Shown here: piece by piece, positions 1-64,000 of the stretch | Numbering within the stretch: the stretch's first letter is position 1 | Layout of the letters: the number at the start of each line of letters is the position of its first letter | From: a virus | Lineage: Duplodnaviria; Caudoviricetes | IMG/VR virus record: IMGVR_UViG_3300021400_000034 | Span: 128,001 to 192,000 of that record | Direction: 5' to 3' (one strand) | Length of the DNA stretch: 64,000 nucleotides | Made by a program: the position numbers and the translations under genes | The notes under the pieces: generated by a model | Database searches by the model: none | The model's input: the letters and a program-made list of their open reading frames with translations, nothing else | What the model was told of the DNA's origin: nothing

Positions 1-37
1 TTGTCTATATTTTGATCATTTATATAAGGAAACTGCT

Positions 38-727
38 ATGGCAAGAATATACTCAAACTGGAAAGAGGCTTACGGCGAGATCAAGCGCGACGTCTCTGAG
101 AACGGCATCTCTGTCCACACTAAGACCTACCAGAACAAGGACATCGAGAAGAACCCGATGTTCGAGACTAAAGAGATCCAGAACTACTCGTGGGTGCTCC
201 AGAACGCTAAGTCTTCCGACATCACTGGCGTTACGCAGCCGTGGGCGGACGCTGAGTTCAAAGAACGCATCGACCCTAATGATCTCAACCCAGGCGAAGC
301 TTGGAAGCTCAGAGCGGACGTATGGACCGAGTTCCTGATGGACGGCAAGCAGAGCTACACGTACAACGAGCGCTACCACCGCAACGACCAGCTCAACAAG
401 GTCATTCAGTGTCTCAAGAACGACCCGATGACGCGTCAGGCATGGCTATCTATGTGGGATCCGAACGAAGATCCAGACAAGTTCACTGGCGTTGGACGCT
501 GTCCGTGCACTCTGGGCTACCACTTCTTCTATCGTGGCGGAAAGCTCAACATGCACAACGTGATGCGTTCATGCGACATCTACACTCACTTCTGCAACGA
601 CGTGTACCTCTCTATCCGTCTCCTCGAGTATGTGGCGATGAAAGTAGGTATGCCCGTAGGAAACTTCCAGCAGACTGTGTTCTCGCTCCACGCATACCGC
701 AAAGACTTCGAAGACAGCATCTTCTAA
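38..727 (+). CDS. Thymidylate-synthase-fold dCMP hydroxymethylase/methylase (T4 gp42-like)
   Basis: Catalytic PC(T) motif and MRSCD..HFCND motif; Asp at the position of E. coli ThyA N177, as in T4 gp42. Confidence 0.75.
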   Translation: MARIYSNWKEAYGEIKRDVSENGISVHTKTYQNKDIEKNPMFETKEIQNYSWVLQNAKSSDITGVTQPWADAEFKERIDPNDLNPGEAWKLRADVWTEFLMDGKQSYTYNERYHRNDQLNKVIQCLKNDPMTRQAWLSMWDPNEDPDKFTGVGRCPCTLGYHFFYRGGKLNMHNVMRSCDIYTHFCNDVYLSIRLLEYVAMKVGMPVGNFQQTVFSLHAYRKDFEDSIF

Positions 728-746
728 TCTGATCTTCCACTAGAAC

Positions 747-779
747 AAAAAAGAGACGGGCCGCAAGCTCGTCTTTTTC
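747..779 (+). terminator. Rho-independent terminator
   Basis: GAGACGGGC-cgcaa-GCTCGTCTT followed by T-run. Confidence 0.7.
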
Positions 780-787
780 TATAAATA
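780..787 (+). promoter_or_regulatory. T4-type late promoter TATAAATA
   Basis: Exact T4 gp55 consensus; also at 3191, 7947, 14370, 19085, 30518, 52636, 56063; GATAAATA variants before the ORFs at 16634, 24026, 52098, 59921. Confidence 0.7.
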
Positions 788-804
788 AATTGGAGAAAAA
801 GACT

Positions 805-1794
805 ATGGATAGACACGAAGCACTACGCATCATCAAAGAGTCTGGCCTCATCGCTGAGAAGATGACAGAGGAAGAGAAGGCAGCTAAGCGCAAGGCCCGT
901 AGAGAGGCACGCAAGGCTGAAGCTAACGCATACAAAGACGCTCACGTGACATTCAAGACGAACAAGAACTCTGGCATATATAGCGACATAATCTACGAGC
1001 TCTGCAAGATGTTCAGTTCTGAGCTGGGCTCATTCGAGATCAGAAAGGGATCAGACGATGGATCCGACTACATGTACATCTTCGATCAGAAGAACGACGC
1101 TTCTGGAAATTCTCACAGGGCAGTGATCGAGTTCGATCTGAGACAGATGAGAAAGCTCTGCATCGTCGCTCACCTTGAAATCGACGGCAGAGACACTGGC
1201 GACACCTTCGGCTATAGAGACTCCGAGGGAAGTCAGGGAATGTTCACTCAACAAGATCTCAACTGGGAATGGCACGAGTACGCTAAGGGACGTTTCAGCA
1301 GCTTCGACATCGACGTAACTATCAACAAGAAGGACTTCTCTGAGTGGCTCAAGAGAATATGCGCAAAGGCTTCTAGCGCTCTAGATCGTGCAGTCGCTAT
1401 GGCTAACGAAGAGACTAAGGATCCTAGCGAGAGAGGAATTCCTAACTTCGAGCACTTGGAGTTCGAGTTCACAGATGATTCGATCGACTCTATGACTGGA
1501 GAAAGGCTTAGATACAGAGTCCCGAAGTCTTTTGTGATGGAGTTCTTCCACAAGAACTGTGGAGAGGACAACAACAGCTACAAGGACTTCAAGAACTTCT
1601 TCGACAGCCTGGACATCAGCTACATGAGAAGCATGAGCGAGCCAGCGTCACTCTTCAGAGGAAGCTTCAGCTTCAGCCAGTACAAGTGGTTCAAGAGAGG
1701 CGGTGGAGAGCTGCAGGGTCGTCTATGGTCGTTCCCTGCATTCAGTGGATACGAGAACGATGATGTAGAAGTCAAGGGCTGGAAGCTATCTTAA
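805..1794 (+). CDS. Hypothetical late protein with shared N-terminal EA..I.E.G..MT.EEKA motif
   Basis: Long ORF, phage codon usage, GGAG SD before ATG 805, late promoter. Confidence 0.75.
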   Translation: MDRHEALRIIKESGLIAEKMTEEEKAAKRKARREARKAEANAYKDAHVTFKTNKNSGIYSDIIYELCKMFSSELGSFEIRKGSDDGSDYMYIFDQKNDASGNSHRAVIEFDLRQMRKLCIVAHLEIDGRDTGDTFGYRDSEGSQGMFTQQDLNWEWHEYAKGRFSSFDIDVTINKKDFSEWLKRICAKASSALDRAVAMANEETKDPSERGIPNFEHLEFEFTDDSIDSMTGERLRYRVPKSFVMEFFHKNCGEDNNSYKDFKNFFDSLDISYMRSMSEPASLFRGSFSFSQYKWFKRGGGELQGRLWSFPAFSGYENDDVEVKGWKLS

Positions 1795-1872
1795 CGAAAT
1801 CTATGTTCCGCTCCACTGAGAGCGGAATTTTTGTGTTCAGAATTTGTCTATATTTAAAGCTGAGGTAACTTT

Positions 1873-2421
1873 ATGAACATTGTAGTCTACGGCTGCGACA
1901 ACTCTGGAAAGACATCGCTAGCCAATCACATCGCGGACAAGTTCAAGTTCGAATACATCCGCAGCAAAGGCGGTCCCAAGATGGACCTGATCGAAGTTCT
2001 CAAGTACATCCACGAGAATCTCTGCTCTGGCGGAAACAAAGTCTTCGACCGCTTCACGCCTATCGAGGAGTTCGCCAACGGCATCGCTCTCCGCAACGAG
2101 AACAAGATCGCCACGAGCTTCATCGACACCAGCGACTTTTTCAGCTCTGTCAGCCTGTTCATCTACGCTCGTCCCGACATGGAGACCGTCAAGAACTTTG
2201 GCGATCGTGAGCAGATGGACGGAATTATCAAGAACATAGACCGTCTTCGCAGTCTATATGACTTCTACACTGTCGACAAGATCGAGAACGACAGACCGCT
2301 CTACATCTTTGACTGGACTAAGGATCCGAGCTACGACAAGATCGACAAGTTCTTGGAGATGTGGATCGAGAACGACGAGAACATCGCAAAAGCTTTCGCG
2401 CAGGGCTCCTGCTGCGCATAA
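1873..2421 (+). CDS. dNMP/thymidylate kinase-like P-loop kinase
   Basis: GCDNSGKT Walker A and FDRF motif. Confidence 0.75.
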   Translation: MNIVVYGCDNSGKTSLANHIADKFKFEYIRSKGGPKMDLIEVLKYIHENLCSGGNKVFDRFTPIEEFANGIALRNENKIATSFIDTSDFFSSVSLFIYARPDMETVKNFGDREQMDGIIKNIDRLRSLYDFYTVDKIENDRPLYIFDWTKDPSYDKIDKFLEMWIENDENIAKAFAQGSCCA

Positions 2422-2438
2422 CTCTAGAGGAAACACCA

Positions 2439-3059
2439 ATGAACGTAACTGACTTCAAAGACAACAAAGAGTACATCAAGTACATGGACAAGGGCATCAT
2501 CCCTGGCATCTTCGGACTCCAGGACACCCTGATCGACGCATACGTGAAGATCGAAGGAGAGAACGACCCGCAGAATCCGTACAACATCCACCGTCATCTC
2601 GACATCAACAACACTCGCGACCAGCTGATCATCAAGATCCTCTCTCAGCGCGTGATCGAAGAGCTCGCCGAGATGAGCATGGCTGGACACAACATCGAGC
2701 ACGTCAAGGAAGAGTTCGTAGACGCTCTCATCTTCGCGACGGAGATGATGATCTTGCTAGACGTGAAGGCCGAGGATCTCAACGAAGACTACACGCTCAA
2801 CGACAACTACAGTCTGCCGTTCGGAAACAGAATGATCGTGATCGACTATCTCGCTTCCGCGACGAACTGCTTGAAGAACAAGAGCTGGAAGAAGGATCAG
2901 GTGCTCGTGGACGCTAAAGCGTTCTGGCGCAGAATCATGAAGTTCTACCAGCACCTCTTGGCGCTCGGCACTAACATCTTCGGATCGAACACGGACATGT
3001 TCCTCTACTTCTACGCGAAGTGGTCGACGAACAAGTTCCGTCAGGTCTCGAACTACTAA
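2439..3059 (+). CDS. All-alpha dCTP/dUTP pyrophosphatase (gp56/MazG-like)
   Basis: EELAE...EEFVDALIF acidic motifs, K.W and NKFRQ C-terminal motifs; GAGG SD. Confidence 0.65.
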   Translation: MNVTDFKDNKEYIKYMDKGIIPGIFGLQDTLIDAYVKIEGENDPQNPYNIHRHLDINNTRDQLIIKILSQRVIEELAEMSMAGHNIEHVKEEFVDALIFATEMMILLDVKAEDLNEDYTLNDNYSLPFGNRMIVIDYLASATNCLKNKSWKKDQVLVDAKAFWRRIMKFYQHLLALGTNIFGSNTDMFLYFYAKWSTNKFRQVSNY

Positions 3060-3079
3060 CTGATCCATAGCAGAGCCGC

Positions 3080-3112
3080 GAGAGTGGAGCCGTCATGAGC
3101 TCCGCTCTTTTT
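3080..3112 (+). terminator. Rho-independent terminator
   Basis: AGAGTGGAGC...GCTCCGCTCT followed by T-run. Confidence 0.7.
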
Positions 3113-3235
3113 GTGTAGATGCAACTATGTAGAGGCAACCATGTTTAGAAAGTTTTACAAAAGTTTCTCATAAAAATATGTATATTGTTGTATAAATAAA
3201 ACAATCAAAGCTGGAATACAGCGCAAAGGAATAAA

Positions 3236-3364
3236 ATGATCCTGACCGGAACGACATATCAGTCAAAATACGCCAATCACAAGGCGGTTGAAAATTGCGG
3301 TCGCGATCAAGGCTTGAGAAGCATCGATCCAAGATTTGCAATCGAGCCGAACCGCTGCGAATGA
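3236..3364 (+). CDS. Putative 42-aa leader peptide of the tRNA operon
   Basis: AAGGA SD, ATG 3236, TGA 3362-3364 overlapping an antiterminator arm. Confidence 0.5.
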   Translation: MILTGTTYQSKYANHKAVENCGRDQGLRSIDPRFAIEPNRCE

Positions 3365-3431
3365 CTTCCAGTCTCTAAGACGCTTTTATAAGAGGAGAAC
3401 GAGGAAGTCACCACGACTTCCTCTCTTTTTT
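3362..3431 (+). promoter_or_regulatory. Attenuator-like terminator/antiterminator
   Basis: Terminator GAGGAAGTC-accac-GACTTCCTC + T6; alternative pairing TGACTTCC(3362-3369)/GGAAGTCA(3403-3410). Confidence 0.55.
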
Positions 3432-3496
3432 GTATAAGCGTCGAAACACCGTCTCGTGAAGATGATGTGCAGATTGACATTTCGGCAATGACTTAT

Positions 3497-3570
3497 GGAC
3501 CGGTAGCCCAACTGGCAGAGGCAGGGCACTCAAAACGCCCGCAGTGATGGTTCGAATCCATCTCGGTCCA
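3497..3570 (+). tRNA. tRNA-Leu(CAA), short variable arm
   Basis: Cloverleaf, loop CT-CAA-AA, GGTTCGAATCC. Confidence 0.8.
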
Positions 3571-3575
3571 CTTAT

Positions 3576-3649
3576 GGGGCTGCATGTACCAAGGCTGGCG
3601 ATGGATCTTAGCAAGATTCGTGAGAAGGGTTCGATTCCCTTCGGTTCCA
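3576..3649 (+). tRNA. tRNA-Ala(AGC)
   Basis: Loop TT-AGC-AA, G3:U70, atypical D arm. Confidence 0.7.
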
Positions 3650-3655
3650 CTACAT

Positions 3656-3729
3656 TAGGTCGTAGTTCTAATTGGCAGAACGCCTGGCCGTTAACCAGGA
3701 TGTTGCAGGTTCGAGTCCTGCCCTCCCAG
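3656..3729 (+). pseudogene. Degenerate tRNA-Asn(GTT)
   Basis: Good D/AC/T arms, C33, acceptor stem with 3 mismatches. Confidence 0.55.
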
Positions 3730-3736
3730 CTAATTT

Positions 3737-3810
3737 CAGCGTATAGCTCAGTCTGGTAGAGCGTTGGTTTCGGGTACCAAAGGTCGGTGGTTCGAATCCA
3801 CCTACGCTGA
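3737..3810 (+). tRNA. tRNA-Pro(CGG)
   Basis: Cloverleaf, TTGGT-TTCGGGT-ACCAA. Confidence 0.9.
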
Positions 3811-3846
3811 CTCTTTAGAAAAACTTTGAAAATGACAAAATTTGAC

Positions 3847-3875
3847 TTTACAAAACAGCTAAAAATTCCTATAAT
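3847..3875 (+). promoter_or_regulatory. Early (sigma70-type) promoter family TTTA(C/G)(A/G)-N17-TATA(T/A)T
   Basis: Same motif with -35 at 5241, 12934, 14855, 17371, 19860, 21784, 25355, 49043, 51698, 55057 (+) and 36732-36759 (16-nt spacer), 39642-39670, 41223-41251, 42093-42121, 43796-43824 (-). Confidence 0.75.
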
Positions 3876-3911
3876 ATATATGTAAAACTCTTAAAGAAAA
3901 GGACCTGAACT

Positions 3912-4253
3912 ATGAAATTCAGAATCGTCTACATCGGCAACACCCGCCACATCAAGGAACTCAAGGCTGCAGCCCAGGAATTCAACCCCACCGCCCGCTC
4001 TCAGTGGCTCGGGATCTGCTTCCCGGACGACGCGATCGAAGCTGAAGTCGAAAGCGTAGAAGAGGGCAAGAAGCTCATGGCCCACATCTACAAGAAGGTC
4101 AACTGCTTCCCGAAGAAGTACTCTTACGTGGACGGACCGGAATGGTGGTCCAACGACATGAAGCACTTCCTCGGCACTTCTGTCTGCTCCGACCGCTTCG
4201 ACTACGAGAAGCCAGTCACCGAAGAACACTTTGAAGACTTCTTGGAGGCATAA
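3912..4253 (+). CDS. Hypothetical early protein
   Basis: ORF after early promoter with AAGGACC RBS. Confidence 0.75.
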   Translation: MKFRIVYIGNTRHIKELKAAAQEFNPTARSQWLGICFPDDAIEAEVESVEEGKKLMAHIYKKVNCFPKKYSYVDGPEWWSNDMKHFLGTSVCSDRFDYEKPVTEEHFEDFLEA

Positions 4254-4537
4254 TGATCTGGAAGCGCTCTACATACAGTCACAGCGGAACGCTCGCTGTG
4301 TTCGCAAACGATGACGATGGCAGTCCTTACGGCGTCGCTACCGTATATCTGGAAGGGCAGAGCGAAACGCTCCCCAGAGACTGCGCATTCGTCGATACGA
4401 ACAACTGGCCAGACATCGTCGAGACGCTGGAGAAAGCCGATCTCGCTGAAGAGCTGATCGACTCCTATGGCTCTTCGGGATTCTGCGTCTATCCAGCGAT
4501 GCGCTTCAAGATCGAGAAGATCTCGGAAGCACGATAA
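4253..4537 (+). CDS. Hypothetical protein (DUF4313-like)
   Basis: PYG.ATV.L...AFVDTNN...SGFCVYP pattern. Confidence 0.55.
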   Translation: MIWKRSTYSHSGTLAVFANDDDGSPYGVATVYLEGQSETLPRDCAFVDTNNWPDIVETLEKADLAEELIDSYGSSGFCVYPAMRFKIEKISEAR

Positions 4538-4557
4538 ATTAAGTAGATTTGTTCTAC

Positions 4558-4631
4558 GCCCCGATAGCTCAGCTGGATAGAGCAACTGCCTTCTAAGCAG
4601 TAGGTCGCAGGTTCGAATCCTGCTCGGGGTA
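4558..4631 (+). tRNA. tRNA-Arg(TCT)
   Basis: Canonical cloverleaf. Confidence 0.92.
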
Positions 4632-4755
4632 CTACCGAGTCTAGCTCTCGACCTATATCCTCACACAAATATGGGTTTCCCTTAAACTAACATACTGCTA
4701 GACTCTGTCATGGTCTTCTCCGTTCCCATGAATAAAGAACCGAGACGCCTTTCAT

Positions 4756-4829
4756 GGATCTGTATGACAACTGGAATAGTCGAGGCGACTTTTAATCGTC
4801 GGATCTGGGTTCGAGTCCCGGCAGGTCCA
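4756..4829 (+). tRNA. tRNA-Lys(TTT)
   Basis: GGCGA-CTTTTAA-TCGTC, T arm. Confidence 0.85.
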
Positions 4830-4842
4830 CTAACATAGAACA

Positions 4843-5034
4843 ATGGAGATGAAGATGAAGAAAGACAAGAAAGAGCCTGAGACTTGGGAAGAGAAGAAGA
4901 ACCGCTGGGAGAAGCAGACGAAGAAGGCACTGTCTTTCGCTAAACAGAGCGGAATCGACGTCAAGAAGTTACAACGCGAACGAGCTAAGAACGAAGCTGA
5001 GAAGAGAGATCGATCTCGTTCGCAGTTCTTCTAA
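4843..5034 (+). CDS. Small basic hypothetical protein
   Basis: ORF between tRNAs with phage codon usage. Confidence 0.55.
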   Translation: MEMKMKKDKKEPETWEEKKNRWEKQTKKALSFAKQSGIDVKKLQRERAKNEAEKRDRSRSQFF

Positions 5035-5039
5035 GACAA

Positions 5040-5124
5040 GGCCACATGGCGGAACTGGTAGACGCTATGGACTTAAAATCCATTGAAGGTAATCTTCGTG
5101 AGAGTTCGAGTCTCTCTGCGGCTA
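5040..5124 (+). tRNA. tRNA-Leu(TAA)
   Basis: Type II cloverleaf. Confidence 0.88.
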
Positions 5125-5127
5125 TAC

Positions 5128-5219
5128 TGGGCAGTCGCCAAGTCTGGTTCAAGGCCCCGGACTTTGACTCCGGTAGAGAGGAAGTTCCTCCGTCAGTGGT
5201 TCGAATCCACTCTGCCCAA
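5128..5219 (+). tRNA. tRNA-Gln(TTG) with long variable arm
   Basis: CCGGA-CTTTGAC-TCCGG; extra GAGGA-agt-TCCTC hairpin. Confidence 0.8.
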
Positions 5220-5340
5220 TAAAAAATTCTAGAAATAGGGTTTAGAAACTGAACTTCAATTTCTATATTCTAATCATCGTCAATCGATGAGGCTCTTCCG
5301 AGAGAAGAACCAGCAAATTGAAATTTCGGCAATGACTTAT

Positions 5341-5414
5341 TCCACTCTAGCTCAATTGGTAGTAGCGGGCGGCTGTTAACCGCCAGGTTCCTGGTTCGAG
5401 TCCAGGGAGTGGAG
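5341..5414 (+). tRNA. tRNA-Asn(GTT)
   Basis: Canonical cloverleaf. Confidence 0.92.
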
Positions 5415-5415
5415 C

Positions 5416-5822
5416 TACACACGCGGTAATTGTTTTACAGTTTCTGCTTGGCGTGAGCATTCCTCCGTCCGGGGTGCCTTTTGAGCCCTCGGGTCGCGGT
5501 AAAAGAATGAAACTGGAGAGACTAAGTTGAAAAGGCTGCGATGTACCGCACAGGTGAAGTAAGTGCAACAACACTGGTTTCGAATTAAATGGCGAGGAGC
5601 CATCGAGAGAAGTCGAACTGTGGTAAGAGCAGAGGCTCTACGCTCTGGAGGTTGCATACTCCGGACGTGGACTACAAAGTGCATCCGATCGTCGCGGATA
5701 TTCTTCTTTCGATACGGGCAAATCGCAAGTCAGGAACAGTCATGCAAGACTCAGTACTGGCGAGCTCTTTAACGAGAGAGAACACTGCACTGAGGTCACC
5801 GCAGTCTAATCAAACCTCACCT
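5416..5822 (+). ncRNA. Large structured ncRNA candidate (possibly GOLLD/ROOL-like)
   Basis: ~400 nt between two tRNAs, no credible ORF, multiple helices (CAGTTTC/GAAACTG, TGAGGT/ACCTCA). Confidence 0.4.
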
Positions 5823-5823
5823 C

Positions 5824-5896
5824 GGGGCCGTGGCGCAATTGGTAGCGCATCAGATTTGCATTCTGAGGGTTGCGGGTCCGACTCCCGCCGGTTCCA
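5824..5896 (+). tRNA. tRNA-Ala(TGC)
   Basis: Cloverleaf, G3:U70, T loop TCCGACT. Confidence 0.85.
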
Positions 5897-5899
5897 CTA

Positions 5900-5960
5900 T
5901 AGATCCTAACAGCAATTCAAAGCACATTCCTGTTAAGAATCGAAAGCTAAAATGGATCTA
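5900..5960 (+). ncRNA. ACAGCAA-stem element E1 carrying an Asn(GTT) anticodon stem-loop
   Basis: TAGATCC/GGATCTA stem, TAACAGCAA, ATTC-CTGTTAA-GAAT. Confidence 0.7.
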
Positions 5961-5967
5961 GTCATTT

Positions 5968-6040
5968 CAGTCTGTACGTCAATTGGTAGACGGATGGTTT
6001 TGGGAACCATTAGTTGAGTGTTCGAGTCACTCCAGACTGA
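5968..6040 (+). tRNA. tRNA-Pro(TGG)
   Basis: Cloverleaf. Confidence 0.88.
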
Positions 6041-6161
6041 CTACTAAAAGAGGGACAAGAGGCTTCCACCTCCTGATCGAATTTCGTCGTTCGATCTCAC
6101 CTCTATACAATATGAGGATATGGAAGAATCCTCGTAAAAATAAAGATAACAGAGGCGAATT

Positions 6162-6944
6162 ATGATTTGCGAAAATTGCGGAAAAGAACATGACGGTTCT
6201 TACGGAAGTGGAAGATTCTGCTCTAGAGATTGCAGATTTTCTTATATAGGTAAACAGACTAACAAGAATGGTAAACATACTGGTCATCCTAATTATAATA
6301 CTGGAAGGACTCATTTTACTGCTTCACCAGATGGATGGAAATGCAAATGGTGTGATTTAGTCTTTAGAACTAGACGTGAACGTTCAAAACATTCAAATGA
6401 AGTTCATATACGCGATAAAAAGCATCCTTGGAATTATGGACTAACCAAAGATACTTCTAAAAAGGTAAAAGAGAGTACAGAATTAGTTAGGGAACTATAC
6501 AAAGCTGGAAAAATTCGTAAACCTGACAAAAAATTAGTATGGACGGAAGAGAGAAGACAAAGACAATCTGATAAGAAAAAGAAGTTTTATTCTGAACATC
6601 CAGAAGCACATCCAAATCGAAAATTAGCTAATAATCGTTCTAAGATGAGTTATCCAGAAAAGATAGTTTACGATTGGCTTACTGAGAAAAACATATCTTT
6701 TGAACATAATAAGCTGATAAGAACTAAAACTATTACGAGATATGTAGATTTTTATCTAAAAGACAATAATCTTATAATAGAAGTTGATGGAGAATTTTGG
6801 CACAATAGAAAGATTGAAAAAGATAAAAAGAAAGATTTTGAAGCCGAAGAAGCCGGTTATACTACTCTCCGAATAAAAGCAAAAGAGAGGATAATAGACC
6901 GATTAAATGACTTCTTCAGCTATCATATAAAAACGCTGGAATAG
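6162..6944 (+). CDS. Homing endonuclease (Zn fingers + DUF559/Vsr-like PD-(D/E)xK domain)
   Basis: CENC, CSRDC, CKWC; SYPE...VDFY...IIEVDGEFWH; AT-rich; stop lies inside the next tRNA. Confidence 0.75.
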   Translation: MICENCGKEHDGSYGSGRFCSRDCRFSYIGKQTNKNGKHTGHPNYNTGRTHFTASPDGWKCKWCDLVFRTRRERSKHSNEVHIRDKKHPWNYGLTKDTSKKVKESTELVRELYKAGKIRKPDKKLVWTEERRQRQSDKKKKFYSEHPEAHPNRKLANNRSKMSYPEKIVYDWLTEKNISFEHNKLIRTKTITRYVDFYLKDNNLIIEVDGEFWHNRKIEKDKKKDFEAEEAGYTTLRIKAKERIIDRLNDFFSYHIKTLE

Positions 6945-7007
6945 CTCAGCTGGTAGAGCAGGGCTTTCGTAAAGCTCAGGTCGGCAGTTCGAGCCTGTCT
7001 TCCAGCG
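6935..7007 (+). tRNA. tRNA-Thr(CGT)
   Basis: Cloverleaf. Confidence 0.88.
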
Positions 7008-7019
7008 CTACTGAAATTA

Positions 7020-7142
7020 GAGATGGTAACAGCAATTCTCTTTAGGCTGGTAACCTCGTGGTCGCGGGTTCGAGTCCCGTCTGGTCAGTCTCCGGATTGA
7101 TCGGTAGCTCAGTTGGTAGAGCACGTACAAGAAATCCATCTC
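7020..7142 (+). ncRNA. Element E2: circularly permuted tRNA(GGT)
   Basis: GAGATGG/CCATCTC stem, AACAGCAA; 3' piece 7044-7088 precedes 5' piece 7098-7125. Confidence 0.8.
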
Positions 7143-7148
7143 GTCTTT

Positions 7149-7222
7149 GGTGCCGTGGTGAAGTGGCCTAACACATCGGTCTGTCTAACCGACATACGCG
7201 AGTTCGAATCTCGCCGGCATCG
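7149..7222 (+). tRNA. tRNA-Asp(GTC)
   Basis: Cloverleaf. Confidence 0.88.
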
Positions 7223-7225
7223 CTA

Positions 7226-7555
7226 TGATCTGAAGGAGAGACTCTAGCAATAGTGGAGTCGCTATCCTTGCAAAGGCCGCTACATTGAGCGTTACTTCGC
7301 CGTCAATTGGATCCAATGGAAGGACGCTTACTGGTTGATCAGCAGAAGTCAATTCGACGTCAACATGATGTCACCGACGAAGGCTGTGATGGAGTCAGGG
7401 GAGAGCATAGGCATAAGCATCCTGGCCCGGCCGCTGGAATCTCGAATTCATTTCAACCATCGAACGAGTCCGATGGTTCTATCGCGAAAAATAACGGCAT
7501 AAGCGCGAGACAGGTAAAGTCTTCGGTCACAAGACTATAAATGACCGGCCGTACA
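7226..7555 (+). ncRNA. Unknown ~300-nt structured RNA
   Basis: 5' TGATCTGAAGG pairs with TCTTCGGTCA (7520-7529); internal hairpins; between tRNAs. Confidence 0.4.
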
Positions 7556-7556
7556 A

Positions 7557-7640
7557 GTCAGCTTCGGATAGCGGCAATTCCAGGAGACTGTAAATCTCCT
7601 GCCTTAACGGGCTTCGTAGGTTCGAGTCCTACAGCTGGCA
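7557..7640 (+). tRNA. tRNA-Tyr(GTA)
   Basis: Type II cloverleaf. Confidence 0.9.
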
Positions 7641-7647
7641 CTAATCC

Positions 7648-7823
7648 ATAGCGTCTGAATTCAAGTACGTATCTTCGTAGCTCAGTTGGTAGAGCGCAGG
7701 CCGAGAGGGCCTGAGGCGGTGGTTCGAGTCCATTCGTCGACCGTGAAGAGGGGGAGGCTTGGAGAGGATATCGGTTGAACTGTGAACTCGAGATAGCTTT
7801 TCACTCTTATCCTCAGCGCTATT
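7648..7823 (+). ncRNA. tRNA-like domain nested in a larger closed RNA
   Basis: Outer ATAGCG/CGCTAT stem; canonical D and T arms; AC loop lacks U33; poor acceptor stem. Confidence 0.55.
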
Positions 7824-7825
7824 AT

Positions 7826-7898
7826 GCTGGAATAGCTCAATTGGCAGAGCGTCGCCTTTGTAACGCGAGGGTTGGGAGTTCGATTCTCTCTTCCAGCG
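7826..7898 (+). tRNA. tRNA-Thr(TGT)
   Basis: Cloverleaf. Confidence 0.85.
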
Positions 7899-7959
7899 CT
7901 ATAATGAAAAGAATTGTAAAAGTTTTCTAAATCTTGGCTTTATCGATATAAATAGACAG

Positions 7960-8589
7960 ATGGTTCACTACACTGTCTATAAGATAACAAATCTTCTAAA
8001 CGGGATGATCTACATCGGTAAGCACAAGACGGAGAATCTGGACGATTCTTACATGGGATCTTCTGAGTGGTTGAAGTCTTCTATCAAGAAGCACGGAATA
8101 GAGAACTACAAGAAAGAGATTCTATTCGACTTCGAGACAAAAGAAGAGATGGACTTGAAGGAGAAAGAGCTAGTCAACGAAGAGTTCGTCAGACGCAAAG
8201 ATACATACAATCTGAACACTGGCGGAACTGGAGGCTGGTTCGCATGTAACAGCTCTGGTCTGAATCATTCGGCTGGTCAACATCTTCTCTCAGGCGAGAG
8301 ATGTCGGAAGGATCCAGAATACCGGAAGAAGTTCTGCGAGAAAGTGAGCGAGGGACTAAAGAAATATTACGAAGATCCAGAACATCGTCTCTATGGCGTC
8401 AAGAACCCTAGATACGGAATTCAGCTCACTCCGGAAGAGAAAGCGAGACTCAGCGCATCTCATTCTGGAAAGAAGAACGGTTCTTACGGTTCGCACTGGA
8501 TAACGAACCCGAAGCTGAAGAAGAACATGAGACTGAAAGGACTTGTGAAACTTCCAAGAGGTTGGAAGTTCGGAAGAAAGAAGTATTAA
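7960..8589 (+). CDS. GIY-YIG homing endonuclease (Seg-like)
   Basis: VYKITN..NGMIYIGKH...YMGS...YNL; late promoter at 7947. Confidence 0.9.
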   Translation: MVHYTVYKITNLLNGMIYIGKHKTENLDDSYMGSSEWLKSSIKKHGIENYKKEILFDFETKEEMDLKEKELVNEEFVRRKDTYNLNTGGTGGWFACNSSGLNHSAGQHLLSGERCRKDPEYRKKFCEKVSEGLKKYYEDPEHRLYGVKNPRYGIQLTPEEKARLSASHSGKKNGSYGSHWITNPKLKKNMRLKGLVKLPRGWKFGRKKY

Positions 8590-8592
8590 CGA

Positions 8593-8664
8593 CGCGGAGT
8601 GGAGGAGTGGTTTCCTTGAAGGGTTCATACCCCTTAGACCCCGGTTCGAGTCCGGGCTCCGCTA
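8593..8664 (+). tRNA. Initiator tRNA-fMet(CAT)
   Basis: C1 mismatch, three G-C pairs in the anticodon stem. Confidence 0.8.
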
Positions 8665-8669
8665 CTAAT

Positions 8670-8935
8670 TTTAGTCAAGTCAATGTCGGGCCGTTTGACT
8701 CGCGCTTCGATGTAACGACATACTTGGCAAGGCGTCAGTGAAGTGATGGCCATCGCGGATCTTTCGCCGGATCTTTTAAAGCGTAGCGCATGTACCGATA
8801 GAGATCTCCTGAGGTTGCGAACTCTCTTGATCTTGACAAGCAGGTAGCTTCGGTCCCGTCGTTGAGACGGTGCAAAAAGTCTCAGTCGTCGCAACGGCTG
8901 TGATCGCGGTTCGAATCCGTCGTGCGTGACACAAT
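8670..8935 (+). ncRNA. Unknown ~260-nt structured RNA ending in a T-arm-like hairpin
   Basis: Hairpins, TGAGAC/GTCTCA alternative pairing, GCGGTTCGAATCCGT near the 3' end. Confidence 0.35.
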
Positions 8936-8938
8936 TTA

Positions 8939-9037
8939 GAGATACCGACAGCAATTCATTGTTAGTGGTTCGAATCCATAAGCTGAATAGCTGCGGTCTG
9001 GCGCAAGTCAGATGGGCAATACAAACAGCGGTATCTC
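8939..9037 (+). ncRNA. Element E3: T-arm-first degenerate permuted tRNA-like payload
   Basis: GAGATACCG/CGGTATCTC stem, ACAGCAA, GTGGTTCGAATCCAT followed by two hairpins. Confidence 0.7.
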
Positions 9038-9042
9038 GTCAT

Positions 9043-9114
9043 GGTCCCTTCGGCCAGTGGTTAAGCCATCGCACTTTCTATGCGAGGACCCCAGTTCGAC
9101 TCTGGGAGGGACTA
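9043..9114 (+). tRNA. tRNA-Glu(TTC)
   Basis: Cloverleaf. Confidence 0.88.
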
Positions 9115-9229
9115 CTAAGAGTGACTCGGTGGGTGTTCGCGGCTGATAGTCCTAACACACCTCCGGCAACACTTCGAACTAGATGACTAGCTACTGCGAC
9201 GAGTTCGAAGGAGAACACTCTTCGTTTTT

Positions 9230-9299
9230 GAGATAGGTACAGCAATGATCACCAACTCTGCTCCATCATGCGGTTCGTGGCGTTAGGCCACTCTATCTC
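9230..9299 (+). ncRNA. Element E4 (payload unclear)
   Basis: GAGATAG/CTATCTC stem, GTACAGCAA. Confidence 0.65.
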
Positions 9300-9366
9300 G
9301 TAAACTTGGGTGCGCGGTCGGAGGAAGCCCTCCGGAGTTTCTCAATTCTCGAAAAATTGATCATAT

Positions 9367-9439
9367 CCCGGTATAGTTCAGTTGGTAGAACAGCTCCTTC
9401 ATACGGAGACGGTCGCAGGTTCAAGTCCTGCTATCGGAA
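9367..9439 (+). tRNA. tRNA-Met/Ile2(CAT)
   Basis: Cloverleaf, loop TTCATAC. Confidence 0.78.
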
Positions 9440-9445
9440 CTATAT

Positions 9446-9518
9446 GCCTCGCTGGCGCAATTGGTAGCGCAAGGCACTCTTAATGCTTGGGTTGAAGGTT
9501 CGAGTCCTTCGCGGGGTA
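9446..9518 (+). tRNA. tRNA-Lys(CTT)
   Basis: Cloverleaf. Confidence 0.9.
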
Positions 9519-9646
9519 CTAAAATCTATCTCATGCTTATTAAGCTACGGCATGAGCTCTAGCTATGTTTCGTCCGAGAGCCATCAGGTATAAAAAGCGG
9601 TCAGGGCACGGTTCTTGCTCTAAAGCGGTCGCTAGCATGAACTTTT

Positions 9647-9719
9647 CTCCGGTTAACTCAGCGGTTAGAGTGCCATCCTTACAAGTTGGAAGTCCGGGGT
9701 TCGAATCCCTGATCGGAGA
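9647..9719 (+). tRNA. tRNA-Val(TAC)
   Basis: Cloverleaf. Confidence 0.88.
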
Positions 9720-9725
9720 CTACTA

Positions 9726-9793
9726 AAGATCCTAACTGCAAATTTCTTATAACATCCGATTGGTAATCAGACTACGTTAGAAAAATGGATCTT
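9726..9793 (+). ncRNA. Element E5 carrying a Thr(GGT) anticodon stem-loop
   Basis: AAGATCC/GGATCTT stem, TAACTGCAA, TCCGA-TTGGTAA-TCAGA. Confidence 0.68.
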
Positions 9794-9804
9794 GAAATTT
9801 TTAT

Positions 9805-9878
9805 CGGCATCTAGCGCAATTGGTTAGAGCACTGCTCTGATAAGGCAGAGGTTTTTGGTTCAAGTCCAAGGTTGCCGA
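9805..9878 (+). tRNA. tRNA-Ile(GAT)
   Basis: Cloverleaf. Confidence 0.85.
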
Positions 9879-9882
9879 CTAA

Positions 9883-9938
9883 GAGGTTCTTACAGCAATT
9901 CTACAATCTTCTTTTTGGTTAAGAAAAAAAGGAATCTC
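9883..9938 (+). ncRNA. Element E6 carrying a Pro(TGG)-like anticodon stem-loop
   Basis: GAGGTTCT/GGAATCTC stem, TACAGCAA, TTCTT-TTTGGTT-AAGAA. Confidence 0.62.
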
Positions 9939-9944
9939 GATTAT

Positions 9945-10018
9945 CCACCTATAGCTCAGAACGGTAGAGCGGAAGACTGAAGATCTTCGCGTCGGAGTCT
10001 CGAACCCTCCTAGGTGGA
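9945..10018 (+). tRNA. tRNA-Phe(GAA)
   Basis: Cloverleaf with atypical T loop. Confidence 0.8.
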
Positions 10019-10027
10019 CTACAATAT

Positions 10028-10109
10028 CCCCTCGTGGCGGAACTGGTAGACGCGCCTGACTTAGGATCAGGAGCCGAGAGGCGTGCAGGTTCGAGTCCTG
10101 CCGAGGGGA
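10028..10109 (+). tRNA. tRNA-Leu(TAG)
   Basis: Type II cloverleaf. Confidence 0.92.
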
Positions 10110-10113
10110 CTAT

Positions 10114-10223
10114 AAGATAACAGACAGCAATCATCTACCCCAAAGCGGCTATGTTGGTGAAAGTCCAGCCGTCGATGTATGTCGGCGTCATCTAATCTAG
10201 GATTCCGCTCAAAATGTCATCTT
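10114..10223 (+). ncRNA. Element E7: permuted tRNA opened in the anticodon loop (Gly CCC-like)
   Basis: AAGATAACA/TGTCATCTT stem, GACAGCAA; AGCGG-T arm-acceptor hairpin-D arm-CCGCT. Confidence 0.7.
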
Positions 10224-10229
10224 GACTAT

Positions 10230-10303
10230 ACTCCGTTGGTGTAATGGACTTAGCATACGGGCCTACGAAGCCCTTGATCCAAGTTCGAATCTTGGACGGA
10301 GTA
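10230..10303 (+). tRNA. tRNA-Arg(ACG)
   Basis: Cloverleaf. Confidence 0.88.
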
Positions 10304-10315
10304 CTATTCCATGAT

Positions 10316-10436
10316 TAGATCCAAACTGCAACTCTCAAATCGTTACCATCAATCAACGGCCAAGCATCTCGGGATGCGCCTAGCTACATGGACTGGGAGA
10401 GGAGGGTTCGAATCCCCGGAAAATGAATCGGATCTA
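10316..10436 (+). ncRNA. Element E8 with a T-arm-containing payload
   Basis: TAGATCC/GGATCTA stem, AACTGCAA, GGGTTCGAATCCC. Confidence 0.65.
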
Positions 10437-10623
10437 GCTAAGCTCTCGATGCTGCTGACATTACGTCTAAATCGGAAAAACGCTATTCCATGTCTCGTGA
10501 AAGATATAAGCGAGAAGCAAGATAGTTAGCTCTGCATCGTCGATGCTAAGAGAGACGATGTCGTCATATATCCTCTGAACGGTCTTCGAGACAAGCGCTA
10601 AATCAACGCACAGGATAAATTAA

Positions 10624-10696
10624 GCTGACGTGCCGAAGTGGGAACGGAGGAGTCTGCAAAACTTTCTATGAGTGGGTTCGATTCCTACCGTCAGCT
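10624..10696 (+). tRNA. tRNA-Cys(GCA)
   Basis: Cloverleaf, U73. Confidence 0.88.
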
Positions 10697-10701
10697 CTAT
10701 A

Positions 10702-10811
10702 CAAGATGTCAACCGCAATTCCTTTCCAGGGTAGCTCTAGAGGTAGAGCACCGTCCTTGAGGCGGAAGAAGCTGGTTCGATCCCAGCCCCGGGAGCACAG
10801 ACGGCATCTTG
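10702..10811 (+). ncRNA. Element E9: whole tRNA-like payload with a 5-nt anticodon loop
   Basis: CAAGATGTC/GGCATCTTG stem, AACCGCAA, CCGTC-CTTGA-GGCGG. Confidence 0.7.
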
Positions 10812-10822
10812 ACAATTTAAAT

Positions 10823-10906
10823 CGGGCTATTACCTTGGGCCGGACTCATAACCCGGGCCGTTAAAATCCAGGGCGGTGCGGAGAGGTTCGACTCCTCGTG
10901 GCCCGA
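10823..10906 (+). tRNA. D-armless tRNA(CAT)-like RNA with long variable arm
   Basis: CGGGCTA/TGGCCCG acceptor, CTCATAA loop, T arm, no D stem. Confidence 0.55.
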
Positions 10907-10909
10907 TAA

Positions 10910-10994
10910 GGAGGACTACACTAATTGGTAAGTGACCACGGTGCTAACGTGGCGCCTCGAAAGAGGCTTCCAGGTTCGAGCCCTGGGTCCTCCG
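10910..10994 (+). tRNA. tRNA-Ser(GCT)
   Basis: Type II cloverleaf. Confidence 0.88.
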
Positions 10995-11076
10995 CTAAAG
11001 ATCTTAGGAGTCGTTGCCCTAAGCAACGTGGAGCGCACGCGCCGGTACCGTCCAGAGCCGTCAAATCTGGACTTTT

Positions 11077-11167
11077 GGAAGTGTGCCAGAGTCTGGCTTA
11101 TCGGACCGGTCTTGAAAACCGAGGGCGGTACCCATTCCGCACGGGGGTTCGAATCCCTCCACTTCCT
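11077..11167 (+). tRNA. tRNA-Ser(TGA)
   Basis: Type II cloverleaf. Confidence 0.88.
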
Positions 11168-11172
11168 CTATC

Positions 11173-11243
11173 GCGTCCTTGATGTAGTGGTAGCACTTCT
11201 CATTGCCTGTGAGAAAGCGCCAGTTCGAATCTGGCAGGACGCT
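11173..11243 (+). tRNA. tRNA-Gly(GCC)
   Basis: Cloverleaf. Confidence 0.85.
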
Positions 11244-11266
11244 TACTTTTCTATATTTAAAATACA

Positions 11267-11348
11267 GAGATAGACACAGCAATCCTTTTGGATAACGTAA
11301 TGATCTGCAAAATCAAAGCTAGACGGTCCAAATCCGTCAATCTATCTC
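11267..11348 (+). ncRNA. Element E10: Cys(GCA) anticodon arm + T-like arm
   Basis: GAGATAGA/TCTATCTC stem, CACAGCAA, TGAT-CTGCAAA-ATCA, GACGG-TCCAAAT-CCGTC. Confidence 0.7.
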
Positions 11349-11356
11349 GTTCATAA

Positions 11357-11427
11357 GCACCACTGGTCTAAAAGTATGATCAAACTCTTCCAAAGTTTGG
11401 GAACCGGGGCAGTACCGGTGTGGTGCT
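11357..11427 (+). tRNA. tRNA-Gly(TCC)
   Basis: Cloverleaf with atypical T loop GGCAGTA. Confidence 0.75.
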
Positions 11428-11430
11428 CTA

Positions 11431-11545
11431 GAGATTCCAACAGCAAACTCTGGTTTTTTCCGCCGTTGGGAAAATAGCTCAATTGGTAGAGCGCTCGTCA
11501 CTATGACGAGAGGTTACGGGTTCGAGTCCCGCTAAAGTGAATCTC
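11431..11545 (+). ncRNA. Element E11: tRNA permuted between T arm and acceptor
   Basis: GAGATTC/GAATCTC stem, AACAGCAA; acceptor hairpin, then D, AC and T arms. Confidence 0.72.
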
Positions 11546-11552
11546 GTCTTTT

Positions 11553-11626
11553 GGCTCTGTCGAATAACTGGTTCAGTTCGTTAGCCTCTCAAGCTAGAAA
11601 TTCGGGTTCAAGTCCCGACAGAGCTA
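11553..11626 (+). tRNA. tRNA-Glu(CTC)
   Basis: Cloverleaf. Confidence 0.88.
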
Positions 11627-11632
11627 TACATC

Positions 11633-11706
11633 CCCGCAGTAGTGTGAATTGGTTAGCACGCCTGCTTGTGGCGCAGGAAGTTCGGGTTCGAATCTCGGCT
11701 ATGGGA
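11633..11706 (+). tRNA. tRNA-His(GTG)
   Basis: Cloverleaf; no encoded G-1, A73. Confidence 0.8.
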
Positions 11707-11844
11707 CTAAGTCACTGATGAAGATGATGTAAGTAAGCCCGTCCAAGGTAGATCCTTTTGGGGCTAGTGCAGTAGCATAAGTTGCGGTATAGAGGCTGAG
11801 AATGCGTACAGGATAGCTCAGTAATGCGTCATCAGAGACTTTCA

Positions 11845-12225
11845 ATGATAGGCACAGCAACTCTAACACGTTCAATACATCAAATGCTGACGTGCAGAGC
11901 TACGGGAAATTGCCTTGATCGACGAGGACAGGGCCATGGTCGAGCAGCGCAGCTGAATCTCGATCACCTTGACGGACGGTCAGAACGTTCGTCTAACTTC
12001 CGGGCAGACTGCTCGGTAAGATCTTGCCCGTCTCTGATAGTTCCAAGACGAAGAACTTGGTGCTTGCTCTAATAAGTAAGGAGATAGTGCTGGTGACACC
12101 AGATAGCGTCAATGAGAAACCGTTGACTGATCTTTTGTAAGCTGCTATTCGAATCAAGAGAGAAGCGACACGAAGCAGCGGAGACTGAAAAGACAGCAAA
12201 CTCTAATCGGTCTCGTCCCTATCAT
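11845..12225 (+). ncRNA. Element E12: ~380-nt element with hairpin-dense payload
   Basis: ATGATAGG/CCTATCAT stem, CACAGCAACTCTAA. Confidence 0.55.
12181..12214 (+). ncRNA. Element E13: minimal empty element nested in E12
   Basis: GAGACTGA/TCGGTCTC stem, GACAGCAAACTCTAA. Confidence 0.55.
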
Positions 12226-12231
12226 GTTTTC

Positions 12232-12302
12232 TGCCCGTTGGTATAACGGTATTACACCTGACTCTGACTCAGGTGACGGTGGTCCGACTCCATCACGGGC
12301 AA
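12232..12302 (+). tRNA. tRNA-Gln(CTG)
   Basis: Cloverleaf. Confidence 0.85.
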
Positions 12303-12420
12303 TATGGAATGATAAGGTTCAGCCTCTGTTCTAGAGATCGGTGAATTCGCGACACTTCATCGAGATCGAGAACTACCACCAGCACGATCTGTCTTCGAAG
12401 CGGATCAAAAGAGGCATTCT

Positions 12421-12492
12421 AGGGAATTCGTATATCGGTTATTACGGCGGTCTCCAAAACCGTTCAGCTCTGTTCGACTCGGAGATTCCCTG
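12421..12492 (+). tRNA. tRNA-Trp(CCA)
   Basis: Cloverleaf. Confidence 0.85.
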
Positions 12493-12495
12493 CTA

Positions 12496-12624
12496 GAGAT
12501 TCTAACAGCAGAACGGTCTGTAAAACCGTTGGCTTTCGCCTTCGCAGGTTCGAATCCTGTCCACCTCCATACGAGGAGGTGTGCCCGAGCTGGTCAAAGG
12601 GGACGGTCCGCTAAAATGAATCTC
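12496..12624 (+). ncRNA. Element E14: circularly permuted tRNA-Tyr(GTA)
   Basis: GAGATTC/GAATCTC stem, AACAGCA; AC-V-T arms, CACCTCCA, linker, GGAGGTG, D arm; ACGGTC duplicated. Confidence 0.8.
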
Positions 12625-12629
12625 GTTCT

Positions 12630-12714
12630 CCTCCGGTACCCGAATTGGTATAGGGGCCTGCTTGAGGGGCAGGTGGGCGATATGCCCGTGAGAGTTCAAG
12701 TCTCTCTTGGAGGA
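12630..12714 (+). tRNA. tRNA-Leu(GAG)
   Basis: Type II cloverleaf. Confidence 0.88.
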
Positions 12715-12831
12715 CTAAAGTTTGTTCTTGCAAGGCGGACTCCGTCAATTAAGTCAATCATGTCGAGATGGACATGGGACGACGGAGGACGTGACCCCCT
12801 GCTCGGTGTCAGGCTAAAACGCCGCTATTTG

Positions 12832-12845
12832 AAGTCATTGCCGAA
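12832..12845 (+). repeat. Trailer complementary to leaders at 3481-3494 and 5325-5338
   Basis: AAGTCATTGCCGAA is the exact reverse complement of TTCGGCAATGACTT. Confidence 0.8.
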
Positions 12846-12879
12846 CACTTCCTCGCTTTTGTGGGCTTTAGGCGAGGAC

Positions 12880-12914
12880 AGCGAGTTCAGGACCGCTCTG
12901 AACCCGCTCTTTTT
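12880..12914 (+). terminator. Terminator ending the RNA operon
   Basis: AGCG.GTTCAG/CTGAAC.CGCT + T-run. Confidence 0.65.
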
Positions 12915-12994
12915 GTAGATTTTCGAATAATGGTTTACGAATTCTCCAAAAAGACCTATATTTAAAACGAAACCTCAACAAGAAGGACCATATC

Positions 12995-13165
12995 ATGGCT
13001 ACCGAAACCGAAAAGAAAGAAACTCACAACTGTGTCATCTGCGGAGATCCGTTCACTGGCTACGGAAACAATCCAGTCCCCGTCAAGTTCTCGGGACGCT
13101 GCTGCGACACGTGCAACGGCAGGTACGTCATTCCCGCTAGATTCATGTTAGCCGCTGCAAAGTGA
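12995..13165 (+). CDS. Small Cys-rich (Zn-binding) phage protein
   Basis: CVICG..GYGNNP...CCDTCN..VIPAR; early promoter and AAGGACC RBS. Confidence 0.7.
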   Translation: MATETEKKETHNCVICGDPFTGYGNNPVPVKFSGRCCDTCNGRYVIPARFMLAAAK

Positions 13166-13308
13166 TGGAATACCGCGAGACTGACAGACTGAGAGATCAG
13201 AGAATCGAAGGAACGGACAACGGCCGAACTCTTCGCACTCGCGTAGTGAGAGACAAGACTAAGTACACTCGAAAACTCAAGCACAAGGAGACAACTGAAA
13301 ATGAGTAA
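13165..13308 (+). CDS. Small basic protein with ArfA-like motif
   Basis: RTRVVRDKTKYTRKLKHK; start overlaps the upstream stop. Confidence 0.5.
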   Translation: MEYRETDRLRDQRIEGTDNGRTLRTRVVRDKTKYTRKLKHKETTENE

Positions 13309-13900
13309 AGTGACTATTGAAACACGAGAAGAAACACGTGAAGAAATCTTCAAGAAGATGAAGCGCTGGACCAATGCAATGCACAGGCTAGAAAGAGAGC
13401 GCTCTTTTCACAAACAGAACCTCAGGATGTGCAAGTTCGTCAATCTCTCATGCAACGAGCAGATCAGAATCGTCCAGCATGAAGCTGATGAGATCAACAG
13501 ACGCTCAGTCCGCATCATGAACCTTCGCCATCTCCACAACGACCAATGGCGAGGACTCACCTACGAAGATCGCTGCCGCTACCGCTTCTGGGTCGCAAAC
13601 GAGCCTTTTCCGAACGATCTCTATGAGCAGTGGACTGAGACTGGAGCTAAGCGCTCGTTCTTCGACTGGCTCAAGAAGCCAGATCACGCTTCAGAGATGA
13701 AGAAGGTCATCGAAGAGTTTGACGACAAGCTGACCGTCATCGGAAAGGCAGACTTCGACGCTGCTCCGAACTCTACTGAGCTGAATGTAGAGATGCGCCT
13801 CACTAGGGTAGAAGCTGAGAAGATCGCGAACAAGATCATTCACTTCCTCGCTAGCTCAACCGCCGCTGAGCTCATCTTGGACCTTCACGATGAAGATTGA
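13301..13900 (+). CDS. Hypothetical protein
   Basis: ORF with AAGGAG SD. Confidence 0.7.
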   Translation: MSKVTIETREETREEIFKKMKRWTNAMHRLERERSFHKQNLRMCKFVNLSCNEQIRIVQHEADEINRRSVRIMNLRHLHNDQWRGLTYEDRCRYRFWVANEPFPNDLYEQWTETGAKRSFFDWLKKPDHASEMKKVIEEFDDKLTVIGKADFDAAPNSTELNVEMRLTRVEAEKIANKIIHFLASSTAAELILDLHDED

Positions 13901-14369
13901 ACTAGTCGACCTCATAGACGAGTCATTCGCTGAGTACAAGCTGCCGCACATGCTGGTAGCTTTTCCTCATTGCACGTTCAAGTGCGACAGAGAGAACGGA
14001 AACCGAGTGTGCCAGAACTGGGAGCTCGCTAAGGCGCCTAGAATCACCGTAGAAGCGGAGGACGTCGCTGCCCGGTATGTTTCCAACGATTTGACAAAAG
14101 CGGTCGTATTCGCCGGTCTAGAGCCATTTGACAGCTATGCGGAGATGGTAGACCTGATCGTTCATCTACGCGAAGTCACAAAAGATCCTATCGTGATCTA
14201 CACTGGCTACGAGATGGAGGAGATCTACCCGCAGATTGTGCACTGGAACAGCTTAGGAAACATAATCATCAAGTTCGGACGCTACCGTCCAGGACAGCAG
14301 AAGCACTTCGACGAGGTTCTAGGTGTCGAGCTAGCGTCAGACAATCAGTATGCTAAGCAGATCTGCTGA
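13890..14369 (+). CDS. nrdG: Anaerobic RNR activase-like radical SAM protein
   Basis: CTFKC...CQN cluster motif, GLEPFD, IYTGY, LASDNQ. Confidence 0.75.
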   Translation: MKIELVDLIDESFAEYKLPHMLVAFPHCTFKCDRENGNRVCQNWELAKAPRITVEAEDVAARYVSNDLTKAVVFAGLEPFDSYAEMVDLIVHLREVTKDPIVIYTGYEMEEIYPQIVHWNSLGNIIIKFGRYRPGQQKHFDEVLGVELASDNQYAKQIC

Positions 14370-14399
14370 TATAAATAAGAAAAAGAGAGGTTTAAACCT

Positions 14400-14819
14400 A
14401 TGAAGATGAAGATAAACGAAGCGAAGAAGATCCTAAAAGAGGCACGTATCTCTGTAAAGCCAGCCAAGGCGCTCGCTGCAGACGATCTTGAAGGATTCTT
14501 TGAAGATCTGAACGCAGCTCTGGATCGTGTCGGATTTGACCCAGTAGAAGACTTTAACGAGTTCGAGGAAGAGCTTAACGACATGGGCTCGGCTCATCTG
14601 TTCAACGTAGCTAGCGACGACGAGTACGAGGCTTGGGAAGAGGAAAACGACGGAGACGAAGGCTACTCTGACCACTATTTCGAACTCGCAGAAAAGATCA
14701 TCAAGAGGATCAACAGGGTTCTCGGCGCAAAGTGGTCTGGCTATTCGCTCGACTCCGACGAAGATGACACTCAGATCTTCGTAACGCTGAGCGTTGACGG
14801 CATGGGCGACGACCTATAA
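14400..14819 (+). CDS. Acidic late protein
   Basis: Late promoter 14370; MKINEAKKILKEA N-terminus. Confidence 0.7.
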   Translation: MKMKINEAKKILKEARISVKPAKALAADDLEGFFEDLNAALDRVGFDPVEDFNEFEEELNDMGSAHLFNVASDDEYEAWEEENDGDEGYSDHYFELAEKIIKRINRVLGAKWSGYSLDSDEDDTQIFVTLSVDGMGDDL

Positions 14820-14915
14820 GTCCTAAAAATCTCAAGAAAATCTCAATCCAAGGGTTTAGATTTCCCTTGGATTTTCTTATATTTTACTTGTAAAACTCAA
14901 TAAAGGACCAGCAAC

Positions 14916-15791
14916 ATGCTCAACATTCACCCTATCTTCGCCGAATATGTCAAGAAGTCCATCAACCTCCCGACTGAGTGCCCCGTCTGCAATGGCAATC
15001 TCACTATCACTGACTCTGGCTTCGTCGAGTGCCAGAACATCGACTGCCAGCAGAAGGTCGTCCACCTGCTCGCTGAGTTCTTCAAGGTGCTCGACATTCG
15101 CGGCGCTGGCGACTCTTTCGTCGACAACCTCGTCAACGTCTGCGGCGTCCGCCACATCCACGACCTCTTCGAAGACGGCGCTCAGAAGAAGTTCATCGAA
15201 GCTGCGGGTGGCGTCAACGGCATGAAAGTCTTCGACACTCTCATGGAGGCGCTCAAAGCTCCGATGAGTCTCCCAAAGTTCGTCGCTCTCTTCGATCTTC
15301 GCGGATTCGGCGAGAAGAAGTTCCTCGATCTCGACCAGCTCCCGCAGTTCAAGGAGTTCTACAAGAACCCCGTCAACACGCTCTTCACTCTGAAGCTCCA
15401 GGACTTCCAGACCAGCCATCCAGCTTCGATGGTTAGCGCAGAAGTCATCAACAAGTTCGCTTACGAGTTCGGCCTCAAGCGCAATGACATGGTTCGGACT
15501 GCCAAGATCGCCATGATAAAGTTCGCTCCCAAGGAAGAAGTCAAAGTCGTCGGCGGCAAGTTAGAAGGAAAGAGCTTCTGCTTCACTGGAAAGGCCGAAG
15601 CTATCGGTTCTCGCTCTAAGTGCGAAGAACTCGTCATCGCTAACGGCGGAACTATCAGCTCTGTAAACAAAAATTTAAGTTTTCTCGTCACCGACGACAC
15701 AGAATCTGGCTCTAGCAAGAACAAGAAGGCTAAGGAACTCGGCATTCCGGTCATCACCTCTTTCGAATTCAAGGCCATGCTGGAAGCATAA
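14916..15791 (+). CDS. ligA: NAD-dependent DNA ligase, C-terminal part (Zn finger, HhH, BRCT)
   Basis: PTECPVC...C.N.DC, LDIRGAG, LRGFGEK, LEGKSFCFTG...SSKNKKAKELGIP. Confidence 0.85.
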   Translation: MLNIHPIFAEYVKKSINLPTECPVCNGNLTITDSGFVECQNIDCQQKVVHLLAEFFKVLDIRGAGDSFVDNLVNVCGVRHIHDLFEDGAQKKFIEAAGGVNGMKVFDTLMEALKAPMSLPKFVALFDLRGFGEKKFLDLDQLPQFKEFYKNPVNTLFTLKLQDFQTSHPASMVSAEVINKFAYEFGLKRNDMVRTAKIAMIKFAPKEEVKVVGGKLEGKSFCFTGKAEAIGSRSKCEELVIANGGTISSVNKNLSFLVTDDTESGSSKNKKAKELGIPVITSFEFKAMLEA

Positions 15792-15804
15792 AGAGAGGCG
15801 ATCT

Positions 15805-15990
15805 ATGATGAGAAAGCAACTGGTAGAACCTGGCGCATTCAAAGGTCTTCACTGCTCTATCTGCAAGAAGGATCTCGGAAACGAAGAGAAGGTAGTAGAG
15901 TCGACCGAGATCTTCGGACGCTGGATGTGCATGGACTGCTTCTACGAGCGTCAGAAAGAACGTCAACTAGCTACACGGATGTGGGGTTAG
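15805..15990 (+). CDS. Small Zn-finger protein
   Basis: CSIC...CMDC. Confidence 0.55.
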   Translation: MMRKQLVEPGAFKGLHCSICKKDLGNEEKVVESTEIFGRWMCMDCFYERQKERQLATRMWG

Positions 15991-15994
15991 TGAT

Positions 15995-16615
15995 ATGGAA
16001 CATCTGATCGGCAAATTCCTGAAGATGATGGAACTGCGTTCTGTCAGATTCCTTCACAGAGTAGAAGAGATCACGAAGCAGTATGAGGCCGAGCATGACA
16101 CTTATCCAGACATCATCGCAAAGCCTCATCAATTTCAGATAGCTGATCTGACATGTGACTTCTATGATGATGTGAGGGTCGATCACTACAATAAGAACGG
16201 CGTCGGACACATGGTTCTGGAGATCGTCAACTCTAACTTCTCTCGTGTCGCTGATATGCTAAACGGACTCCTAGCAGCTTATAATGCTCCCGGAATCAGA
16301 CGCAATCTCATCGAGGATAATCTGAAGCATCTCGACAATTTCCTCGGACTTCCAGGATTCAACCCTCCGAGGCTTCTCACAGATGATGAGTTCATAGATG
16401 CAAGCAAAGTCGCACTAGAAGAGATACTCAACTCGACATCCGAAATGATGAAAGATCCGATGGACTTCTATTCTGGGGCAACGTGCGTCACCATGTCTGG
16501 AATGGTCGGAATAAAGAATTATTTGAAGAAGTTGAAAGAAGAAGGGGATCCTGAGTGGGACGAAGTCGACTTTGCTGAATTCTTCTTTCCTAGATTCGCA
16601 CTCTCCGATAAATAA
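15995..16615 (+). CDS. Hypothetical protein, paralog family A
   Basis: Aligns with 17911-18576 (ELRS.R, VNSN.S, F..GA.C...SGM.G..NY). Confidence 0.75.
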   Translation: MEHLIGKFLKMMELRSVRFLHRVEEITKQYEAEHDTYPDIIAKPHQFQIADLTCDFYDDVRVDHYNKNGVGHMVLEIVNSNFSRVADMLNGLLAAYNAPGIRRNLIEDNLKHLDNFLGLPGFNPPRLLTDDEFIDASKVALEEILNSTSEMMKDPMDFYSGATCVTMSGMVGIKNYLKKLKEEGDPEWDEVDFAEFFFPRFALSDK

Positions 16616-16633
16616 AACGAATAGGAGAGACCT

Positions 16634-17341
16634 ATGCCACAGATGTCATTTGAAGATGCGAAGTTGATCATCGAAGCTGCCGGAAAGAAGGCTGTCGAGA
16701 TGACGCCAGAAGATAAAGCGAGAAGAAGAGAGCGAAGACAGATGCGCAGGGCTCTCGTGACTGGAAAACCAGTCAAAGCAGGAATCTGGGCGCTCGTACT
16801 AGGAGCATGCCGTCCAGATCCAGAGTTCTTCGAAAAGAGAAGTCCAGTCGGTCTATCGAAAGATGCAGTAGATGGCGCACTGACGAACGGCGCTCGTCAT
16901 CAGGTCAGCAAGGCCGTCGTGATCGGTCTATATCCAGATCGAAAGTCCGCTATCAAGGCTGCTGAGAAGCTAGTCGACATGCTTATCGCAGATATCGATA
17001 AGGAGTATCACTATCTCATTGACAGATACCAAGGCAAAGAGCGGTACTGTCGAGCTGTCTTGGATGAACTCGAGTGGATAGCCAAGGCGTTCACGATCGT
17101 CAACATCGACGAAAGCAACAAAACGTGGTCCAATCAGCGCTGGTCTCCATTCGACCGTGGGTACTGCTACAGCACAGACACTGAAGCCAGAGAAGAGGCT
17201 GCTAAGGCTACAGAACCGTTGATCCAGAAGTACAGGAAAGAACTGGAAAGGCTGGAGAGAGGTGAAGATGATCGAGGAAGTCGCAATTCCTCGTGGGATC
17301 CTTATTCCGGAAACTTCCGCAACGTATACGCACACCACTAA
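16634..17341 (+). CDS. Hypothetical late protein with shared N-terminal motif
   Basis: N-terminus similar to ORF 805. Confidence 0.7.
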   Translation: MPQMSFEDAKLIIEAAGKKAVEMTPEDKARRRERRQMRRALVTGKPVKAGIWALVLGACRPDPEFFEKRSPVGLSKDAVDGALTNGARHQVSKAVVIGLYPDRKSAIKAAEKLVDMLIADIDKEYHYLIDRYQGKERYCRAVLDELEWIAKAFTIVNIDESNKTWSNQRWSPFDRGYCYSTDTEAREEAAKATEPLIQKYRKELERLERGEDDRGSRNSSWDPYSGNFRNVYAHH

Positions 17342-17418
17342 GAGAAATTGAGAAATCTCAATCCAAAGGGTTTAGATTCCCTTTGGATTTTCTTATATTG
17401 TATATGTAACTCGAACAA

Positions 17419-17883
17419 ATGACAAACAGAATGTACCACGAGAAGTCAGCCGTCATCTATCATGCTCCTATACGAGTCATCGATCTGATCCGCAAGGTCA
17501 AGAACAGCGATATCATATTTCCAGATAACGTGAGATCGTGGAACGTTCAGGAGAATCCCAACCTGGTCGAGAATATTCTGCTAGACATCCAGCCGAACGA
17601 TCTGCTCTTCCAAGTCAAGGAGGATGGACAGTGGATCGTAAGGTACGGCTTCGAGACTATCAAGTCGATATACTCATATCTGGTCGAGCCAGAATTTCCA
17701 GAGGCATCTAAGAAATTCCCTCTGCGCTACGAGAACATCTCATCTATACGCTTCTCTGATCTGAAGCCGATCTGGTACAACGCTGTCAACGAGCACGTCA
17801 TAAAGTGCACATTCATCAGTCCATCAACTCGAAAAGAGATCGTAGAGGACTTAGTCGAACGATTCAAAGGCAAAGAAGTATGA
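17419..17883 (+). CDS. Degenerate DUF262 (GmrSD/ParB-like) domain protein
   Basis: P..VRSW...LVENILL..P...F...DGQW.V pattern; DGQQR motif replaced. Confidence 0.45.
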   Translation: MTNRMYHEKSAVIYHAPIRVIDLIRKVKNSDIIFPDNVRSWNVQENPNLVENILLDIQPNDLLFQVKEDGQWIVRYGFETIKSIYSYLVEPEFPEASKKFPLRYENISSIRFSDLKPIWYNAVNEHVIKCTFISPSTRKEIVEDLVERFKGKEV

Positions 17884-17910
17884 GGAAGAACGACAACAGG
17901 AGAGCTGTGA

Positions 17911-18576
17911 ATGGAACACACGATCACTAAGTTCATAAGAACTATAGAAGTCAGATCTGCTCGCATGTTTAGACTCATGAAGGAGTTCACGGAGTGGTAC
18001 CGGAAAGAGTATCATATTCACGTAGATCTGAGCAATAGAACTATGACGCCGAGGAATTACTTCGTCTACGGCCTCAACATCATCATCTACGACGACATAT
18101 CGATCTACGAGTATGACTCTGAGGGACGAGGTCATCTGATTCTGAGACTAGTCAACTCGAACATGAGTAAGATATGCGAAATACTCGGAGCTATTATGAG
18201 AGCTTACACTTTCAACAATTCTTCAGAAATCACAAAGAAAGTATACGAACTCTCTGGGTTCTTAGGTCTATGGGCGCCAGACTCTAGCAGAGTTCTAGAT
18301 CCTGCTCTTTTCGAAGATCTCTTATGCAAGGCTAGCGAGAGGATGTCTGGTCCGACAAAGTTCTTCGACGGCGCTAGCTGCTACAGTATCTCTGGTATGA
18401 TCGGAACCGAGAACTACATGGACACACTGAAACAGAGGAGATTTGGTCTCATCAACGACAACGAGTACAAGATAGCGGAAGCTTTCTTCAAGTACATAGA
18501 GGACAAGAAGTATGAGGAAGAAGAAAGACAAGAAAGTACACTCGATAGGGTTCCAGTTCGTGAACTCGACTACTAA
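17911..18576 (+). CDS. Hypothetical protein, paralog family A
   Basis: Paralog of 15995. Confidence 0.75.
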   Translation: MEHTITKFIRTIEVRSARMFRLMKEFTEWYRKEYHIHVDLSNRTMTPRNYFVYGLNIIIYDDISIYEYDSEGRGHLILRLVNSNMSKICEILGAIMRAYTFNNSSEITKKVYELSGFLGLWAPDSSRVLDPALFEDLLCKASERMSGPTKFFDGASCYSISGMIGTENYMDTLKQRRFGLINDNEYKIAEAFFKYIEDKKYEEEERQESTLDRVPVRELDY

Positions 18577-19066
18577 GGTATACTACAACGATCCACAGAT
18601 AGCTGTAGAGATCGGCGCAGCGTCTGACACTAGTCCATACCGCGTCAAAGTGAATGGCGAGTCAATCGGATGCGAGACGATAGCGAAAGTCATCATAGAC
18701 GGCAAAATTCACACCTTCGCAGATCCTTTCATGAAAGGATCTTTCACTGATAGAGATGAAGTGATCGAGTGGAGAAAGCACGTCGGTCTAGAGTGCTTCG
18801 AGCGCATCTTGCACTCTGTCGATCCTGACGAGACGGCTTTCGCTGAGTTCCTCAAAGCGCCGTTCAAGGACGGGATCGAAGCTGAGAAGAAAAAGAAGAT
18901 GATAGAGCTGAAGGTCGCTAAGGCTGTCCGAGATAAGAGAGAAGCCGAGAAGCCCAAAGAACCAGATCCTCCGAAGAAGATTGACCCCTATAACCAGAGC
19001 TATCCGACAAGCTACTCGAAGTCATCCTCTATAGATACAGTCCTTCCAATCGGTTCGAGAGGTTAG
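18512..19066 (+). CDS. Hypothetical protein
   Basis: ORF with phage codon usage. Confidence 0.6.
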   Translation: MRKKKDKKVHSIGFQFVNSTTKVYYNDPQIAVEIGAASDTSPYRVKVNGESIGCETIAKVIIDGKIHTFADPFMKGSFTDRDEVIEWRKHVGLECFERILHSVDPDETAFAEFLKAPFKDGIEAEKKKKMIELKVAKAVRDKREAEKPKEPDPPKKIDPYNQSYPTSYSKSSSIDTVLPIGSRG

Positions 19067-19112
19067 ATCTCAACCGATGGTAGGTATAAATAAAGAGAAA
19101 TGGAGAATAAAG

Positions 19113-19601
19113 ATGATAGCACAGTTTTTTGCGTCAGACGAAAGAGAGACAAGCCTTCTGGTCAAGACTGGCTCTCCGGAAGAAGCTATTAAGCTTCAGA
19201 AGTATATGTCAGATCAGCTTTATAATTCTAATGGGCTACTAATAGAGTTCAACAAGACACTTATATCCCATTGGACCATCGGAAAGTTCTACACGATCTC
19301 CTTTGACGACGATCTGGAAGCTCTCGAAGCAGCTGAACAGTGCATCCATGACTACGTGAATCACGTGAACGAGGACTTCTCGATGGGAGTCGAAGGTCCC
19401 ACTGGACTAAATCAAGGAATTCCTCTCGGCGGTCCAGGCAAAGGAGTCATCCCAGCGCCTCTCTTCGGAAAGGGCAAGATCGTGACAAGGGACGACGACA
19501 AGAAGAAGCTCAAGAAGGCTCTCGACGTGCTCGACGTCTACGGCGTCAAAGTCAAGAAGACGAAGAATGTCTCCGAAGACGCTAAGCCTGAGTGGTTCTG
19601 A
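19113..19601 (+). CDS. Hypothetical late protein (possible TGA readthrough to 19772)
   Basis: Late promoter 19085, GGAG SD. Confidence 0.65.
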   Translation: MIAQFFASDERETSLLVKTGSPEEAIKLQKYMSDQLYNSNGLLIEFNKTLISHWTIGKFYTISFDDDLEALEAAEQCIHDYVNHVNEDFSMGVEGPTGLNQGIPLGGPGKGVIPAPLFGKGKIVTRDDDKKKLKKALDVLDVYGVKVKKTKNVSEDAKPEWF

Positions 19602-19896
19602 CGAAATCCTTACACGTTGGAAGACTTCGAGAACTACCTATATGAAGATCTAGGATTCAACGTTGACGAAATCGATGACATCGTGAACGACAACAGGGAG
19701 CTGATCTTCAATATGCTATACGACGGAAAGTCCCCAGCAGATATCGCTGCTGAGATCGACTTTGAAAGCTAATTTAGCTCACCTACAAGCGTAGAGATAC
19801 GCTGTAACGTAGGCAGAGTTCCTAGAGACGGACTAACCCTCTGTCTCTTGCTTTTAGGGTTTAGAAAGCTGCAAGAGTTTCTTATATTTTCTATGC

Positions 19897-20424
19897 ATGG
19901 AACAGGAAAAAGACATAAACCGTATCAAAGGCGAGAAGACAGTCGACATGTTGATGGCCAGGATAGTCCATGAGCTGAACGCAATCGACCCCAGGTTCAG
20001 GTTCTTCATGGAAGCTAGAGCTGGCGTGTTCGTAGCTGACTATCATCACATTACTGGTCGACTTCGAGAAACTCTCCCTACTCTTAGACGGGCTGTCAAA
20101 GTCGAGTCAGGTAGACTATCAGTCATGTACAGTCCCAGATGGATCGATGAACCTTATCTAGCTGGCGCTCACAGCTTCTTCGAGGAGATCAGAAGGACCC
20201 ATCCGGTTGACCTGAACGAGCTGACGCCTATGCACATTGCTCCAAACATATACTGGAGACGAAATTCGGGGTCACGAGAAGACGCTGAAGAGATCGACAT
20301 ATCTAATTCTCTAGCGATCAAGCTAGGAATACCACTTCAGAATACGGCGTTCGGAATATGGGAGTTCAGCCCAGAGAATTTGAAAAAGCTAGGCGACTAT
20401 ATGGATTTGAGCTTTGAGGAGTAA
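19897..20424 (+). CDS. Hypothetical early protein
   Basis: Early promoter 19860. Confidence 0.65.
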   Translation: MEQEKDINRIKGEKTVDMLMARIVHELNAIDPRFRFFMEARAGVFVADYHHITGRLRETLPTLRRAVKVESGRLSVMYSPRWIDEPYLAGAHSFFEEIRRTHPVDLNELTPMHIAPNIYWRRNSGSREDAEEIDISNSLAIKLGIPLQNTAFGIWEFSPENLKKLGDYMDLSFEE

Positions 20425-20558
20425 AATGGTAGAAAAGGATAAGAATGAAGATGGACTTGCTGCTGGTTGCTTTGGCGCAATCGTGGCAGGAATGTTCGTC
20501 ATGGGAATTTTAATGTTCATGGGAACGGGTGCATAAGTAGTATCTCGGACTGAAGAAG

Positions 20559-21152
20559 ATGTTCGATCTAGAGATTGACAAGTACTTTCGAACGATAGCG
20601 TTCCGGCAGTCGAAGTATCTGCAGGACCTGAAGCACGCGTACCCGATCCTCACGTTCAATCTCCTCAAAGAAGAGGCCGACAAGTGCGGAAGGACGCTGA
20701 AAGTCTACAAGGACATGCCCGTCAAGGATCCTAGCTGGGCTCAGCTGTCACTCAGCCTGAAGTCTCCTATGCTCGCTAGGATGAACAGCAGTCTAGAATA
20801 CCTATACATGATGAACGATGATGTAGATCTCGACAGGGTAGGTCCAGTCGCGACGATGTACTCCGATCTCTTCAAGCGAGAGTGGAACGGAGATCCAGCG
20901 ATAGGACTGAAGAAGTGCATCGACGAGATTCTGAAGAGAACCTCGCACGGTCCCTTCAGCATGTGGACCGACTACGAGCGTGAGATACAGCTCTACACCG
21001 GAGCAGCAAAGAGGGCGTTTCTGGACGCTGTGCTGAAGTTTAATCTAGAGATAAGCGGAACTACCACTAAGAACATTATGGACTCCTGTGCTGACGATTT
21101 TGACCGCTTGTCGATATTCATACAGAGCAACTTGGAGAAGTACAAGTACTGA
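20559..21152 (+). CDS. Hypothetical protein (family A-like N-terminus)
   Basis: LEI.K..R....R..KY shared with 21152. Confidence 0.7.
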   Translation: MFDLEIDKYFRTIAFRQSKYLQDLKHAYPILTFNLLKEEADKCGRTLKVYKDMPVKDPSWAQLSLSLKSPMLARMNSSLEYLYMMNDDVDLDRVGPVATMYSDLFKREWNGDPAIGLKKCIDEILKRTSHGPFSMWTDYEREIQLYTGAAKRAFLDAVLKFNLEISGTTTKNIMDSCADDFDRLSIFIQSNLEKYKY

Positions 21153-21775
21153 TGTGGGAACTAGAGATATCTAAAGTGATTCGAGTCGTCGACCTGAGAC
21201 TGGCTAAGTACTGCCACGAGATATCGGAACGATTGACTTACCCAGCTATGGTCAAGAGATTCTGTCAATCTTATGCAGCATCTAGGGTCTGGACTGAGCT
21301 TTACATCAGCGCTGACGAGTGTCCAGGTCACTCATTGACGCTCGAACATCCTAAGCTCTACCTTATTCTCAGGGACCTAGACGAACTATCGAAGATGGAC
21401 CTCTACGGAACACCTTTCACCAATGAGAATCCTGGTATCGCTGTTATCAGTCGTCTCTACTACAACTGCACTGGATATGAACTAGACTGGATGAAATATC
21501 TGAGCGAGCGAACGATCGTTAAGCCTTTCCAGACCGCGATAGATCATCTGCTAGACTATATCACTGGACGCGGAGCTATGCCCACGTTGAAGAGATACAC
21601 GAGAAACTGCCGCATGTTCAGTGGCGACTACAGCATAGAGCCAGAGGATCTGCTGAATGCTGCGAGAGGATGCAATCTCAGCGTAGAGGGAATGAGCCAC
21701 TGGGAGATCCTAGAGGAGTTCCCTTACGACTGCTTCAAGATCGATGAAGAGCTGAAAAAGATGGGAAAACTCTAA
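21152..21775 (+). CDS. Hypothetical protein (family A-like N-terminus)
   Basis: Coupled to the upstream paralog. Confidence 0.7.
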   Translation: MWELEISKVIRVVDLRLAKYCHEISERLTYPAMVKRFCQSYAASRVWTELYISADECPGHSLTLEHPKLYLILRDLDELSKMDLYGTPFTNENPGIAVISRLYYNCTGYELDWMKYLSERTIVKPFQTAIDHLLDYITGRGAMPTLKRYTRNCRMFSGDYSIEPEDLLNAARGCNLSVEGMSHWEILEEFPYDCFKIDEELKKMGKL

Positions 21776-21854
21776 AATAAGGGTTTAGATTCCCTCTGGA
21801 TTTTCTTATATTGTCTATGTAAACCTAGTTCAACCGCCAACAAAAGGACCAAAT

Positions 21855-22316
21855 ATGGCAAAGAACAAGCTCTCCCTCTGGGACCAGATCGACGACCACG
21901 ACGCTGAACGCGCCTGCTCCCTCCTCCAGAACCCTAATGACCGTAAGCTCAGTCAGGCGCTGAACGGCTACGATCGCGCTACCAACGAAAAGAAGCGCCG
22001 TCGTCGCACTGCTCTGCTCTGCGCTCTCACTCTCATCGAAGGCGAGATCGGCATCGGCTCTATCGTTCGCGCTGTGAACCGTCTCTGCGACACTGACGGC
22101 ATCGCCGAAGTCAACGAAGAGTCTATGCGAGACCTCGTCGCATTCATGAAGACCGACACCAAGGGTCAGAGGATCATGCGCCAGATCGTCACCAAGCTCT
22201 CTCGGATGGCTAACGGCATGGACGAAGAGAAGCTCGCCCGCAAGTTCGAGATGAGGATGAACTTCATCGAGCACAAGCCGAAGACAGACATCCCGTTCGA
22301 GATCAACTGGTACTAG
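21855..22316 (+). CDS. Hypothetical protein, paralog family B
   Basis: Early promoter 21784, AAGGACC RBS. Confidence 0.75.
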   Translation: MAKNKLSLWDQIDDHDAERACSLLQNPNDRKLSQALNGYDRATNEKKRRRRTALLCALTLIEGEIGIGSIVRAVNRLCDTDGIAEVNEESMRDLVAFMKTDTKGQRIMRQIVTKLSRMANGMDEEKLARKFEMRMNFIEHKPKTDIPFEINWY

Positions 22317-22319
22317 TCT

Positions 22320-22814
22320 ATGGCCAGCGACCATGTCATAAGGATCAATCTAGCATCGAACATCCTCGGAGACTTCAACGAGGATTTTCTCGAATGCCTT
22401 ATCCATCATGGCGCACTAGATGTCGTTCAGAAGGTGAACGGCCTCTCCGGAATGAGCACTTTCTCTCAACGCGGTTACCGTACCTCCATTATTCTAGCCG
22501 CTGGAGTGATGAGAGAGGAGTTCACGAACTACTATGACGTCGTGACCTACCTCATCGGTCGAGAGCAGTGCACGGGATTCATGACAAAGGAGAAGCTAGA
22601 TCTTCTCCTAGACTGCATAGTGAACTGCGACTACGGACAGTCGCAGCTGCTGATGGCTGTTTCCTACTATGAGCGCTGGAACAAGAAAGACAGACTATCT
22701 CCAGACGAGTTCAAGACCTTGCGTGTGTGGATGACACGCATCGCGAGGATCCGATATGACTTCAAGAAGAATGGCTGGACATATCCGCCAGATTGGCTTC
22801 AAGTGAGGTGGTGA
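22320..22814 (+). CDS. Hypothetical protein, paralog family B
   Basis: Tandem helical ORF. Confidence 0.7.
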   Translation: MASDHVIRINLASNILGDFNEDFLECLIHHGALDVVQKVNGLSGMSTFSQRGYRTSIILAAGVMREEFTNYYDVVTYLIGREQCTGFMTKEKLDLLLDCIVNCDYGQSQLLMAVSYYERWNKKDRLSPDEFKTLRVWMTRIARIRYDFKKNGWTYPPDWLQVRW

Positions 22815-23446
22815 TGCGCAGAGGAATGATGTCGATCATAGAGAATCTCCAGATGGAATTTCCGGAATGGGATAAGGGTCCGCATCTGATGCAGATGCCT
22901 ATGCGTGAGTTTCAGCTCAACTTGTCGACTAACCTAGACGCTAGCAATATCGACCTGATGGTCCGCTATCTGATTCACCGTGAGTCGCTGGACCGAATCT
23001 TCTTGGAGGTCGGATGGCTAGGAAATGTCGCTACTGAAGATCAGTGCAGCCGCATGGGAACCGCTATGCTGACTGCGCTCGCTTACATGACGGAGACTGT
23101 CGATCATGTCGATCTGTCTCACGCGGCTCACAGACTTCTGTTTGACGAGCTGTCTATCTTCGAGCCAGAAACGATGATCCAGTTCTTGCGAGATCTAGCA
23201 AATTGCGGAATGTCTCTGAACGCGCTAGGCATCGCGCTCAGCGCGATGAAGAGAAATGTCGAAGACGATGAGAGATACTATCCTCCGTTCAATACAGAGG
23301 AGCTCAAGCTGATGAGATCATACCAGATGAAGTACGAGTTTCTGAGACACAACGTATATGAAGGAGATGCTCATTTGTACAACGAAGTCTTGAAGCTAGG
23401 CGACGCTTTAGTCAATGTCAAGTGGTCTTATCCGGAGTGGAAGTGA
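22814..23446 (+). CDS. Hypothetical protein, paralog family B
   Basis: AML.A...M, F..E..KLM.SY motif. Confidence 0.7.
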   Translation: MRRGMMSIIENLQMEFPEWDKGPHLMQMPMREFQLNLSTNLDASNIDLMVRYLIHRESLDRIFLEVGWLGNVATEDQCSRMGTAMLTALAYMTETVDHVDLSHAAHRLLFDELSIFEPETMIQFLRDLANCGMSLNALGIALSAMKRNVEDDERYYPPFNTEELKLMRSYQMKYEFLRHNVYEGDAHLYNEVLKLGDALVNVKWSYPEWK

Positions 23447-23994
23447 TGGGTGAGAAGACGATATATCTCAGGACAGTCAACGACGATACGGGCATCTGCG
23501 CACTGATCTCAGCACTGATCGTACGTTACATCATGAAGCGCATAAAGTTCTTTCGTCTAATCGACAGCGAAAAGATGAAACCGTTGATGAGTGGCGAGTA
23601 TCACTACAAACAGTCCGCAATGCTATACTCCGCAGCTATCATGAAGAACACTGAAGAGCCTGGCTGGCGAGTGAAGCACGTCGCTATGGCGACTGGTCTG
23701 TCAGAAGAGACCAGCGAGCAAGTCTTGCACCTCGTAGAGTCCTATCACGGAACGGTGCAGGCTCTAAGCAGAGCTCTCGACTCGATCCGCAAAGAGCAAG
23801 ACGAGCCATACTTCGATCACGAGCAGAGAAAGCTCATGATGTCGTACGAGCTCAGACTCAAGAATCTCCGCCGAGAGCAAGAGAAGACGGAAGAGCCCAG
23901 AATCCAGCTCAGACAAACGGGCTTCATGAATACCTACGAGATGTATACCGAGTTTTTCGCGAAGGAAGGCGAAATTACTATTATTTGGGAATAA
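23446..23994 (+). CDS. Hypothetical protein, paralog family B
   Basis: AMLYSA.IM, F..EQRKLMMSYE motif. Confidence 0.7.
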   Translation: MGEKTIYLRTVNDDTGICALISALIVRYIMKRIKFFRLIDSEKMKPLMSGEYHYKQSAMLYSAAIMKNTEEPGWRVKHVAMATGLSEETSEQVLHLVESYHGTVQALSRALDSIRKEQDEPYFDHEQRKLMMSYELRLKNLRREQEKTEEPRIQLRQTGFMNTYEMYTEFFAKEGEITIIWE

Positions 23995-24025
23995 GAGACT
24001 TGGGATAAATAAGTCGAGGTATGAA

Positions 24026-24226
24026 ATGAAAGTCATCAAGAACCCAGACTGGACCGAAGAACAGATCAAAGAATTCGAAGAAAAGATCAAGAACAACGAC
24101 GGATATTGCCCGTGCGCAATCGCTAAGACAAAAGACACCAAGTGCATGTGTTTAGAATTCCGTGAGCAGATCAAGGCTAAGCAGCCAGGCTTGTGCCATT
24201 GTCAATTGCATAAACTAATAGTGTAA
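24026..24226 (+). CDS. Ferredoxin-thioredoxin reductase catalytic-subunit-like protein
   Basis: GYCPC...CMC...CHCQL. Confidence 0.75.
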   Translation: MKVIKNPDWTEEQIKEFEEKIKNNDGYCPCAIAKTKDTKCMCLEFREQIKAKQPGLCHCQLHKLIV

Positions 24227-24948
24227 TGAGCATAGATGATGTACTAGTTCTCCCGTCAGACTGGACAGTGCTTGAGCGCTGCCGTTTTAAGCCTGAGAGC
24301 ATAGACGACGTTGTCTTAGAGATAGCAGAGTACATTCTCGAAGATTCTCAAGGCTACCAGCTGCAGAATCAGATAGACGACGCTGAGAACTTCAAGATGC
24401 ACGGCGATGCTTACAACACTAGGATCTACTTCATACTAGCATCTTGTCGTCTTCTGTGGGATGAGGAGATGATCCGGAAGGCCGTCAAAGAGTTCTTCAC
24501 TGTCCAGAACACTCCTATGGGCGTCAAGGGGGATGGCTTAGGAAACTATGACGCTGAGCAGCTGCTGGAGTACATCGCCAGGATGACGAAAGCCGTCATG
24601 ACTAGCCCAGATGTCGACAAAGTCTGTGAGTATCTCTTCAACTACTACATGAACAAGTCTATCTGCTCAGATCCTTATTACATGAAGACCCAGAAGCTGA
24701 CGAGAATGAGAATTCTTCGAGGACGAAAGCTTGACTTGGACTACAATCACAGCACTGTAGAGCTAGTCGTTCCTGAGGCTAAGATTCAGAAGACTACACT
24801 CATTGTCCAAGAAGAAAAAGACGTAGATGACAACGAAGCGCTAGTCGACACGAAAGATCGAATCGATCCAACCACCGAAAAGTGGATGTCAGTGAACGAT
24901 GACCAAGACGAAGTCCGTGAAGACTGGAACAAAATCCTAGGAAAGTAA
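24226..24948 (+). CDS. Hypothetical protein
   Basis: Long ORF. Confidence 0.7.
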   Translation: MSIDDVLVLPSDWTVLERCRFKPESIDDVVLEIAEYILEDSQGYQLQNQIDDAENFKMHGDAYNTRIYFILASCRLLWDEEMIRKAVKEFFTVQNTPMGVKGDGLGNYDAEQLLEYIARMTKAVMTSPDVDKVCEYLFNYYMNKSICSDPYYMKTQKLTRMRILRGRKLDLDYNHSTVELVVPEAKIQKTTLIVQEEKDVDDNEALVDTKDRIDPTTEKWMSVNDDQDEVREDWNKILGK

Positions 24949-24951
24949 CTG

Positions 24952-25326
24952 ATGAAGAAGATTCCGCTAAAGCTATACAAAGAGTTCGTAGAAGAGAATG
25001 GACTTGAATCGAAGCTGGAGAAGTGGGCTAAGAAGCGTAATACATCTAACAACGCTAAGCCAAAGATCGAACTTGGCAAAGAGGTAGATAGGCGTTGCTT
25101 AGAAGTTGGTCACGCTTACTGGACTGGCGAGATCGATAAATGTGGTCCCGAAGCATGGATCTATGCCTCCTCAGGTCACTTGACATGTTTCGGAACTTTC
25201 ATCAATCCGATATGGGCAAAGAAGTGCAACGAGATCTCGATTGAAGACTACAATAAGTATGTCGAGTACTGGATCAAGAAGCGATACGGCAAGAAATACT
25301 ACGACGAGCTACACAGAGAAGAGTAA
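24952..25326 (+). CDS. Hypothetical protein
   Basis: ORF. Confidence 0.6.
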   Translation: MKKIPLKLYKEFVEENGLESKLEKWAKKRNTSNNAKPKIELGKEVDRRCLEVGHAYWTGEIDKCGPEAWIYASSGHLTCFGTFINPIWAKKCNEISIEDYNKYVEYWIKKRYGKKYYDELHREE

Positions 25327-25414
25327 TAAAATCAAGAAAATCTCAATTTAGGGGTTTACATTTCTCCGCAAAATACCTATATTGTTAATATAAACTTAAA
25401 CAAGGACCTAACTC

Positions 25415-26515
25415 ATGGACAAGAACCAGATCCGCGAACTCCTCCTCACTGCCGCTCAGGCATACTACAACGGCGACGAAATCATGAGCGACGCTGAATA
25501 TGACGCTCTCATCAACAAGCTCAAGGAAATCGATCCGAACGATCCGCTCTGCGCCAACGGCATGGCTGCTGCCGACAGCTGCGGCAACGAGAAGAAGATC
25601 CAGCACGACATGACCACTGGAACCCTCTCCAAGTGCGCTAACCTCGAAGAACTCCGCGAATGGGCCGCTAAGAAGAACCTCAAAGAACGCTACAGCCTCG
25701 AACTCAAGATCGACGGATCCAGCATGGAGCTCCAGTTCATCAACGGTCAGTTCGTCAAGGCTATCACTCGCGGCGATGGCGCTACTGGCCTCGATCGCAC
25801 CGCTACTCTCAACCTCATGAACTTCCCGAAGTCAATCGATCCGTCCTTCACTGGCTCTATTCGCGCCGAGATGGTCATCTACAACTCCGACTTCAAGGCT
25901 CGCTTCGCTACTAAGAACGCTAACCCGCGCAACGCTGTCGCTGGCATCATCAACCGCAAGTTCGAAACCCTCTCCGCCGAAGACAAGAACGATCTCCAGT
26001 TCATTCACGCCATCTGCTACGACGTGAAAGATGAACGCAGCTTCGACACTCAGACCAAGCTCATGGCTTGGCTCGAAACCAACGGCTTCGAAGTCTCTCC
26101 ACACATCACCGTCGAAGGCGTCGATATGCTCTCCAAGGCTAACGATCTTCGCGAACATCTTCGCGAACGCATCGCTAACGGCGAAATCAAGTTCAACTGC
26201 GACGGCGTCGTCATCAAGGCCGACATCATCGACCGAGCAGACCGTCAGCTCAAGACTCCTAAGCACGACGTGGCTCTCAAGCCAGAACTCGAGACCGCTG
26301 TCTCTGAGATCGTCGACATCGTCTGGGAAATGGCTGGCTCCACTCTCAACCCGGTAGCCGTCATCAAGCCCGTCCAGCTGGAAGGAACGACTGTCACTCG
26401 CGCCTCTCTGTCCAACCTCGCCAAGATGATGGATCTCGGCGTCGAGATAGGCAAACTCGCTGTCGTCAGCAAACATGGACAAATCATACCCATGATCGAC
26501 AAGGTTCTCGCTTAA
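25415..26515 (+). CDS. ligA: NAD-dependent DNA ligase, N-terminal part (Ia, adenylation, OB)
   Basis: AYYNG...SDAEYD, ELKIDG, TRGDG, NPRNA.AG, DGVVIK, PV.L.GTTVTRASL, IIP; ends after the OB fold. Confidence 0.9.
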   Translation: MDKNQIRELLLTAAQAYYNGDEIMSDAEYDALINKLKEIDPNDPLCANGMAAADSCGNEKKIQHDMTTGTLSKCANLEELREWAAKKNLKERYSLELKIDGSSMELQFINGQFVKAITRGDGATGLDRTATLNLMNFPKSIDPSFTGSIRAEMVIYNSDFKARFATKNANPRNAVAGIINRKFETLSAEDKNDLQFIHAICYDVKDERSFDTQTKLMAWLETNGFEVSPHITVEGVDMLSKANDLREHLRERIANGEIKFNCDGVVIKADIIDRADRQLKTPKHDVALKPELETAVSEIVDIVWEMAGSTLNPVAVIKPVQLEGTTVTRASLSNLAKMMDLGVEIGKLAVVSKHGQIIPMIDKVLA

Positions 26516-26528
26516 CTCGGAGGAAACT

Positions 26529-26804
26529 ATGAACGAATATCAGAGAAACTGCAAACGTCGCTTGGAAGGAATCCTCCAGACCAAGGCGGTTCCCGTCCAC
26601 AAAGTATCTCACGGATCCTTGAACGGATCGAGCAGCTACTGCTTCGTTCTTGAGCCGTGGGCCTCTAAGCTCGATCTGGTCGAGATCTCCTCTAGCTCAC
26701 AGAAGTGCTTCAGGAAGGCGACCGTCAAGCTGGGCAAAGGCGCTCATCCGACTTATGCTCCAGAGTTGAACTTCCCGACGATCTACCTCACTTTCGACAA
26801 GTAA
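26529..26804 (+). CDS. Hypothetical protein
   Basis: GGAGG SD. Confidence 0.6.
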   Translation: MNEYQRNCKRRLEGILQTKAVPVHKVSHGSLNGSSSYCFVLEPWASKLDLVEISSSSQKCFRKATVKLGKGAHPTYAPELNFPTIYLTFDK

Positions 26805-26815
26805 GGAGTATATGG

Positions 26816-27199
26816 ATGTATAACTATTTCATAGGTGGAGAACAGTACAAATACGCTGGACGTCCAGTAGTAGTCACTATTCCTTATGGAAATCCTCTAT
26901 ACGAACTTCACATCACTGATGACAAATATATCTCCGAGAACAAGATAAAGCTGTCTAAGAAGCTGTTTGAGCTTTTCGGAATTCACATCGACTGGAACAC
27001 CTATCAGGTGAGGTCAAAAGGCCAATTGTGCTGGGCTAGCTCTTGTGTGAATTACTGGGATCCAGGAGATGATCTAGACAAGATAGCCGTACATATTCTA
27101 AACTTTCACAGACCTTTGAAGTCCTATTTGAAAAAGAAGGCGAAGCTAGAGCTCGTAAAAGATACCGGAACATGGCTTCATATAGATGGAGATCTATAG
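26816..27199 (+). CDS. Hypothetical protein
   Basis: AAGGAG SD before ATG 26816. Confidence 0.6.
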   Translation: MYNYFIGGEQYKYAGRPVVVTIPYGNPLYELHITDDKYISENKIKLSKKLFELFGIHIDWNTYQVRSKGQLCWASSCVNYWDPGDDLDKIAVHILNFHRPLKSYLKKKAKLELVKDTGTWLHIDGDL

Positions 27200-27297
27200 A
27201 AGTAGGTAACTAAATCTTTACACTAAAGAGCCGAGAGAAAAATTCTCGGCTCTCTTTTTGTCTAAATTTGCATAGAACAGAATCCTATGAGGAACTT

Positions 27298-28035
27298 ATG
27301 AAAGAAGAAAAACTAGAGTACAACAAGAGCTACATCGATGCAGTCGACAGTCTCTCCGCCGTGAACCACCGTATCCTGATGTCTAAGGAAGGCGACAAGG
27401 TGACTATCAAAGCTAACAACCTGCCGTCCAATTTCTGCTACATTCTCCAGGCTCCGACGAGCTTCTTCGGAATGCCAGTCGACAAGATCGGTCTCGTTGA
27501 CTTCACGCGCTTCAAGAAGTTCTATGAAGCTATGTCGACGAAGACGGTCTCTGCTAACCTGTCTCTCAACATCGACGATGACGGATCTGCAGTGGATATG
27601 CTCTTCAAGAACGAGACCCGCTCCGACACGCTCACTCTGAGACTCGGCGACACTTCTCTTCCGACATTCGACGCTTCCTTCAACGAGCTCGCTGAGCACC
27701 AGCAGGACGTCGTTGCTGAGTTCGACGAAGAGACGATCGACCAGCTCCAGAGAAAGATCTCTCTGATCGGCGCAGACTACATCGACGTGATCGCTAACGA
27801 CAACGTCCTTAACTTCTGCATCTACACGATGAGATCTGCTGACCGTGCTGACTATCCGGTCTTCTTGAGCCAGCCGTCAACCAAGAGCTTCAAGCTCAAG
27901 TTCACTGCTGAGACGCTCAACCTTCTTCCGAAGGGAAAGTACAAGATCGAGATCGACGCTGACGGATGCCTCTACATGAAGCAGATCCGTGAAGACGAGA
28001 TCTCCGTCGAGATCATGCTGCTCGCGGAGGAATAA
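27298..28035 (+). CDS. Sliding clamp (gp45-like)
   Basis: Size, S.VN..I / IG..D...F / LP.G.Y.I.I pattern, near the clamp loader. Confidence 0.65.
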   Translation: MKEEKLEYNKSYIDAVDSLSAVNHRILMSKEGDKVTIKANNLPSNFCYILQAPTSFFGMPVDKIGLVDFTRFKKFYEAMSTKTVSANLSLNIDDDGSAVDMLFKNETRSDTLTLRLGDTSLPTFDASFNELAEHQQDVVAEFDEETIDQLQRKISLIGADYIDVIANDNVLNFCIYTMRSADRADYPVFLSQPSTKSFKLKFTAETLNLLPKGKYKIEIDADGCLYMKQIREDEISVEIMLLAEE

Positions 28036-28382
28036 TGAACTTCCAGAATCCATCATTCACAACGATTGACGATCCTATCGAGAACTTCACTGGCCTGAAC
28101 AAGCCAGACGCTGTCGCTACAGACGAAGAAGCCGCTGGAGTAGAATATCTCAAGTCGCTGTCTCCGCTAGAGAAGCTCCGTCTCGGCTACCAGATTCTCG
28201 GCGTCCAGATCAATGATCCGAAGTCTGACTGCCAGCGCTGCCACGGCAAAGGCTACGTCTCGATCAATCCTGACACTAGCGAGCCGAGAGCCTGTCCTTG
28301 CATTCTTCCACCAGAGATGCACAACGGCAACAGAGCTGAGCGCAGAGCCGCCGCTAGAGCTGCACGCAAGATGAAGTTCTAA
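28035..28382 (+). CDS. Zn-finger hypothetical protein
   Basis: CQRCHGKG...CPC. Confidence 0.6.
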   Translation: MNFQNPSFTTIDDPIENFTGLNKPDAVATDEEAAGVEYLKSLSPLEKLRLGYQILGVQINDPKSDCQRCHGKGYVSINPDTSEPRACPCILPPEMHNGNRAERRAAARAARKMKF

Positions 28383-28449
28383 ACGAAAAATCACCGTCTC
28401 CCTGAATTAGTATATTTTCAGGGAGACATATTTGTAGAAGGAATTGAGT

Positions 28450-29373
28450 ATGAACAAGAACTGTTCCAAGTGGGTAGAGAAATACCGTCCTGACCATGTC
28501 AAAGACGTCATCCTTCCCAAGACCGAGAGAAGATTCTTCGACGAGATCGTGAAGACGAAAGAAGTTCCGAACTTGATGCTGTACAGCGCAAAGGGAAGAG
28601 GAAAGACTTCTGTCGCCCTCGCGCTCATCAACGATCTCGACGCTCAGGTGTTCAAGATAAACGCTTCGATGGAAGGAAAGATCGAGCTGCTCCGTGAAGA
28701 CCTGTCCAAGTTCGCTAGAACGAAGAACCCGAAGAAGACGCCGAAGATCGTCTTCCTAGACGAGTTCGACATGTGCTCCGCTAAGTTCCAAGGCGCTCTG
28801 AGAAACTTGATCGAAGAGACTGCTCAGGGCTGCAGCTACATCATGACCTGCAACTTCCCGATGAACGTGATCGACGCTCTCAAGGAAGGAAGAACGATGG
28901 AACTCGACTTCAACTTCAACGATCCGAAAAAGCAGCAAGAGATGAAGGACCAGATCCTCGTTCGAGCCATCGGAATTCTGAAGCACGAAGGAGTCGAATA
29001 CGACGAAGCCGTCGTGAAGGAGCTCGTGGAGCGCTACGGCACTTCTATCCGTGAGCTGTACTCGATGCTCCAGAAGTACTACAAGCTCTACGGAAAGATC
29101 GACGCTAACATTCTCAAGTTCTCTCAAGTGGACGAGAAGCTCATCGACCTGCTCAAGGAGAAGAAGGTCTCTGAGGCGAGAACGCTGATCAACCAGAAGG
29201 GCTGGTCCGACGTGGACGTCTACCGGTTCTTGTTTGACAAGTACGTCCCGACCTGCCAGAAGAAGGGAAGCGCGATTCTGACCATCGCTCAGTACGAGGG
29301 AATCGGCGCTACCTCTAGACTTCCAGACATTCAGCTCGCTGCGTGTCTCATCTCTCTCATAGGACTTGAATAA
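28450..29373 (+). CDS. Clamp loader large subunit (gp44/RFC)
   Basis: WVEKYRP, GRGKTS, INAS, LDEFD. Confidence 0.92.
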   Translation: MNKNCSKWVEKYRPDHVKDVILPKTERRFFDEIVKTKEVPNLMLYSAKGRGKTSVALALINDLDAQVFKINASMEGKIELLREDLSKFARTKNPKKTPKIVFLDEFDMCSAKFQGALRNLIEETAQGCSYIMTCNFPMNVIDALKEGRTMELDFNFNDPKKQQEMKDQILVRAIGILKHEGVEYDEAVVKELVERYGTSIRELYSMLQKYYKLYGKIDANILKFSQVDEKLIDLLKEKKVSEARTLINQKGWSDVDVYRFLFDKYVPTCQKKGSAILTIAQYEGIGATSRLPDIQLAACLISLIGLE

Positions 29374-30065
29374 TGCTAGACAGCCAGAAGATGGGAGCGC
29401 ACGAGTTCATCGTAGGGTTCAAGCACGGACTCTACGTCTGCGTATCTGACACCTGCCAGCTCTGCATGGACTACAAGCAGGACTTGAAGACCGTCGACAG
29501 CCATCACCTGAGGCTCGTCGAGGTCTCTACGGACGATCAGAAGAAGGCTATCTACCAGATCGCAGGAAGGACGGCTTTTCCTATCACGATGGGATTCTGG
29601 AAGAACGAGCTCAAGTTCGTCAAGCTCGGACAGCTGTTCGGCGATGATCTGAGCAGAGCTTTGAAGTTTCTTGAGAGATTCCCTAAGGATCCTTTCACGC
29701 CAGAGGAGCTCGCTATGCTCCAAAAGGACGTGTATAAGCGGTGCAAGCTAGCCTACTATGTGTTTCCTCCGGGTACTGGAAAAGAAGCACGTATGGCCGC
29801 TCTAAACGCCGCTTTTGAGCATGATGAGCTGCCTATGGACGTCGATGAGCAGCCAGGACTGCCTGTCGGATCCGAAGACCGGGTCAAAGCGCTATCCGGA
29901 ATGCTCGCTCACGCGAAGTTAGTTATATTTGACATATTCAAGACGGCCGAATACTCAGAAGTCGCGACTAAGCTCATCGCGAAGTTCATGGAGGACAAAG
30001 ACTATGGCGAAACGACAGTCGAGCATCGCACTCTTCAGAAAGCAGCTCAAGCTCAACAATCCTGA
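29373..30065 (+). CDS. Thioredoxin-like fold protein
   Basis: CQLC and FP motif. Confidence 0.45.
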   Translation: MLDSQKMGAHEFIVGFKHGLYVCVSDTCQLCMDYKQDLKTVDSHHLRLVEVSTDDQKKAIYQIAGRTAFPITMGFWKNELKFVKLGQLFGDDLSRALKFLERFPKDPFTPEELAMLQKDVYKRCKLAYYVFPPGTGKEARMAALNAAFEHDELPMDVDEQPGLPVGSEDRVKALSGMLAHAKLVIFDIFKTAEYSEVATKLIAKFMEDKDYGETTVEHRTLQKAAQAQQS

Positions 30066-30516
30066 TGCGCCCAAAGAAGAGCCAAAGAAGAAGAAAAAGT
30101 CTCCGCTGTTCAGTCTGATCGACCACATGAGCGGAGATAAGTGCCCATGGGATCAGCTCACAGACGACGAGAGAAACGCGATGAACCAGTGGCTCATCTT
30201 GCGGTGGCTGTCCACTTACGAGGAGTATGTCCCTATCTTCGCTATCATCTCTACGATGGAGTTCACAGACAAGGACTTCTACGAGCTCATGTGCGTCACC
30301 CTGAAGCGACAGAAGCACTACTTCACGAGCAAGATCTACAAGAAGATCGAAGAGCCAGACGAGATTCTACTGAACTGCATCATGAAGGAGTACTTCTACA
30401 CCGTCGAGAAGGCTCGTGACTACATGGAAGACCTCGATCAGTCCGAGATCGACTATCTCAAGAGGCGCTGGGGCGACATCGTCGAGGAAGAGCTCGCTGA
30501 ATCGAAGAAGCGTTAG
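30004..30516 (+). CDS. Clamp loader small subunit (gp62-like)
   Basis: PLF..I...W.I.RWLS...EYF.....A..Y pattern. Confidence 0.6.
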   Translation: MAKRQSSIALFRKQLKLNNPDAPKEEPKKKKKSPLFSLIDHMSGDKCPWDQLTDDERNAMNQWLILRWLSTYEEYVPIFAIISTMEFTDKDFYELMCVTLKRQKHYFTSKIYKKIEEPDEILLNCIMKEYFYTVEKARDYMEDLDQSEIDYLKRRWGDIVEEELAESKKR

Positions 30517-30548
30517 GTATAAATAGAATAAAAAGAGAGGAATCCCAA

Positions 30549-30683
30549 ATGAAGTTTCTAACGGCTTATCAGCTTCTTGAATCTACCGGAATGTTCAAAA
30601 TTGAGCCGATCAGCGAAGCTATGATCGACAAAAAGAAAGAAGAGAAGGAAGACGACCAGAAGGTCGCGAAAGACGAAAAGTAA
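30549..30683 (+). CDS. Small late protein
   Basis: Late promoter 30518, GAGG SD, 44 aa. Confidence 0.5.
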   Translation: MKFLTAYQLLESTGMFKIEPISEAMIDKKKEEKEDDQKVAKDEK

Positions 30684-32173
30684 TGGAGGCTAAAGTGATA
30701 GTAGGCTTCAAAGACTTTCTAGTGACCGAAGCTAAGGTCGCTCCTAAGAATACGGATCGCACTGCAGACACTATCGTCCGCTATTTCAACAGCAAGCTAA
30801 AGAGATCATACGTCTTGATGGACGTCTTCGAAGGAATCAAGGGCGACAACAAGATACTTCAGGCTGTGTATATCGATCCGAGCGGTTCTGCTCTCGGAAT
30901 CAACTTCAAGACGAGCGGAGAATTCCTGTCTATCTCTTACTGGAACAAGTTCAAGATGAACTCTGACGGTCGTTGGGGAAATCCAGACAAGGAGATCAAG
31001 TTCTCTTCTTCAGAGTCGTTCGCTAAAGTTCTTCCTGCAGCAATCGACGAGCTCACTGGAGTGAAAGAGTCAGTCAGAGTAGACGAAGTTCTGAACACTT
31101 ACAAGTACAACGGAGTCACATACAACGGAAAGCGTGACACGGCTCTCGCTATGAAGAGCAACGGCGAGAGCGACTACCGCATCATGCAGATGCTCAACAT
31201 TCCGGCTAACAAGCTCAGAAAGTTCATCGAAGGAACTAACGCTGCTGAGGCAGGAGAAGACGGAACGTTCGAGATCACTGCTGGCGAGCCGCAGAGGATG
31301 GCTGAGAGAGACGACGTGAGCAACGCCGTGAAGCTATTCGAGGAGACTGAGTACGCTGATCCAGCCGTCGTGTTTGACCAGCTAGACGTTCTCGTGAAGA
31401 GCGTAGGAGAAGGTGTCAACCCAGCTCTGATCATCACAGGTCAGGGAGGCATCGGAAAGTCGTTCGGAGTAGGAAGGGTTCTCAAGGAAGTTCTAGGTCT
31501 CGTCAAGGGCGAAGACTACGTGATCATGAAGGGCTCTAACTCTTCATACGCTATGTACCGCTTCCTCTACAACAACTACAACAAGACTATAATCTTCGAC
31601 GACTGCGACTCAGTCTTCGGCGACAAAGACTCTCTGAACGTCCTGAAGGCCGTGCTAGACTCTGGCGCAGAGAGAATCGTATCTTGGGACACGGCTGGAA
31701 CAGTTCCTGTGAAGACTGGAATGAGCCACGAGCAGATCGAGCAGGAGCTCGCTGCGTACTCTGCCGCTCACGGAAACAAGCCAGTGATTCCTTCTCAGTT
31801 CGAGTTCGAAGGATCTATCATATTCATCTCGAACATGACCCGCAAGCAGATCGAAGCTAAAGACGCTGCTCTCTTGACCCGCTGTCTGTCTATCGACATC
31901 ACGCTGAGCCAAGAAGACACGATCAACCGAATCAAGACTTGTCTGCCAGGAATCAGATACTACGCTGCGAAGAAGGTCGAAGGACGTCCAGTAGACATAA
32001 CGAACGAAGAAGACAAGCGAGAAGTGATGGAGTACATGATGGGAACTGAGTTCAGGTCTATCTTGTCCCGCAAGTCGCAGGCGCAGGTCTCCTTCAGAAC
32101 GCTCATCAACTTGTGCAAGCTCAAAGCATCTGATCCAGTCAACTGGAAGTCGTGCGCTGAGCTGGCTATCTAG
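30683..32173 (+). CDS. P-loop AAA-type ATPase
   Basis: GQGGIGKS, IFDDCD, FISN. Confidence 0.8.
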   Translation: MEAKVIVGFKDFLVTEAKVAPKNTDRTADTIVRYFNSKLKRSYVLMDVFEGIKGDNKILQAVYIDPSGSALGINFKTSGEFLSISYWNKFKMNSDGRWGNPDKEIKFSSSESFAKVLPAAIDELTGVKESVRVDEVLNTYKYNGVTYNGKRDTALAMKSNGESDYRIMQMLNIPANKLRKFIEGTNAAEAGEDGTFEITAGEPQRMAERDDVSNAVKLFEETEYADPAVVFDQLDVLVKSVGEGVNPALIITGQGGIGKSFGVGRVLKEVLGLVKGEDYVIMKGSNSSYAMYRFLYNNYNKTIIFDDCDSVFGDKDSLNVLKAVLDSGAERIVSWDTAGTVPVKTGMSHEQIEQELAAYSAAHGNKPVIPSQFEFEGSIIFISNMTRKQIEAKDAALLTRCLSIDITLSQEDTINRIKTCLPGIRYYAAKKVEGRPVDITNEEDKREVMEYMMGTEFRSILSRKSQAQVSFRTLINLCKLKASDPVNWKSCAELAI

Positions 32174-32183
32174 AGGAGAGTCT

Positions 32184-32465
32184 ATGAAAGAGAAGATGAC
32201 ACTGAAAGAAGCTCTCAGCACTCTAAGATGCGAAGGCATACACTTCACGTATGACGAGATCAACCAGGCGTTCGACGAAGAGTCCAGGCTGTCTAACTTT
32301 CCGGAGTATCTATACGAAGTCAGGGAGATGCTCGTTCGAAAGGGATTCAGCCGAGGAAAGCAAGCTGACAACTACGAAGAGCTGAGAGACATCGCTCACC
32401 GATGCTGCAGACTAGGAAAGAGCAAAGAAGACTGCGTTGCCGAGATAAAGGCAGCTATCAAGTAG
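32184..32465 (+). CDS. Hypothetical protein
   Basis: GAGGAG SD. Confidence 0.6.
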   Translation: MKEKMTLKEALSTLRCEGIHFTYDEINQAFDEESRLSNFPEYLYEVREMLVRKGFSRGKQADNYEELRDIAHRCCRLGKSKEDCVAEIKAAIK

Positions 32466-32487
32466 AGAACTGATACCAATAGGAACT

Positions 32488-33336
32488 ATGAAAGGCTACT
32501 TCATTAACGATCTACACATAGACAAGTGGGTGAAGACGCAGTCTTCGTTCGCTAACACTGCTCAGTACAAGAAGCTGCTAGAGAAGTGGTGCATTCCGGC
32601 AGACTGCCTCTTCATCGCTGGAGACGTAGCCTGCAGCGTCAACTCGATCTACTCGACATTCAAGGTTCTCTCTGAGATGTATGACCACATCTTCTACGTC
32701 TACGGCAATCACGAGATGAGACTGAACGATGAAGATCGTCAGAGAAACCTCGACACTTACAGCAAGCGCGAGAGGATCGAGACGTTCCTGCACACCGCTA
32801 CCTTCGACGAGCGAAAGAAGAAGGACATGCTCACTATCCTGAAGGGCAACGAGAAGTTCCACGAAGGAATCAGAGTCATCGGCGGCATGTGCTACGCTGA
32901 CGCTATGATCTCGGATGATCCTAATGCTGCAGAAGAGAAGTGGAAGTCTAGCGGAGACAGCCAGAACTTCGACCTAGGATGGTCGGCTGATCTGTTCGAG
33001 ATCGCAAACTACGAGAATGAGGCTGTGGCGAAAGTAGCGAGCACGATCGACTCTGTCGTCATGACACACTTCGGTCCTCACCAGCTCGTCGAAATCGATC
33101 CAGAGCTCAAAGCTAATGGACTAGACTACGGTCTGAGCACTTTCGACGGCGAGAAGATCATAAACAAGCTGAGCTCAGACCTGACGATCTGGCACTACGG
33201 TCATCTGCACGACCAGACTAAGAAGGAGTACCGCGTCAACGGAAAGACGATCCTGGCTCTCAACAACTCGGTAGGAAGTCCAGACAAGCCGACAAAGCAC
33301 AAGCTCGACAAGTCCGAATTTCTCATCACTCTATAA
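32488..33336 (+). CDS. Metallophosphoesterase
   Basis: DLH, AGD, GNHE, THF.P, GHLH. Confidence 0.88.
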   Translation: MKGYFINDLHIDKWVKTQSSFANTAQYKKLLEKWCIPADCLFIAGDVACSVNSIYSTFKVLSEMYDHIFYVYGNHEMRLNDEDRQRNLDTYSKRERIETFLHTATFDERKKKDMLTILKGNEKFHEGIRVIGGMCYADAMISDDPNAAEEKWKSSGDSQNFDLGWSADLFEIANYENEAVAKVASTIDSVVMTHFGPHQLVEIDPELKANGLDYGLSTFDGEKIINKLSSDLTIWHYGHLHDQTKKEYRVNGKTILALNNSVGSPDKPTKHKLDKSEFLITL

Positions 33337-33371
33337 ATTCTATATTCAGAAAACTACTATAGGAGTCAACT

Positions 33372-33743
33372 ATGATCATCGTAGACGACAAGATTGCAAT
33401 CGAAGTTCCCAAGAAGACCCAGATCAAGGGCATCTACATCCCAGAAGAGCACAAGACTATCGGCCTAGTCGAAGGCACAGTCATCAAGACCGGTCCAGGA
33501 CGCTACTATCCTGACGGCCAGCGCAGACCTCCTAACGTGAAGGTCGGCGACCGAGTGATCATCAACAATATCGCTGCTCTCCATCTCAACTACGAGAAGG
33601 ACGGCGAGAAGAAGGATGTCTGGGTCTGCAAGGAACCAGAGATCATCATGGTGCTAGAAGATGGCGAACACGCTGACGAGTTCCTCGAGAACGTGAGCGA
33701 GCAGGCCAACGGAATGTCTAGATCTGGCATGTTCGGGATCTAA
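33372..33743 (+). CDS. groES: GroES-like co-chaperonin
   Basis: GIYIP, GTVIKTGPG, VKVGDRV. Confidence 0.8.
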   Translation: MIIVDDKIAIEVPKKTQIKGIYIPEEHKTIGLVEGTVIKTGPGRYYPDGQRRPPNVKVGDRVIINNIAALHLNYEKDGEKKDVWVCKEPEIIMVLEDGEHADEFLENVSEQANGMSRSGMFGI

Positions 33744-33745
33744 TC

Positions 33746-34048
33746 ATGAAGAAGAAGTATGTCATATCGACGCTGATCGTCGTGTCTCTATACCTCGCGG
33801 TCGTCGCTGGCTGCGGGCTGTTCGGAGACACTGCGGCTAGCTTCATCAGAATGATCACGCCATACTTCTTCGCTACTCTCGGTCTGGCTCTAGCGATCAT
33901 CGTGCCTTACAGAGTCATGTGGGCGCTCGACCGCAACGCCGAGATCAAGAGAAAGATCGAGGAAGAGAGACGAATGGCTATGGCTGCAGCTAGGAACAAG
34001 AAGATGGTACAGGCTGCTAAGAAGTTCGACATGGAGAACATGGTATAA
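33746..34048 (+). CDS. Membrane protein
   Basis: Two hydrophobic segments. Confidence 0.6.
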   Translation: MKKKYVISTLIVVSLYLAVVAGCGLFGDTAASFIRMITPYFFATLGLALAIIVPYRVMWALDRNAEIKRKIEEERRMAMAAARNKKMVQAAKKFDMENMV

Positions 34049-34515
34049 TGACCGACAACGTAAATCACCCGAAACACTACACCAACAGCAAGACTGGAAT
34101 TGAAGTCATCGAAGTGACCAGTCTTCTCAACTTCGACTTGGGAAACGCATTCAAGTACCTAGCACGCTACAAGACTAAGAAAGATCCTGCGGAAGACGTC
34201 AACAAGGCAGTCTGGTATCTCAACCACTACGCTACTCATCTCAACAGCATCGACCGCATCACTGTCGTGGACGACATGCTGAATCTGAGAGAGCTTCTCC
34301 GCAAGATGGAGAAGTTCGTAGGGGTCGAAGATGTGCCGTGCATCAAGCGCGCCCTATTGACTATCACTCAGACGGCTCAGGCTGAAGATGAGCTCTGCAA
34401 TCCTGAAGAAGATCTGCCTCTGCTTCGCGCTGATGAATGGAAGATCACGATCAAGGAACTGAAAGACTACGCTGAGCGGATCAAGGGCATGAAGCCAGAG
34501 GACTTCAATGGCTAA
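34048..34515 (+). CDS. DUF3310/SaV-like protein
   Basis: DNVNHPKHY...GNAFKYL.R...ED..KA.WYL. Confidence 0.8.
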   Translation: MTDNVNHPKHYTNSKTGIEVIEVTSLLNFDLGNAFKYLARYKTKKDPAEDVNKAVWYLNHYATHLNSIDRITVVDDMLNLRELLRKMEKFVGVEDVPCIKRALLTITQTAQAEDELCNPEEDLPLLRADEWKITIKELKDYAERIKGMKPEDFNG

Positions 34516-36394
34516 GTCATACGACGCTAACGCGATCGAGGCGCTGCAGTACCCAGAGAACGTCAGAAAGCGTCCGGACATGTACATGGGCGCTACTACG
34601 GGAAAGTTCGCTCCAGCGCTCTACAGGTGCCTCAGAGAGATCCTAGACAACTCGCTCGACGAGTACCTGTGCGGTCACAACGACAAGGTCTACGTGTTCT
34701 ACGACACTAAGACAGCCGTCTGCACAGTCATCGACAACGGACGAGGCATTCCGACTGAGATAAACGAGAAGACTGGAAAGTCTGCTCTATTCCTCGTGTT
34801 CGGACAGCTTCACGCTGGCGGAAAGTTCGACCAAGACGCTTACAAGATCTCTGCAGGTAAGAACGGAATCGGTAACAAGGGAACTAACGCTCTGTCTGAG
34901 TGGCTAGTCGCTTTCTCGAACAACAACCGCTCTAAGGCATGGATGTGCCAGAAGTTCAAGAGAGGCATAGCAGTCGGCGGCGTCTCTGCTGCGGCTATTC
35001 CTCCGGAGTTCAAGAGCTGCGTAAAGAAGAACGGAACGATCGTCCAGTTCAAGCCCGATCCCGAGATCTTCAAGTCTGGAATCGAGATGGACATCGCACG
35101 CCTCAAGCGAGAGCTGAGAGACATTCAGTACCTGTGTCCTAAGCTTCACATCAAGCTCATCGTCGACGGACAAGAGACTGAGTACTACAGCGAGAGCGGT
35201 CTGACTGAGCTAGTCTGCGACGGAAAGCAGTACGAGTACGTCTTCTCTTACACGGAAGAGACTATCGACGCAGCTATCGCTTTCACTAAGAAGGACGGAT
35301 GCTCGTTCAAGTCATACGTCAACATCGTCTACACAGACATGGGCGGAACCCACTTGGCTGGTTTCAAGAAGATCATCTGCGACATCGTCAAAGAGAACTC
35401 TAAGAAGCCCATCGCTAACGACGACATTCTCGAAGGCATGGTAGGCGCTATCCACTACAAGATGTCGGAGCCTCAGTACCAGTCTCAGACGAAGAACGAG
35501 CTCACCTCGGCAGAGGCTAAGGATGACGTGATGAGGCTCTTAGAACAGCCTCTACGGCGCTTCTTCAAGAAGAACAAGAGTCTGCTAGACCGGATCGTCA
35601 AGTATGCTGAAGAGATGTACGCGAAGAAAGAGAAGATGAAGGCCGACAAGGACCTCTTGAAGGGCCTGAAGAACATCAACAACGCTGCACGCTATATCTC
35701 TGAGAAGTTCTCGGACGCCGACAGACGCAAGTACAGAAACGTGGACGACCTAGAGATGTTCGTCGTCGAGGGGGACTCTGCTGGTGGTCACTTCAAGCAA
35801 GCTCGTGAAGGATTCCAAGCCTGTCTGAAGCTTCGCGGAAAGATCATCAACGCCGCCAAGGCTACACAGACGCAGCTCTTCGGATCCACGAAGAAAGGAT
35901 CTGAGCAAGACGGCAACCGAGAGATCAAAGACTTGACGGCTGCGCTCGGCTGCGGAGTCCTAGACCAGTACAACGAGTCGAACTTGAGATTCGGAAAGCT
36001 GATCATACTGACTGACGCTGACCCTGACGGAAATCACATCACGAACCTCGTGCTAGCGTTTCTCATCAAGTACATGCCTGACCTAGTCAAGAACGGTCAC
36101 GTCTACACAGTGGACGCTCCTCTCTTCATGGCTAACGGCGCAAGCGCTAGAGCTTACGGAAACAGCAGAAACGAAGTAGAGAGGAAGATGAAGGAAGCGA
36201 AGTGCAAGCAGTACACGATCACTCGACTCAAAGGATGGGGAGAGTGCAACGCTGACGACTTGGCTACTCTCTGCATCTCTCCGAAGACGAGAAAGCTGAT
36301 CCGCATGAACTATGACGACAAGACCATCGAGACGCTAGAGCAGACGATGGCTGGAGACTCTGAGTTCAGAAAGGTTCTGCTCGACGTGAAGTAA
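34508..36394 (+). CDS. Type II topoisomerase B subunit (GyrB/ParE-like)
   Basis: VRKRPDMY, EILDNSLDE, HAGGKF, VEGDSAGG, LRGK, DADPDG. Confidence 0.93.
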   Translation: MAKSYDANAIEALQYPENVRKRPDMYMGATTGKFAPALYRCLREILDNSLDEYLCGHNDKVYVFYDTKTAVCTVIDNGRGIPTEINEKTGKSALFLVFGQLHAGGKFDQDAYKISAGKNGIGNKGTNALSEWLVAFSNNNRSKAWMCQKFKRGIAVGGVSAAAIPPEFKSCVKKNGTIVQFKPDPEIFKSGIEMDIARLKRELRDIQYLCPKLHIKLIVDGQETEYYSESGLTELVCDGKQYEYVFSYTEETIDAAIAFTKKDGCSFKSYVNIVYTDMGGTHLAGFKKIICDIVKENSKKPIANDDILEGMVGAIHYKMSEPQYQSQTKNELTSAEAKDDVMRLLEQPLRRFFKKNKSLLDRIVKYAEEMYAKKEKMKADKDLLKGLKNINNAARYISEKFSDADRRKYRNVDDLEMFVVEGDSAGGHFKQAREGFQACLKLRGKIINAAKATQTQLFGSTKKGSEQDGNREIKDLTAALGCGVLDQYNESNLRFGKLIILTDADPDGNHITNLVLAFLIKYMPDLVKNGHVYTVDAPLFMANGASARAYGNSRNEVERKMKEAKCKQYTITRLKGWGECNADDLATLCISPKTRKLIRMNYDDKTIETLEQTMAGDSEFRKVLLDVK

Positions 36395-36437
36395 CACAAA
36401 TATGGCGCTGTCAGTTCAGCGCCATTGTTGTATCTAC

Positions 36438-36698
36438 TCAGTCGTCGAACGCTAGGTCAGCAGACCACGGTCGGTTGAAGAAGTCGCAGCTCTTTCGTAT
36501 CAGTCCAGACGCTTTCTCTTCGCGAGTCATGCGGCGGTTCGGATTTGATTCAGCCTTCGCCGAGATGAACTCGAAGTTGCCGCGCATGCAGCACTGCTTC
36601 AAGAAGTACTCGTTGACTTCGTCATTTCCAGGAAGGCCGCATATAGTGAAGTACTTCTGGTCCTTCTTCGGCTCTTTGTATATGACAGACACCCACAT
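36438..36698 (-). CDS. Hypothetical early protein
   Basis: Own early promoter, AAGGAG SD. Confidence 0.65.
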   Translation of the reverse strand: MWVSVIYKEPKKDQKYFTICGLPGNDEVNEYFLKQCCMRGNFEFISAKAESNPNRRMTREEKASGLIRKSCDFFNRPWSADLAFDD

Positions 36699-36783
36699 AG
36701 ATTACTCCTTTTTGTTTGAGTTTACAGTGTAAATATAAGTAAATCTAGAGAAATCTAAACCCAAAAATCGGAGAAACTGAAAG

Positions 36784-37680
36784 ATGTTCCAAGGTGCAGA
36801 CAATATCAGGGGCCACAAAGAGAAAGTGGAGATGACGCCAGAGCAAGTCGAGGAGTACGCGAAGTGCCAGAACGACATATTCCACTTCGCTAAGTACTTC
36901 TACATCCTGACGCCGAAAGGCTCTAAGCCTATCCCTCTGCGTGAGTACCAGATCCGCGAGATCAAGACGCTGTGCGCTAAAGTCGAGGGCAAGAACAACC
37001 GAATCATCATGCAGGGTCGTCAGTCGGGAAAGACGACGATTGCGACACTGTATCTGACTTGGAAGGCTCTCTTCGAAGAGGACAAGACGATCGCTATCTT
37101 GGCTAACAAGCTCGCTCAGGCTCTAGAGATCATGGCCCGTATCAGAGACGCCTACATCAGACTCCCTCTATGGCTCCAGCAGGGAATCGATCCTCAGCGC
37201 GGAGGCTGGTCTAAGTCCTGCATAGGTCTCGACAACGGCACTAAGATCTTCGCTGCTGCTTCATCTACGAGCTCTATTCGTGGTAAGTCCGTCAACTACA
37301 TGCTCGTGGACGAGTTCGCTCACTTGGACGACTCGATCGCTGAAGACTTCATCCAGTCAGTCATGCCGGTGCAGACCTCTGACCCGGACGCTGAGCTGAT
37401 CCTCATCTCTACTCCTAATGGAATGAACCACTTCGCCGACATCTGGCAGAATGCTGTCGCTGGCGAGAATTCCTACATTCCGTGCAAAGTCCAGTGGTGG
37501 GAGATCGAAGGAAGAGACGAAGCTTGGAAGGCTAGAGTCATCAGAGACTATGGTGTTAAGCATTTTGCCCAAGAATATGCGTGTTGCGACAAAAATCAGA
37601 AAGTTAAGATAAGAAGAAACGGAATTGAGTCAATAGTTACGTTCGAAGAGCTACATTCTATCCTAGAACATGAGCTATAG
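36784..37680 (+). CDS. Terminase large subunit (gp17) ATPase half fused to a 32-aa N-intein
   Basis: GRQSGKTT, VDEFAH, ISTPNG, FAQEYA then C-start intein block. Confidence 0.88.
   Translation: MFQGADNIRGHKEKVEMTPEQVEEYAKCQNDIFHFAKYFYILTPKGSKPIPLREYQIREIKTLCAKVEGKNNRIIMQGRQSGKTTIATLYLTWKALFEEDKTIAILANKLAQALEIMARIRDAYIRLPLWLQQGIDPQRGGWSKSCIGLDNGTKIFAAASSTSSIRGKSVNYMLVDEFAHLDDSIAEDFIQSVMPVQTSDPDAELILISTPNGMNHFADIWQNAVAGENSYIPCKVQWWEIEGRDEAWKARVIRDYGVKHFAQEYACCDKNQKVKIRRNGIESIVTFEELHSILEHEL
37582..37680 (+). mobile_element. Atypical short split intein N-fragment
   Basis: CCDKNQKVKIRRNGIESIVTFEELH... at the QE(Y/F)x|C TerL insertion site. Confidence 0.7.
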
Positions 37681-37786
37681 TCATAAAAATCAGCATAAAA
37701 TCACATAAAAGTCAAATTTTTCTATATTCAAAATTGTAAATATCATATAAAATGGGTATGAACACTTTGAATAAGGAAATAAGACA

Positions 37787-39196
37787 ATGTTAGAGTGCAA
37801 GATATGCGGCAAGGATGACTTCGAAAAGATAACAGCTCTCACAACGCACATTCAGTTTCACCATAAGGAGTACACAGCTCAGAGCTACTATGACGAGTTC
37901 TTGAAGAAACCTGGAGAGGGAATCTGTCATACTTGCGGAGGTCCGACTCCTTTCCGAGGTCTCATCAAAGGATATCAGAAGTACTGCTCCAACAAGTGCG
38001 TATGGCAGGATCCAGAGGTCAAAGCTAAGCGTGCAGAGAGCATATCGAAGCTAACAGAAGATCAAATACGTGAGTGGAGACAGAAGAACATAGAATCTCA
38101 TAAGAACGCTGACGGAAAGTGCATATCATACGAAGAGCTAGAGAAGCGAAAGAAGATCAGCGAAGATTCATTCAAGAAATACTTCGAGAAAGCTGACTGC
38201 GAATTCATCAGCTACGAGCAGACAGAGAAGCAGCCAGTCACCTTCAGATGCAACAAGTGCGGAAACGAAGCGACATACGTCAGATCTCTCGTCGACCGCA
38301 TGGCTCGAAACGAAGACTACGGGATATGTCACTTCTGCAACAACAGAAAGTCTGTCAGCACCCCTGAGCGTGAGCTGAGAAAGTTCTTGACTGACAACTA
38401 TCAAGGAAAGATCCTGCTAAACGACAGAAAGATCCTCGTTGGAAAAGAGCTCGACATAGTCATTCCAGAGGCTAAGCTCGCTATCGAGTACGACGGATTC
38501 TACTGGCACAACGAGAATTCTGTATCAGCCAAATATCACCTAGAGAAGACTGAAGCATGCGAAGCTGCTGGATATAGGCTCATACACATATTCGAAGACG
38601 AGTGGAAGCAGAAGCGTTCGATAGTCGAGAGTAGACTCAGAGGAATTCTCGGCTTGAACGAGAGAGTCTACGCTAGAAAGACTGAATGCCGAGAGGTGAG
38701 CTACGAGGAGAGCAGAGAGTTCCTTGAAGAGAATCACATTCAGGGAAGCTGCATGTCAAAGTGGAGATACGGTCTCTTCTACAATGATCAGCTAGTCGCC
38801 GTGATGACGTTCGGAAAGAGCCGATTCGAAGACGGATTTGAGCTGTTGAGATTCTGCAACAAGTTGAACTTGAATGTCGTAGGAGGCGCTGGAAAGCTGC
38901 TGGCTCGTTTCAGAGCTGATCATCCGGAGATAGAGAAGATAGTAAGCTACGCAGACAGACGCTGGTCTATTGGTGGTCTGTACGAGAAGCTGAGATTCAG
39001 GCTAGTGCAGAAGACAGATCCGTCATACTTCTACATAGTGAACCATCAGAGAAAGTCGAGACTTCAGTTCCAGAAGCACAAGCTCGTCGCCGAAGGCGCT
39101 GATCCCTCTCTGTCTGAGCACGAGATAATGAAGCAGAAGAAGTGTCCACGCATATACGACTGCGGGACACTGAAGTACGAGTTGAGTAGAAGCTAA
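37787..39196 (+). CDS. Hef-like homing endonuclease
   Basis: Zn fingers, ELDI..P..LAIEYDG.YWH, LIHIFEDEW, YADRRWS, IYDCG. Confidence 0.8.
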   Translation: MLECKICGKDDFEKITALTTHIQFHHKEYTAQSYYDEFLKKPGEGICHTCGGPTPFRGLIKGYQKYCSNKCVWQDPEVKAKRAESISKLTEDQIREWRQKNIESHKNADGKCISYEELEKRKKISEDSFKKYFEKADCEFISYEQTEKQPVTFRCNKCGNEATYVRSLVDRMARNEDYGICHFCNNRKSVSTPERELRKFLTDNYQGKILLNDRKILVGKELDIVIPEAKLAIEYDGFYWHNENSVSAKYHLEKTEACEAAGYRLIHIFEDEWKQKRSIVESRLRGILGLNERVYARKTECREVSYEESREFLEENHIQGSCMSKWRYGLFYNDQLVAVMTFGKSRFEDGFELLRFCNKLNLNVVGGAGKLLARFRADHPEIEKIVSYADRRWSIGGLYEKLRFRLVQKTDPSYFYIVNHQRKSRLQFQKHKLVAEGADPSLSEHEIMKQKKCPRIYDCGTLKYELSRS

Positions 39197-39295
39197 AGCC
39201 TTGATGGGCACCAGTTGGTCAAGATCAGAAGAGACGGAGTGGAGTGCGTAGTCTCGATGGAGGAATTGGCTAGCATGCTTGAGCACCAGCTCTAG
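39197..39295 (+). pseudogene. Displaced second copy of the N-intein coding segment
   Basis: SLDGHQLVKIRRDGVECVVSMEELASMLEHQL* aligns gap-free to the terminase C-terminal 32 aa. Confidence 0.75.
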
Positions 39296-39607
39296 TTAGT
39301 TTCCGTGGTCCGCAGAGTCATCAGTGTTTCCGTTGTCACGTTCAGGTTCTGCCGGATCGTAGGTGATCGTGTAGATAGCGATCACAGTGTCGTACCTGCC
39401 GTTGTTGTGTCGGTTGAGTGTGTAAGTCGTGATCTTGATGTCGTGAATGACAGCAGGTTTGTTCTTCTCGATCCACTTGTTCAGCTTCCGGTCGATCTCT
39501 TTCTCCGTCACTGGAATCGCCTTGGGATTGTAGCTACCCGGGTCGTAGTTGTACACGAGGTTTCCGCCGAAGTTGGAAAGTAGGAACTGGAAAGTCTTGA
39601 TTTTCAT
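39296..39607 (-). CDS. Hypothetical early protein
   Basis: Own early promoter, AAGGACC RBS. Confidence 0.7.
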   Translation of the reverse strand: MKIKTFQFLLSNFGGNLVYNYDPGSYNPKAIPVTEKEIDRKLNKWIEKNKPAVIHDIKITTYTLNRHNNGRYDTVIAIYTITYDPAEPERDNGNTDDSADHGN

Positions 39608-39680
39608 GTTGTTGGTCCTTGTTGATTGTTTTTACGTAGTAAATATAAGAAAATCTGAGAGAAATCTAAACCCCTAAAAT

Positions 39681-40130
39681 TCATTTAATGAGAAATTTCG
39701 ACTTTCGATCTTTCTTGCTCTTCCAAGTCTCTACATCCCATTCGAAGATGTCTGAGTTGACGAAGTTATGCTTTACGATATCTCTGACATCTTCGTCCGT
39801 GAAGTTCTTCATGAACTTGATGATGCGCTGTTGAGCGTATCTGTGAGTCGGCGGATCTAGCTCTACGCCGTAAGTGTTCTTGAGCGCAGTGATTGGATCT
39901 TGTCCGTGCTCTACGATCCTGCGGTACAGCATAGCGATCACGATGTTGCCAGCACCCATCGTCGGATCTAGCATAGTCTTTGACGGATCGTTCCAGTTAG
40001 CGATAGGCCACTTGTCCATCATCTTAGCGATCGTGTCGTATGGAGTCCATACCTGGCCGAGCTTCTGACGCTCCTTCTTGTCAGCGTGCTCATAGTGATT
40101 GAAGTCATTGTCGTAATCGTATATGCTCAT
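39681..40130 (-). CDS. DNA methyltransferase fragment (SAM-binding motifs X/I/II)
   Basis: GQVWTP, MLDPTMGAGN, YGVELD. Confidence 0.8.
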   Translation of the reverse strand: MSIYDYDNDFNHYEHADKKERQKLGQVWTPYDTIAKMMDKWPIANWNDPSKTMLDPTMGAGNIVIAMLYRRIVEHGQDPITALKNTYGVELDPPTHRYAQQRIIKFMKNFTDEDVRDIVKHNFVNSDIFEWDVETWKSKKDRKSKFLIK

Positions 40131-41188
40131 TTTCCAAGTTCCTTTACAGTGTCATGTAGGATCTTCTGCTCTTCTTCTGTGATGTCGAACAGGTTGAAGA
40201 GATCTTCGTCTGTCCAAGAACGTCTGTAGTCGGACATGTAAGGAATGTATGCAAGCGGGACGTGAAAGTCCCGCTTGATCGTGAGACCCAAAAACTTAAT
40301 GAAGTCCGTCTGCATATAGTTGAAGAAATTCTCGGCTTCTTCCTGGGTGTTGAAGTTCAAGCCACCAACCTTCTTAGCATTCTCGTCGAATGCTAGATTA
40401 TGATCAGGTGACAAGAATATATGCCAGTCATTCTGATGTTTATGACCATGAATATCACTAAATCTCATGAAAGGAATACTCATATCTAGTTCATCTCGGT
40501 CAAGATAGTGATCTGCTACTGAGTCATATAATCCATCTATCACTTTATCTACTACTTTCTCAATGAACCACTCGTTCGCATATAACTGCTTCGGATCAAA
40601 GTCTACTGTATTCTCTTCAGTTAGATGATATACTGCTAGATCAGTTGGTATTCTAGCGCCTTTCTTCTTAGAGTCTTTCTCAGTGTTTCCTTCGAAAATC
40701 TTTATAGCTTCAGCTGCTCCAACTACTTCGGCTTCTTTCAGCTTAGTCAAGATAGTGTCTTTGTACTTCAGCAGATCAGAAGTCTTCTTGTACTTAGCTA
40801 ACGGATCTTGAAGCCATCGAACAGGACTGATCCATACGATCTCTCTAGCGTAAGGAAGCAGGTGTTCAAGAATCTTCAAGTGAAGTGAACGGTCATAAGG
40901 AGGATTGCCAACGATCAAGTCGAATTTCATACCAGTGATCTCCTTCGTGTAGTCGCCTTTGTAGTCGACCAAGTGGACGGAGTCGTCCATTCCGAAATTT
41001 ACATTATTTAGAGGAGACACCATTTCTAAGAAGTCATAGTAGCACTGATGATCATCCGTGAGATAAGTGACAGAGTTATTTTGAGACAGCTTTAAAGCGA
41101 GCTGAAAGTCGTTCACGACCAAGATCTTCTTGTCGGTTACGTTATCAGTGTATTTAGCAGCCCAGTTCTTGTTCCAGCGATATGCCAT
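40127..41188 (-). CDS. Amino-methyltransferase catalytic part (Eco57I-like, NPPY + TRD)
   Basis: KFDLIVGNPPY, ISP.RW; lacks motif I. Confidence 0.78.
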   Translation of the reverse strand: MAYRWNKNWAAKYTDNVTDKKILVVNDFQLALKLSQNNSVTYLTDDHQCYYDFLEMVSPLNNVNFGMDDSVHLVDYKGDYTKEITGMKFDLIVGNPPYDRSLHLKILEHLLPYAREIVWISPVRWLQDPLAKYKKTSDLLKYKDTILTKLKEAEVVGAAEAIKIFEGNTEKDSKKKGARIPTDLAVYHLTEENTVDFDPKQLYANEWFIEKVVDKVIDGLYDSVADHYLDRDELDMSIPFMRFSDIHGHKHQNDWHIFLSPDHNLAFDENAKKVGGLNFNTQEEAENFFNYMQTDFIKFLGLTIKRDFHVPLAYIPYMSDYRRSWTDEDLFNLFDITEEEQKILHDTVKELGK

Positions 41189-41276
41189 AGCCTTCTCCAG
41201 TGATAGTTGTGATTTCTCCAATAATATAAGAAAATTCTGGATTTCTCTAAACCCAAAATTTGAGAAAATCTTAATT

Positions 41277-42062
41277 TTATTGCTTCATGAGTTCAAGCGA
41301 AGCTTCCCAGAAAGACTTGTTAGGGACAGCGCCTTTTCCGAGCGCCTGGAACAGAGTCCAGCTGTCGATGACGATCACGTCAGGGAACTTCTTACTGAGA
41401 AATTCCCTGACGATGTTGTCAGTGAAGAGTACGCCAGAAGGGCAGTCTAGAGCTGCTAGAGCTGATTCTGGATCCTTCTTCTTGAGTTCCTTGACGACTT
41501 CACGGCTAGCGCTCTGAAGCTTCAGGAAAGCCTCAAATTCCTTGATTTCTTCGATCGTCTTATGCTTAGCGTTGACAGGGATCTTGATGCAGTAAGTCGG
41601 TTCAGTTAACCATGCATCCACGCCCTTGAAGTCCCAGTCTCCTCCGTTGACCTCTTCGTATCCAGTGAACTGCTGCAGTCTAGGGTCTCGCACATTAGCA
41701 TGTGCAAAGTAGCACTGCATGACTGCTTCGAAAAGATTTCCTACATACTTCAATCGAAGATCGAAGAAGTATTCGTCGATATTGACGATATTGATCTTCT
41801 TGTTGTCCTTGATAGCAGTCTCGATGTCCTTCTCCGACGAGATAGCGAGAAACTTGGTCTTGTACGCTTCATAGAACTTCTTTCCGAATTCGTTGATCGT
41901 ATTTCGGAGATACTCTGGATTGTCGTATTCAATGCAACCATTTTGAGTCATGTGTTCGAAGAAGTCCAAGTATGCACGGTTGTAGTCGAACTGAGAGTCG
42001 TCCATGACAGTATTTGGCTCGAGCACTGCAGTCATCGCTTTGTGGGTGAATAAGTGGTTCAT
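41277..42062 (-). CDS. Putative PD-(D/E)xK-like endonuclease subunit
   Basis: GNLFEA...D.KGVDA...NAK pattern; context. Confidence 0.4.
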   Translation of the reverse strand: MNHLFTHKAMTAVLEPNTVMDDSQFDYNRAYLDFFEHMTQNGCIEYDNPEYLRNTINEFGKKFYEAYKTKFLAISSEKDIETAIKDNKKINIVNIDEYFFDLRLKYVGNLFEAVMQCYFAHANVRDPRLQQFTGYEEVNGGDWDFKGVDAWLTEPTYCIKIPVNAKHKTIEEIKEFEAFLKLQSASREVVKELKKKDPESALAALDCPSGVLFTDNIVREFLSKKFPDVIVIDSWTLFQALGKGAVPNKSFWEASLELMKQ

Positions 42063-42124
42063 GATTGGTCCTTTTGTTGAAGTTTCTCTTATAATATAAG
42101 TAATTTCAAGAGAAATCTAAATCC

Positions 42125-43762
42125 TTATTTAGAGAAAAGCTCTTCTTTTACCCAAGTTTTCAGAGAATTAAATACTTCCTTTGAGAAGTGATCGAATTCG
42201 TCACGTGCGAAGAGGGTCCATACCTTACCGATCTCTTGGCCAGCTCTCCACATCTTCCAGGCTTCGTCCTTGAAGTCATCGGAAGCGATCTCTCTCGCGT
42301 TGTCGGTATTGTACTCATCTACTGCCCTTACTACTGCGTTCTTGTAACGGAAGGCGATAGGAACGACGGATTTGAGCATGCTGATGTCGACTTCTTCAGT
42401 CTCCGTCTCTTTTCCAGCGCCAGTCTCGATGCCGTCTCCGAAGTCGATCATGTTCTCGAATCCGTTGACCATCTTGTCGAGGAATTCGTGAATCTGCTCG
42501 TCAGAGTCAGCAGTGACATAGATGTTGAACTTCTCTTTCCCAGGAGCAGTTCTGTCTCCACGGCAGATCGCCTGATAGAGATTGTTCTCACGCTTGTCGC
42601 AGAGAATGCATACGCCGTTGATAGACTTGATGTCTATTCCCTCTTGGATCTTGTAAGCAGAGAGAATGATTGTGTGCTTCTTGGAGTCTTTGATCTTCTC
42701 GAGGACTGCTCTGTCGTCGAGCTTCTCTCCGTTGAAGCTAGAGGATATGTCCTTCTTGTTTACTGGTTCGCCATGCAGATTCTTCACTGCCACTTCTTTC
42801 TCGGAAGCCAAGATAGCTACATCCATCTTGTCTACTGGATAGACCTTGCGAATTGTGCTCTCGTAGTTTCCGAGATAGTCGATGCTGTTGTCGAATACGA
42901 CTTCGACAGCTCGACCGCTGTTTCCGAGCCTTCTAGAGCTCTCGGCTTCGTTCACGTGATGCTTGATGCTAGCCATGATAGAAGTAGCTTTGTCTTTCTC
43001 TTTCTTCTTGTTGGTCTTCGAGACCAGATAGAGAGACGGTCTGACGACAACGCCGTCAGCGATAGCCCGACGGAATCCATAAGAGATTCTCTTCGTAGAG
43101 CAGAGCTCTGCTAATCTCTTAGACGGAGTAGCAGTGTAAGCGACGAAAGCGTTGCTCATATTCTTCAATTCACGAAGAACCGAGAGATCTATGTCTTTGT
43201 GGGCTTCATCTACGATGGTGAGATCGAAAGTGACTTCATGTCCGTTCTTCGTGCGATGAGAGGCCAGATTCATTATTCTGGACTCGACTTGACGAGCAGC
43301 GTTTTCGAAGTCCAGGTTGACTGATTTGTCGCAGGCTAAGATGATGTTGTGCTTGTTCGAATTGAGCTTGTTGGAGATTCCGCAGCCTGTAGACATAGCC
43401 ATGTCGAACTTAGCGTCTCCGAGCTCCCTAGAAGACATATCGAGAACGTTGAAGCGCTCTTCGAAGTCTTTGATCTTCGCTCTGCATTCATCGACTAGCT
43501 GCTCGTTGAGAAGAAGACGTGGCGAGGAGAGGAGAATCATCGCCTTCTTTCCCTCGGCTTCTCTCTGACGAGCCACGTAGTCGATAGTCAAGTGCTGAAC
43601 CGTAGTCTTGCCAGAACCGCAGGTAGCATCGACCAAGACAGAGATTCTCGGCTTAGCCATCAGCTGATCCAAGCTCTTCAACGCCTGAAGCTGCCAGTCA
43701 CGAAGCTTAATAGAGTTGTGTATTTCGTAGTCGGCGATGACGGTTTCAAGAATGTTTTTCAT
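42125..43762 (-). CDS. SF2 helicase (ResIII/DEAD-like)
   Basis: LRDWQ, ATCGSGKT, VDEAH, TATP, EGID, QAICRGDR. Confidence 0.85.
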   Translation of the reverse strand: MKNILETVIADYEIHNSIKLRDWQLQALKSLDQLMAKPRISVLVDATCGSGKTTVQHLTIDYVARQREAEGKKAMILLSSPRLLLNEQLVDECRAKIKDFEERFNVLDMSSRELGDAKFDMAMSTGCGISNKLNSNKHNIILACDKSVNLDFENAARQVESRIMNLASHRTKNGHEVTFDLTIVDEAHKDIDLSVLRELKNMSNAFVAYTATPSKRLAELCSTKRISYGFRRAIADGVVVRPSLYLVSKTNKKKEKDKATSIMASIKHHVNEAESSRRLGNSGRAVEVVFDNSIDYLGNYESTIRKVYPVDKMDVAILASEKEVAVKNLHGEPVNKKDISSSFNGEKLDDRAVLEKIKDSKKHTIILSAYKIQEGIDIKSINGVCILCDKRENNLYQAICRGDRTAPGKEKFNIYVTADSDEQIHEFLDKMVNGFENMIDFGDGIETGAGKETETEEVDISMLKSVVPIAFRYKNAVVRAVDEYNTDNAREIASDDFKDEAWKMWRAGQEIGKVWTLFARDEFDHFSKEVFNSLKTWVKEELFSK

Positions 43763-43954
43763 AGTTCCGGTCCTTGTTTTGAGTTTTACAAGTAAAATAT
43801 AAGTATATTTTTGAGAAATCTAAACCCTAAAATTGAGAAAATCCCAATCCGTCGTGCACCATATATGAGCACTATCTCACGAAATCTACAAAGGACATAT
43901 TTTACTATTATTTGACTATCTTCCAAACTATGGAAGAGAAGGAAAGTTACAAAT

Positions 43955-45271
43955 ATGGCAAAGAAAAAAGACAAGAAAGCAAAAGACATCGGCGCTACCG
44001 CAGCGACTAACGACTTCGGCACTGGCGCTAAGTCATTCACGAAGGCAGACGAGATCATCCGCGAGATCAAGAAAGACAAAGAGCTCAACAAGCTCGTCAT
44101 CGATCCCGAGACGATCAAGTACGAGTGGCTGAACACGAACGTGATCTCCCTCAACCTCGTCTTCTCCGGAAAGATCCGTGGCGGCATCAAGAAGGGCGCC
44201 ATCACGTCGATGGCTGCAGACTCTCAGCTCGGTAAGTCACTCATCGGCTACAACCTGCTCCAGTGCGCATACCGCTCGGGCATGGCCTGCGTCGTGATCG
44301 ACACTGAACACGCTATCAACCTCGAACTCTTGAAGCAGCTCGGCATCGATCTCTCCAAGATCGTCATCTACCAGACCTCCAAGATCAATGAGCTCAAGCA
44401 GATCTTCGCCCGCATCAACAAAGGCAAGACTCGTGAAGAGTCTCTCAACACCTTCGTCCTGATGGACTCCTGGGGTCCGATCGTTGAAGTTCAGGTTCTC
44501 GACAAGGCTGAAGAAGCTTCCTCCGCTAGAAACATGTCAGCTGCTGTCTACAAGAACGAGCTCGCTAACATCATCAACGCATGCGGCAACACTACGTTCG
44601 TGATCAACCACGTCTACGCTTCTCTCGAGCAGTACGGCGAGAAGGTCAAGATTCCAGGCGGCAAGAGACTGTTCTTCAACTCTGACTCTATCGGCTTGGC
44701 TTCTTCCGCTGCCAAGTACAAAGACGCTCAGGACAACATTCTCGGAAAGGTGGTCACGGTCGGCGTGAAGAAAGGTCGTGGCGCTAAGGAATTCCTCAAG
44801 ACCAAGTACCTCATCCGTCATGACGGCGGTCTTGATCCGTTCTTCGGTCTTCTCGACGACTCCATCGAAGCTGAAGTCGTATTCAAGCCGAAGCCGGGCT
44901 ACTACGCTAGAACCGACTACGACGTCGACAAGGAGACTGGAGAAGTCAAGAAGATGTGGAAGGAGTCTGAGCTCTACTGCGCTGCATTCTGGGTTCCGCT
45001 CTACCGCGACAAGAAGTTCGTAGACTTCTGCGAAGACAAGTACAGCTTCGTCAACGCCAAGCTCATCTCGTCAAGCGTGGACGTCATGGACCTCATCGAC
45101 AACGCTACAGACTTCGACGACACTTCAGTGCCAGTCATCTCTGCCGACGATGAAGAGGCTCAGTTCCAGGCCGAGTACGGCGACGACAAGGAAGACCTTG
45201 AACTCGATGCAAGCGGCATCTTCCAGAAATACAGCCAGGAAGAGATCGAAGCCGCAACTGACGAGGACTAG
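43955..45271 (+). CDS. uvsX: UvsX/RecA-like recombinase
   Basis: ADSQLGKS, IDTE, MDSWG, INHVY, PGG. Confidence 0.85.
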   Translation: MAKKKDKKAKDIGATAATNDFGTGAKSFTKADEIIREIKKDKELNKLVIDPETIKYEWLNTNVISLNLVFSGKIRGGIKKGAITSMAADSQLGKSLIGYNLLQCAYRSGMACVVIDTEHAINLELLKQLGIDLSKIVIYQTSKINELKQIFARINKGKTREESLNTFVLMDSWGPIVEVQVLDKAEEASSARNMSAAVYKNELANIINACGNTTFVINHVYASLEQYGEKVKIPGGKRLFFNSDSIGLASSAAKYKDAQDNILGKVVTVGVKKGRGAKEFLKTKYLIRHDGGLDPFFGLLDDSIEAEVVFKPKPGYYARTDYDVDKETGEVKKMWKESELYCAAFWVPLYRDKKFVDFCEDKYSFVNAKLISSSVDVMDLIDNATDFDDTSVPVISADDEEAQFQAEYGDDKEDLELDASGIFQKYSQEEIEAATDED

Positions 45272-45336
45272 TTTCCTTCTCAATCGGGACTGGAGTCCAA
45301 TTCTAGGCTCCAGTCCTTTTTCTATTTTAGCTAAGT

Positions 45337-46815
45337 ATGGTAAACGTTCAATTTCCGCATTTGATCCTAAAGACGCTCTACGTCAATCAGAGCGTTCGCA
45401 ATCGTGTAACCCCTTATCTCTCAGCTGACTGGTTCAGAGAGAATCAGAACATCAGCACAATCATAACTAAGATCTTAGAATACATGGAAAAGTTCGGCCA
45501 GTTCCCGACCGTCATCGAGTCGAGAATGATGCTCCGGACTGACGCTAGCATCCTAGAAGAGTTCGACGCTGCTATGGGAATTCCTGAAGAGGAAGCCTGC
45601 ACTGAGTTCATCCTGCAGGACATCGAGCAGTTTATTCGTCAGAAGCTCCTCTATGACGCTACAGTGAAGATTCAAGAGGCTCTGTTCTCTCACAGCGAGC
45701 CGACCAGCGACGAAGGATCGTTCGCACAGATGGTCGCAGACGCAGAGTCTTTCACGTTCGACACAGACATCGGATTCGACCTAGTAGACGATCTAGACCA
45801 AGTATACGAAGAGATGATCACAGCCGTGAGCATCATTCCTTCGGGAATCAAAGAGATAGACACTCTGCTCAACGGTGGTGTTCCCGACAAGGTGATGATC
45901 GGCATCATGGCTCCGACGAACGTCGGCAAGACTCTAATCATGTCTGCCTTGGCGTCGAACATGCTCACACAGGGACACAACGTTCTGTACATCACCTTCG
46001 AAGACTCTAAGACGAAGATCGCTACGAGAATGATGCAGAACCTGTGCGACATATCGCAAGAGCAGCTCAAGATGCTCAACCGGAACTCGTTCATCGCTCT
46101 CAAGGACATGATGAAGAAGAAGTCTTCACAGCACTTGAAGATCGCCGAAATGGAAGAGTGCACGGTCAACGCTATGAGAATCCGCACTCTCTTGAAGGAT
46201 CTCAAAGAGAAGAAGCACTTCGAGCCAGAGATCATATTCATCGACTACATCGGATGCATGATTCCGAACGGAAGGCCTAACCCGAACCTCAACTCTAACA
46301 CTATCCTGCAGAAGGTAGCAGCCGAGACTAGAGGCTCGATCTGCATGAAGCTGGGCATTCCTATCGTGACTGCTCTTCAGACGAACAGAGGCGGCTATGG
46401 AAGCGCTTCTGTCGATCTGAACGACGTCGCTGACTCTTACGGATCTACGATGAAGCTAGACGCTATCCTAGCTGTGACCCAAGACCAGACGATGCTGCAG
46501 AACGGCATGTACAAGATCAAGGTCGCGAAGACGAGAATCAAGAACAACAAGGGAACTGAAGTCATGATCGGCGTGAGCATCGACAAGCAGCAGATCTATG
46601 ACCTCAACGGCAGCACTCCGTCCGTAGGATCGACTCCAGTGGCTCCAGCAGCTACTCCTAGCCTGACGGACACGGCGACCATCACCGTTCCTACGACTCC
46701 GTCATCTGGAGCTCCGACTCACGCCGTAGAGATTGAACCGAACAAGGACGTAGCAGAGAACGCATACGTCGCTAGCGCAAAAGTTGACCTGGACAAGATA
46801 AATGCGATACTGTAG
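45337..46815 (+). CDS. Replicative helicase (gp41/DnaB-like)
   Basis: APTNVGKT, YITFE, IDYI, TA.QTNR.G, ADS. Confidence 0.9.
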   Translation: MVNVQFPHLILKTLYVNQSVRNRVTPYLSADWFRENQNISTIITKILEYMEKFGQFPTVIESRMMLRTDASILEEFDAAMGIPEEEACTEFILQDIEQFIRQKLLYDATVKIQEALFSHSEPTSDEGSFAQMVADAESFTFDTDIGFDLVDDLDQVYEEMITAVSIIPSGIKEIDTLLNGGVPDKVMIGIMAPTNVGKTLIMSALASNMLTQGHNVLYITFEDSKTKIATRMMQNLCDISQEQLKMLNRNSFIALKDMMKKKSSQHLKIAEMEECTVNAMRIRTLLKDLKEKKHFEPEIIFIDYIGCMIPNGRPNPNLNSNTILQKVAAETRGSICMKLGIPIVTALQTNRGGYGSASVDLNDVADSYGSTMKLDAILAVTQDQTMLQNGMYKIKVAKTRIKNNKGTEVMIGVSIDKQQIYDLNGSTPSVGSTPVAPAATPSLTDTATITVPTTPSSGAPTHAVEIEPNKDVAENAYVASAKVDLDKINAIL

Positions 46816-46824
46816 GAGTAAGAT

Positions 46825-47202
46825 ATGCTAGTGGACAGCGACTACCGGATAGAGAGCTTGGAGAAGGACTCCGCTAAGAAGGAGTTCTTCGAGCTCATGA
46901 AGAAGAGAGGATACGACATGTACGACATCGACGAGAATTCCCGTCTACCCAAGTGTCTGCTTCCGATCATTCAGAAGAAGGATCTGAACTCCTTCATTCT
47001 GTTCAACAACATGCTAGAGAAAGTGCATCTATGCGACGACGTGAGCGTGATCGACATGTGCACCTACCTCATCGAAGACTTCTTCGAGCCCGAGCAGCTT
47101 CTCACGCTGTTGCAGACTAACCTCTATGACGCGCTCCGTCTAGAGCTCAAGAAGAAGAACGGGCAAGTAGCCGAGAGATTCAGCAAGTTCCTGATCAAAT
47201 GA
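46825..47202 (+). CDS. Possible late-transcription coactivator (gp33-like)
   Basis: Helical pattern and position upstream of gp32. Confidence 0.35.
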   Translation: MLVDSDYRIESLEKDSAKKEFFELMKKRGYDMYDIDENSRLPKCLLPIIQKKDLNSFILFNNMLEKVHLCDDVSVIDMCTYLIEDFFEPEQLLTLLQTNLYDALRLELKKKNGQVAERFSKFLIK

Positions 47203-47900
47203 TAAAGAAGAGCGAAATATACTGCATCCTGTATCTCTTGAACAAAGAGGTTCACAAGCCCGGAAAGAGCGTCAGCTACGCTAACGCGTTCAATCCTATC
47301 TGCTGGGATGTCGCTATGGACGAGATGGAAGCCGCTAGAGCTTTCGGAAAGAACGAGAACATCGACCGCATCGGAATGGACCGCTGCGTCAAGGCTGCGA
47401 ACGCTCTAGAGTGCGGCCAGACGAACCTAGACACGCTCAAAGTCTATTTCCTCGGGGAATACATCAGAAAGAATCACGGCTGCTTCTTGAAGCGCAAGAA
47501 GGACGGTTCTATACAAGAGAGAAAGTCAAAGAAGTCTGACAAGACGAAGAAGATGTACAACGCAGTGGACGTCAAGGCGCTAGGAAATCTCGAAGGCATA
47601 GACTTCTACAAGCCAGAGAATCTTAAAGGACAGTTCGATACGCTACGCGAGGAAGCTGGAAAGACTGCGTCCCTTATAAACCTACGGCCTGACCAGACAA
47701 ACGGCTTATACGACCTCGTCTGCGCAGGCAAGATAGGGATCCACATCTACCTGCAGCTTTGGAGAAACAACGAGGGGTTCGGGATCGACCTGAGCAAGAA
47801 GAGCGTAAACGACGAGTACAGGAAGTTCGTCAAGATGGTGATGTTCTTGGACCACGACGGCGTCCAGCTGGAGAACGTCTGGTGCCACGACAAAGCGTGA
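47199..47900 (+). CDS. Hypothetical protein (gp59 position)
   Basis: ORF; synteny only. Confidence 0.55.
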   Translation: MIKKSEIYCILYLLNKEVHKPGKSVSYANAFNPICWDVAMDEMEAARAFGKNENIDRIGMDRCVKAANALECGQTNLDTLKVYFLGEYIRKNHGCFLKRKKDGSIQERKSKKSDKTKKMYNAVDVKALGNLEGIDFYKPENLKGQFDTLREEAGKTASLINLRPDQTNGLYDLVCAGKIGIHIYLQLWRNNEGFGIDLSKKSVNDEYRKFVKMVMFLDHDGVQLENVWCHDKA

Positions 47901-47968
47901 GAGAAATTTGCGAGTCAAAAAATTTCCTATATATAAACTAGATCCGCTGGAAAATATCCAGTGAGACG

Positions 47969-48001
47969 AAAGGAACAATAAAGGAACAATAAAGGTACAA
48001 T
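47969..48001 (+). repeat. 3x 11-nt tandem repeat AAAGG(A/T)ACAAT over the gp32 RBS
   Basis: Direct reading. Confidence 0.8.
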
Positions 48002-48932
48002 GATGATTGAAAGAAAATTCGACAATTACTTCGAACAGATCAAAGAGGTGGCTGCCAAGAAGAGTGGAAGCTCGTTTTCTATTGAAAACGAATTCGTCCC
48101 TGTGATGGTCAATGGCGAGTGCGAAGTCGTGATGCGACTCCTCCCTCAGCCGAGCACGGAAGCTGCACCGTTCGTCGAGAACAGAACGCACTCGTTCAAG
48201 GGCTCTGACGGCAAGTGGCACGTGGTTGACTGTCTCCGCAAGTCCGGCAGCAAGTGCCCGATCTGCGAATGGAACTCAGCCGTGTTCAAGGCATTCCCGA
48301 AAGAGAAGGCTAAGGACATCTGCAAGAAGAAAGCTAAGAGGTCGTTCATCTCCAACGTCTACATCGTGAAGAACACTGCTGCACCGAACACGGAAGGCAA
48401 AGTCTACCGCTTCAAGTACGGCATCCAGATCATGGAGAAGATTCTCGCCAAGATGTCTGACAAGGAAGATCCGGACAAGGGTTTCATCAAGGGAGTCAAC
48501 GTCTTCGACTACTACAACGGCGCTAACCTGATCTTCAAGGCTAAGGACGGCAACTTCGGCCCGAACCCTGAGGCATCATACTTCGGCGACGCAAAGCCGA
48601 TCAGCGACAAGAACAACGTTCCGCTGACTGATGAAGAGATCAAGGCAATCGACGACAGCCTCTACACGCTGAAGGACTGCGAGAAGGACACCTCTAACGA
48701 GACCTTCGAAAGCGTTCTCAACTTGTACGAGAAGTTCGTTGAAGGCGAAAAGCTCTTCGTCCGTGGCAAGGACGCTGAAGGCAAGACGACTTACGATCCG
48801 ATCATTCCGGGCGTGGCCGCAGGCAACACTGCTGCTCTGAACGACGCTGTCCGCAGCGAGTTCGACGTGGAAGAGCCGGATGTCCGTCCGACTGCCGAAG
48901 CTAGCGAAGATTTCTTCGACACCTTGAAGTAA
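48000..48932 (+). CDS. Single-stranded DNA-binding protein (gp32)
   Basis: R.LP, H.F, C...CPICE.N, N.YIVK, EGKV..F.YG, GAN, acidic tail. Confidence 0.9.
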   Translation: MMIERKFDNYFEQIKEVAAKKSGSSFSIENEFVPVMVNGECEVVMRLLPQPSTEAAPFVENRTHSFKGSDGKWHVVDCLRKSGSKCPICEWNSAVFKAFPKEKAKDICKKKAKRSFISNVYIVKNTAAPNTEGKVYRFKYGIQIMEKILAKMSDKEDPDKGFIKGVNVFDYYNGANLIFKAKDGNFGPNPEASYFGDAKPISDKNNVPLTDEEIKAIDDSLYTLKDCEKDTSNETFESVLNLYEKFVEGEKLFVRGKDAEGKTTYDPIIPGVAAGNTAALNDAVRSEFDVEEPDVRPTAEASEDFFDTLK

Positions 48933-49100
48933 AGAGACTGGTTGGGCCGACGAAACTGATAATCGTCCTTTTACTCCTATTTTTAGTCGACCCACGAAGT
49001 AAACCTAGGCCACGGGAAGTCAAATTTCCGTGGCCTTTCCTATTTACGAAATCCGAGAATTTTCTTATATTGTATATGAACTAGCAATAGAGGAGCCATA

Positions 49101-49994
49101 ATGGACCTTAGAGATCGAAACCTCAGAATCCTCAACTTCACATCATGGAGCATGAACGGAGCAGTGGCGTCAATCATTCTCAAAGCATACTACCCTAGGT
49201 GCAAGACGATATTCACGTCATACCGCACTCAGGAAAACGTGGTCAAGATGATGCTGACGGAGAAGAACTACGACGTCGTGATCTTCACGAACTTCGCTCC
49301 GACCGTCAACCGCGACTTCTACCTCCGCTCAGAGAAGCCTATCGTGATCTTCGACCATCACGAGAATGCGCTCTGGTGGAAGAGCAAGAACAATCCCGAC
49401 TTCCACGTCAATCAGGAATATTCTGGCGCTATGATGGTCTACATGTTCTACAAGCGATGGATGGCCGACATCGAACGCTATCAGGAACAGGCTTATCTGG
49501 CAGACGACTTCGAGCTGTGGAAGCTAAAGGACGCACGCTCGTTCCACTTCAACACGCTGTTCTGGAAGTCCGAGAGCGTCTATGACTTCATCAAGCGCTG
49601 GGCTGCTGGCGGTCCGCTCGCTCTCACTCAGGCCGAGAAAGATATGCTCACTGAGCACGTTCGCGACTGGAAGCTCTACTACGAGTCTCTCGCTCAGCTC
49701 AGTCTGGAGTTCAACGGAAGGTTCATCACTACGAACGACTATCACGCCGAGATCAGCAAGCAGATGGACATCGAAGGAGTCAACTACTTCATGATCTACC
49801 ATCCGAAGTCCAACTACGTGACTTTCCGCTCTTGCAACGCGCTCATCGACTGCAAGGAGATTCTCGGCAGCATGCAAGTCTACACCGCTTCGACTGGAGT
49901 CGGCGTCGTCCCGTGCAAGAACGTCGAAGAGGCTAAGAAGATCTGCAAGGACATCGAAAAGGCTATCCTCACACACATACCAAAAGGTGCTTAA
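49101..49994 (+). CDS. DHH-family phosphoesterase-like protein
   Basis: FDHH, SGA, D.ELW. Confidence 0.65.
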   Translation: MDLRDRNLRILNFTSWSMNGAVASIILKAYYPRCKTIFTSYRTQENVVKMMLTEKNYDVVIFTNFAPTVNRDFYLRSEKPIVIFDHHENALWWKSKNNPDFHVNQEYSGAMMVYMFYKRWMADIERYQEQAYLADDFELWKLKDARSFHFNTLFWKSESVYDFIKRWAAGGPLALTQAEKDMLTEHVRDWKLYYESLAQLSLEFNGRFITTNDYHAEISKQMDIEGVNYFMIYHPKSNYVTFRSCNALIDCKEILGSMQVYTASTGVGVVPCKNVEEAKKICKDIEKAILTHIPKGA

Positions 49995-50352
49995 CATGGC
50001 TAAGAAGAAAGCTGTCAAGTATATGGCTGACGAAGAGGTTCAGAAGGACGAGTTCGTCAAAGAAGTTTATGACCTCATCTCTGAGAAATACTACAAGTAC
50101 AAGAAGGTCACTCGCGAGAACGCGATCAAGTACTTCACGGCTCAGTGCAAGAAGCTCAGAAAAGTCGTCGAGAAGCGTGGCAACATACACGCTTCTATCG
50201 CTCTGACTGAGATGCCGAACAAAGGAATGGTTCAGATCATCGTAGCTTGGCACACTGATGAAGAGATGGCGAGATCATACTACTTCGTTCACGCTACTAG
50301 CTATATTCCAGGAGACATAGGTCCAGACTGCAGAAAGCTCGGTGAATTCTAA
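49987..50352 (+). CDS. Hypothetical protein
   Basis: ORF. Confidence 0.6.
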   Translation: MLNMAKKKAVKYMADEEVQKDEFVKEVYDLISEKYYKYKKVTRENAIKYFTAQCKKLRKVVEKRGNIHASIALTEMPNKGMVQIIVAWHTDEEMARSYYFVHATSYIPGDIGPDCRKLGEF

Positions 50353-51449
50353 TGACCCAAGTAGACGATCAGACTAAGACGTACATCCTAGAGAAGTATA
50401 TCCGCAGGGCTGTCGACGGAGTCAAGCACCGTGGAAGAGGACACGAGATCAAAGTCAACTGTCCGTTCTGCGGCGACAAAGAGATGAAAGGAACTCTGTG
50501 GCTGACGAACACGTACCGCTGGTGCTACACTTGCTGGCGTGCTTCATGCCGTTGCGCTGATCACGGCATTCTCGCTACTAAGTGGCTGAAGGAAGTCAAT
50601 CCTTCGCTGCATCAAGAGTATCTAGACGAGATCAAGTCTTACGGCAAGAAAGACAAGAAAGAGACAGACGCATTGAAGATGCTCATCGAGCGCCAGCGTG
50701 AAGATGACGCGATCAAGCAGAAGAAGATGCTAGAGAGCGACATGGAGAAAGACAAGCAGGCAACGAAGTTCTTCAAGAAGATCACGAAGCCTGGTCAGTT
50801 TCAGCAAGCCGCTGTCGAGTTCTGCAAGAAGCGCATGATACCTGAGGAAGTGTGGAAGAAGTTCTACTACTGCGACGAGGGAAAGTATCATGGACGAGTG
50901 ATTATTCCGTTCTACGACAAAGACGGCAAGATCGTGTTCTTCCAAGGACGAACCCTAGACGGTAGCAAAGCCAAGTACATGTCGAGAGTCGGACACACCG
51001 CTCTCTACAACTGGGACTTCATCGACAAAAACAAGGCGATCGCAGTTCTCGAAGGACCGATAAACGCCATGTTCGTAGAGAATGGAACCGCTACGGTCGG
51101 CGCTGGATCGTCTGGCGGACTTGACGACCAGCTGAAGGATCTAGACTGCTGGTACATCTTCGACAACGATGACGCTGGAAGGAAGCACGCTTACAAGAAG
51201 GTACAGGAAGGAAAGCCAGTCTTCATGTGGAACACCTTCATATTCTCTTACAATCTTCCGAGAGACATAAACGACATCAACGACGCGATAATGTACTTGA
51301 AGAGGACGAAGAAGTTCACAATCAAAGAGCTGCAGCACTGCTTCACTCGATACGTAGAGCAGTACAAAGCGCTAGAGCTCGCAAAGGTGAAGATGAAGCC
51401 TATCAAACCGAACGACAACGCCGAGACCGAAGAGGACGGCATAGACTAA
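50352..51449 (+). CDS. DNA primase (gp61-like)
   Basis: CPFCGD Zn finger, IIPF...FQGR, EGP, FDND. Confidence 0.9.
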   Translation: MTQVDDQTKTYILEKYIRRAVDGVKHRGRGHEIKVNCPFCGDKEMKGTLWLTNTYRWCYTCWRASCRCADHGILATKWLKEVNPSLHQEYLDEIKSYGKKDKKETDALKMLIERQREDDAIKQKKMLESDMEKDKQATKFFKKITKPGQFQQAAVEFCKKRMIPEEVWKKFYYCDEGKYHGRVIIPFYDKDGKIVFFQGRTLDGSKAKYMSRVGHTALYNWDFIDKNKAIAVLEGPINAMFVENGTATVGAGSSGGLDDQLKDLDCWYIFDNDDAGRKHAYKKVQEGKPVFMWNTFIFSYNLPRDINDINDAIMYLKRTKKFTIKELQHCFTRYVEQYKALELAKVKMKPIKPNDNAETEEDGID

Positions 51450-51460
51450 AGGAGAAGAAG

Positions 51461-51673
51461 ATGAACACCGACATCTACTGCGAAATCGACCAGAACCTCG
51501 TTGAAGAGATCTGCGTGCTGAAAGCCAAGAACTGCGATCTGGATCCAAATCCGAAGAGTCCGTTCGCTAAGTGGCTCAACAAGACGAAGAAGTGGCGTGA
51601 GAAGTGCATGAAGCGCATGCAGGAGAAGCCTTGGTCGGCTAAGAAAGACGTCTGGATCGCTCCTATCAAATAA
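51461..51673 (+). CDS. Hypothetical protein
   Basis: AAGGAG SD before ATG 51461. Confidence 0.55.
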   Translation: MNTDIYCEIDQNLVEEICVLKAKNCDLDPNPKSPFAKWLNKTKKWREKCMKRMQEKPWSAKKDVWIAPIK

Positions 51674-51759
51674 ATTGAGATTTTCTTGATTTTGAGGTTT
51701 AGATTTCTCTGGTATTTTCTTATATTTACTATGTAAGAAACAATAACAAGGAGCTACTC

Positions 51760-52023
51760 ATGGCAAACATCGTCCTCGTCAAGAACCTCACCGCCGAAAA
51801 GACTATCAAGGAGCTCTTTAAGGCTGGTCTCTGCAGCAACGCTCAACTTCTTCCGATGGTAAAAGACGGCGTCATCGGGTTCGCTCCTACTAAGGGGTTC
51901 GCCGAGTTCCTGAAGCGCTGCGAAGAGTGGAGGATGCATGGTGAGTCCAAGACTACAGTCGACTGCGACGTCGCTCTCGGCAATCCTTCTGTCGAATATC
52001 GACACATCGAAATGGCCTTCTAA
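51760..52023 (+). CDS. Hypothetical early protein
   Basis: Early promoter 51698, AAGGAG SD. Confidence 0.7.
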   Translation: MANIVLVKNLTAEKTIKELFKAGLCSNAQLLPMVKDGVIGFAPTKGFAEFLKRCEEWRMHGESKTTVDCDVALGNPSVEYRHIEMAF

Positions 52024-52097
52024 TAAGTTTTCTCAACCCCGCACGAGACCCGAGCTACACCCTTTGCTCGGGTCTTATTTTTGTTGATAAATACTTT

Positions 52098-52640
52098 ATG
52101 TCTACCTTTGCGAAGAACTACTATCAGGGAACTTTCGTTCCAAAGCATCCGGAGAAGTGTCTCAACTACAACGGGAAGCTCTATCCCGACAAAGTTCTTC
52201 CTATAACTTACCGAAGCTCATGGGAGCAGATCTTGTGCAACTTCTGCGACATGGAAGTGTATGTGCTAGCTTGGGGCTCTGAGGTCGTCGAGATTCCATA
52301 CTACTCACAGATCGATCAGAAGACACACCGCTACGTTCTAGACTTTCTCATCATACTGAGGAACAAGCGTGGAGAACTGAAGAAGTGGGCTGTCGAAGTG
52401 AAGCCAGACAATCAGGCAGCTTATCTGGACAAGATGGGCAACGTGATCTACCCGCCAGCGCCGAAGAGAAAGACTCAGAAGGCGATGGCTAGATGGCAAG
52501 AGAAGTGCCGGGTCATCAGGAGAAACGCTGAGAAGTGGGACGCCGCGAAGGAATGGGCGAAGCGCCGTGGGTTCGAATTCTGTGTAAAGACAGAGAAAGA
52601 GATCTTCGGACTAGCTGGCGAGCACAGGGGCGATGTATAA
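52098..52640 (+). CDS. Head completion nuclease (gp4-like)
   Basis: YRSSWE, W.SE..IPY, HRY..DF, EVKP, KW.AA. Confidence 0.88.
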   Translation: MSTFAKNYYQGTFVPKHPEKCLNYNGKLYPDKVLPITYRSSWEQILCNFCDMEVYVLAWGSEVVEIPYYSQIDQKTHRYVLDFLIILRNKRGELKKWAVEVKPDNQAAYLDKMGNVIYPPAPKRKTQKAMARWQEKCRVIRRNAEKWDAAKEWAKRRGFEFCVKTEKEIFGLAGEHRGDV

Positions 52641-52647
52641 ATAATCT

Positions 52648-54258
52648 ATGAACCTTAACTTTCTAAACTTTCTAAGCAGCAACTTTCTCAAGAACGAAGA
52701 GGACGCACAGACCCTTCGTGAGCTTGAGGCTAGAAACAACTCAATCGGTCTAGACGAAGACCAGACGAACTGGGCATCCATTGGCGGCGGCTGGGGAATG
52801 ACTAACGGCGACGCAGTCAACCCAGACCAGCAGTCGATCCTGTTCGATTCAGTCTTCGAGAACAAGAAGCAGAGAATCGCTTTCTACCGCAGCATGTACA
52901 ACTATCCTCTCGTCAAGAAGGCCGTCACTATGATGGTCGACGAGATGTGCAAGCCTAACGCCGAGAACGAGGTCGCTAGCTTCAACATAAACAAAGCTTT
53001 CTCCGCACAGTTCAACTCGACAGAGTATGCGTCACTCAAGAAGGAGTTCGACTACGTCATGAACTGCGTCATCGGTCAAGACAACGTCCACGACATGCTG
53101 AGACGTTGGCTCGTTGACGGCGAACAGTTCGTCGAGAACTGCGCATCCGACGACGGAAAGAAGCTAGTCGGCATCAAGGTCCTTCCTGCGTACTGCTCTC
53201 TAGTCATCTACGAAGAGGGCAAGGCTACTGGCTACATTCAGGATCCTAGAATGATCGACCTGAACTCGACTGGCGAGATCAAGAAGTTCACGCTCGACCA
53301 GATCTCTTACTCGGACTACGGCCAGTGGGGCGCTAACCGAAACGACGTGAGAGGACATCTTGATCCAGCTATCCGTCCGCTCAACCAGCTGAGAGCCATC
53401 GAGGACGCCCTCACGGTTACGAGAATCAACAGAGCTCCTGAGCGCAGACTCTGGAACGTCTACATCGGCAGAGCTAACGACGCTAAGGCTACTGCGATGG
53501 TCAACGACATCAAGAACAAGTACCGCAAGACCATGACGATCGACCCGATAACGGGAATGATCCAGAGCTCCAAGAACGTTCAGAGCTTCACCGAAGACAT
53601 CTTCGTCGGAAAGACAGACCAAGGCAACGGCACTACGATCGAGCCGATCAAGTCCTCGACCGAGTTCAACGGACAGATGGACGACGTGAAAATGTTCCAG
53701 CAGCAAGTCATGGACGCTCTTCTCACACCTTCGATCCGCTGGGCGGAAGGAGAAGGCGGTGGCGGTCAGTACGCTGTCGCTCCCGAGCAGCAGCTCTCTG
53801 AGATCACTTACCAGGAGATGTGCCGCAGACTCGGACAGAGATACTGCAACCAGATCATCAAGCACACTTTCATAGTCCACCTCAAGATGTGCGGATTCAA
53901 GACTAAGTACTTGGATCCAGCTCTATACAACATCACCCTCAACGGCGCAAACAACTTCGAGAAGATCAGGCAGTTAGCCGTATGGGAGAAGATGGGTGGA
54001 ATCTTGGGTCAGCTCCAGACGATGCTTCCGTCTCTGGCTAACGCTAAGGCTGACTCCGAAGAAGCTAAGCCGCTCATCTCTCGCCAGTATCTCTACGAGA
54101 ACATTCTGCACATGAGCGACGCCGACATACTGAAGAATCAGCAGTGCATCAAGGAAGAGTGCGAAGCTCTCCTAGAAGATGCAAAGGCTGCACAAGAAGA
54201 AGCTGCACCTGAAGACCAGGATGAAGATCTAGAAGGCGGAGATGACATAGGGTTCTAA
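52648..54258 (+). CDS. Portal protein (gp20)
   Basis: W.VDG, AI.P.NQL..IED....RI.RAPERR, ED.F. Confidence 0.9.
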   Translation: MNLNFLNFLSSNFLKNEEDAQTLRELEARNNSIGLDEDQTNWASIGGGWGMTNGDAVNPDQQSILFDSVFENKKQRIAFYRSMYNYPLVKKAVTMMVDEMCKPNAENEVASFNINKAFSAQFNSTEYASLKKEFDYVMNCVIGQDNVHDMLRRWLVDGEQFVENCASDDGKKLVGIKVLPAYCSLVIYEEGKATGYIQDPRMIDLNSTGEIKKFTLDQISYSDYGQWGANRNDVRGHLDPAIRPLNQLRAIEDALTVTRINRAPERRLWNVYIGRANDAKATAMVNDIKNKYRKTMTIDPITGMIQSSKNVQSFTEDIFVGKTDQGNGTTIEPIKSSTEFNGQMDDVKMFQQQVMDALLTPSIRWAEGEGGGGQYAVAPEQQLSEITYQEMCRRLGQRYCNQIIKHTFIVHLKMCGFKTKYLDPALYNITLNGANNFEKIRQLAVWEKMGGILGQLQTMLPSLANAKADSEEAKPLISRQYLYENILHMSDADILKNQQCIKEECEALLEDAKAAQEEAAPEDQDEDLEGGDDIGF

Positions 54259-54280
54259 AGTTTCGTGATAGGAGGTTTCC

Positions 54281-55024
54281 GTGAAGTACTCGCTAGCTGA
54301 CTGCAACATGTTGTACAAGTTCTTCAACAAGGACTTCTTTCAGGAAGAACTAGGACAGAAGCTCGGACGCTGCAAGATCTTCACGGACGTCGGCGAAGCG
54401 GTTCAGGCATTCGGAAACGAAGATTACGATTCGCTGAGCGGAATCTCTAAGTATGACAACGGAAAGTCGTGGATCTGGATCAATAAGTATCTCTTAGAAA
54501 ACAAGAAGCTTCTCTCCAACACGATCCTTCACGAGATGATCCATCTCTACGTTGCTATAGTCGATCCAGACACTCGCTACTATCGTCTAGGACACGGCGC
54601 ACTGTGGACCAAGGTCGCCAACTACGCTACTAGCATCTACGGACACAAGATCGGAAAGATCGACAGGTTCGCAGACGAGAGCGAACAAGAGCGCAAGGAG
54701 CACTACAAGCTCATGCACACGACCAAGACCTTGGCTAACACGTTCATCGTGGTGCTGAGGTCTAGAGATCTAGTTCCAGTGAAGGATCTGACGCCAGAGC
54801 AGATCTCTGAGATCCAGAAGACGGACGCTAGAGCTATCTTCAAAGTGAAGCCTACGCTAGAGCAGTCGGCGAAGACGAGAGTGAAGAACTACGCTACCTT
54901 CGACATGCTCATGGACGACATCAAGTACGGAATCTCCTATGACGAAGAGCTCATGTACCAGGAGCTTGACCTGAAGCTCGGGACGGACTCTGAGAGAATA
55001 TGGATAAACCCTAAGAACAAATGA
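54281..55024 (+). CDS. SprT-like zinc metalloprotease
   Basis: LHEMIH...HG..W. Confidence 0.7.
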   Translation: MKYSLADCNMLYKFFNKDFFQEELGQKLGRCKIFTDVGEAVQAFGNEDYDSLSGISKYDNGKSWIWINKYLLENKKLLSNTILHEMIHLYVAIVDPDTRYYRLGHGALWTKVANYATSIYGHKIGKIDRFADESEQERKEHYKLMHTTKTLANTFIVVLRSRDLVPVKDLTPEQISEIQKTDARAIFKVKPTLEQSAKTRVKNYATFDMLMDDIKYGISYDEELMYQELDLKLGTDSERIWINPKNK

Positions 55025-55143
55025 ATGTAAAATCTGCTTAACAGACAGAAAAGAAGTTTACAAATGGTGCTAAACGTATTATATTGTCTATATGATGTTA
55101 GCACCGAGAGTATAAATGAACTATAACTCAAGGAAGAGCTGAC

Positions 55144-55440
55144 ATGAACAAGACTATCACGGTCGACACTCTAGATATGGTAAAACTAGACAACGGCTCA
55201 CACAACTGCGTGGCTATCTTCAAAGCAGTCATCAACGACTGCATCAGGATCACCGGAGTGAAGCTGTTCAATGATCCAAGCACAGACAAATGGTGGCTGA
55301 AGTTCCCAGTAAATGAGAGCAATCACAAGAAGTTACCCTTTTTCTCGTTCGTGAATCGCGACGACTACCAGTATCTGCTGGAGTGCGCCATGAACGAATT
55401 TCTAGGTAACTCAGATGAAGAAGAAGCACACATGGGCTAA
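55144..55440 (+). CDS. SpoVG-like protein
   Basis: V.IND..RI.G.KL...W...P pattern. Confidence 0.55.
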   Translation: MNKTITVDTLDMVKLDNGSHNCVAIFKAVINDCIRITGVKLFNDPSTDKWWLKFPVNESNHKKLPFFSFVNRDDYQYLLECAMNEFLGNSDEEEAHMG

Positions 55441-55912
55441 TGCTATCCCAAAGACGAGGCGAGAGAAGGACATCATCCGTATCGCCAAGAACCCGGACGA
55501 GTTCAAGCGCATGAAAGACTTGCTCGAGTCCGCTACCCGCGTAACAGACAATATCAGTAAGTACAACCAAGAGGCGTTCAAGAGCGTCGAGGAGATCCTC
55601 GCTTTTGTCACCTGCAGAATCTCAGACGAGCTCCCGAGAAAGGATGTTCTGATCGAAGAGCTATACAAAATGCAGGAGCGCTATGAAGAACGAATCTTAC
55701 CTGACGAAGGAAGTAGTGAAGATACCACAGTTTGTGGTGGGCGGGGAGTACAAGGACGAACAGGGGAACGAGTACCGAGTTCTGTCGATAACGGGGGACA
55801 TGATGGAGGCGAAGTTCAACTTCGTGAAGAAGCGCTTCAAGATCATTCCGTACGGGTCGGTGATGGGTGCGATGAACAGCGGCAGAGTCTGGTTCAAGAG
55901 CGCCAAGAATGA
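55415..55912 (+). CDS. Hypothetical protein (3' part overlaps next gene)
   Basis: First ~90 codons look coding. Confidence 0.45.
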   Translation: MKKKHTWANAIPKTRREKDIIRIAKNPDEFKRMKDLLESATRVTDNISKYNQEAFKSVEEILAFVTCRISDELPRKDVLIEELYKMQERYEERILPDEGSSEDTTVCGGRGVQGRTGERVPSSVDNGGHDGGEVQLREEALQDHSVRVGDGCDEQRQSLVQERQE

Positions 55913-56102
55913 TCCGAGCCTGATCGAGGCAGACGAGAGCTGCAACATTGTTCCACGCGGAAAGTACAACAAGCTCACCAAGATGACGCCGGAAGAGAAG
56001 AGAGCTTACCGTCGCGAGAGAGCCAGAAAGCGCAGAAGAGCGAGAAGGGCTGCGAAAGCTGCTATAAATAACACAGAACACTCTACAGAGGAGCACAACT
56101 AA
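55683..56102 (+). CDS. Hypothetical protein with Arg-rich C-terminus
   Basis: AGGAG SD. Confidence 0.65.
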   Translation: MKNESYLTKEVVKIPQFVVGGEYKDEQGNEYRVLSITGDMMEAKFNFVKKRFKIIPYGSVMGAMNSGRVWFKSAKNDPSLIEADESCNIVPRGKYNKLTKMTPEEKRAYRRERARKRRRARRAAKAAINNTEHSTEEHN

Positions 56103-56103
56103 T

Positions 56104-57060
56104 ATGGCATTCAGTGATTTTCTACACGATCACGAAATGAAGAAGTCTCGGAGAGCTGAAGAGTTCGAAGTACCCGAGATCGAAGAGAACTATGAGGAAA
56201 CTCCTAGAAGACCCGTACACGAGGTCGAAGAAGACGAAGTTCCGGCCGAGGATCGCAAGATCTTGAACGAAGTAGACTTCTACAAGAGCCGCCTCTATAA
56301 GAAGATCGACTCTTGCTTCCTGCGCTACGGTCTAGAAGGTCTGAAGCGCATCGACGAAGGAATCGCTAACTCGATCGCTAAGTACATCGACAGCCTGAAG
56401 GGAGGAAACCGATTTGAAGAGCGTCAGCCAGTCCGTGAGAGATACACTCCGAACTTCCGTCGTCCTCCTGATCGCGTCAGATACCGCGACGAAGAGCTTG
56501 ACGAGGCTGAAGACGAGATTCCGCCTAAGCCAGCTCCTAAGCCGTTCAAGAAGCCACAGAAGATCGAAGGATCTAACCCGAATCCAGCTCCAGTCAGAAG
56601 ACTTGGCGAGCCAAAGCTAGAGAGCAGCGCATTCAATCCAGATCTTCTCAACGCTATCCTGACAGACGTCATCCCGCCTACCGAGATACACGAGGTCGAA
56701 GTCAAGAGCAACATCCCTCGTCCTGAACAGAGACAGAAGCCAGTCGAAGAGAAGGTAGATTTCGCTCCTATGCCTGAACCGGAGGTCGAAGATGTTCCTC
56801 TCGTAGAGGAACCGACTATCGAAGAATCTGTTGAACAGCCGCAAGAACAGCCAGAGCAGACTTACGACATCGCTGACGAGATGCTCGCTGGAGTTCAGAC
56901 CGAAGATGTAGATCTGTTCGTCCCGCCCGTCATCGAAGAAGACACGCCAGAGACGTTCACGTCAGAAGAAGAGCTTGACGCTCCGATCGTAGAGTCTGAG
57001 ACTCAGACGCCGATCGAGATGCCAGCTCCTCAGCCAAGAAAGAGAAAGAAGAAGAAATGA
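56104..57060 (+). CDS. Acidic Pro/Glu-rich late protein
   Basis: Late promoter 56063, GAGGAG SD. Confidence 0.7.
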   Translation: MAFSDFLHDHEMKKSRRAEEFEVPEIEENYEETPRRPVHEVEEDEVPAEDRKILNEVDFYKSRLYKKIDSCFLRYGLEGLKRIDEGIANSIAKYIDSLKGGNRFEERQPVRERYTPNFRRPPDRVRYRDEELDEAEDEIPPKPAPKPFKKPQKIEGSNPNPAPVRRLGEPKLESSAFNPDLLNAILTDVIPPTEIHEVEVKSNIPRPEQRQKPVEEKVDFAPMPEPEVEDVPLVEEPTIEESVEQPQEQPEQTYDIADEMLAGVQTEDVDLFVPPVIEEDTPETFTSEEELDAPIVESETQTPIEMPAPQPRKRKKKK

Positions 57061-57251
57061 GCACTATCCCGTTAGAAGAGCTAGAGAATCAACCTTTCGT
57101 GCAGGCCCACAAGGACCTGTACAAGGTAGCTCTTGAGCGTGGAAAGTACTCGGACAGAGCCTTCTGGGAGGAAATGGATCCCGAGCAGAAGGAAGCTATC
57201 CAAGAGCAGATGAAAAAGTACGGAACGAAGCCCGTTTGGAGATTGCTGTGA
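57057..57251 (+). CDS. Hypothetical protein
   Basis: Coupled ORF. Confidence 0.55.
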   Translation: MSTIPLEELENQPFVQAHKDLYKVALERGKYSDRAFWEEMDPEQKEAIQEQMKKYGTKPVWRLL

Positions 57252-57793
57252 GCCTAGATATTCTAAATGTCTGTTTTAGGCGCCTAGAAGAGGCCTCTGG
57301 AGGCGACAACAAGCACTTCCTTGAGAAACTACAGCGTAACTGCAAAATGGCCGTAGCGGCTCTAGAATCAGACAATGTGATCGCCGAGGCACAGTCGTCT
57401 GTGAAGACCCTGAAGGCGATGAACAAGAAGATCTCCATGTCGACGCACCTCAGAACGATCGACAACATTCTAGTCTACGTCTTCTTGAAGAATCTCATGA
57501 CTGCTCCGTCCACGACGAAAGCCTACAAGCTGGGTCTGATCGACAAGGAAGGAAACCTGCTCCGTGAGCCGAAGACGCAAGAAGAGAATGACTGCATATC
57601 GAACCTAGACCTGTTCATCGGAAAGCTCAGAACCTGGCTAAGACCTTACATGTCCCGTCTGTCGAAGATGGCATGGGTCAAGAGCATGGACGCATCCTAT
57701 CGCGTCCAGAACGCGCTCGGAAACGCCGAGTCGCTATCCAAGAGAGCCACAGTGCTACGCGTCAACGACGAACTAGACAAGCTGCTGAAATGA
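57236..57793 (+). CDS. T4 gp30.3-like protein
   Basis: T.AYKLGLID..GN.L..P.T pattern; start uncertain. Confidence 0.5.
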   Translation: MEIAVSLDILNVCFRRLEEASGGDNKHFLEKLQRNCKMAVAALESDNVIAEAQSSVKTLKAMNKKISMSTHLRTIDNILVYVFLKNLMTAPSTTKAYKLGLIDKEGNLLREPKTQEENDCISNLDLFIGKLRTWLRPYMSRLSKMAWVKSMDASYRVQNALGNAESLSKRATVLRVNDELDKLLK

Positions 57794-58014
57794 GTTGCCC
57801 AGTCTGCGACAGAGCTTTCAAGCAATACGGCTTCTCCCTGAAGCCAGGTCTCAAGTGCTACACTGGAACCGCTCAAGCTTGCTGTCCGAAGAAGGTCATC
57901 GTCACTTCGTTCAGCGCGAGTGAAGTGAAGTTCACGACTAAGGACGGCGTCGAGCACTCAAAGCCGTTCATCGAGTTCATGAAGTCGTCTTGGATAGATA
58001 GAACTTCGCTATAA
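57790..58014 (+). CDS. Small Cys-rich protein
   Basis: MSCPVC...CC. Confidence 0.55.
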   Translation: MSCPVCDRAFKQYGFSLKPGLKCYTGTAQACCPKKVIVTSFSASEVKFTTKDGVEHSKPFIEFMKSSWIDRTSL

Positions 58015-58053
58015 TTTTCTATATTGTCTCTGAACTGAATTCAGGAGATCAAT

Positions 58054-59910
58054 ATGGATCTTAACTTTGTATTGTTAACAAAATGTTACGATAAGTACGA
58101 CCTTCAGTACTGGCTGGAGTACCATCACAAGAGATTCACAGACGCTAGATTCACGATAGTCGACAACGAGTCGATCGTAGACGTCCGCAGAGTCGCTGAC
58201 AGTGTTCTAGGTCCAGAAAAATACAGATATCTTCGCATCAACGGATTTCCAAACCAGAAGAAACTCTATGCTGACTTGATGAACGACCAGTATGGTCACA
58301 TCTTCTGGCACGGCGAGGTCGTCGCATTCTTCGACGATGACGAGTACTTCTACCTGCATGACCCTAACGCTGACGACAAGGACTTCGACTACGAGGAAGT
58401 CCTAGAGAAAGCTTTCGAGTACGAGAAGGATTATGAAGGATGGGACTGGACGAAGTATGACACTCTCTGCATTCCTCACATAAACATGTCGAGCAATCCG
58501 CTCTTAGACGACCGCAACACTTCTGCAAGCATGCCGTTCATTCTCACTAACCGCAGAGATGACAAGACAGCTACGGTCAAGTGCCTAGTCAGATACGATT
58601 CGTCCAACGAGTACGAGTGGAAGGTTCAGGAAGGAGTCGATGAAGCTGGTCACGTCCCGTTCGTCAACGGAAAGAGAAACGCTGCAGTCTTCACGGCATG
58701 GTATGACAAGAAGAAAGGACAGGTCGTCGCTCAGTCGTGGCCGCTAGGAAACACTTCGTTCGCAGAAGTCGACTACAACAGCAACGTCCGTCTCTACCAC
58801 TATCATCTCAAGTCTAGATGGGACTGGGACCAGAAGATCAAGCGCGGCTCTTGCTCTAGCCTGATTCCTTGGTACTCTGACAAGATCGAAGAGAACTGCT
58901 TCTACGACCACTACGACATCGTCGACAACAGCATGTGCGTCGAGTTCAACAGATTCGTCAATCCCGATGTCGTAGAGACGTTCCACGAAGTCTGGAATCC
59001 TATTGAAGAGAACGAGACGACTAAGAGACGTGATGCGCACGATCCGGAGTGGGACAAGATGCCTCACAAGATCAACTACGAGGACATCCGCTTCGCTAAG
59101 TCGTTCGAACAGAAGAGAAAGATGGGTGAGTTGTGGATCACACAGAACTGCCCGACCATAGACCTTGCATGTCCAGGATCTAACTTAGCGAACCAGATCA
59201 ACTACTGGAAGCTGAACGACATGAACCCGAAGAAAGTTCTCTGGGCTGACAAGTGCGCAGTCTACAAAGAGCTCTACGATCTAGGCCTAGAGAACATCAG
59301 AATTCCTATCCTGTACGAGAAGTACAAGCCGTCTGACAGCGACATCCGAGAGGTGATCGACTGCCTCTGCGTCAGAAACGACTGTATTCTCAAGTGCAAC
59401 CACGCGTCTGGGTACAACATCAGATTCAACGCTCTCGAAGGAGTAAACACAGACTTCCTTGTGAAGAAGATCCGCACCTGGCTAGACACTAACTACGCTT
59501 ACATAGCTGGGTACGAGTGGCACTATGAGCCGATCGTTCCAGCTATTCTCGTCCAGCCGTCTCTGACACGCAAGGACGTCGTCCCTATCGACTACCAGTT
59601 CTACTGCGTAGAAGGTAAGATCGTCGCTATCGAGATTCAACGCAAGGTCAGCAAGGTCCTCATCGAGCACCTCGCATTCACCGACGAAGATGGAAACGAT
59701 CTGGACTGGTGCTTGGGCAGCTGGCCTCTCCAGCACGGACTAGGAAAAGAACAGAAGGAAGCCGTCGAAGCGATGAAGCCAGTCGTGAAGAAGATAGCGT
59801 CTCAGTTCACGTTCGTTCGAGTCGACCTGTTCTGGATCAACAAGCGCATCTACTTCTGCGAGACCACGTTCTGTCCTTCATCCGGAGTTCTCGACTATCA
59901 AGAACGGTGA
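58054..59910 (+). CDS. Glycosyltransferase (GT-A) fused to TupA-like ATP-grasp
   Basis: WLEYH, DNES, DDDEY, HYH.KS; ADK..V, LKCNH.SG, DY.FYC, VRVDL, E.TF.P.SG. Confidence 0.75.
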   Translation: MDLNFVLLTKCYDKYDLQYWLEYHHKRFTDARFTIVDNESIVDVRRVADSVLGPEKYRYLRINGFPNQKKLYADLMNDQYGHIFWHGEVVAFFDDDEYFYLHDPNADDKDFDYEEVLEKAFEYEKDYEGWDWTKYDTLCIPHINMSSNPLLDDRNTSASMPFILTNRRDDKTATVKCLVRYDSSNEYEWKVQEGVDEAGHVPFVNGKRNAAVFTAWYDKKKGQVVAQSWPLGNTSFAEVDYNSNVRLYHYHLKSRWDWDQKIKRGSCSSLIPWYSDKIEENCFYDHYDIVDNSMCVEFNRFVNPDVVETFHEVWNPIEENETTKRRDAHDPEWDKMPHKINYEDIRFAKSFEQKRKMGELWITQNCPTIDLACPGSNLANQINYWKLNDMNPKKVLWADKCAVYKELYDLGLENIRIPILYEKYKPSDSDIREVIDCLCVRNDCILKCNHASGYNIRFNALEGVNTDFLVKKIRTWLDTNYAYIAGYEWHYEPIVPAILVQPSLTRKDVVPIDYQFYCVEGKIVAIEIQRKVSKVLIEHLAFTDEDGNDLDWCLGSWPLQHGLGKEQKEAVEAMKPVVKKIASQFTFVRVDLFWINKRIYFCETTFCPSSGVLDYQER

Positions 59911-59920
59911 TAAATAATGT

Positions 59921-60715
59921 ATGCTAGACAGTAGATTCATATACGACGTAGACGCGACGACGCTTCCGCTCTCTAGGGATCTCTTGAAGTCCTGCATAGA
60001 CAGCAAGCCGATTTTCTCGTTCGTGCTGTGCAAGTATGAGAACCTGATTACGACGATCAACACTATCAACCGTTCGCCAGAGATCTCTGGAACGCTGAAC
60101 GGCAATGTCTTGTTCGACACGATCAACAGCCCGGAGACGAGCTATGACTGTGTCATCAAGATCGAGGGTCTGAAGTCTACCGAGGACAACTACCTCAACA
60201 ATGTGCTACGCTCTAACGAGAACTGCACTTGGACGGACTTCAAGACATACTCGAGCATGCTCAGATCCGAGATCAAGGGCATGAAAGAGACCGTGTTCAA
60301 GAAGGCTCTCTGGAACAAGGACAACATCGACTCCTGGTTCGACAGCTCGACGATGCAGCTTCCAGACAGCGTCCGAGATGGACTCGCGAACGACTGGAAC
60401 GTCTTCAAGGCGACAGTCATCAGATCTAAAGACCTAGATGCTTTCGTCTCGGCATGCTCAGACGACGCTAAGAACCAGTACATCAGCTTGATCTACAAGA
60501 ACGCGAAGAATCTGCTCGACCGCTACAAGGTCGAGCTCATGGCGCACGTCCAGCAGCAGAACAAGAACGACGAGAACGTGACTATCTCTAAGCCCGTCGT
60601 ATCGAAGATATACATAATGTCAAACAACTACGCAAGATGTCAGAAGGAGTGGCCGACTCTCAGAGTCGCTCCGCTGAACAAGAAGAACTTAGAAACACTG
60701 GGGCTGTATCTGTGA
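59921..60715 (+). CDS. Hypothetical late protein
   Basis: GATAAATA upstream. Confidence 0.65.
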   Translation: MLDSRFIYDVDATTLPLSRDLLKSCIDSKPIFSFVLCKYENLITTINTINRSPEISGTLNGNVLFDTINSPETSYDCVIKIEGLKSTEDNYLNNVLRSNENCTWTDFKTYSSMLRSEIKGMKETVFKKALWNKDNIDSWFDSSTMQLPDSVRDGLANDWNVFKATVIRSKDLDAFVSACSDDAKNQYISLIYKNAKNLLDRYKVELMAHVQQQNKNDENVTISKPVVSKIYIMSNNYARCQKEWPTLRVAPLNKKNLETLGLYL

Positions 60716-61413
60716 TCAAGACTTTCGTTCCAACTAAAGATCCTAAACCGTATGACGAGAAGCGTGACATCACCTACCTCGATAACTCCTATGGCGACTC
60801 GATGTGCAAGAAGTACAACAGAGCCATCGACATGCTCGGAGACTATCAGGGCTGGGTCTGCTTCATTCACGACGACGCTGAGATCAGAACACCTGACGAC
60901 ATCGTCGAAGCTAGACTGAGACAAGCTTACGAGAAAGGACAGCTCATCGCTGGAGTCATCGGCACTTTCAACTTAGACTACACGATGCACTGGTGGTACC
61001 CAGACAGGGGCGTCAACGGCGCAGGCTACATTCTCCAGAAGGTTCTGGGTCCAGACAAGAAGCCAGTAGTGCCAGAGAAGTGCTACGAGATGAAGGACTG
61101 GCCAGGATTCCACGACGGACTCGCTACAGTGGACGGATGCTGCATGTGGATCCACACAGACGCTTTCAAGAAGATCCGTTTCGACGAGAATCTTCTCAGC
61201 TACCACTTCTACGACGTCGACATCTGTCTCCAAGCGCTCAGAAATAAGATGGGCGTCTGCGTCATTCCGGTCGTAGTCGTTCACGCGTCTCCTGGAGAGC
61301 TTCCGAAGAACATAGGGGAGCTTAGAGCCTACGTCTTCGACAAGTGGTCAAACATCGTAAACACGTTCCCTATCAACAAGTATAGCTTATTCAAGAAAGA
61401 GGAAGAGAAATGA
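60712..61413 (+). CDS. Glycosyltransferase family 2-like
   Basis: YN.AI, FIHDD, GVIG, VDG, FDE..YHFYD.D.CL. Confidence 0.75.
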   Translation: MIKTFVPTKDPKPYDEKRDITYLDNSYGDSMCKKYNRAIDMLGDYQGWVCFIHDDAEIRTPDDIVEARLRQAYEKGQLIAGVIGTFNLDYTMHWWYPDRGVNGAGYILQKVLGPDKKPVVPEKCYEMKDWPGFHDGLATVDGCCMWIHTDAFKKIRFDENLLSYHFYDVDICLQALRNKMGVCVIPVVVVHASPGELPKNIGELRAYVFDKWSNIVNTFPINKYSLFKKEEEK

Positions 61414-61994
61414 CTTTCGACAACTTCGACAAGATGGCTAGAATCAAAGATGAGCTGGGAAAGAACTATCTGAAGAAGCTCGGTCTAGATTCTGACCTAG
61501 AAGACACTGCACCAGCTTACGAGGTAGCGGATGAAGTCGTCCGTGCGTTCGAGTTCGCATACCCTGGAAAATACGCTAAGATGGAAGAAGAAATCAAGAA
61601 AGAGTATGAGGCTAGCTTAGATCCGACGATGTCGAGAGAAGAGACGATCGAGGATCTGATGAGCAAAGTCAGCGATGACGACATGGCTGACATCTACATG
61701 GACGACTACAAGTATGGCCGAAGCCCTAGGAGCAGAGAGTTCCGCTGCTGTCAGGAAGTCATTCTGAACACTCTGTTCGAGAAGAAGTTCAAGAACCTGG
61801 GCGAGATGATCGGAGCTCTCAGAAGCGCTCCTGGCAGCTACATAGGTCCTTACAACTACAAGAGGCTTCTGAACCACATCACGTTCGCGGTAAAGAGCCG
61901 CATCATTCAGTACTACCTCACTAGAAGACGCATCGCTCAGAGCGGAAAGAGGTTCTACTACGTGGATCCGTCGAGATTCCAGAGAGGCAGATAG
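61410..61994 (+). CDS. Hypothetical protein
   Basis: ORF. Confidence 0.65.
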   Translation: MTFDNFDKMARIKDELGKNYLKKLGLDSDLEDTAPAYEVADEVVRAFEFAYPGKYAKMEEEIKKEYEASLDPTMSREETIEDLMSKVSDDDMADIYMDDYKYGRSPRSREFRCCQEVILNTLFEKKFKNLGEMIGALRSAPGSYIGPYNYKRLLNHITFAVKSRIIQYYLTRRRIAQSGKRFYYVDPSRFQRGR

Positions 61995-62002
61995 GAGGAG
62001 AG

Positions 62003-62470
62003 ATGAAGAGATTTCTGAAGTTCGTAGACGAGTCAAACGTAATCAGCGAGAAAGAGACGCTGACTCAGCTCAGGGACAACTTCACTAAGGTGTTCCCTTA
62101 CTCTGACTACAAGAACTTGAAGATTCTCAACTCCACTAGCAAGGGCAAAGACACCCTTACTCTCGTCTGCCGTGGCACCGTCCAGTCATCTACGCTGGCG
62201 CACAACTACACCGTTCTCTGCCAGTTCCACAGAAAGACCTTGGAAGATCCGTGGGATCTGAACGCTATGGTCGAGATCAAGTGCACCTGCAACGCGTTCC
62301 GCTTCAACGTGGCTTACCCGCTGTTCAAGAACAAGAACTACGCAGGAACTGTTCCGGGAAACTCGAGGATTCCTAACAGGGTCCAGAACGCCCAGCAGGT
62401 CCCGACATTCTGCAAGCACATCTACGCTTATCTGCGATACCTGATTCAGCAGAAAGTCATAACTATGTAG
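62003..62470 (+). CDS. SWIM zinc-finger protein
   Basis: CTC..F...CKH. Confidence 0.7.
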   Translation: MKRFLKFVDESNVISEKETLTQLRDNFTKVFPYSDYKNLKILNSTSKGKDTLTLVCRGTVQSSTLAHNYTVLCQFHRKTLEDPWDLNAMVEIKCTCNAFRFNVAYPLFKNKNYAGTVPGNSRIPNRVQNAQQVPTFCKHIYAYLRYLIQQKVITM

Positions 62471-62491
62471 AAATTTCTAAATTTAAACTGT

Positions 62492-63982
62492 ATGAGCAAG
62501 AAGAGCAAATTTCTAAAGACCGAAGAGCCGGTTCAAGAGGAATCGGTTGAACAAGATCTCTCGAACGTACTAGAGTTCAACATCAAAGAATACGGCATGT
62601 CCGTGATCGAGGACCGCATGATCCCATCGATTCGCGACGGACTCAAGCCTTCTCAGCGCAGACTTCTCAAGGCTATGTATGACCTGAAGGCTTGGTCGAC
62701 TTCTCCTACTGTGAAGTCCGCTAGAGTCACTGGTGACTGCATGGGAAAGTATCACCCGCACTCTGAAGCCTATGGCGCACTGGGCGGTCTAGTCAACCAG
62801 ACGTACAGTCTCGTTCAAGGACAGGGAAACTGGGGCAGCCTAGACGACGAGCCAGCTGCCGCGAGATACACCGAGTGCCGATTCAGCAAGCTCGGACAGA
62901 GGTGCTTCGAGAACTACGAAGTCGCCGACGAAGTTCCTAACTTCTCTGGCGAGTACATGGAGCCTATCGACATTCCGATGGACTTCCCTCTGTTCTTCGT
63001 CAACGGCGGAAAAGGCATCGGAGTCGCAGTCCGTCTAGAGACTCCAGACCACAACCTGCAAGAGATCGTAGAAGCGATGAAGATCGTTCTGAAGAAAGGC
63101 GACAAGACTAAGATGAGCGATCTGTTCAAAGTTTTCCACGGTCCGGACTCTGTCTATGGCGGAAAGCTGCTCACCAGCGAAGAAGAGCTGAAGACGATCT
63201 ACGAGACAGGATCTGGAAAGATCACTTACGAGTGCGACTACGAGATAGCACAGCAAGGACGCAACAAGTTCCTTCTCACAGTGACTGGGTACTGTCCAGA
63301 GTTCAAGCCGTCTACGTTCCAGAACGAGATGATCAAGCTCATGGCCGACAAGAACGACAGGAGCATTCTGAACGCCAACGACGCTTCGACGAAAGACAAC
63401 AAGTGCAACTTCCAGGTTCTCTACGAAGGCGAAGACACTTTCGAGAAGAAGATCCACAAGCATCTCATCAAGACGCAGAACGTGCAGTACTATGCGCTAG
63501 ACCGTCGAAAGAGCGCTAACCCTCAGCTGAGAGACATCGACACCGTTCTCCTGAAGAAGTCCTTCATCGAGTACATGCAGATCTGGCTAGACTGGCGCAG
63601 AGAGCAAGAGACTAAGCTTCTCTCCATTCGCGCTAAAGAGATAGACGACCGCATGTTCCACGTCGAGTGCCGCATGGACGCTGCAGAGAACGTGAAGATC
63701 ATTCAGGCTGCGCTAGCTGCTGACGACGCAGTATCGCACCTGATGAAGAACATGCCTTACCTCATGGGACACCAGAGAGCCAAAGAAGGCGCTGAGTACA
63801 TCCTCGATCTGAAGATCGGATCCATCAAGAAGACTGACATGCAGAAGATGCGCCTAGAGTTCGGCGAGCTCGATCAAGAGCTGCAGCGCATCAAGAAGGA
63901 CATGAGCGACATAGACAAGGTCGTTGCTAGAAAGCTCGACTCGCTAAAAGAGTTCTTCAAGCCCCGCATGCTGAAGTACTAA
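62492..63982 (+). CDS. Type II topoisomerase A subunit (GyrA/ParC-like, no CTD)
   Basis: R.IP..RDGLKP.QRR, KSAR, YHPH, GQGN.GS, AA.RYTE. Confidence 0.92.
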   Translation: MSKKSKFLKTEEPVQEESVEQDLSNVLEFNIKEYGMSVIEDRMIPSIRDGLKPSQRRLLKAMYDLKAWSTSPTVKSARVTGDCMGKYHPHSEAYGALGGLVNQTYSLVQGQGNWGSLDDEPAAARYTECRFSKLGQRCFENYEVADEVPNFSGEYMEPIDIPMDFPLFFVNGGKGIGVAVRLETPDHNLQEIVEAMKIVLKKGDKTKMSDLFKVFHGPDSVYGGKLLTSEEELKTIYETGSGKITYECDYEIAQQGRNKFLLTVTGYCPEFKPSTFQNEMIKLMADKNDRSILNANDASTKDNKCNFQVLYEGEDTFEKKIHKHLIKTQNVQYYALDRRKSANPQLRDIDTVLLKKSFIEYMQIWLDWRREQETKLLSIRAKEIDDRMFHVECRMDAAENVKIIQAALAADDAVSHLMKNMPYLMGHQRAKEGAEYILDLKIGSIKKTDMQKMRLEFGELDQELQRIKKDMSDIDKVVARKLDSLKEFFKPRMLKY

Positions 63983-64000
63983 CAAACAAGCATCCCTTAC

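What the first reader, a model, noticed from the sequence alone, without database searches (positions are those of the whole stretch)
5900..11348. Minimal elements that present only an anticodon arm
Seen: E1 ATTC-CTGTTAA-GAAT (Asn GTT), E5 TCCGA-TTGGTAA-TCAGA (Thr GGT), E6 TTCTT-TTTGGTT-AAGAA (Pro TGG) and E10 TGAT-CTGCAAA-ATCA plus a T-like arm (Cys GCA). These are 7-nt loops with Y32-U33 (A37-A38 in three of four) and no acceptor stem, so they cannot be charged. Inference: decoys for anticodon-recognising nucleases, toxins or modification enzymes, or reduced remnants of larger payloads.
Basis: partly seen in the sequence, partly recalled or inferred. Interest (0 to 1): 0.75.

Follow-up and report, generated by a model that had tools for sequence, protein, structure and literature searches.

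The report
Anticodon-arm mimics on phage Y-like RNAs
Four short RNA genes in this T4-like jumbo phage's tRNA array join a conserved "handle", genetically tied to a Ro60-like ring protein, to a hairpin that copies a tRNA anticodon loop; the mimicry looks selected across hundreds of phage copies, but its purpose is untested.

Summary
The four elements exist as described. Three loops (E1 CUGUUAA, E5 UUGGUAA, E10 CUGCAAA) equal real anticodon loops; E6 (UUUGGUU) does not.

They are the smallest members of a family of about 14 in this phage. All share a handle: a covarying 7-bp closing helix, 2 nt, ACAGCAA, an A-rich 3' joiner and a 3' G.

I found the handle in hundreds of IMG/VR phage contigs, co-oriented with tRNAs, and in cultured Felix O1-like, Listeria P100/A511-like, Staphylococcus SEP9 and mycobacteriophage genomes.

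It sits beside a DUF2828+DUF7788 gene: 54 of 79 protein-selected loci, against about 4 in shuffles. In this phage one copy lies 30 nt upstream of that gene. The protein's model matches only Ro60/TROVE structures at full length.

Among minimal members, 39 of 154 seven-base loops equal real anticodon loops (1.8 expected).

Best reading: Y-RNA-like partners of a divergent Ro60 homolog that display an anticodon arm. The decoy or bait role is plausible but unshown.

The handle equals that of Dictyostelium Class I RNAs. This scan has already reported the family, including anticodon mimics, in at least 176 other genomes.

The parts
5900..5960 (+). E1. Handle UAGAUCC / GGAUCUA, then UA-ACAGCAA-UUC. 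Hairpin AUUC-CUGUUAA-GAAU (5926-5940) copies the tRNA-Asn(GUU) loop. G at 5961.
9726..9793 (+). E5. Handle AAGAUCC / GGAUCUU with core variant ACUGCAA. Hairpin UCCGA-UUGGUAA-UCAGA (9755-9771) is Thr(GGU)-like and has one C.A mismatch.
9883..9938 (+). E6. Handle GAGGUUC(U) / (G)GAAUCUC with a G.U pair, then ACAGCAA-UUC. Hairpin UUCUU-UUUGGUU-AAGAA (9909-9925) is Pro(UGG)-like but has U37. It is the best, sub-threshold, genome-wide hit of Rfam Dicty_Class_I_RNA.
11267..11348 (+). E10. Handle GAGAUAGA / UCUAUCUC, then C-ACAGCAA. It has a small hairpin AUCC-UUUU-GGAU, a hairpin UGAU-CUGCAAA-AUCA (11301-11315, the Cys GCA loop) and a T-like arm (11322-11338).
7020..7142 (+). E2, a family member with the same handle. 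Its cargo is a circularly permuted tRNA-Thr(GGU)-like body with a sealed acceptor end. It gives a sub-threshold Rfam YrlA match (38 bits; gathering score 69).
8939..9037 (+). E3, a family member. Handle GAGAUACC(G) / (C)GGUAUCUC; cargo includes a T-arm-like hairpin.
9230..9299 (+). E4, a family member. Handle GAGAUAGG / UCUAUCUC.
10316..10436 (+). E8, a family member. Handle UAGAUCC / GGAUCUA with core ACUGCAA; larger cargo with a T-arm-like end.
10702..10811 (+). E9, a family member with core ACCGCAA. The handle encloses a whole tRNA-like body that ARAGORN calls 'Leu gag', 73 nt.
11431..11545 (+). E11, a family member. The handle takes the place of the acceptor stem of a tRNA-like body (Rfam tRNA model positions 7-64).
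12496..12624 (+). E14, a family member with core ACAGCAG. Its cargo is a circularly permuted tRNA-Tyr(GUA)-like body that begins with an intact anticodon arm.

Best explanation
E1, E5, E6 and E10 are small non-coding RNAs transcribed with the tRNA array. Each has two modules.

Module 1 is a constant handle: a 7-bp helix formed by the RNA's two ends (consensus N-R-G-R-N-N-N paired with its complement), then 2 nt, ACAGCAA starting at position 10, an A-rich 3' joiner and a 3' G. The handle is most likely the docking site for the phage's own Ro60-like ring protein (DUF2828 + vWA/MIDAS domain). This is how Y RNAs dock on Ro60.

Module 2 is variable. In these four it is a short hairpin that displays a tRNA anticodon loop. 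It most likely serves as bait for a protein that reads anticodon loops. The leading candidate is a host anticodon nuclease or other tRNA-targeting defence factor; tRNA-modifying enzymes and synthetases are alternatives. The bait would titrate that protein, or bring it to the Ro-like particle and whatever nuclease or repair enzyme the particle recruits.

Shown: the family, helix covariation, strand and tRNA-array context, linkage to the Ro-like gene, the Ro60-like predicted fold, and selection on anticodon-like loops.

Inferred: RNA-protein binding, and any decoy, tether or repair role.
For: Handle and family. About 14 copies in this genome. 279 distinct elements from three arm-specific pattern scans; 643 with a general scanner that admits some false positives.

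Helix covariation. On 98 sequences all 7 pairs change on both sides: 204 double-change cells against 44 +/- 11 in shuffles, covariation score 0.84 against 0.26, with 17 G.U/U.G cells on this strand.

Context. 154 of 201 good elements lie in loci with same-strand tRNAs, against 4 with opposite-strand tRNAs only. Many lie 0-15 nt after one tRNA or 0-20 nt before the next.

Protein link. A roughly 500-aa DUF2828+DUF7788 gene is present in 61 of 134 element-selected loci. 92 of 94 gene-element pairs are co-oriented. Conversely, 54 of 79 loci chosen by the protein alone carry an element within 400 nt upstream on the same strand, against 4.1 (max 10) in shuffles. ACAGCAA occurs upstream in 58 of 79 loci and its reverse complement in 0 of 79. 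In this phage the gene is at genome 62967-64463, and the only element outside the tRNA array ends 30 nt before its start codon. All 4 near-complete element-bearing contigs tested carry the gene. T4 and T5 lack the gene.

Fold. The AF2 model has pLDDT 87 and pTM 0.85. The top 13 Foldseek PDB hits are all Ro60/TROVE proteins at full length, E 1.6e-7 to 4e-5. A MIDAS DxSxS motif is invariant.

Cultured phages show the same arrangement: SEP9, Felix O1/FO1a, Listeria LP-048/cka15 and Whirlwind.

Anticodon mimicry. Y32-U33-NNN-R37 hairpins occur in 49 of 155 minimal elements, against 6.4 +/- 2.4 in shuffles, and in 124 of 409 against 19.7 +/- 4.1. 39 of 154 loops equal real tRNA loops, against 1.8 expected. 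Among 107 distinct hairpins, Lys UUU (21) plus Asn GUU (14) give p = 6e-11 against their share of real tRNAs.

From papers. Ro60-Y RNA particles, tRNA-like YrlA and Y RNAs encoded next to rsr on the same strand (PMC4201824). Thermus phage Ro60 binds Y-like RNAs encoded upstream of its gene and host PNPase (PMC12135203). tRNA-Lys(UUU), Thr(UGU) and Asn(GUU) are the PARIS AriB targets (PMC12409363).
Against: The handle differs from the canonical Ro-binding motifs (GNCGAA, GGUCCGA). The Pfam TROVE model does not hit the protein.

The four elements lie about 70 kb from the Ro-like gene. They are linked to it only through the shared handle.

Only about 30-40% of minimal family members show an anticodon-like loop, so this cargo is one class among several.

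The E1 and E6 hairpins are not the predicted favoured fold, and the E6 loop is non-canonical.

The stems are 4-5 bp and A/U-rich, so they are marginally stable without a partner.

A/T-rich genomes favour U/A-rich loops such as CUUUUAA, although composition-preserving (mononucleotide) shuffles of each payload control for this.

AriB needs more than the anticodon arm: the UAAU context and D-loop U16 (PMC12409363). The mimics do not keep UAAU.
Confidence: 0.6

Rival explanations
1. They are pure stoichiometric decoys. The RNAs soak up anticodon nucleases or other anticodon-binding toxins without any Ro-like protein. The handle only stabilises the RNA against exonucleases and sets its processing from the tRNA precursor.
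For: The loops copy the preferred targets of known anticodon nucleases: Lys UUU and Asn GUU are the top two (PMC12409363). The elements sit in tRNA slots, so they would be released by tRNA processing. Phage tRNAs are known counter-defences (PMC12409363, PMC7824862).
Against: It does not explain why the handle sequence (ACAGCAA, G3:C70, 3' G) is conserved from phages to Dictyostelium Class I RNAs. It does not explain why the handle sits next to the Ro-like gene in 54 of 79 protein-selected loci. Many members carry no anticodon-like loop.
Confidence: 0.15
2. They are extremely reduced ('armless') tRNAs. The 7-bp terminal helix plus G would be an acceptor stem with discriminator. The 5' joiner is about 19 nt, the length of tRNA positions 8-26, and the short 3' joiner would replace the variable and T arms. 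They could be processed, CCA-tailed and possibly charged or modified.
For: Helix length is 7 bp. ACAGCAA starts exactly at position 10. The modal 5' joiner is 19-20 nt and the 3' joiner 5-15 nt. A 3' G follows 217 of 279 elements. In E10 and E11 the handle occupies the acceptor position of a partial cloverleaf. G73 plus GUU are E. coli tRNA-Asn identity elements (my own knowledge).
Against: There is no T arm, so bacterial EF-Tu, the ribosome and CCA-adding enzyme would not be expected to accept them. They lack the N73-CUA tail that follows nearly every real tRNA here. The phage already has full tRNAs for Asn, Pro and Cys, and Thr isoacceptors (CGU, UGU). Other members put whole or permuted tRNAs inside the handle, which makes no sense for an acceptor stem. 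Many members lack an anticodon-like loop.
Confidence: 0.07
3. They are decaying tRNA pseudogenes, or DNA-level mobile cassettes with inverted-repeat ends spread by the array's homing endonucleases. In that case they have no RNA function.
For: Homing endonuclease genes lie inside the array: DUF559/Vsr-like at 6162-6944 and GIY-YIG at 7960-8589. Cargo is mosaic and tRNA-derived. The element ends are inverted repeats.
Against: Compensatory changes occur at all 7 helix positions, and G.U pairs occur only on the tRNA strand. Orientation is strictly that of tRNAs and of the Ro-like gene. The handle is conserved across unrelated phage lineages. Loops stay exact while stems diverge.
Confidence: 0.04
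4. The hairpin loop is selected to pair with the ACAGCAA core (for example CUGU with ACAG) as a pseudoknot. Its likeness to anticodon loops would then be a by-product.
For: E1's CUGUUA is complementary to UAACAG. Several frequent loops (CUGUUAA, CUGUAAA, CUGCUAA, UUUGCAA) contain a 4-mer complementary to the core.
Against: The commonest loop, CUUUUAA, has no complementarity to the core. Only 14 of 50 anticodon-like loops hold such a 4-mer, against 159 of 857 real tRNA loops, a weak difference. The idea does not explain Y32-U33, A37-A38 or the G36-G37 coupling.
Confidence: 0.05

Closest known systems
Bacterial and phage Y RNAs with Ro60/Rsr: YrlA, Yrn1, and Thermus phage phiLo Yrl1/2 (PMC4201824, PMC12135203; Rfam RF02553)
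   Same: Small RNAs whose 5' and 3' ends pair into a helix that carries a conserved motif. A second, variable module mimics tRNA parts. The RNAs are encoded beside, and on the same strand as, a Ro60-type TROVE+vWA ring protein. They occur in phages. E2 in this window has the YrlA topology: a permuted tRNA body with a sealed acceptor.
   Different: The protein belongs to the DUF2828/DUF7788 family; Pfam TROVE does not match it, and Ro60 is recovered only by fold. The handle is ACAGCAA on a 7-bp helix, not GNCGAA/GGUCCGA in a long bulged stem. The RNAs are shorter (56-82 nt for the minimal ones). They are multi-copy (about 14 here) and scattered through a tRNA array. The cargo here is an anticodon arm, the part that YrlA lacks. 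No binding has been shown.
Class I RNAs of dictyostelid social amoebae (PMC7919456; Rfam RF01414)
   Same: The design is the same: a short terminal helix, then 2-3 nt, then ACAGCAA starting at position 10 (11-nt motif CCTTACAGCAA; for example GTTGAC-CTT-ACAGCAA...GTCAAC-TG), a variable middle, length 42-65 nt, and many genes per genome. The best RF01414 hit in this phage is E6.
   Different: Class I RNAs were reported as unique to Dictyostelia, with their own promoter element and one known binder, the RRM protein Rnp1A. No tRNA mimicry and no link to a Ro-like protein are described. E6 scores only 18.7 bits against a gathering score of 41.5.
Stable RNAs of unknown function in phage tRNA clusters: T4 rnaC/rnaD; T5 RNA1, RNA2 and RNA3 ('tRNA-like stable RNA')
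   Same: Small, partly tRNA-like RNAs encoded between phage tRNA genes and released from tRNA precursors (annotations).
   Different: T4 rnaC and rnaD lack the ACAGCAA handle, and no convincing element was seen in the T5 tRNA region. Both phages lack the Ro-like gene.
Anticodon-arm mimicry in the E. coli thrS operator, and anticodon stem-loop minihelices used as anticodon-nuclease substrates (my own knowledge; PMC1484252 for PrrC)
   Same: An isolated hairpin with a tRNA-like 7-nt loop is enough to be recognised by an anticodon-reading protein.
   Different: Those are an mRNA operator and laboratory substrates. They are not a gene family on a protein-docking handle.

Membership tests
Y RNA (Ro60 partner) | Encoded near, and on the same strand as, a Ro60-type gene | tested here: met
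   Met for the family: 54 of 79 protein-selected loci have an element within 400 nt upstream, and in this phage one copy lies 30 nt upstream of the gene. The four elements of the finding are about 70 kb away and are linked only by the shared handle.
Y RNA (Ro60 partner) | Partner protein is a Ro60/TROVE ring with a vWA domain | tested here: inconclusive
   Pfam TROVE gives no hit. The AF2 model's top 13 PDB matches are all Ro60 at full length, with TM about 0.5, and the MIDAS motif is conserved. It is fold-level kin, not a Pfam member.
Y RNA (Ro60 partner) | Terminal stem with the conserved Ro-binding motif (GGUCCGA / GNCGAA) | tested here: not met
   A terminal helix is present and covaries, but the conserved motif is ACAGCAA with N-R-G-R. 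The Rfam YrlA model matches only E2, at 38 bits against a gathering score of 69.
Y RNA (Ro60 partner) | Physically bound by the Ro60 protein | not testable with these tools
   This needs EMSA, co-immunoprecipitation or a structure.
Dictyostelid Class I RNA (RF01414) | Short terminal helix plus the 11-nt motif CCUUACAGCAA next to its 5' strand | tested here: inconclusive
   ACAGCAA is at the same position and the architecture is the same. The Rfam model scores only 18.7 bits on E6 (gathering score 41.5) and finds no other copy.
tRNA | Cloverleaf with D, anticodon and T arms, recognised by tRNA finders | tested here: not met
   ARAGORN and the Rfam tRNA model do not call E1, E5, E6 or E10. There is no T arm (E10 has only a T-like arm) and no D arm.
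tRNA anticodon arm (mimic) | 7-nt loop with Y32, U33, R37 and tRNA-like N36-N37 coupling on a 4-5 bp stem | tested here: met
   E1, E5 and E10 meet it; E6 fails at position 37. Family-wide, 39 of 154 loops equal real tRNA loops against 1.8 expected, and the 36/37 coupling matches tRNAs.
Self-cleaving ribozymes and other Rfam families | Match to a curated covariance model | tested here: not met
   There are no ribozyme hits in window 1-20000 at E <= 1, or on E1 at E <= 10.

The most novel reading that the evidence does not exclude
The ACAGCAA-handle RNAs and DUF2828 proteins form a previously unrecognised, very widespread branch of the Ro60/Y-RNA particle. It would be shared by phages, giant viruses, amoebae (Class I RNAs) and perhaps plants. 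Phages would have turned it into a programmable 'tRNA-part display'. Each copy presents a chosen anticodon arm, mostly Lys-UUU and Asn-GUU, to capture or sense host anticodon nucleases and couple them to RNA decay or repair.
Probability: 0.25. Interest if true: 0.85.

Novelty: new variant of a known kind. Interest (0 to 1): 0.55.

Why it matters
tRNA cleavage is a major bacterial defence, and phage tRNA arrays are seen as the counter-measure. If these RNAs are anticodon-arm baits carried on a Ro60-like particle, phages have a second, RNA-based layer of that counter-defence.

The work also gives a testable function to three unexplained things:
- DUF2828 'RNA-binding' proteins, present in 710 cultured phage records, including Felix O1-like and Listeria P100/A511-like phages.
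- Unannotated gaps in phage tRNA arrays.
- Class I RNAs of Dictyostelium.

The system is directly testable in laboratory phages.

The four elements add little beyond another instance. This scan had already reported the family and its anticodon mimics in other genomes.

Tried and rejected
- Two early pattern scans of IMG/VR gave mostly chance hits. One had the wrong spacing and one was too loose. The real hits were sieved out by requiring helix closure.
- Pfam TROVE and RtcB are absent from the phage. TROVE absence was misleading, because the Ro-like protein belongs to DUF2828.
- Ribozyme readings (HDV-like/theta, hammerhead, twister, hatchet, pistol) were rejected. Rfam gives no match, and the topology does not fit by inspection.
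- Readings as a retron msr, integron attC, MITE, CRISPR repeat or RNA anti-CRISPR were considered. They were rejected on motif, spacing, strand bias and covariation.
- T4 rnaC/rnaD and the T5 stable RNAs were checked and are not this family.
- Neither a neighbouring gene nor megablast against cultured phages found a close relative of this phage. Its portal protein is only about 25% identical to those of cultured T4-like phages.
- BLAST of E1 against cultured phages found nothing. The family was reached through the protein instead.
- The most transcribed non-coding region of Listeria phage cka15 (26,236-26,727; PMC12282133) is not an ACAGCAA element. That paper cannot be cited as proof that these RNAs are expressed.
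- The profile search of PDB sequences found nothing. Only the fold comparison recovered Ro60.
- The PARIS AriB link is a lead only. The mimics do not keep the UAAU-C|A context that AriB needs.

Full report
**What is there.** The window is bases 128001-192000 of a 243-kb IMG/VR phage genome with direct terminal repeats. It is a distant T4-like phage: it has UvsX, a gp41-like helicase and a gp20 portal, and the portal is about 25% identical to those of cultured relatives. Window positions about 3500-12700 hold 33 ARAGORN tRNAs on the + strand, with two homing-endonuclease genes among them. The four hairpins of the finding are at the stated places. None is called a tRNA by ARAGORN or Rfam.

**They are cargo on a repeated handle.** Each lies inside a unit with one architecture:
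- a 7-8 bp helix formed by the two ends of the unit (here N-AGAU-NN... paired with ...NN-AUCU-N');
- 1-2 nt;
- ACAGCAA (variants ACUGCAA, ACCGCAA, ACAGCAG), starting at position 10 in all but one copy;
- the cargo;
- an A-rich 3' joiner;
- a G immediately after the helix.

The array holds about 13 units and the genome has one more elsewhere. Cargo ranges from the minimal hairpins (E1, E5, E6, E10) to T-arm-like hairpins, a whole tRNA-like body (E9), a tRNA-like body that uses the handle as its acceptor stem (E11), and two circularly permuted tRNAs with sealed acceptor ends (E2, E14). Helix positions 6-7 differ between copies but always pair. G.U pairs occur on the + strand only.

**The family is widespread and is an RNA.** Pattern scans of IMG/VR with three arm variants returned 18, 119 and 83 stretches. 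My closure-requiring scanner found 279 distinct elements.
- 154 of 201 well-formed elements lie in loci with same-strand tRNAs, against 4 with only opposite-strand tRNAs. Many sit 0-15 nt after a tRNA or 0-20 nt before the next, so they occupy tRNA slots.
- On an alignment of 98 elements, all seven helix pairs show changes on both sides. There are 204 double-change cells against 44 +/- 11 in shuffles, and the covariation score is 0.84 against 0.26. The sequences were chosen with at least 6 of 7 pairs, so the percentage paired is not independent evidence. The diversity of pair types is.
- Rfam has no family for them.

**Link to a Ro60-like protein.** I clustered the ORFs of the element-bearing loci. 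One family of about 500 aa appeared in 61 of 134 loci. It is Pfam DUF2828 + DUF7788 with an invariant MIDAS DxSxS motif.
- 92 of 94 gene-element pairs are co-oriented. In 41 loci an element lies within 400 nt upstream of the gene.
- This phage has the gene at genome 62967-64463. Its single element outside the tRNA array (62739-62791) ends 30 nt before the start codon.
- As an unbiased converse, I fetched 80 loci by the protein alone; IMG/VR holds more than 540 relatives. 54 of 79 carry helix + core + G within 400 nt upstream on the same strand, against 4.1 (max 10) in shuffles. ACAGCAA occurs there in 58 of 79 loci and its reverse complement in none.
- All four near-complete element-bearing contigs that I tested carry the gene elsewhere. 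T4 and T5 lack the gene, and I saw no convincing element in their tRNA regions.
- The AlphaFold2 model has pLDDT 87 and pTM 0.85. Its 13 best PDB matches are all Ro60/TROVE proteins over their full length: Thermus phage phiLo, Xenopus, human and Deinococcus Rsr, with E 1.6e-7 to 4e-5. The Pfam TROVE model and a PDB sequence profile see nothing.
- 710 cultured phage records encode the protein. It is variously annotated 'Ro-like RNA binding protein', 'DUF2828' or 'vWFA'.
- Every cultured genome where I found elements has them next to the gene: Staphylococcus SEP9 (three downstream), Felix O1/FO1a (four among the downstream tRNAs), Listeria LP-048/cka15/P100/A511 (three upstream) and mycobacteriophage Whirlwind (three downstream). 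In a KVP40-like Vibrio phage I found none within 2.5 kb of the gene.

**Is the anticodon likeness real?** Yes, at the level of the family.
- Hairpins with at least 4 bp and a 7-nt Y-U-NNN-R-N loop occur in 49 of 155 minimal elements, against 6.4 +/- 2.4 in shuffled cargo.
- With a general scanner they occur in 124 of 409, against 19.7 +/- 4.1.
- 39 of 154 seven-base loops are identical to an anticodon loop of a real tRNA from the same loci, against 1.8 +/- 1.2 expected.
- N37 follows N36 as in tRNAs: G36 with G37 in 7 of 7, and U36 with A37 in 24 of 24.
- The same loop rides on many unrelated stems: CUUUUAA on 18 and CUGUUAA on 13.
- The anticodon spectrum is skewed. Among 107 distinct hairpins, Lys UUU has 21 and Asn GUU has 14 (p = 6e-11 against their share of real tRNAs). 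U36 accounts for 55 of 107.
- In this phage the E1 and E10 loops equal its own tRNA-Asn and tRNA-Cys loops. The stems are A/U-rich and unrelated to the G/C-rich tRNA stems, so these are not recent copies.

Caveats:
- Only about a third of minimal members show such a loop.
- E6 has U37.
- ViennaRNA does not favour the hairpin in E1 and E6.
- Complementarity between loop and core explains little: 14 of 50 anticodon-like loops have it, against 159 of 857 real loops, and the commonest loop has none.

**How it most likely works.** In Ro60-Y RNA particles the terminal helix of the Y RNA docks on the ring, and the other module tethers or gates other factors. Bacterial YrlA carries a tRNA-like module. 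Y RNA genes lie beside rsr on the same strand (PMC4201824). A Thermus phage Ro60 binds two Y-like RNAs encoded upstream of its gene and also binds host PNPase (PMC12135203). Jumbo-phage TROVE proteins have been placed among RNA-repair systems that answer tRNA cleavage (PMC7824862).

The ACAGCAA RNAs fit this frame, with a different handle and a divergent protein. I therefore read E1, E5, E6 and E10 as Y-like RNAs whose effector module is an anticodon arm. That module would be bait for an anticodon-reading protein. The excess of Lys-UUU and Asn-GUU points to anticodon nucleases: PrrC cleaves tRNA-Lys, and PARIS AriB cleaves Lys-UUU, Thr-UGU and Asn-GUU (PMC12409363). RNA ligase and kinase-phosphatase genes recur near the elements, and this phage has an RNA ligase. 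Binding, expression and any decoy or tether activity remain inference. The mimics do not keep the context that AriB requires.

**Comparison with the known.** The closest kin are Y RNAs with Ro60, but two defining features are not met: the canonical binding motif and Pfam TROVE membership. Binding itself is untested.

The handle is the same design as the Class I RNAs of Dictyostelium. In those, the helix GUUGAC is followed by CUU-ACAGCAA, and the 11-nt motif is CCTTACAGCAA. I read this from the code supplement of PMC7919456, following a lead from earlier notes of this scan. Rfam's Class I model gives its best hit in this genome on E6, but at 18.7 bits against a gathering score of 41.5.

A 2025 study of Listeria phage cka15 found the Ro-like protein in virions and guessed that abundant non-coding transcripts nearby might be Y RNAs (PMC12282133). 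Its top-expressed region is not an ACAGCAA element. The three elements lie at 25,290-25,552, in an unannotated gap next to the gene.

**Verdict.** This is a new variant of a known kind. Earlier follow-ups of this scan already reported the same family, including anticodon-arm mimics, in at least 176 other genomes. That recurrence does not count as independent support. The tests reported here were my own.

Noticed in passing
window 3497-12715 (all tRNAs): Nearly every tRNA in the array is followed by C-U-A after the discriminator (N73-CUA) instead of CCA. The ACAGCAA elements are instead followed by G-U/A. This suggests a shared 3'-processing signal for the tRNAs that the elements lack.
   Followed up: partly
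window 7020-7142 and 12496-12624: Two handle-bounded units carry circularly permuted tRNAs, Thr GGU and Tyr GUA, with loop-sealed acceptor ends. In E14 the 5' strand of the anticodon stem is present twice, so two alternative folds are possible.
   Followed up: partly
window 12181-12214: GAGACUGA-aaag-ACAGCAA-acucuaa-UCGGUCUC is a handle with almost no cargo. It is either an empty scaffold or a chance match.
   Followed up: no
window 3576-3652 and 9945-10018: Rfam finds a tmRNA-like/tRNA-like match (19.8 bits) between tRNA-Leu and tRNA-Asn, and a tRNA (51.6 bits) at 9945-10018. ARAGORN called neither.
   Followed up: no
window 6162-6944 and 7960-8589: Two homing-endonuclease-type genes lie inside the tRNA array: a DUF559/Vsr-like gene and a GIY-YIG SegE-like gene with NUMOD3.
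   Followed up: partly
L480 2837-3328 (Listeria phage cka15 26,236-26,727): The most highly transcribed non-coding region of cka15 (PMC12282133) is not an ACAGCAA element. It may be another, larger structured RNA between two tRNA genes.
   Followed up: partly
L477 5349-6503 (Listeria phage LP-048): An RtcB-like RNA ligase gene lies 1.3 kb downstream of the Ro-like gene and its three ACAGCAA RNAs. This recalls the Salmonella rsr-yrlBA-rtcBA operon.
   Followed up: no
supplement of PMC7919456 (candidate ath_can_1): An Arabidopsis candidate listed among outgroup hits has the same design: UGUUUUC-AU-UACAGCAA ... GAAAAC-UG. Papers that mention DUF2828 concern plant genes, so the pairing may extend to plants.
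   Followed up: no
genome C1 95509-96102 (outside the window): The phage encodes an RNA ligase (Pfam PF09414, 57 bits), so it has RNA-repair capacity alongside the Ro-like gene.
   Followed up: no
alignment A2: After ACAGCAA many copies continue N-Y-U-U-A (for example AUCUUAA, AUUUA). Dictyostelium Class I RNAs do the same (ACAGCAAUCUAA), so the conserved handle may extend beyond the heptamer.
   Followed up: no

What the first reader, a model, noticed from the sequence alone, without database searches (positions are those of the whole stretch)
7020..7142. Circularly permuted tRNA(GGT) that reconstitutes a complete cloverleaf
Seen: joining 7098-7125 (TGATCGG..D arm..ACG) to 7044-7088 (AGG-CTGGTAA-CCTCG..T arm..CTGGTCAG) gives a full 5-bp anticodon stem CGAGG/CCTCG with the break at 28/29. 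The acceptor ends are linked by GTC-TCCG-GAT. No ordinary Thr(GGT) gene is in the array, and the acceptor looks more Asn-like than Thr-like. Established: permuted tRNA genes are known in some algae and archaea via BHB splicing. No clear BHB is present here, and I know of no phage example.
Basis: partly seen in the sequence, partly recalled or inferred. Interest (0 to 1): 0.85.

Follow-up and report, generated by a model that had tools for sequence, protein, structure and literature searches.

The report
Rotated tRNA mimic on Ro60 handle
A small RNA gene in a large cattle-gut phage is shaped like a complete tRNA written in rotated order and clamped by a conserved end-stem; it is most likely a Y-RNA-type tRNA mimic that partners the phage's own Ro60-like protein, not a gene for a working threonine tRNA.

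Summary
Joining 7098-7125 to 7044-7088 gives a canonical cloverleaf with anticodon GGT. The acceptor ends are closed by a 10-bp helix capped by UCCG, and a 7-bp stem (7020-7026/7136-7142) encloses everything.

The "permuted tRNA gene" reading is only partly supported. The order (hairpin, T arm, closed acceptor, D arm, end-stem) is that of YrlA-type bacterial and phage Y RNAs. Rfam YrlA matches 7057-7125 below its cut-off.

The end-stem plus ACAGCAA "handle" recurs on about 12 cassettes in this tRNA array, with partial or no tRNA cargo. It recurs almost letter for letter in the 5' leader of a DUF2828/DUF7788 gene beside Rnl1. That protein's model matches only Ro60 structures over its full length.

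In other contigs, ACAGCAA tRNA-like elements lie 15-2105 nt from DUF2828 genes on the same strand. Thirty-seven family members support the split fold by covariation.

Two positional orthologues keep the architecture, and one also keeps the handle and acceptor sequence. Their "anticodons" are TAT and GAT. The acceptor does not resemble this phage's own tRNA-Thr genes. No BHB motif is present, and no junction contig was found.

Earlier notes of this scan on the same genome gave the handle and DUF2828 leads; I re-tested them. Nothing comparable was noted on other DNA.

Verdict: a new variant of a known kind.

The parts
7020..7026 (+). Handle, 5' arm (GAGATGG) of the closing stem
   Evidence: Pairs with 7136-7142 in the MFE fold. 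The same 7-mer pair closes the stem-loop in the DUF2828 gene leader, L133:5740-5792. RAGAT.../...ATCTY stems recur on the other cassettes of the array.
7029..7035 (+). Handle motif ACAGCAA, unpaired, 2 nt after the 5' arm
   Evidence: 10 of the window's 18 exact copies lie in 5.9-12.2 kb of the tRNA array on the + strand. There each of 9 follows a 6-9 bp closing stem, while the copy at 11854 has none, and 2-3 variant-motif cassettes add to the family. Only 1 of 6 copies tested outside the array has a stem, and 16% of random positions do. The motif sits in the same place in the DUF2828 leaders of two relatives.
7036..7043 (+). Leader spacer between the handle motif and the tRNA-like body
   Evidence: Read from the sequence. 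Unpaired or weakly paired in the fold.
7044..7056 (+). Anticodon-like hairpin AGG-CTGGTAA-CCT (tRNA positions 29-41), the 'V' stem-loop of YrlA nomenclature
   Evidence: Hairpin pairs show compensatory changes across 37 relatives. In orthologue L180 the hairpin is GTC-CTTATAA-GAC and in L148 GTC-CTGATAA-GAC.
7057..7058 (+). C42 G43, pairing in trans with C27 G28 (7124-7125) to complete a 5-bp anticodon stem
   Evidence: 86.5% of cells paired in 37 sequences, with 17 and 9 double-sided changes. Swap control: 25 of 39 observed against a mean of 4.2 and a maximum of 9.
7059..7080 (+). Variable loop TGGTC and T arm (GCGGG-TTCGAGT-CCCGT)
   Evidence: Rfam YrlA alignment. Nearly invariant in TROVE-linked and DUF2828-linked elements.
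7081..7104 (+). Closed acceptor stem: CTGGTCA / TGATCGG (7 bp), extended by G.U, U-A and C-G pairs and capped by tetraloop UCCG (7091-7094)
   Evidence: 7/7 pairing is rare by chance. Acceptor pairs are 92.6% paired in the family, and 6 of 7 show compensatory changes.
7105..7125 (+). U8 A9, D arm (GCTC-AGTTGGTA-GAGC), A26, C27 G28
7126..7135 (+). Trailer spacer TACAAGAAAT; the UA after the trans pairs and the A-rich run before the 3' arm recur in the family
7136..7142 (+). Handle, 3' arm (CCATCTC)

Best explanation
7020-7142 encodes a Y-RNA-like small RNA of the YrlA type.

Structure. A conserved handle (an end-stem formed by the RNA's 5' and 3' parts, plus an unpaired ACAGCAA) carries a tRNA-shaped module. 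The module's parts are in rotated order: anticodon-like hairpin, T arm, an acceptor stem closed by a stable tetraloop, then the D arm. Two trans base pairs (7057-58 with 7124-25) stack on the hairpin. The body is therefore a full cloverleaf with the handle emerging from the anticodon stem at 28/29.

Shown here:
- the fold and its covariation in a family;
- the shared handle;
- a Ro60-fold protein (DUF2828/DUF7788 with a MIDAS motif) encoded next to Rnl1, a P-loop kinase and phosphoesterases, with a copy of the same handle in its leader;
- genomic linkage of such RNAs to DUF2828 genes in other contigs.

Inferred:
- The RNA is released from the tRNA-array transcript when the flanking tRNA-Thr(CGU) and tRNA-Asp are processed.
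- The handle binds the Ro60-like ring.
- The tRNA-shaped module presents a tRNA elbow and a variable anticodon loop to a tRNA-recognising factor. That factor could be a host anticodon nuclease (the RNA acting as decoy) or the phage's heal-and-seal enzymes or a host exonuclease (the RNA acting as tether, as Y RNA does for PNPase).
- It is not charged and does not decode.

Whether RNase P opens the acceptor, as in M. smegmatis YrlA, is open. I put it near 30%, because the stem is a 10-bp helix with a UNCG-type cap.
For: - cmscan places YrlA (RF02553) on 7057-7125, E 5.6e-7.
- blastn finds the same T-arm/closed-stem/D-arm unit, unannotated, in Mycobacterium phage Phabba and in Vibrio phage BONAISHI. 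The BONAISHI unit scores 59.3 bits for YrlA and sits upstream of a TROVE + vWA_Ro60 gene.
- In IMG/VR, 38 of 50 records with such closed-stem units encode TROVE. The units with a CAGCAA leader do not, but 5 of 5 encode DUF2828, against 0 of 15 other records.
- The own genome has no TROVE. It does have a DUF2828 + DUF7788 protein right after Rnl1.
- The AF2 model of that protein has pLDDT 83 and pTM 0.82. Its 11 best PDB matches are all Ro60/Rsr/phage Ro60 over the full length, E 5e-7 to 9e-4. It shares phrog_850 with the BONAISHI TROVE protein.
- The gene's leader holds GAGATGG-tc-ACAGCAA...CCATCTC. This is kept in a relative at 74% protein identity. In one at 58% identity the stem has changed but still pairs.
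- About 12 handle cassettes lie in the array.
- In the metagenome scan, 11 elements in 9 loci have a DUF2828-like ORF on the same strand at 15-2105 nt.
- Covariation: 91.2% of cells paired against 69.8% shuffled; score 0.537 against 0.151; 0 of 500 shuffles reach it.
- Literature: phage Ro60 binds phage Y-like RNAs and host PNPase (PMC12135203). Jumbo phages carry ROT/TROVE with a tRNA-like partner (PMC7824862).
Against: - The Rfam score is below the gathering cut-off (38.2 against 69), and a plain tandem tRNA pair in the same window scores 29.7.
- The GNCGAA Ro-binding motif of YrlA is absent.
- This copy lies about 71 kb from the Ro60-like gene, not within 4 kb.
- Sequence-level homology of DUF2828 to TROVE is weak: hhalign gives 55% probability over the MIDAS stretch only, and there is no PDB hit by sequence. 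Fold TM-scores are moderate (0.31-0.55).
- No binding, expression level or RNA ends were measured.
- The full set of tRNA tertiary-interaction bases and a canonical C-U-NNN-A-A loop is more than a mere scaffold would need.
Confidence: 0.7

Rival explanations
1. It is a true permuted tRNA gene. Leader and trailer are cut off at 7043/7044 and 7125/7126. The ends are healed and sealed by the phage kinase, phosphatase and Rnl1. The acceptor is opened by RNase P and a 3' nuclease, CCA is added, and a working tRNA(GGU) results.
For: A complete cloverleaf with all conserved tertiary bases. No ordinary tRNA-Thr(GGT) in the array. The phage encodes Rnl1, a second RNA ligase, a P-loop kinase, phosphoesterases and a CCA-adding-type enzyme. 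10.1101/312249 raises this possibility for YrlA RNAs.
Against: - Positional orthologues carry TAT and GAT, one of them on the same acceptor and handle.
- The acceptor has U1-A72/G2-C71, unlike this phage's tRNA-Thr genes.
- The same handle flanks cargo that cannot form a tRNA, and also an mRNA leader.
- There is no BHB at the junction. No bacterial enzyme is known that cuts there (own knowledge).
- The linker is a stable tetraloop-capped helix.
Confidence: 0.06
2. The handle is not a protein-binding site for the Ro60-like protein. It is instead a processing or mobility boundary, such as a nuclease site or the edge of an exchangeable cassette. The tRNA-shaped cargo then acts on its own as a decoy or sponge for host anticodon nucleases or tRNA-modifying enzymes.
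For: - Anticodon loops vary freely between orthologues while the C-U-NNN-A-A frame is kept.
- The Lys-type loop CTTTTAA is the commonest in the family, 6 of 27.
- One metatranscriptome contig of a relative joins tRNA-Thr directly to tRNA-Asp without the cassette.
- Homing-endonuclease-like genes sit in the array.
Against: The handle sits in the leader of the Ro60-like gene in three phages, with compensatory change. The elements are tightly linked to DUF2828 genes on the same strand elsewhere. This is the pattern that defines Y RNA / Ro60 pairs.
Confidence: 0.17
3. It is a dead relic of a rearranged tandem tRNA pair with no function.
For: YrlA-like order can arise from two neighbouring tRNAs, and Rfam YrlA also hits a tandem pair. 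ARAGORN still reads a vestigial first tRNA in 14 TROVE-linked elements.
Against: - It is kept at the same position between tRNA-Thr(cgt) and tRNA-Asp in two diverged relatives, with compensatory changes in the hairpin and acceptor.
- There is family-wide covariation.
- The 10-bp closed acceptor is far beyond chance.
Confidence: 0.03

Closest known systems
YrlA-type Y RNAs of bacteria and phages with Ro60/Rsr (Rfam RF02553; Chen et al. 2014, PMC4201824; Wang et al. 2018, 10.1101/312249)
   Same: The order is V hairpin, T arm, closed acceptor-like stem, D arm, enclosed by a stem made of the RNA's two ends. The T and D arm sequences are nearly identical. A UA follows the closing pairs. The partner gene encodes a Ro60-fold ring with a vWA/MIDAS domain and sits among RNA-repair genes.
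   Different: The handle motif is ACAGCAA, not GNCGAAN0-1G. The partner is DUF2828/DUF7788, not Pfam TROVE. This copy is about 71 kb from the partner gene, inside a tRNA array. The phage carries about a dozen handle RNAs with different cargo. The hairpin plus two trans pairs here make a complete 5-bp/7-nt anticodon arm. The score is below the Rfam cut-off.
Thermus phage phiLo Ro60 with Yrl1/Yrl2 (PMC12135203; PDB 9KOP, 9L5Y)
   Same: A phage-encoded Ro60 ring and phage-encoded Y-like RNAs with a 5'-3' stem and an unpaired motif. This is the best structural match of the DUF2828 model.
   Different: The phiLo RNAs lie just upstream of the gene, carry a CGAA motif and are not described as tRNA-shaped. 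Sequence identity to the protein here is 14%.
Circularly permuted tRNA genes of red and green algae and one archaeon (Soma 2007; Maruyama 2010; Chan 2011, as cited in 10.1101/312249)
   Same: The 3' half is encoded before the 5' half. The acceptor ends are joined by a short linker. The leader and trailer are paired next to the break.
   Different: Those have a BHB motif cut by the splicing endonuclease, then ligation to a circle, and they give conserved working tRNAs. Here there is no BHB, the break lies inside the anticodon stem, the anticodon is not conserved among orthologues, and the setting is bacterial/phage.
M. smegmatis YrlA (PMC4201824)
   Same: A seven-base-pair acceptor-like stem. 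That RNA is cut by RNase P and receives CCA in vivo while staying bound to Rsr as two pieces.
   Different: Here the 7-bp stem continues for 3 more pairs and ends in a UCCG tetraloop, which may block opening. This was not tested.

Membership tests
YrlA (Y RNA-like A; RF02553 / Chen 2014) | tRNA-like module: conserved T arm, closed acceptor-like stem-loop, conserved D arm, in that order | tested here: met
   cmscan alignment of 7057-7125 to model positions 24-84. Fold. Same T and D sequences as TROVE-linked elements.
YrlA (Y RNA-like A; RF02553 / Chen 2014) | Score at or above the Rfam gathering threshold | tested here: not met
   38.2 bits against 69. A tandem tRNA pair in the window scores 29.7.
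YrlA (Y RNA-like A; RF02553 / Chen 2014) | GNCGAAN0-1G motif near the 5' end (presumed Ro60 contact) | tested here: not met
   7009-7043 has no such motif. ACAGCAA stands at the equivalent place.
YrlA (Y RNA-like A; RF02553 / Chen 2014) | Encoded within 4 kb of a Ro60 orthologue, on the same strand | tested here: not met
   No TROVE in the genome. The Ro60-fold DUF2828 gene is about 71 kb upstream on the same strand. A sister handle lies in that gene's leader. Other family members lie 15-2105 nt from DUF2828 genes on the same strand.
Y RNA / Ro60 RNP in the broad sense | Stem formed by the 5' and 3' ends with a conserved unpaired motif, kept by covariation | tested here: met
Y RNA / Ro60 RNP in the broad sense | A Ro60-type ring protein (HEAT-repeat ring plus vWA/MIDAS) in the same genome | tested here: met
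   AF2 model. Foldseek top 11 hits are all Ro60. phrog_850 is shared with a TROVE protein. A DGSGS MIDAS motif is present. By sequence profile alone the link is only weak.
Y RNA / Ro60 RNP in the broad sense | Physical binding of the RNA by the Ro60-type protein | not testable with these tools
   Needs EMSA, pull-down or CLIP.
Circularly permuted tRNA gene | 3' half precedes 5' half and the two rejoin into a canonical cloverleaf | tested here: met
Circularly permuted tRNA gene | Bulge-helix-bulge motif at the junction for the splicing endonuclease | tested here: not met
   The flanks of 7043/7044 and 7125/7126 form no 3-nt bulge / 4-bp helix / 3-nt bulge.
Circularly permuted tRNA gene | Anticodon and identity elements conserved among orthologues, as for a decoding tRNA | tested here: not met
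   GGT here, TAT in L180, GAT in L148 at the same array position. U1-A72/G2-C71 here against G1-C72/C2-G71 in the phage's tRNA-Thr genes.
Circularly permuted tRNA gene | Mature ligated tRNA or circular intermediate detectable | tested here: inconclusive
   Contigs of four metatranscriptome runs show no ACG|AGG joint and one colinear piece, 7064-7214. Contigs cannot show rare or small RNAs.

The most novel reading that the evidence does not exclude
The ACAGCAA handle marks RNAs for cut-and-join by the neighbouring heal-and-seal enzymes (kinase, phosphatase, Rnl1), with the Ro60-like ring as platform. Leader and trailer are removed at 28/29, the ends are sealed, the closed acceptor is opened and CCA is added. 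The phage would thus make working tRNAs, with swappable anticodons, from rotated genes. That would be a BHB-independent permuted-tRNA pathway in bacteria and phages.
Probability: 0.05. Interest if true: 0.9.

Novelty: new variant of a known kind. Interest (0 to 1): 0.6.

Why it matters
Y RNAs with a tRNA-shaped module are known, but their effector and purpose are still open. This locus offers three things.

- A second, previously unnamed Ro60-type partner family (DUF2828/DUF7788), with no relevant literature in the library searched, and its own handle motif.
- A phage that carries about a dozen handle RNAs among its tRNAs. This one displays a complete tRNA body.
- Orthologues in which only the anticodon hairpin has been swapped.

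That pattern points to recognition of anticodon loops: by host anticodon nucleases, by modification enzymes or by repair enzymes. It gives a concrete, testable system for what tRNA-mimicking Y RNAs do in phage-host conflict. It also cautions against annotating such elements as split or permuted tRNA genes.

Tried and rejected
- **RNA evidence.** Contigs of four bovine-gut metatranscriptome runs were laid on 6800-7400. Most pieces are 19-21-nt matches of other organisms' ordinary tRNAs to the T and D arms. There is no ACG|AGG joint. One colinear low-depth contig covers 7064-7214, and DNA carry-over cannot be excluded. This says nothing about processing.
- **ARAGORN on permuted joins as a significance test.** Too lenient: 7 of 32 chimeric controls gave a call. 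I replaced it with pairing statistics.
- **Orphan reading.** My first reading was an orphan YrlA without any Ro60, based on Pfam TROVE being absent. I dropped it after finding DUF2828 and its fold.
- **RtcB.** Absent from the genome.
- **Close relatives by a neighbouring protein.** The query 790-1794 found none in IMG/VR.
- **The 247-kb relative behind L140.** It could not be searched because the record is not held.
- **Sequence search of the DUF2828 protein against PDB.** Nothing.
- **hhalign of its family against one TROVE protein.** Only 55% probability over the MIDAS stretch.
- **Recent duplicate of an array tRNA.** Rejected: the best identity is 54 of 73, the usual tRNA background.
- **Promoter or terminator of its own.** None flanks the element.
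- **Papers not held.** PMC5062991 and PMC10870794.

Full report
**Setting.** The window is bases 128001-192000 of a complete 243,336-bp virus record with direct terminal repeats. Half or more of the sampled words of 6800-7400 are held by gut and bovine-gut metagenome runs from several studies. ARAGORN finds 33 tRNA genes at 3497-12715, all on the + strand. The finding lies in the 140-nt gap between tRNA-Thr(cgt) (6935-7008) and tRNA-Asp(gtc) (7149-7223).

**Observation.**
- Joining 7098-7125 to 7044-7088 gives a 73-nt sequence that ARAGORN draws as tRNA-Thr(ggt), with 7/7 acceptor pairs, a 5-bp anticodon stem CGAGG/CCUCG and loop CUGGUAA.
- U8, A14, G18 G19, A21, T54-T55-C56, A58 and a G15/C48 pair are all present.
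- The acceptor strands are joined through G73 by a further G.U, U-A and C-G pair and a UCCG tetraloop, giving a 10-bp hairpin.
- A 7-bp stem, GAGAUGG (7020-7026) with CCAUCUC (7136-7142), encloses the whole.

ARAGORN on artificial joins is lenient: 7 of 32 chimeric controls gave a call. I therefore used pairing statistics. A 7/7 chimeric acceptor occurs in 3 of 1056 combinations of this array's tRNAs, and neighbouring tRNAs reach at most 5/7. No array tRNA is a close paralogue.

**It has the architecture of YrlA-type Y RNAs.**
- cmscan puts Rfam YrlA on 7057-7125 at 38.2 bits and E 5.6e-7, below the 69-bit cut-off. A plain tRNA-Asn/tRNA-Pro pair scores 29.7, so this alone is not proof.
- blastn finds the same unit, unannotated, in Mycobacterium phage Phabba (inside its tRNA array) and in Vibrio phage BONAISHI.
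- The BONAISHI unit scores 59.3 bits over the whole YrlA model. It lies about 110 nt upstream of an 'RNA binding protein' that Pfam reads as TROVE + vWA_Ro60.
- Chen et al. (PMC4201824) define YrlA by a GNCGAAN0-1G motif, four stem-loops (V, T, AS, D) and a position within 4 kb of Rsr. They show that the M. smegmatis RNA, with a 7-bp AS, is cut by RNase P and receives CCA.
- Wang et al. (10.1101/312249) solved the tRNA-like module and note its likeness to circularly permuted pre-tRNAs.

**The anticodon-like hairpin is a family feature.**
- A pattern scan of IMG/VR for T loop, 10-34 nt, then D arm gave 120 loci.
- 56 unique elements have 6-7 acceptor pairs and a D arm outside any ordinary tRNA call, though ARAGORN reads the T-arm side of 14 of them as a tRNA.
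- Most carry, just before the variable loop, a short hairpin with a 7-nt loop, mostly C-U-NNN-A-A. Together with 0-5 trans pairs to the strand after the D arm it makes exactly 5 bp. This is the 'V' stem-loop of Chen et al.
- ARAGORN even reads 14 of these elements as ordinary tRNAs from their 5' part. That fits the proposed origin from dimeric tRNAs (10.1101/312249).
- 38 of 50 records holding such elements encode TROVE.

**This element belongs to a sub-family with a different handle and a different partner.** My first search found no TROVE in the genome. Earlier notes of this scan on the same genome pointed to a family of ACAGCAA cassettes and to a DUF2828 protein in an RNA-repair island, and I checked both.

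*The cassettes.* The array holds about 12 cassettes with a 6-9-bp closing stem (mostly RAGAT.../...ATCTY), ACAGCAA or a near variant 0-5 nt inside the 5' arm, and an A-rich run before the 3' arm. They are at 5900-5960, 7020-7142, 8939-9037, 9225-9355, 9726-9793, 9883-9938, 10113-10224, 10315-10437, 11267-11348, 11431-11545, 12181-12214 and 12496-12624. Their cargo ranges from nothing, through a lone anticodon hairpin, to tRNA parts in native or rotated order. Of the six + strand ACAGCAA copies outside the array that I tested, only one has a stem, which is the chance rate (16% of random positions).

*The partner gene.*
- At genome positions 58-64 kb lie a metallophosphoesterase, a P-loop kinase (AAA_33/KTI12), a HAD-like protein, Rnl1 and then a DUF2828 + DUF7788 protein.
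- Homologues show that its true start is MSFYSEM, at L133:5823.
- In the leader, L133:5740-5792 reads GAGATGG-tc-ACAGCAAtt...aaatt-CCATCTC. This is the same stem and motif as in 7020-7142.
- The leader element is kept in a 247-kb relative whose protein is 74% identical.
- In a relative at 58% identity the stem is CTAGGTGCC/GGCATCTAG, around the same ACAGCAA.

**The partner has the Ro60 fold.**
- An AlphaFold2 model from a 40-sequence alignment has mean pLDDT 83.2 and pTM 0.82.
- Its 11 best PDB matches are all Ro60 proteins over the full length: Thermus phage phiLo Ro60, Xenopus and human Ro60, and D. radiodurans Rsr. E-values run from 5e-7 to 9e-4 and TM-scores from 0.31 to 0.55. Isolated vWA domains follow only after these.
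- The protein has a DGSGS MIDAS motif.
- It falls in phrog_850 together with the BONAISHI TROVE protein.
- Sequence profiles alone connect the two only weakly.

**Linkage elsewhere.**
- Among IMG/VR records with closed-stem elements, all five with a CAGCAA leader encode DUF2828. None of 15 others does.
- A metagenome scan for ACAGCAA + T loop + D arm gave 39 loci.
- 11 elements in 9 loci have a DUF2828-like ORF on the same strand at 15-2105 nt. One locus has three tandem elements in front of the gene.
- This is the criterion that defined YrlA / Rsr pairs, met by a different protein family.

**The split cloverleaf is conserved.**
- On an alignment of 37 family members, the structure I named has 91.2% of cells paired, against 69.8% in shuffles and 30-49% when slid. 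That structure is the hairpin, the trans pairs 27-28/42-43, the T stem, the acceptor and the D stem.
- The covariation score is 0.537 against 0.151 (0 of 500 shuffles reach it).
- The trans helix is 86.5% paired, with 17 and 9 double-sided changes. Six of seven acceptor pairs show compensatory change.
- Swapping upstream parts between elements destroys the trans fit: 25 of 39 observed, against a mean of 4.2 and a maximum of 9.

**Orthologues argue against a decoding tRNA.**
- In L180 the element lies between tRNA-Thr(cgt) and tRNA-Asp(gtc), in the same gene order as here. It has the same handle and the same acceptor linker, but the hairpin is GTC-CTTATAA-GAC.
- In L148 the element precedes tRNA-Asp after Thr(cgt) and Phe. 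Its hairpin is GTC-CTGATAA-GAC and its acceptor is different but still paired.
- The 'anticodon' is therefore GGT, TAT or GAT on one scaffold, with all three hairpin pairs exchanged compensatorily.
- The acceptor here (U1-A72, G2-C71, G73) matches the array's tRNA-Asn genes. It does not match its tRNA-Thr genes, which have G1-C72 and C2-G71. By my own knowledge those two pairs are ThrRS identity elements in bacteria.
- There is no BHB at the break.

**Mechanism proposed.** No promoter or terminator flanks the element. I therefore infer that it is cut out of the array transcript by the processing of its tRNA neighbours. The handle is then bound by the Ro60-like ring, and the tRNA-shaped module engages a tRNA-recognising factor.
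- The gene neighbourhood (kinase, phosphoesterases, Rnl1) points to the response to tRNA damage. So do the known roles of Ro60 / Y RNA with PNPase (PMC12135203, PMC4201824) and the remark on jumbo phages in PMC7824862.
- The freely changing loop in a fixed C-U-NNN-A-A frame favours display of anticodon loops as bait or adaptor. The Lys-type loop CTTTTAA is the commonest in the family.
- The phage also encodes a CCA-adding-type enzyme. Opening of the acceptor as in M. smegmatis is possible, but the tetraloop-capped 10-bp helix makes it less likely.
- Binding, RNA ends and function are all inferred, not shown.

**Verdict.** It is best filed as a new variant of the YrlA / Ro60 kind, with an ACAGCAA handle and a DUF2828-type Ro60. 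It is not a permuted tRNA-Thr gene, and the true-tRNA reading keeps about 5-6%.

Noticed in passing
window 5900-5960, 8939-9037, 9225-9355, 9726-9793, 9883-9938, 10113-10224, 10315-10437, 11267-11348, 11431-11545, 12181-12214, 12496-12624: Eleven further cassettes with the same closing stem + AC(A/T)GCA(A) handle. Their cargo differs: a lone anticodon hairpin, T-arm pieces, a D-anticodon-T body without an acceptor, a rotated Tyr-like body, or a 34-nt minimal element.
   Followed up: partly
L133:5740-5792 (genome about 62.74-62.79 kb), 30 nt before the start codon of the DUF2828/DUF7788 gene: A minimal handle-only stem-loop with the same 7-bp stem and ACAGCAA as the finding, conserved in two relatives. 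It could be a minimal Y-like RNA or an autoregulatory operator.
   Followed up: partly
L133:1080-7319 (genome about 58.1-64.3 kb): A block of metallophosphoesterase, P-loop kinase, HAD-like protein, Rnl1 and Ro60-fold protein. These are heal-and-seal activities encoded as separate genes. A second RNA ligase (PF09414 with an OB fold) is at L127:799-2115.
   Followed up: partly
window 6162-6944 and 7960-8589: Homing-endonuclease-like ORFs inside the tRNA array: DUF559/Vsr-like and GIY-YIG SegE-like with NUMOD3.
   Followed up: no
window 6981-7145: One low-depth metatranscriptome contig (run X16) joins a diverged tRNA-Thr directly to the tRNA-Asp flank and skips the whole cassette. Some relatives may lack it.
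   Followed up: no
L003:1460-1600 (Mycobacterium phage Phabba) and L004:1276-1395, 1478-1589 (Vibrio phage BONAISHI): Unannotated YrlA-like elements in published phage genomes. Phabba's lies in its tRNA array with hairpin CTC-CTGTCAA-GAG. BONAISHI has two in tandem before its TROVE gene.
   Followed up: partly
L169:5003-5490: Three tandem ACAGCAA/GCAGCAA tRNA-like elements with different anticodon-like loops (CTCGAAA, TTGCTAA, TTCTTAA), 415-804 nt upstream of a DUF2828-like gene.
   Followed up: no
IMG/VR loci such as L040, L114, L122 (TROVE-linked elements): ARAGORN YrlA-like elements as ordinary tRNAs by using their 5' Ro-binding strand as acceptor and D arm. This is a likely source of mis-annotated phage tRNAs, and it supports a dimeric-tRNA origin.
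   Followed up: no
genome about 118.8-119.2 kb (L181): A CCA-adding-type nucleotidyltransferase (PF01743, 100 bits, 410-aa frame) is encoded by the phage. ARAGORN's calls show CCA after the discriminator at only one of the 33 array tRNAs.
   Followed up: no

What the first reader, a model, noticed from the sequence alone, without database searches (positions are those of the whole stretch)
12496..12624. Permuted tRNA-Tyr with terminal redundancy hints at how payloads are acquired
Seen: the order is AC arm (GTA), V arm, T arm, CACCTCCA, TACGA, GGAGGTG, D arm, with ACGGTC at both ends (12513-12518, 12603-12608). Its sequence differs from the phage's own Tyr gene at 7557. Inference: slightly more than one turn of a circular or tandem tRNA-Tyr of foreign (host?) origin was captured. 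tRNA-Tyr is an established target of retron Ec78 PtuAB.
Basis: partly seen in the sequence, partly recalled or inferred. Interest (0 to 1): 0.8.

Follow-up and report, generated by a model that had tools for sequence, protein, structure and literature searches.

The report
Rotated tRNA-Tyr mimic on Ro60-type handle
A large rumen phage carries a small RNA gene shaped like a tyrosine tRNA written in rotated order and clamped by a conserved end-stem ("handle"); comparison with related phages shows it is a maintained, folded RNA, most likely a partner of the phage's Ro60-like ring protein, and not a freshly captured piece of host tRNA.

Summary
The permuted tRNA-Tyr and the 6-nt repeat are at the stated coordinates. 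They are not an assembly artefact: identical in an independent study and in a second phage species. The element is one of about 14 stem-closed ACAGCAA "handle" RNAs in the tRNA cluster; one more handle lies in the leader of the phage's DUF2828 gene, whose model folds like Ro60 (Z 22). Twelve alleles from related phages keep the fold: 99.4% of cells paired, eight different perfect 7-bp acceptor stems, and invariant G1:C72, A73 and one extra C after the T stem. The repeat is old (4-6 nt in 10 of 12 alleles) and structural: the 3' copy covaries with the anticodon stem and closes the cloverleaf, while the 5' copy forms the GUA hairpin. So it is not a fresh capture scar; no donor, empty handle or PtuAB link was found. 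Best reading: a YrlA-like tRNA-Tyr mimic bound by DUF2828 that, unlike YrlA, keeps its anticodon loop; probably an RNase P substrate and a decoy or tether against tRNA nucleases (inferred). This scan reported the handle/DUF2828 family many times on other DNA; I found no publication describing it.

The parts
12496..12624 (+). Whole handle-clamped, circularly permuted tRNA-Tyr-like RNA gene (129 nt), between tRNA-Trp and tRNA-Leu(GAG)
12496..12502 (+). Handle helix, 5' strand (7 bp with 12618-12624)
   Evidence: 100% paired in 12 alleles, 2 pairs change on both sides
12505..12511 (+). ACAGCAA-type motif (last base G here), putative DUF2828 recognition site
   Evidence: shared by the cluster cassettes and the DUF2828 leader; binding inferred
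12513..12518 (+). 5' copy of the anticodon-stem 5' strand; closes the GUA hairpin with 3-5 bp
   Evidence: 71.7% paired, no covariation at 27:43; positions 28-31 93% identical between lineages
12518..12524 (+). Canonical 7-nt Tyr anticodon loop (GTA at 12520-12522)
   Evidence: unchanged in 9 of 12 alleles; GCA in L088, altered in L086, lost in L075
12525..12529 (+). Anticodon-stem 3' strand, shared by both repeat copies
12530..12541 (+). Long variable arm (class II, Tyr type)
   Evidence: 3 bp, 100% paired, 2 pairs covary
12544..12560 (+). T arm
12561..12561 (+). Invariant extra C between T stem and acceptor strand (non-tRNA feature)
   Evidence: 12 of 12 alleles
12562..12581 (+). Acceptor hairpin: 7-bp stem with G1:C72, discriminator A73 (12569) and a 5-nt linker sealing it
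   Evidence: 8 distinct stems, all 7/7 paired, 6 of 7 pairs covary; linker 5-22 nt
12584..12601 (+). D arm
   Evidence: 3 bp, 100% paired, 2 pairs covary
12603..12608 (+). 3' copy of the anticodon-stem 5' strand; closes the cloverleaf
   Evidence: 96.7% paired, pair 27:43 covaries
12618..12624 (+). Handle helix, 3' strand, preceded by an A-rich linker 12610-12617
7020..7142 (+). Sister cassette: permuted tRNA mimic with GGT loop, opened at 28/29, acceptor sealed as a 10-bp hairpin
   Evidence: Rfam YrlA 38.2 bits, below the 69 cut-off; anticodon varies among relatives
11431..11545 (+). Sister cassette: tRNA mimic permuted at the T-stem/acceptor junction, non-canonical anticodon arm
5900..12624 (+). 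Span of the handle-RNA family in the tRNA cluster (12 by a relaxed scan, 10 by a strict scan; 12181 and 11845 are two more candidates)

Best explanation
The element is a gene for a Y-RNA-like tRNA mimic. It is co-transcribed in the phage tRNA operon and cut out between tRNA-Trp and tRNA-Leu (inferred). Its two ends pair into a 7-bp helix next to an ACAGCAA-type motif, the handle, which is bound by the phage's Ro60-like DUF2828 protein (inferred from fold and gene linkage). The rest folds into a tRNA-Tyr L-shape in YrlA order (V, T, sealed acceptor, D) (covariation shown). The repeat is structural: the 3' copy closes the cloverleaf, the 5' copy forms the GUA hairpin, and both compete for one strand, giving either a stem nicked at 28/29 (compatible with all intact alleles and identical to the sister cassette) or a two-state switch. 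The 7-bp G1:C72/A73 acceptor should be opened by host RNase P and receive CCA, as M. smegmatis YrlA does (inferred). The extra C and the attached handle make it a poor ribosome substrate, so it most likely displays a tRNA-Tyr look-alike on the Ro ring as decoy or tether for tRNA-directed nucleases and for the Rnl1/kinase repair genes next to DUF2828 (inferred; this last step about 0.4 on its own).
For: Covariation: 99.4% of 360 cells paired, 15 pairs change on both sides, 0/500 shuffles, slid controls 36-47%. 3' copy pairs 96.7% against 71.7% for the 5' copy. Handle occurs only in the tRNA cluster and in the DUF2828 leader in 243 kb, and in the DUF2828 leader of six relatives down to 57% protein identity. 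DUF2828 model (pLDDT 87.4): all 13 Foldseek hits with E <= 0.001 are Ro60/TROVE; Z 22, rmsd 4.1, 393 aligned to Ro60 1yvr. Handle RNAs, including T-acceptor-D mimics, lie just downstream of the homologous gene in Felix O1a and mycobacteriophage Acquire49. Rnl1 gene is two genes upstream of DUF2828 and a CCA/poly(A)-polymerase-family gene is present. YrlA has the same order and a 7-bp stem makes it an RNase P and CCA substrate (PMC4201824). Bas63 gp130, Ro60-like and a counter to the ppl defence system (10.1101/2024.10.10.617714), is a 35%-identical homologue. An unrelated DUF2828 phage has tRNA-Tyr in normal order with CCA and the handle inserted as a 50-nt hairpin flanked by a 4-nt repeat of positions 28-31 (L003:671-808).
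Against: No binding, expression or processing data. DUF2828 gene lies about 78 kb from the cassette. The handle lacks the known Rsr motif. Unconstrained folding does not give the cloverleaf as the minimum. Near-complete conservation of the TyrRS identity set is more than a generic elbow mimic needs. The alleles are related, so counts are not independent events (about 8 lineages).
Confidence: 0.68

Rival explanations
1. A true permuted tRNA gene: the handle is cut off inside the repeated strand, the ends are ligated (phage Rnl1 plus kinase, perhaps guided by DUF2828) into a circle, and RNase P, 3' trimming and CCA addition open it into a decoding, nuclease-resistant back-up tRNA-Tyr, as for permuted tRNAs of algae and archaea.
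For: G1:C72, A73, 7-bp stem and long V arm in all 12 alleles, GUA loop in 9; re-ordered sequence passes ARAGORN; Rnl1 and CCA-family genes present; a cut anywhere in the repeat would regenerate the stem; the possibility was raised for YrlA.
Against: Invariant extra C; alleles with GCA loop or no loop keep the Tyr acceptor; the sister cassette changes anticodon GGT/GAT/GTC/GTT under a sealed 9-10-bp acceptor; the phage has a normal tRNA-Tyr; no RtcB; no bacterial splicing endonuclease is known.
Confidence: 0.12
2. Cleavage-triggered switch or sensor: the 5' copy presents a sacrificial GUA loop; once a host anticodon nuclease cuts it, the 3' copy invades, keeps the RNA folded on DUF2828 and changes the state of the particle.
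For: Both pairings are retained and lie within about 0-4 kcal/mol in the intact alleles; both copies are conserved beyond what a 28/29 nick needs.
Against: The sister cassette has no repeat and L075 works, if it works, without the 5' hairpin; energies omit tertiary contacts; no nuclease identified.
Confidence: 0.12
3. One reading: slightly more than one turn of a circular or tandem foreign tRNA-Tyr was recently captured into a handle, and the repeat is the neutral scar of a payload-acquisition process.
For: Exact 6-nt repeat in the window allele; Bacteroidales-like V arm; L075 carries a different Tyr-type body at the same site and L079 has the payload on another handle at another position, so parts are exchanged.
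Against: Repeat and fold conserved across about 8 lineages with compensatory change; shared extra C; position 27 of the 5' copy is A in all seven lineage representatives whatever its partner, so the sixth matching base is partly coincidence; no exact donor; no empty handle at this site.
Confidence: 0.06
4. Assembly artefact or chance adjacency of two broken tRNA halves.
For: None beyond the odd order.
Against: Identical in independent assemblies and studies; covariation.
Confidence: 0.01

Closest known systems
YrlA Y RNAs with Rsr/Ro60 (Rfam RF02553; PMC4201824; 10.1101/312249)
   Same: Closing stem from the two ends; tRNA-like domain in V, T, sealed acceptor, D order; Ro60-fold protein in the same genome; 7-bp acceptor as in M. 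smegmatis YrlA; proposed origin from dimeric pre-tRNA.
   Different: Different handle (ACAGCAA, no GNCGAAN0-1G); partner is DUF2828/DUF7788, not Pfam TROVE; keeps a full anticodon loop and Tyr identity set, which YrlA lacks; duplicated anticodon-stem strand; no Rfam YrlA match at this element; about 14 partner RNAs.
Permuted tRNA genes of red and green algae and Thermofilum (as summarised in 10.1101/312249)
   Same: 3' half precedes 5' half, short linker seals the acceptor, ends pair beyond the anticodon stem.
   Different: Those are cut by the tRNA splicing endonuclease and yield decoding tRNAs; here a phage, a protein-binding-type handle, an extra nucleotide and alleles without a Tyr anticodon.
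Phage Ro60 systems: Thermus phiLo Ro60 with Yrl1/Yrl2 (PMC12135203) and Bas63 gp130 (10.1101/2024.10.10.617714)
   Same: Phage-encoded Ro60-fold protein with nearby small RNAs; gp130 is a direct homologue and counters a defence system.
   Different: phiLo RNAs use a CGAA motif; no partner RNA was identified for gp130, only suspected among the tRNAs.
Dictyostelid Class I RNAs (PMC7919456)
   Same: Short terminal stem of variable sequence, adjacent unpaired 11-nt motif ending in C-A-A, variable interior.
   Different: Eukaryotic, 42-65 nt, no tRNA-like cargo, bound by an RRM protein; homology not tested.
T5-type phage tRNA-Tyr against retron Eco7/Ec78 PtuAB (PMC11555353, PMC12673091)
   Same: Phage-encoded tRNA-Tyr-shaped RNA with long variable arm.
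   Different: That is a normal tRNA thought to act in translation, in E. coli; no evidence links this rumen phage to PtuAB.

Membership tests
YrlA (RF02553) | tRNA-like domain in order V, T, closed acceptor, D | tested here: met
YrlA (RF02553) | GNCGAAN0-1G Rsr-binding motif near the 5' end | tested here: not met
   absent from the first 30 nt of all 13 cassettes tested
YrlA (RF02553) | Rfam score above gathering (69 bits) | tested here: not met
   no match at 12496-12624; sister cassette 38.2 bits
YrlA (RF02553) | No anticodon loop | tested here: not met
   canonical GUA loop in 9 of 12 alleles
YrlA (RF02553) | Encoded within about 4 kb of a TROVE-domain gene | tested here: not met
   no PF05731 in the genome; DUF2828 gene about 78 kb away, though a handle lies in its leader
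Y RNA (broad sense) | Terminal stem from 5' and 3' ends | tested here: met
   7 bp, 100% paired in 12 alleles
Y RNA (broad sense) | Ro60-fold protein encoded by the same replicon | tested here: met
   predicted model, Z 22 to 1yvr, rmsd 4.1, 393 aligned
Y RNA (broad sense) | Physically bound by that protein | not testable with these tools
   linkage only
Processed permuted tRNA gene | Re-ordered halves give a canonical cloverleaf | tested here: inconclusive
   ARAGORN accepts it, but with one extra base at the T/acceptor junction
Processed permuted tRNA gene | Circular intermediate and mature decoding tRNA | not testable with these tools
   only contigs available; no RNA contig of this phage covers the element
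Processed permuted tRNA gene | Bulge-helix-bulge junction cut by a splicing endonuclease | not tested
   no endonuclease search run; RtcB absent, Rnl1 present
Dictyostelid Class I RNA | Terminal stem plus adjacent unpaired motif ending in C-A-A | tested here: inconclusive
   architecture matches the description; no Rfam match; motif not aligned

The most novel reading that the evidence does not exclude
A phage-encoded permuted tRNA gene that really matures in a bacterium: the Ro60-like DUF2828 protein holds the handle while the RNA is cut within the duplicated strand and ligated by the phage Rnl1/kinase into a circle, which RNase P and CCA addition turn into a working tRNA-Tyr, released on demand when host defence destroys tRNA-Tyr.
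Probability: 0.1. Interest if true: 0.92.

Novelty: new variant of a known kind. Interest (0 to 1): 0.58.

Why it matters
DUF2828 homologues occur in 710 phage records of the collection searched, and one, Bas63 gp130, is an experimentally supported counter-defence gene with no identified RNA partner. The handle RNAs supply candidates. This member is a particularly informative test case: it keeps every classic TyrRS identity element, a 7-bp RNase P-type acceptor and an anticodon loop, so it allows a direct test of the open suggestion that YrlA-like RNAs in bacteria can be processed towards real tRNA (10.1101/312249), and of whether phages use tRNA look-alikes as decoys rather than as replacement tRNAs. 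The family-level picture was already reached repeatedly by this scan; the additions here are the 12-allele analysis showing that the repeat is a selected structural feature, the invariant extra C, and a normal-order Tyr counterpart in an unrelated phage.

Tried and rejected
Donor search: GTDB pattern scan gave nine Actinomycetota tRNA-Tyr genes that share the 5' half only; viral scan for the intact arm gave eight unrelated tRNA-Tyr genes; cultured phages and plasmids gave only 85-87% partial matches. Exact-pattern scans can miss a donor. Neighbour-protein searches of viral contigs found nothing. Expression: RNA-run contigs cover 11723-12219 but not the element, and a 76-nt RNA contig on 12518-12557 has five differences and Bacteroidales-type flanks, so it is another organism's tRNA; no conclusion on transcription. 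Rfam: no match at the element. PDB sequence search with DUF2828: none. TROVE and RtcB: absent. Host: not determined. I first read L079 as an empty site; the cassette there is merely moved about 0.9 kb upstream. I first read the 5' copy as decayed in relatives; it still forms a 3-4-bp hairpin. A GGTCCG at 12605 resembles the vertebrate Ro motif but lies at the 3' end and is explained by the anticodon strand. Literature searches for DUF2828, the motif, Ro60-like phage RNAs and phage permuted tRNAs found no description; the library is incomplete. The DUF2828 leader of G006 has no clear handle, and strict scans of two cultured-phage loci found no convincing one near the gene.

Full report
Setting. 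The window is part of a complete 243,336-nt phage genome with 33 ARAGORN tRNA genes between window 3497 and 12715. Matching assemblies and runs come from ruminant gut samples. The host was not determined.

Observation. The element is as described: anticodon arm, V arm, T arm, acceptor 3' strand with A73, a 5-nt linker, acceptor 5' strand, D arm, and ACGGTC at 12513-12518 and 12603-12608. Re-ordered, it is accepted as tRNA-Tyr(gta) and differs from the phage's own Tyr gene; it has one extra C (12561) between T stem and acceptor. It is real: a second sample's contig spans 11589-12755 without a difference, a contig from another study has none inside the element, and the same 129 nt occur in a different phage species whose flanking Trp and Leu genes differ.

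The frame around it. The permuted tRNA sits inside a 7-bp helix formed by 12496-12502 and 12618-12624, followed on the 5' side by an ACAGCAA-type motif. I call this the handle, borrowing the word from earlier notes of this scan. Twelve such cassettes are found in the cluster by a relaxed scan. A strict genome-wide scan finds ten in the cluster (null mean 0.09, maximum 1) and exactly one elsewhere, at genome 62739-62791, between the promoter-like site and the ribosome-binding site of a DUF2828/DUF7788 gene. The same leader hairpin precedes the gene in six relatives, with a different helix sequence in the two most distant. The predicted structure of the protein (pLDDT 87.4) matches only Ro60/TROVE proteins at E <= 0.001, with Z 22, rmsd 4.1 over 393 residues against Xenopus Ro60. 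A T4-type RNA ligase 1 gene lies two genes upstream, a P-loop kinase (by motif) a little further, and a CCA/poly(A)-polymerase-family gene is present; TROVE and RtcB are not. In Felix O1a and mycobacteriophage Acquire49, handle RNAs with T-acceptor-D cargo lie directly after the homologous gene. Bas63 gp130, reported as Ro60-like and a counter to the ppl defence system (10.1101/2024.10.10.617714), is 35% identical over residues 16-494.

What the relatives show. I collected 12 distinct alleles, about 8 lineages, of this cassette. With the cloverleaf closed by the 3' copy, 99.4% of 360 cells are paired, 15 of 30 pairs change on both sides, no shuffle of 500 reaches this, and slid controls give 36-47% (related sequences inflate such counts). 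There are eight different acceptor stems, each 7 of 7 paired, against a mean of 4.6 when strands are swapped between alleles. G1:C72, A73, the following TA and the extra C are invariant, while the linker ranges from 5 to 22 nt. G1:C72, A73, GUA and a long variable arm are the identity elements of bacterial tRNA-Tyr (established knowledge).

The terminal repeat. It is 6 nt in three alleles, 5 in four, 4 in three, 2 in one decaying allele and absent in L075. The 3' copy pairs with the anticodon 3' strand in 96.7% of cells and covaries at 27:43; the 5' copy pairs in 71.7%, keeps A27 regardless of partner, but retains 3-5 pairs next to the loop. Both folds lie within about 0-4 kcal/mol in intact alleles. 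One arrangement fits all intact alleles: pairs 29-31 from the 5' copy and 27-28 from the 3' copy, that is a complete anticodon arm nicked at 28/29 where the handle leaves. The sister cassette at 7020-7142 has exactly this nick with no repeat, and its anticodon drifts among GGT, GAT, GTC and GTT while the stem covaries and the acceptor stays sealed. An unrelated DUF2828 phage carries the circular permutation of our RNA: tRNA-Tyr in normal order with encoded CCA and a 50-nt handle hairpin between D arm and anticodon hairpin, flanked by a 4-nt repeat of positions 28-31; the next gene looks like the same design for Asn. This is one example and a 4-nt repeat could be chance.

Recent capture is not supported: the repeat is ancient and selected, all alleles share a base that real tRNAs lack, no donor was found, and the orthologous site holds either this RNA, a variant with another Tyr-type body (L075) or nothing because the cassette has moved (L079). 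Whole cassettes and parts are evidently exchanged between phages, which ordinary recombination explains. A remote origin from a tandem pre-tRNA is plausible, fits the spacer-like linker and was proposed for YrlA before. The retron link is only a possibility: Eco7 rescue was attributed to a translating tRNA, the cut is in the variable loop, and the host here is unknown.

Mechanism. Shown: sequence, conservation, covariation, predicted Ro60 fold, handle-gene linkage. Inferred: excision from the tRNA operon transcript, binding of the handle by DUF2828 (and autoregulation through the leader copy), opening of the 7-bp acceptor by RNase P with CCA addition as for M. smegmatis YrlA, exclusion from translation by the extra C and the handle, and a role as decoy or tether in the conflict over tRNA cleavage and repair. 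I put 0.68 on the Y-like mimic, 0.12 on maturation to a decoding tRNA through a circle, 0.12 on a cleavage-triggered switch as the main function, and 0.06 on a neutral capture scar.

Comparison and novelty. It works like YrlA but is not a member: the Rsr motif, Rfam score, TROVE neighbour and lack of anticodon are all not met. I found no paper on the handle family. This scan has reported the handle/DUF2828 family on many other genomes, including permuted and handle-inserted forms; those notes are not independent evidence, and my reading was recorded before seeing them. Verdict: real, a new variant of a known kind, interest 0.58.

Noticed in passing
G000:C1:62739-62791 (L002:1367-1419), outside the window: Handle hairpin between promoter-like site and ribosome-binding site of the DUF2828 gene, conserved in six relatives; suggests autoregulation.
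   Followed up: partly
window 7020-7142: Permuted sister RNA whose anticodon is GGT, GAT, GTC or GTT in different relatives under a covarying stem; in L033 it is interrupted in the T loop by an AT-rich insertion.
   Followed up: partly
L003:671-808 and 811-927: Normal-order tRNA-Tyr and tRNA-Asn-like genes with CCA and a handle-like hairpin inserted in the anticodon stem, in a DUF2828 phage; both missed by ARAGORN.
   Followed up: partly
window 11431-11545: tRNA mimic permuted between T stem and acceptor; the anticodon-arm hairpin differs in sequence in nearly every relative but stays paired.
   Followed up: no
window 12421-12493: tRNA-Trp core is replaced between relatives while the acceptor ends and position stay; the window's Trp anticodon arm matches the Tyr cassette arm at 15 of 17 bases.
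   Followed up: partly
window 7557-7641 and relatives: The regular tRNA-Tyr gene occurs as at least four unrelated sequences at the same position in related phages, and has lost the GUA loop in L082 and is altered in L075.
   Followed up: no
window 11700-12230: ORF-poor structured stretch starting with a handle-like motif at 11845, conserved in relatives, and the only part covered by RNA-run contigs (11723-12219).
   Followed up: no
window 10703-10810: The ARAGORN call tRNA-Leu(gag) at 10724 lies inside a handle and has a variable anticodon arm in relatives; probably a mimic, not a tRNA.
   Followed up: partly
window 6162-6944 and 7960-8589: DUF559/Vsr-like and GIY-YIG endonuclease genes inserted in the tRNA cluster, present or absent among relatives.
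   Followed up: no
window 14850, 17366, 19855: 44-nt repeated promoter-like element upstream of gene blocks.
   Followed up: no
L086:8698-8728: tRNA-Trp largely deleted and the Tyr cassette decaying (loop and both copies mutated) in one relative.
   Followed up: partly
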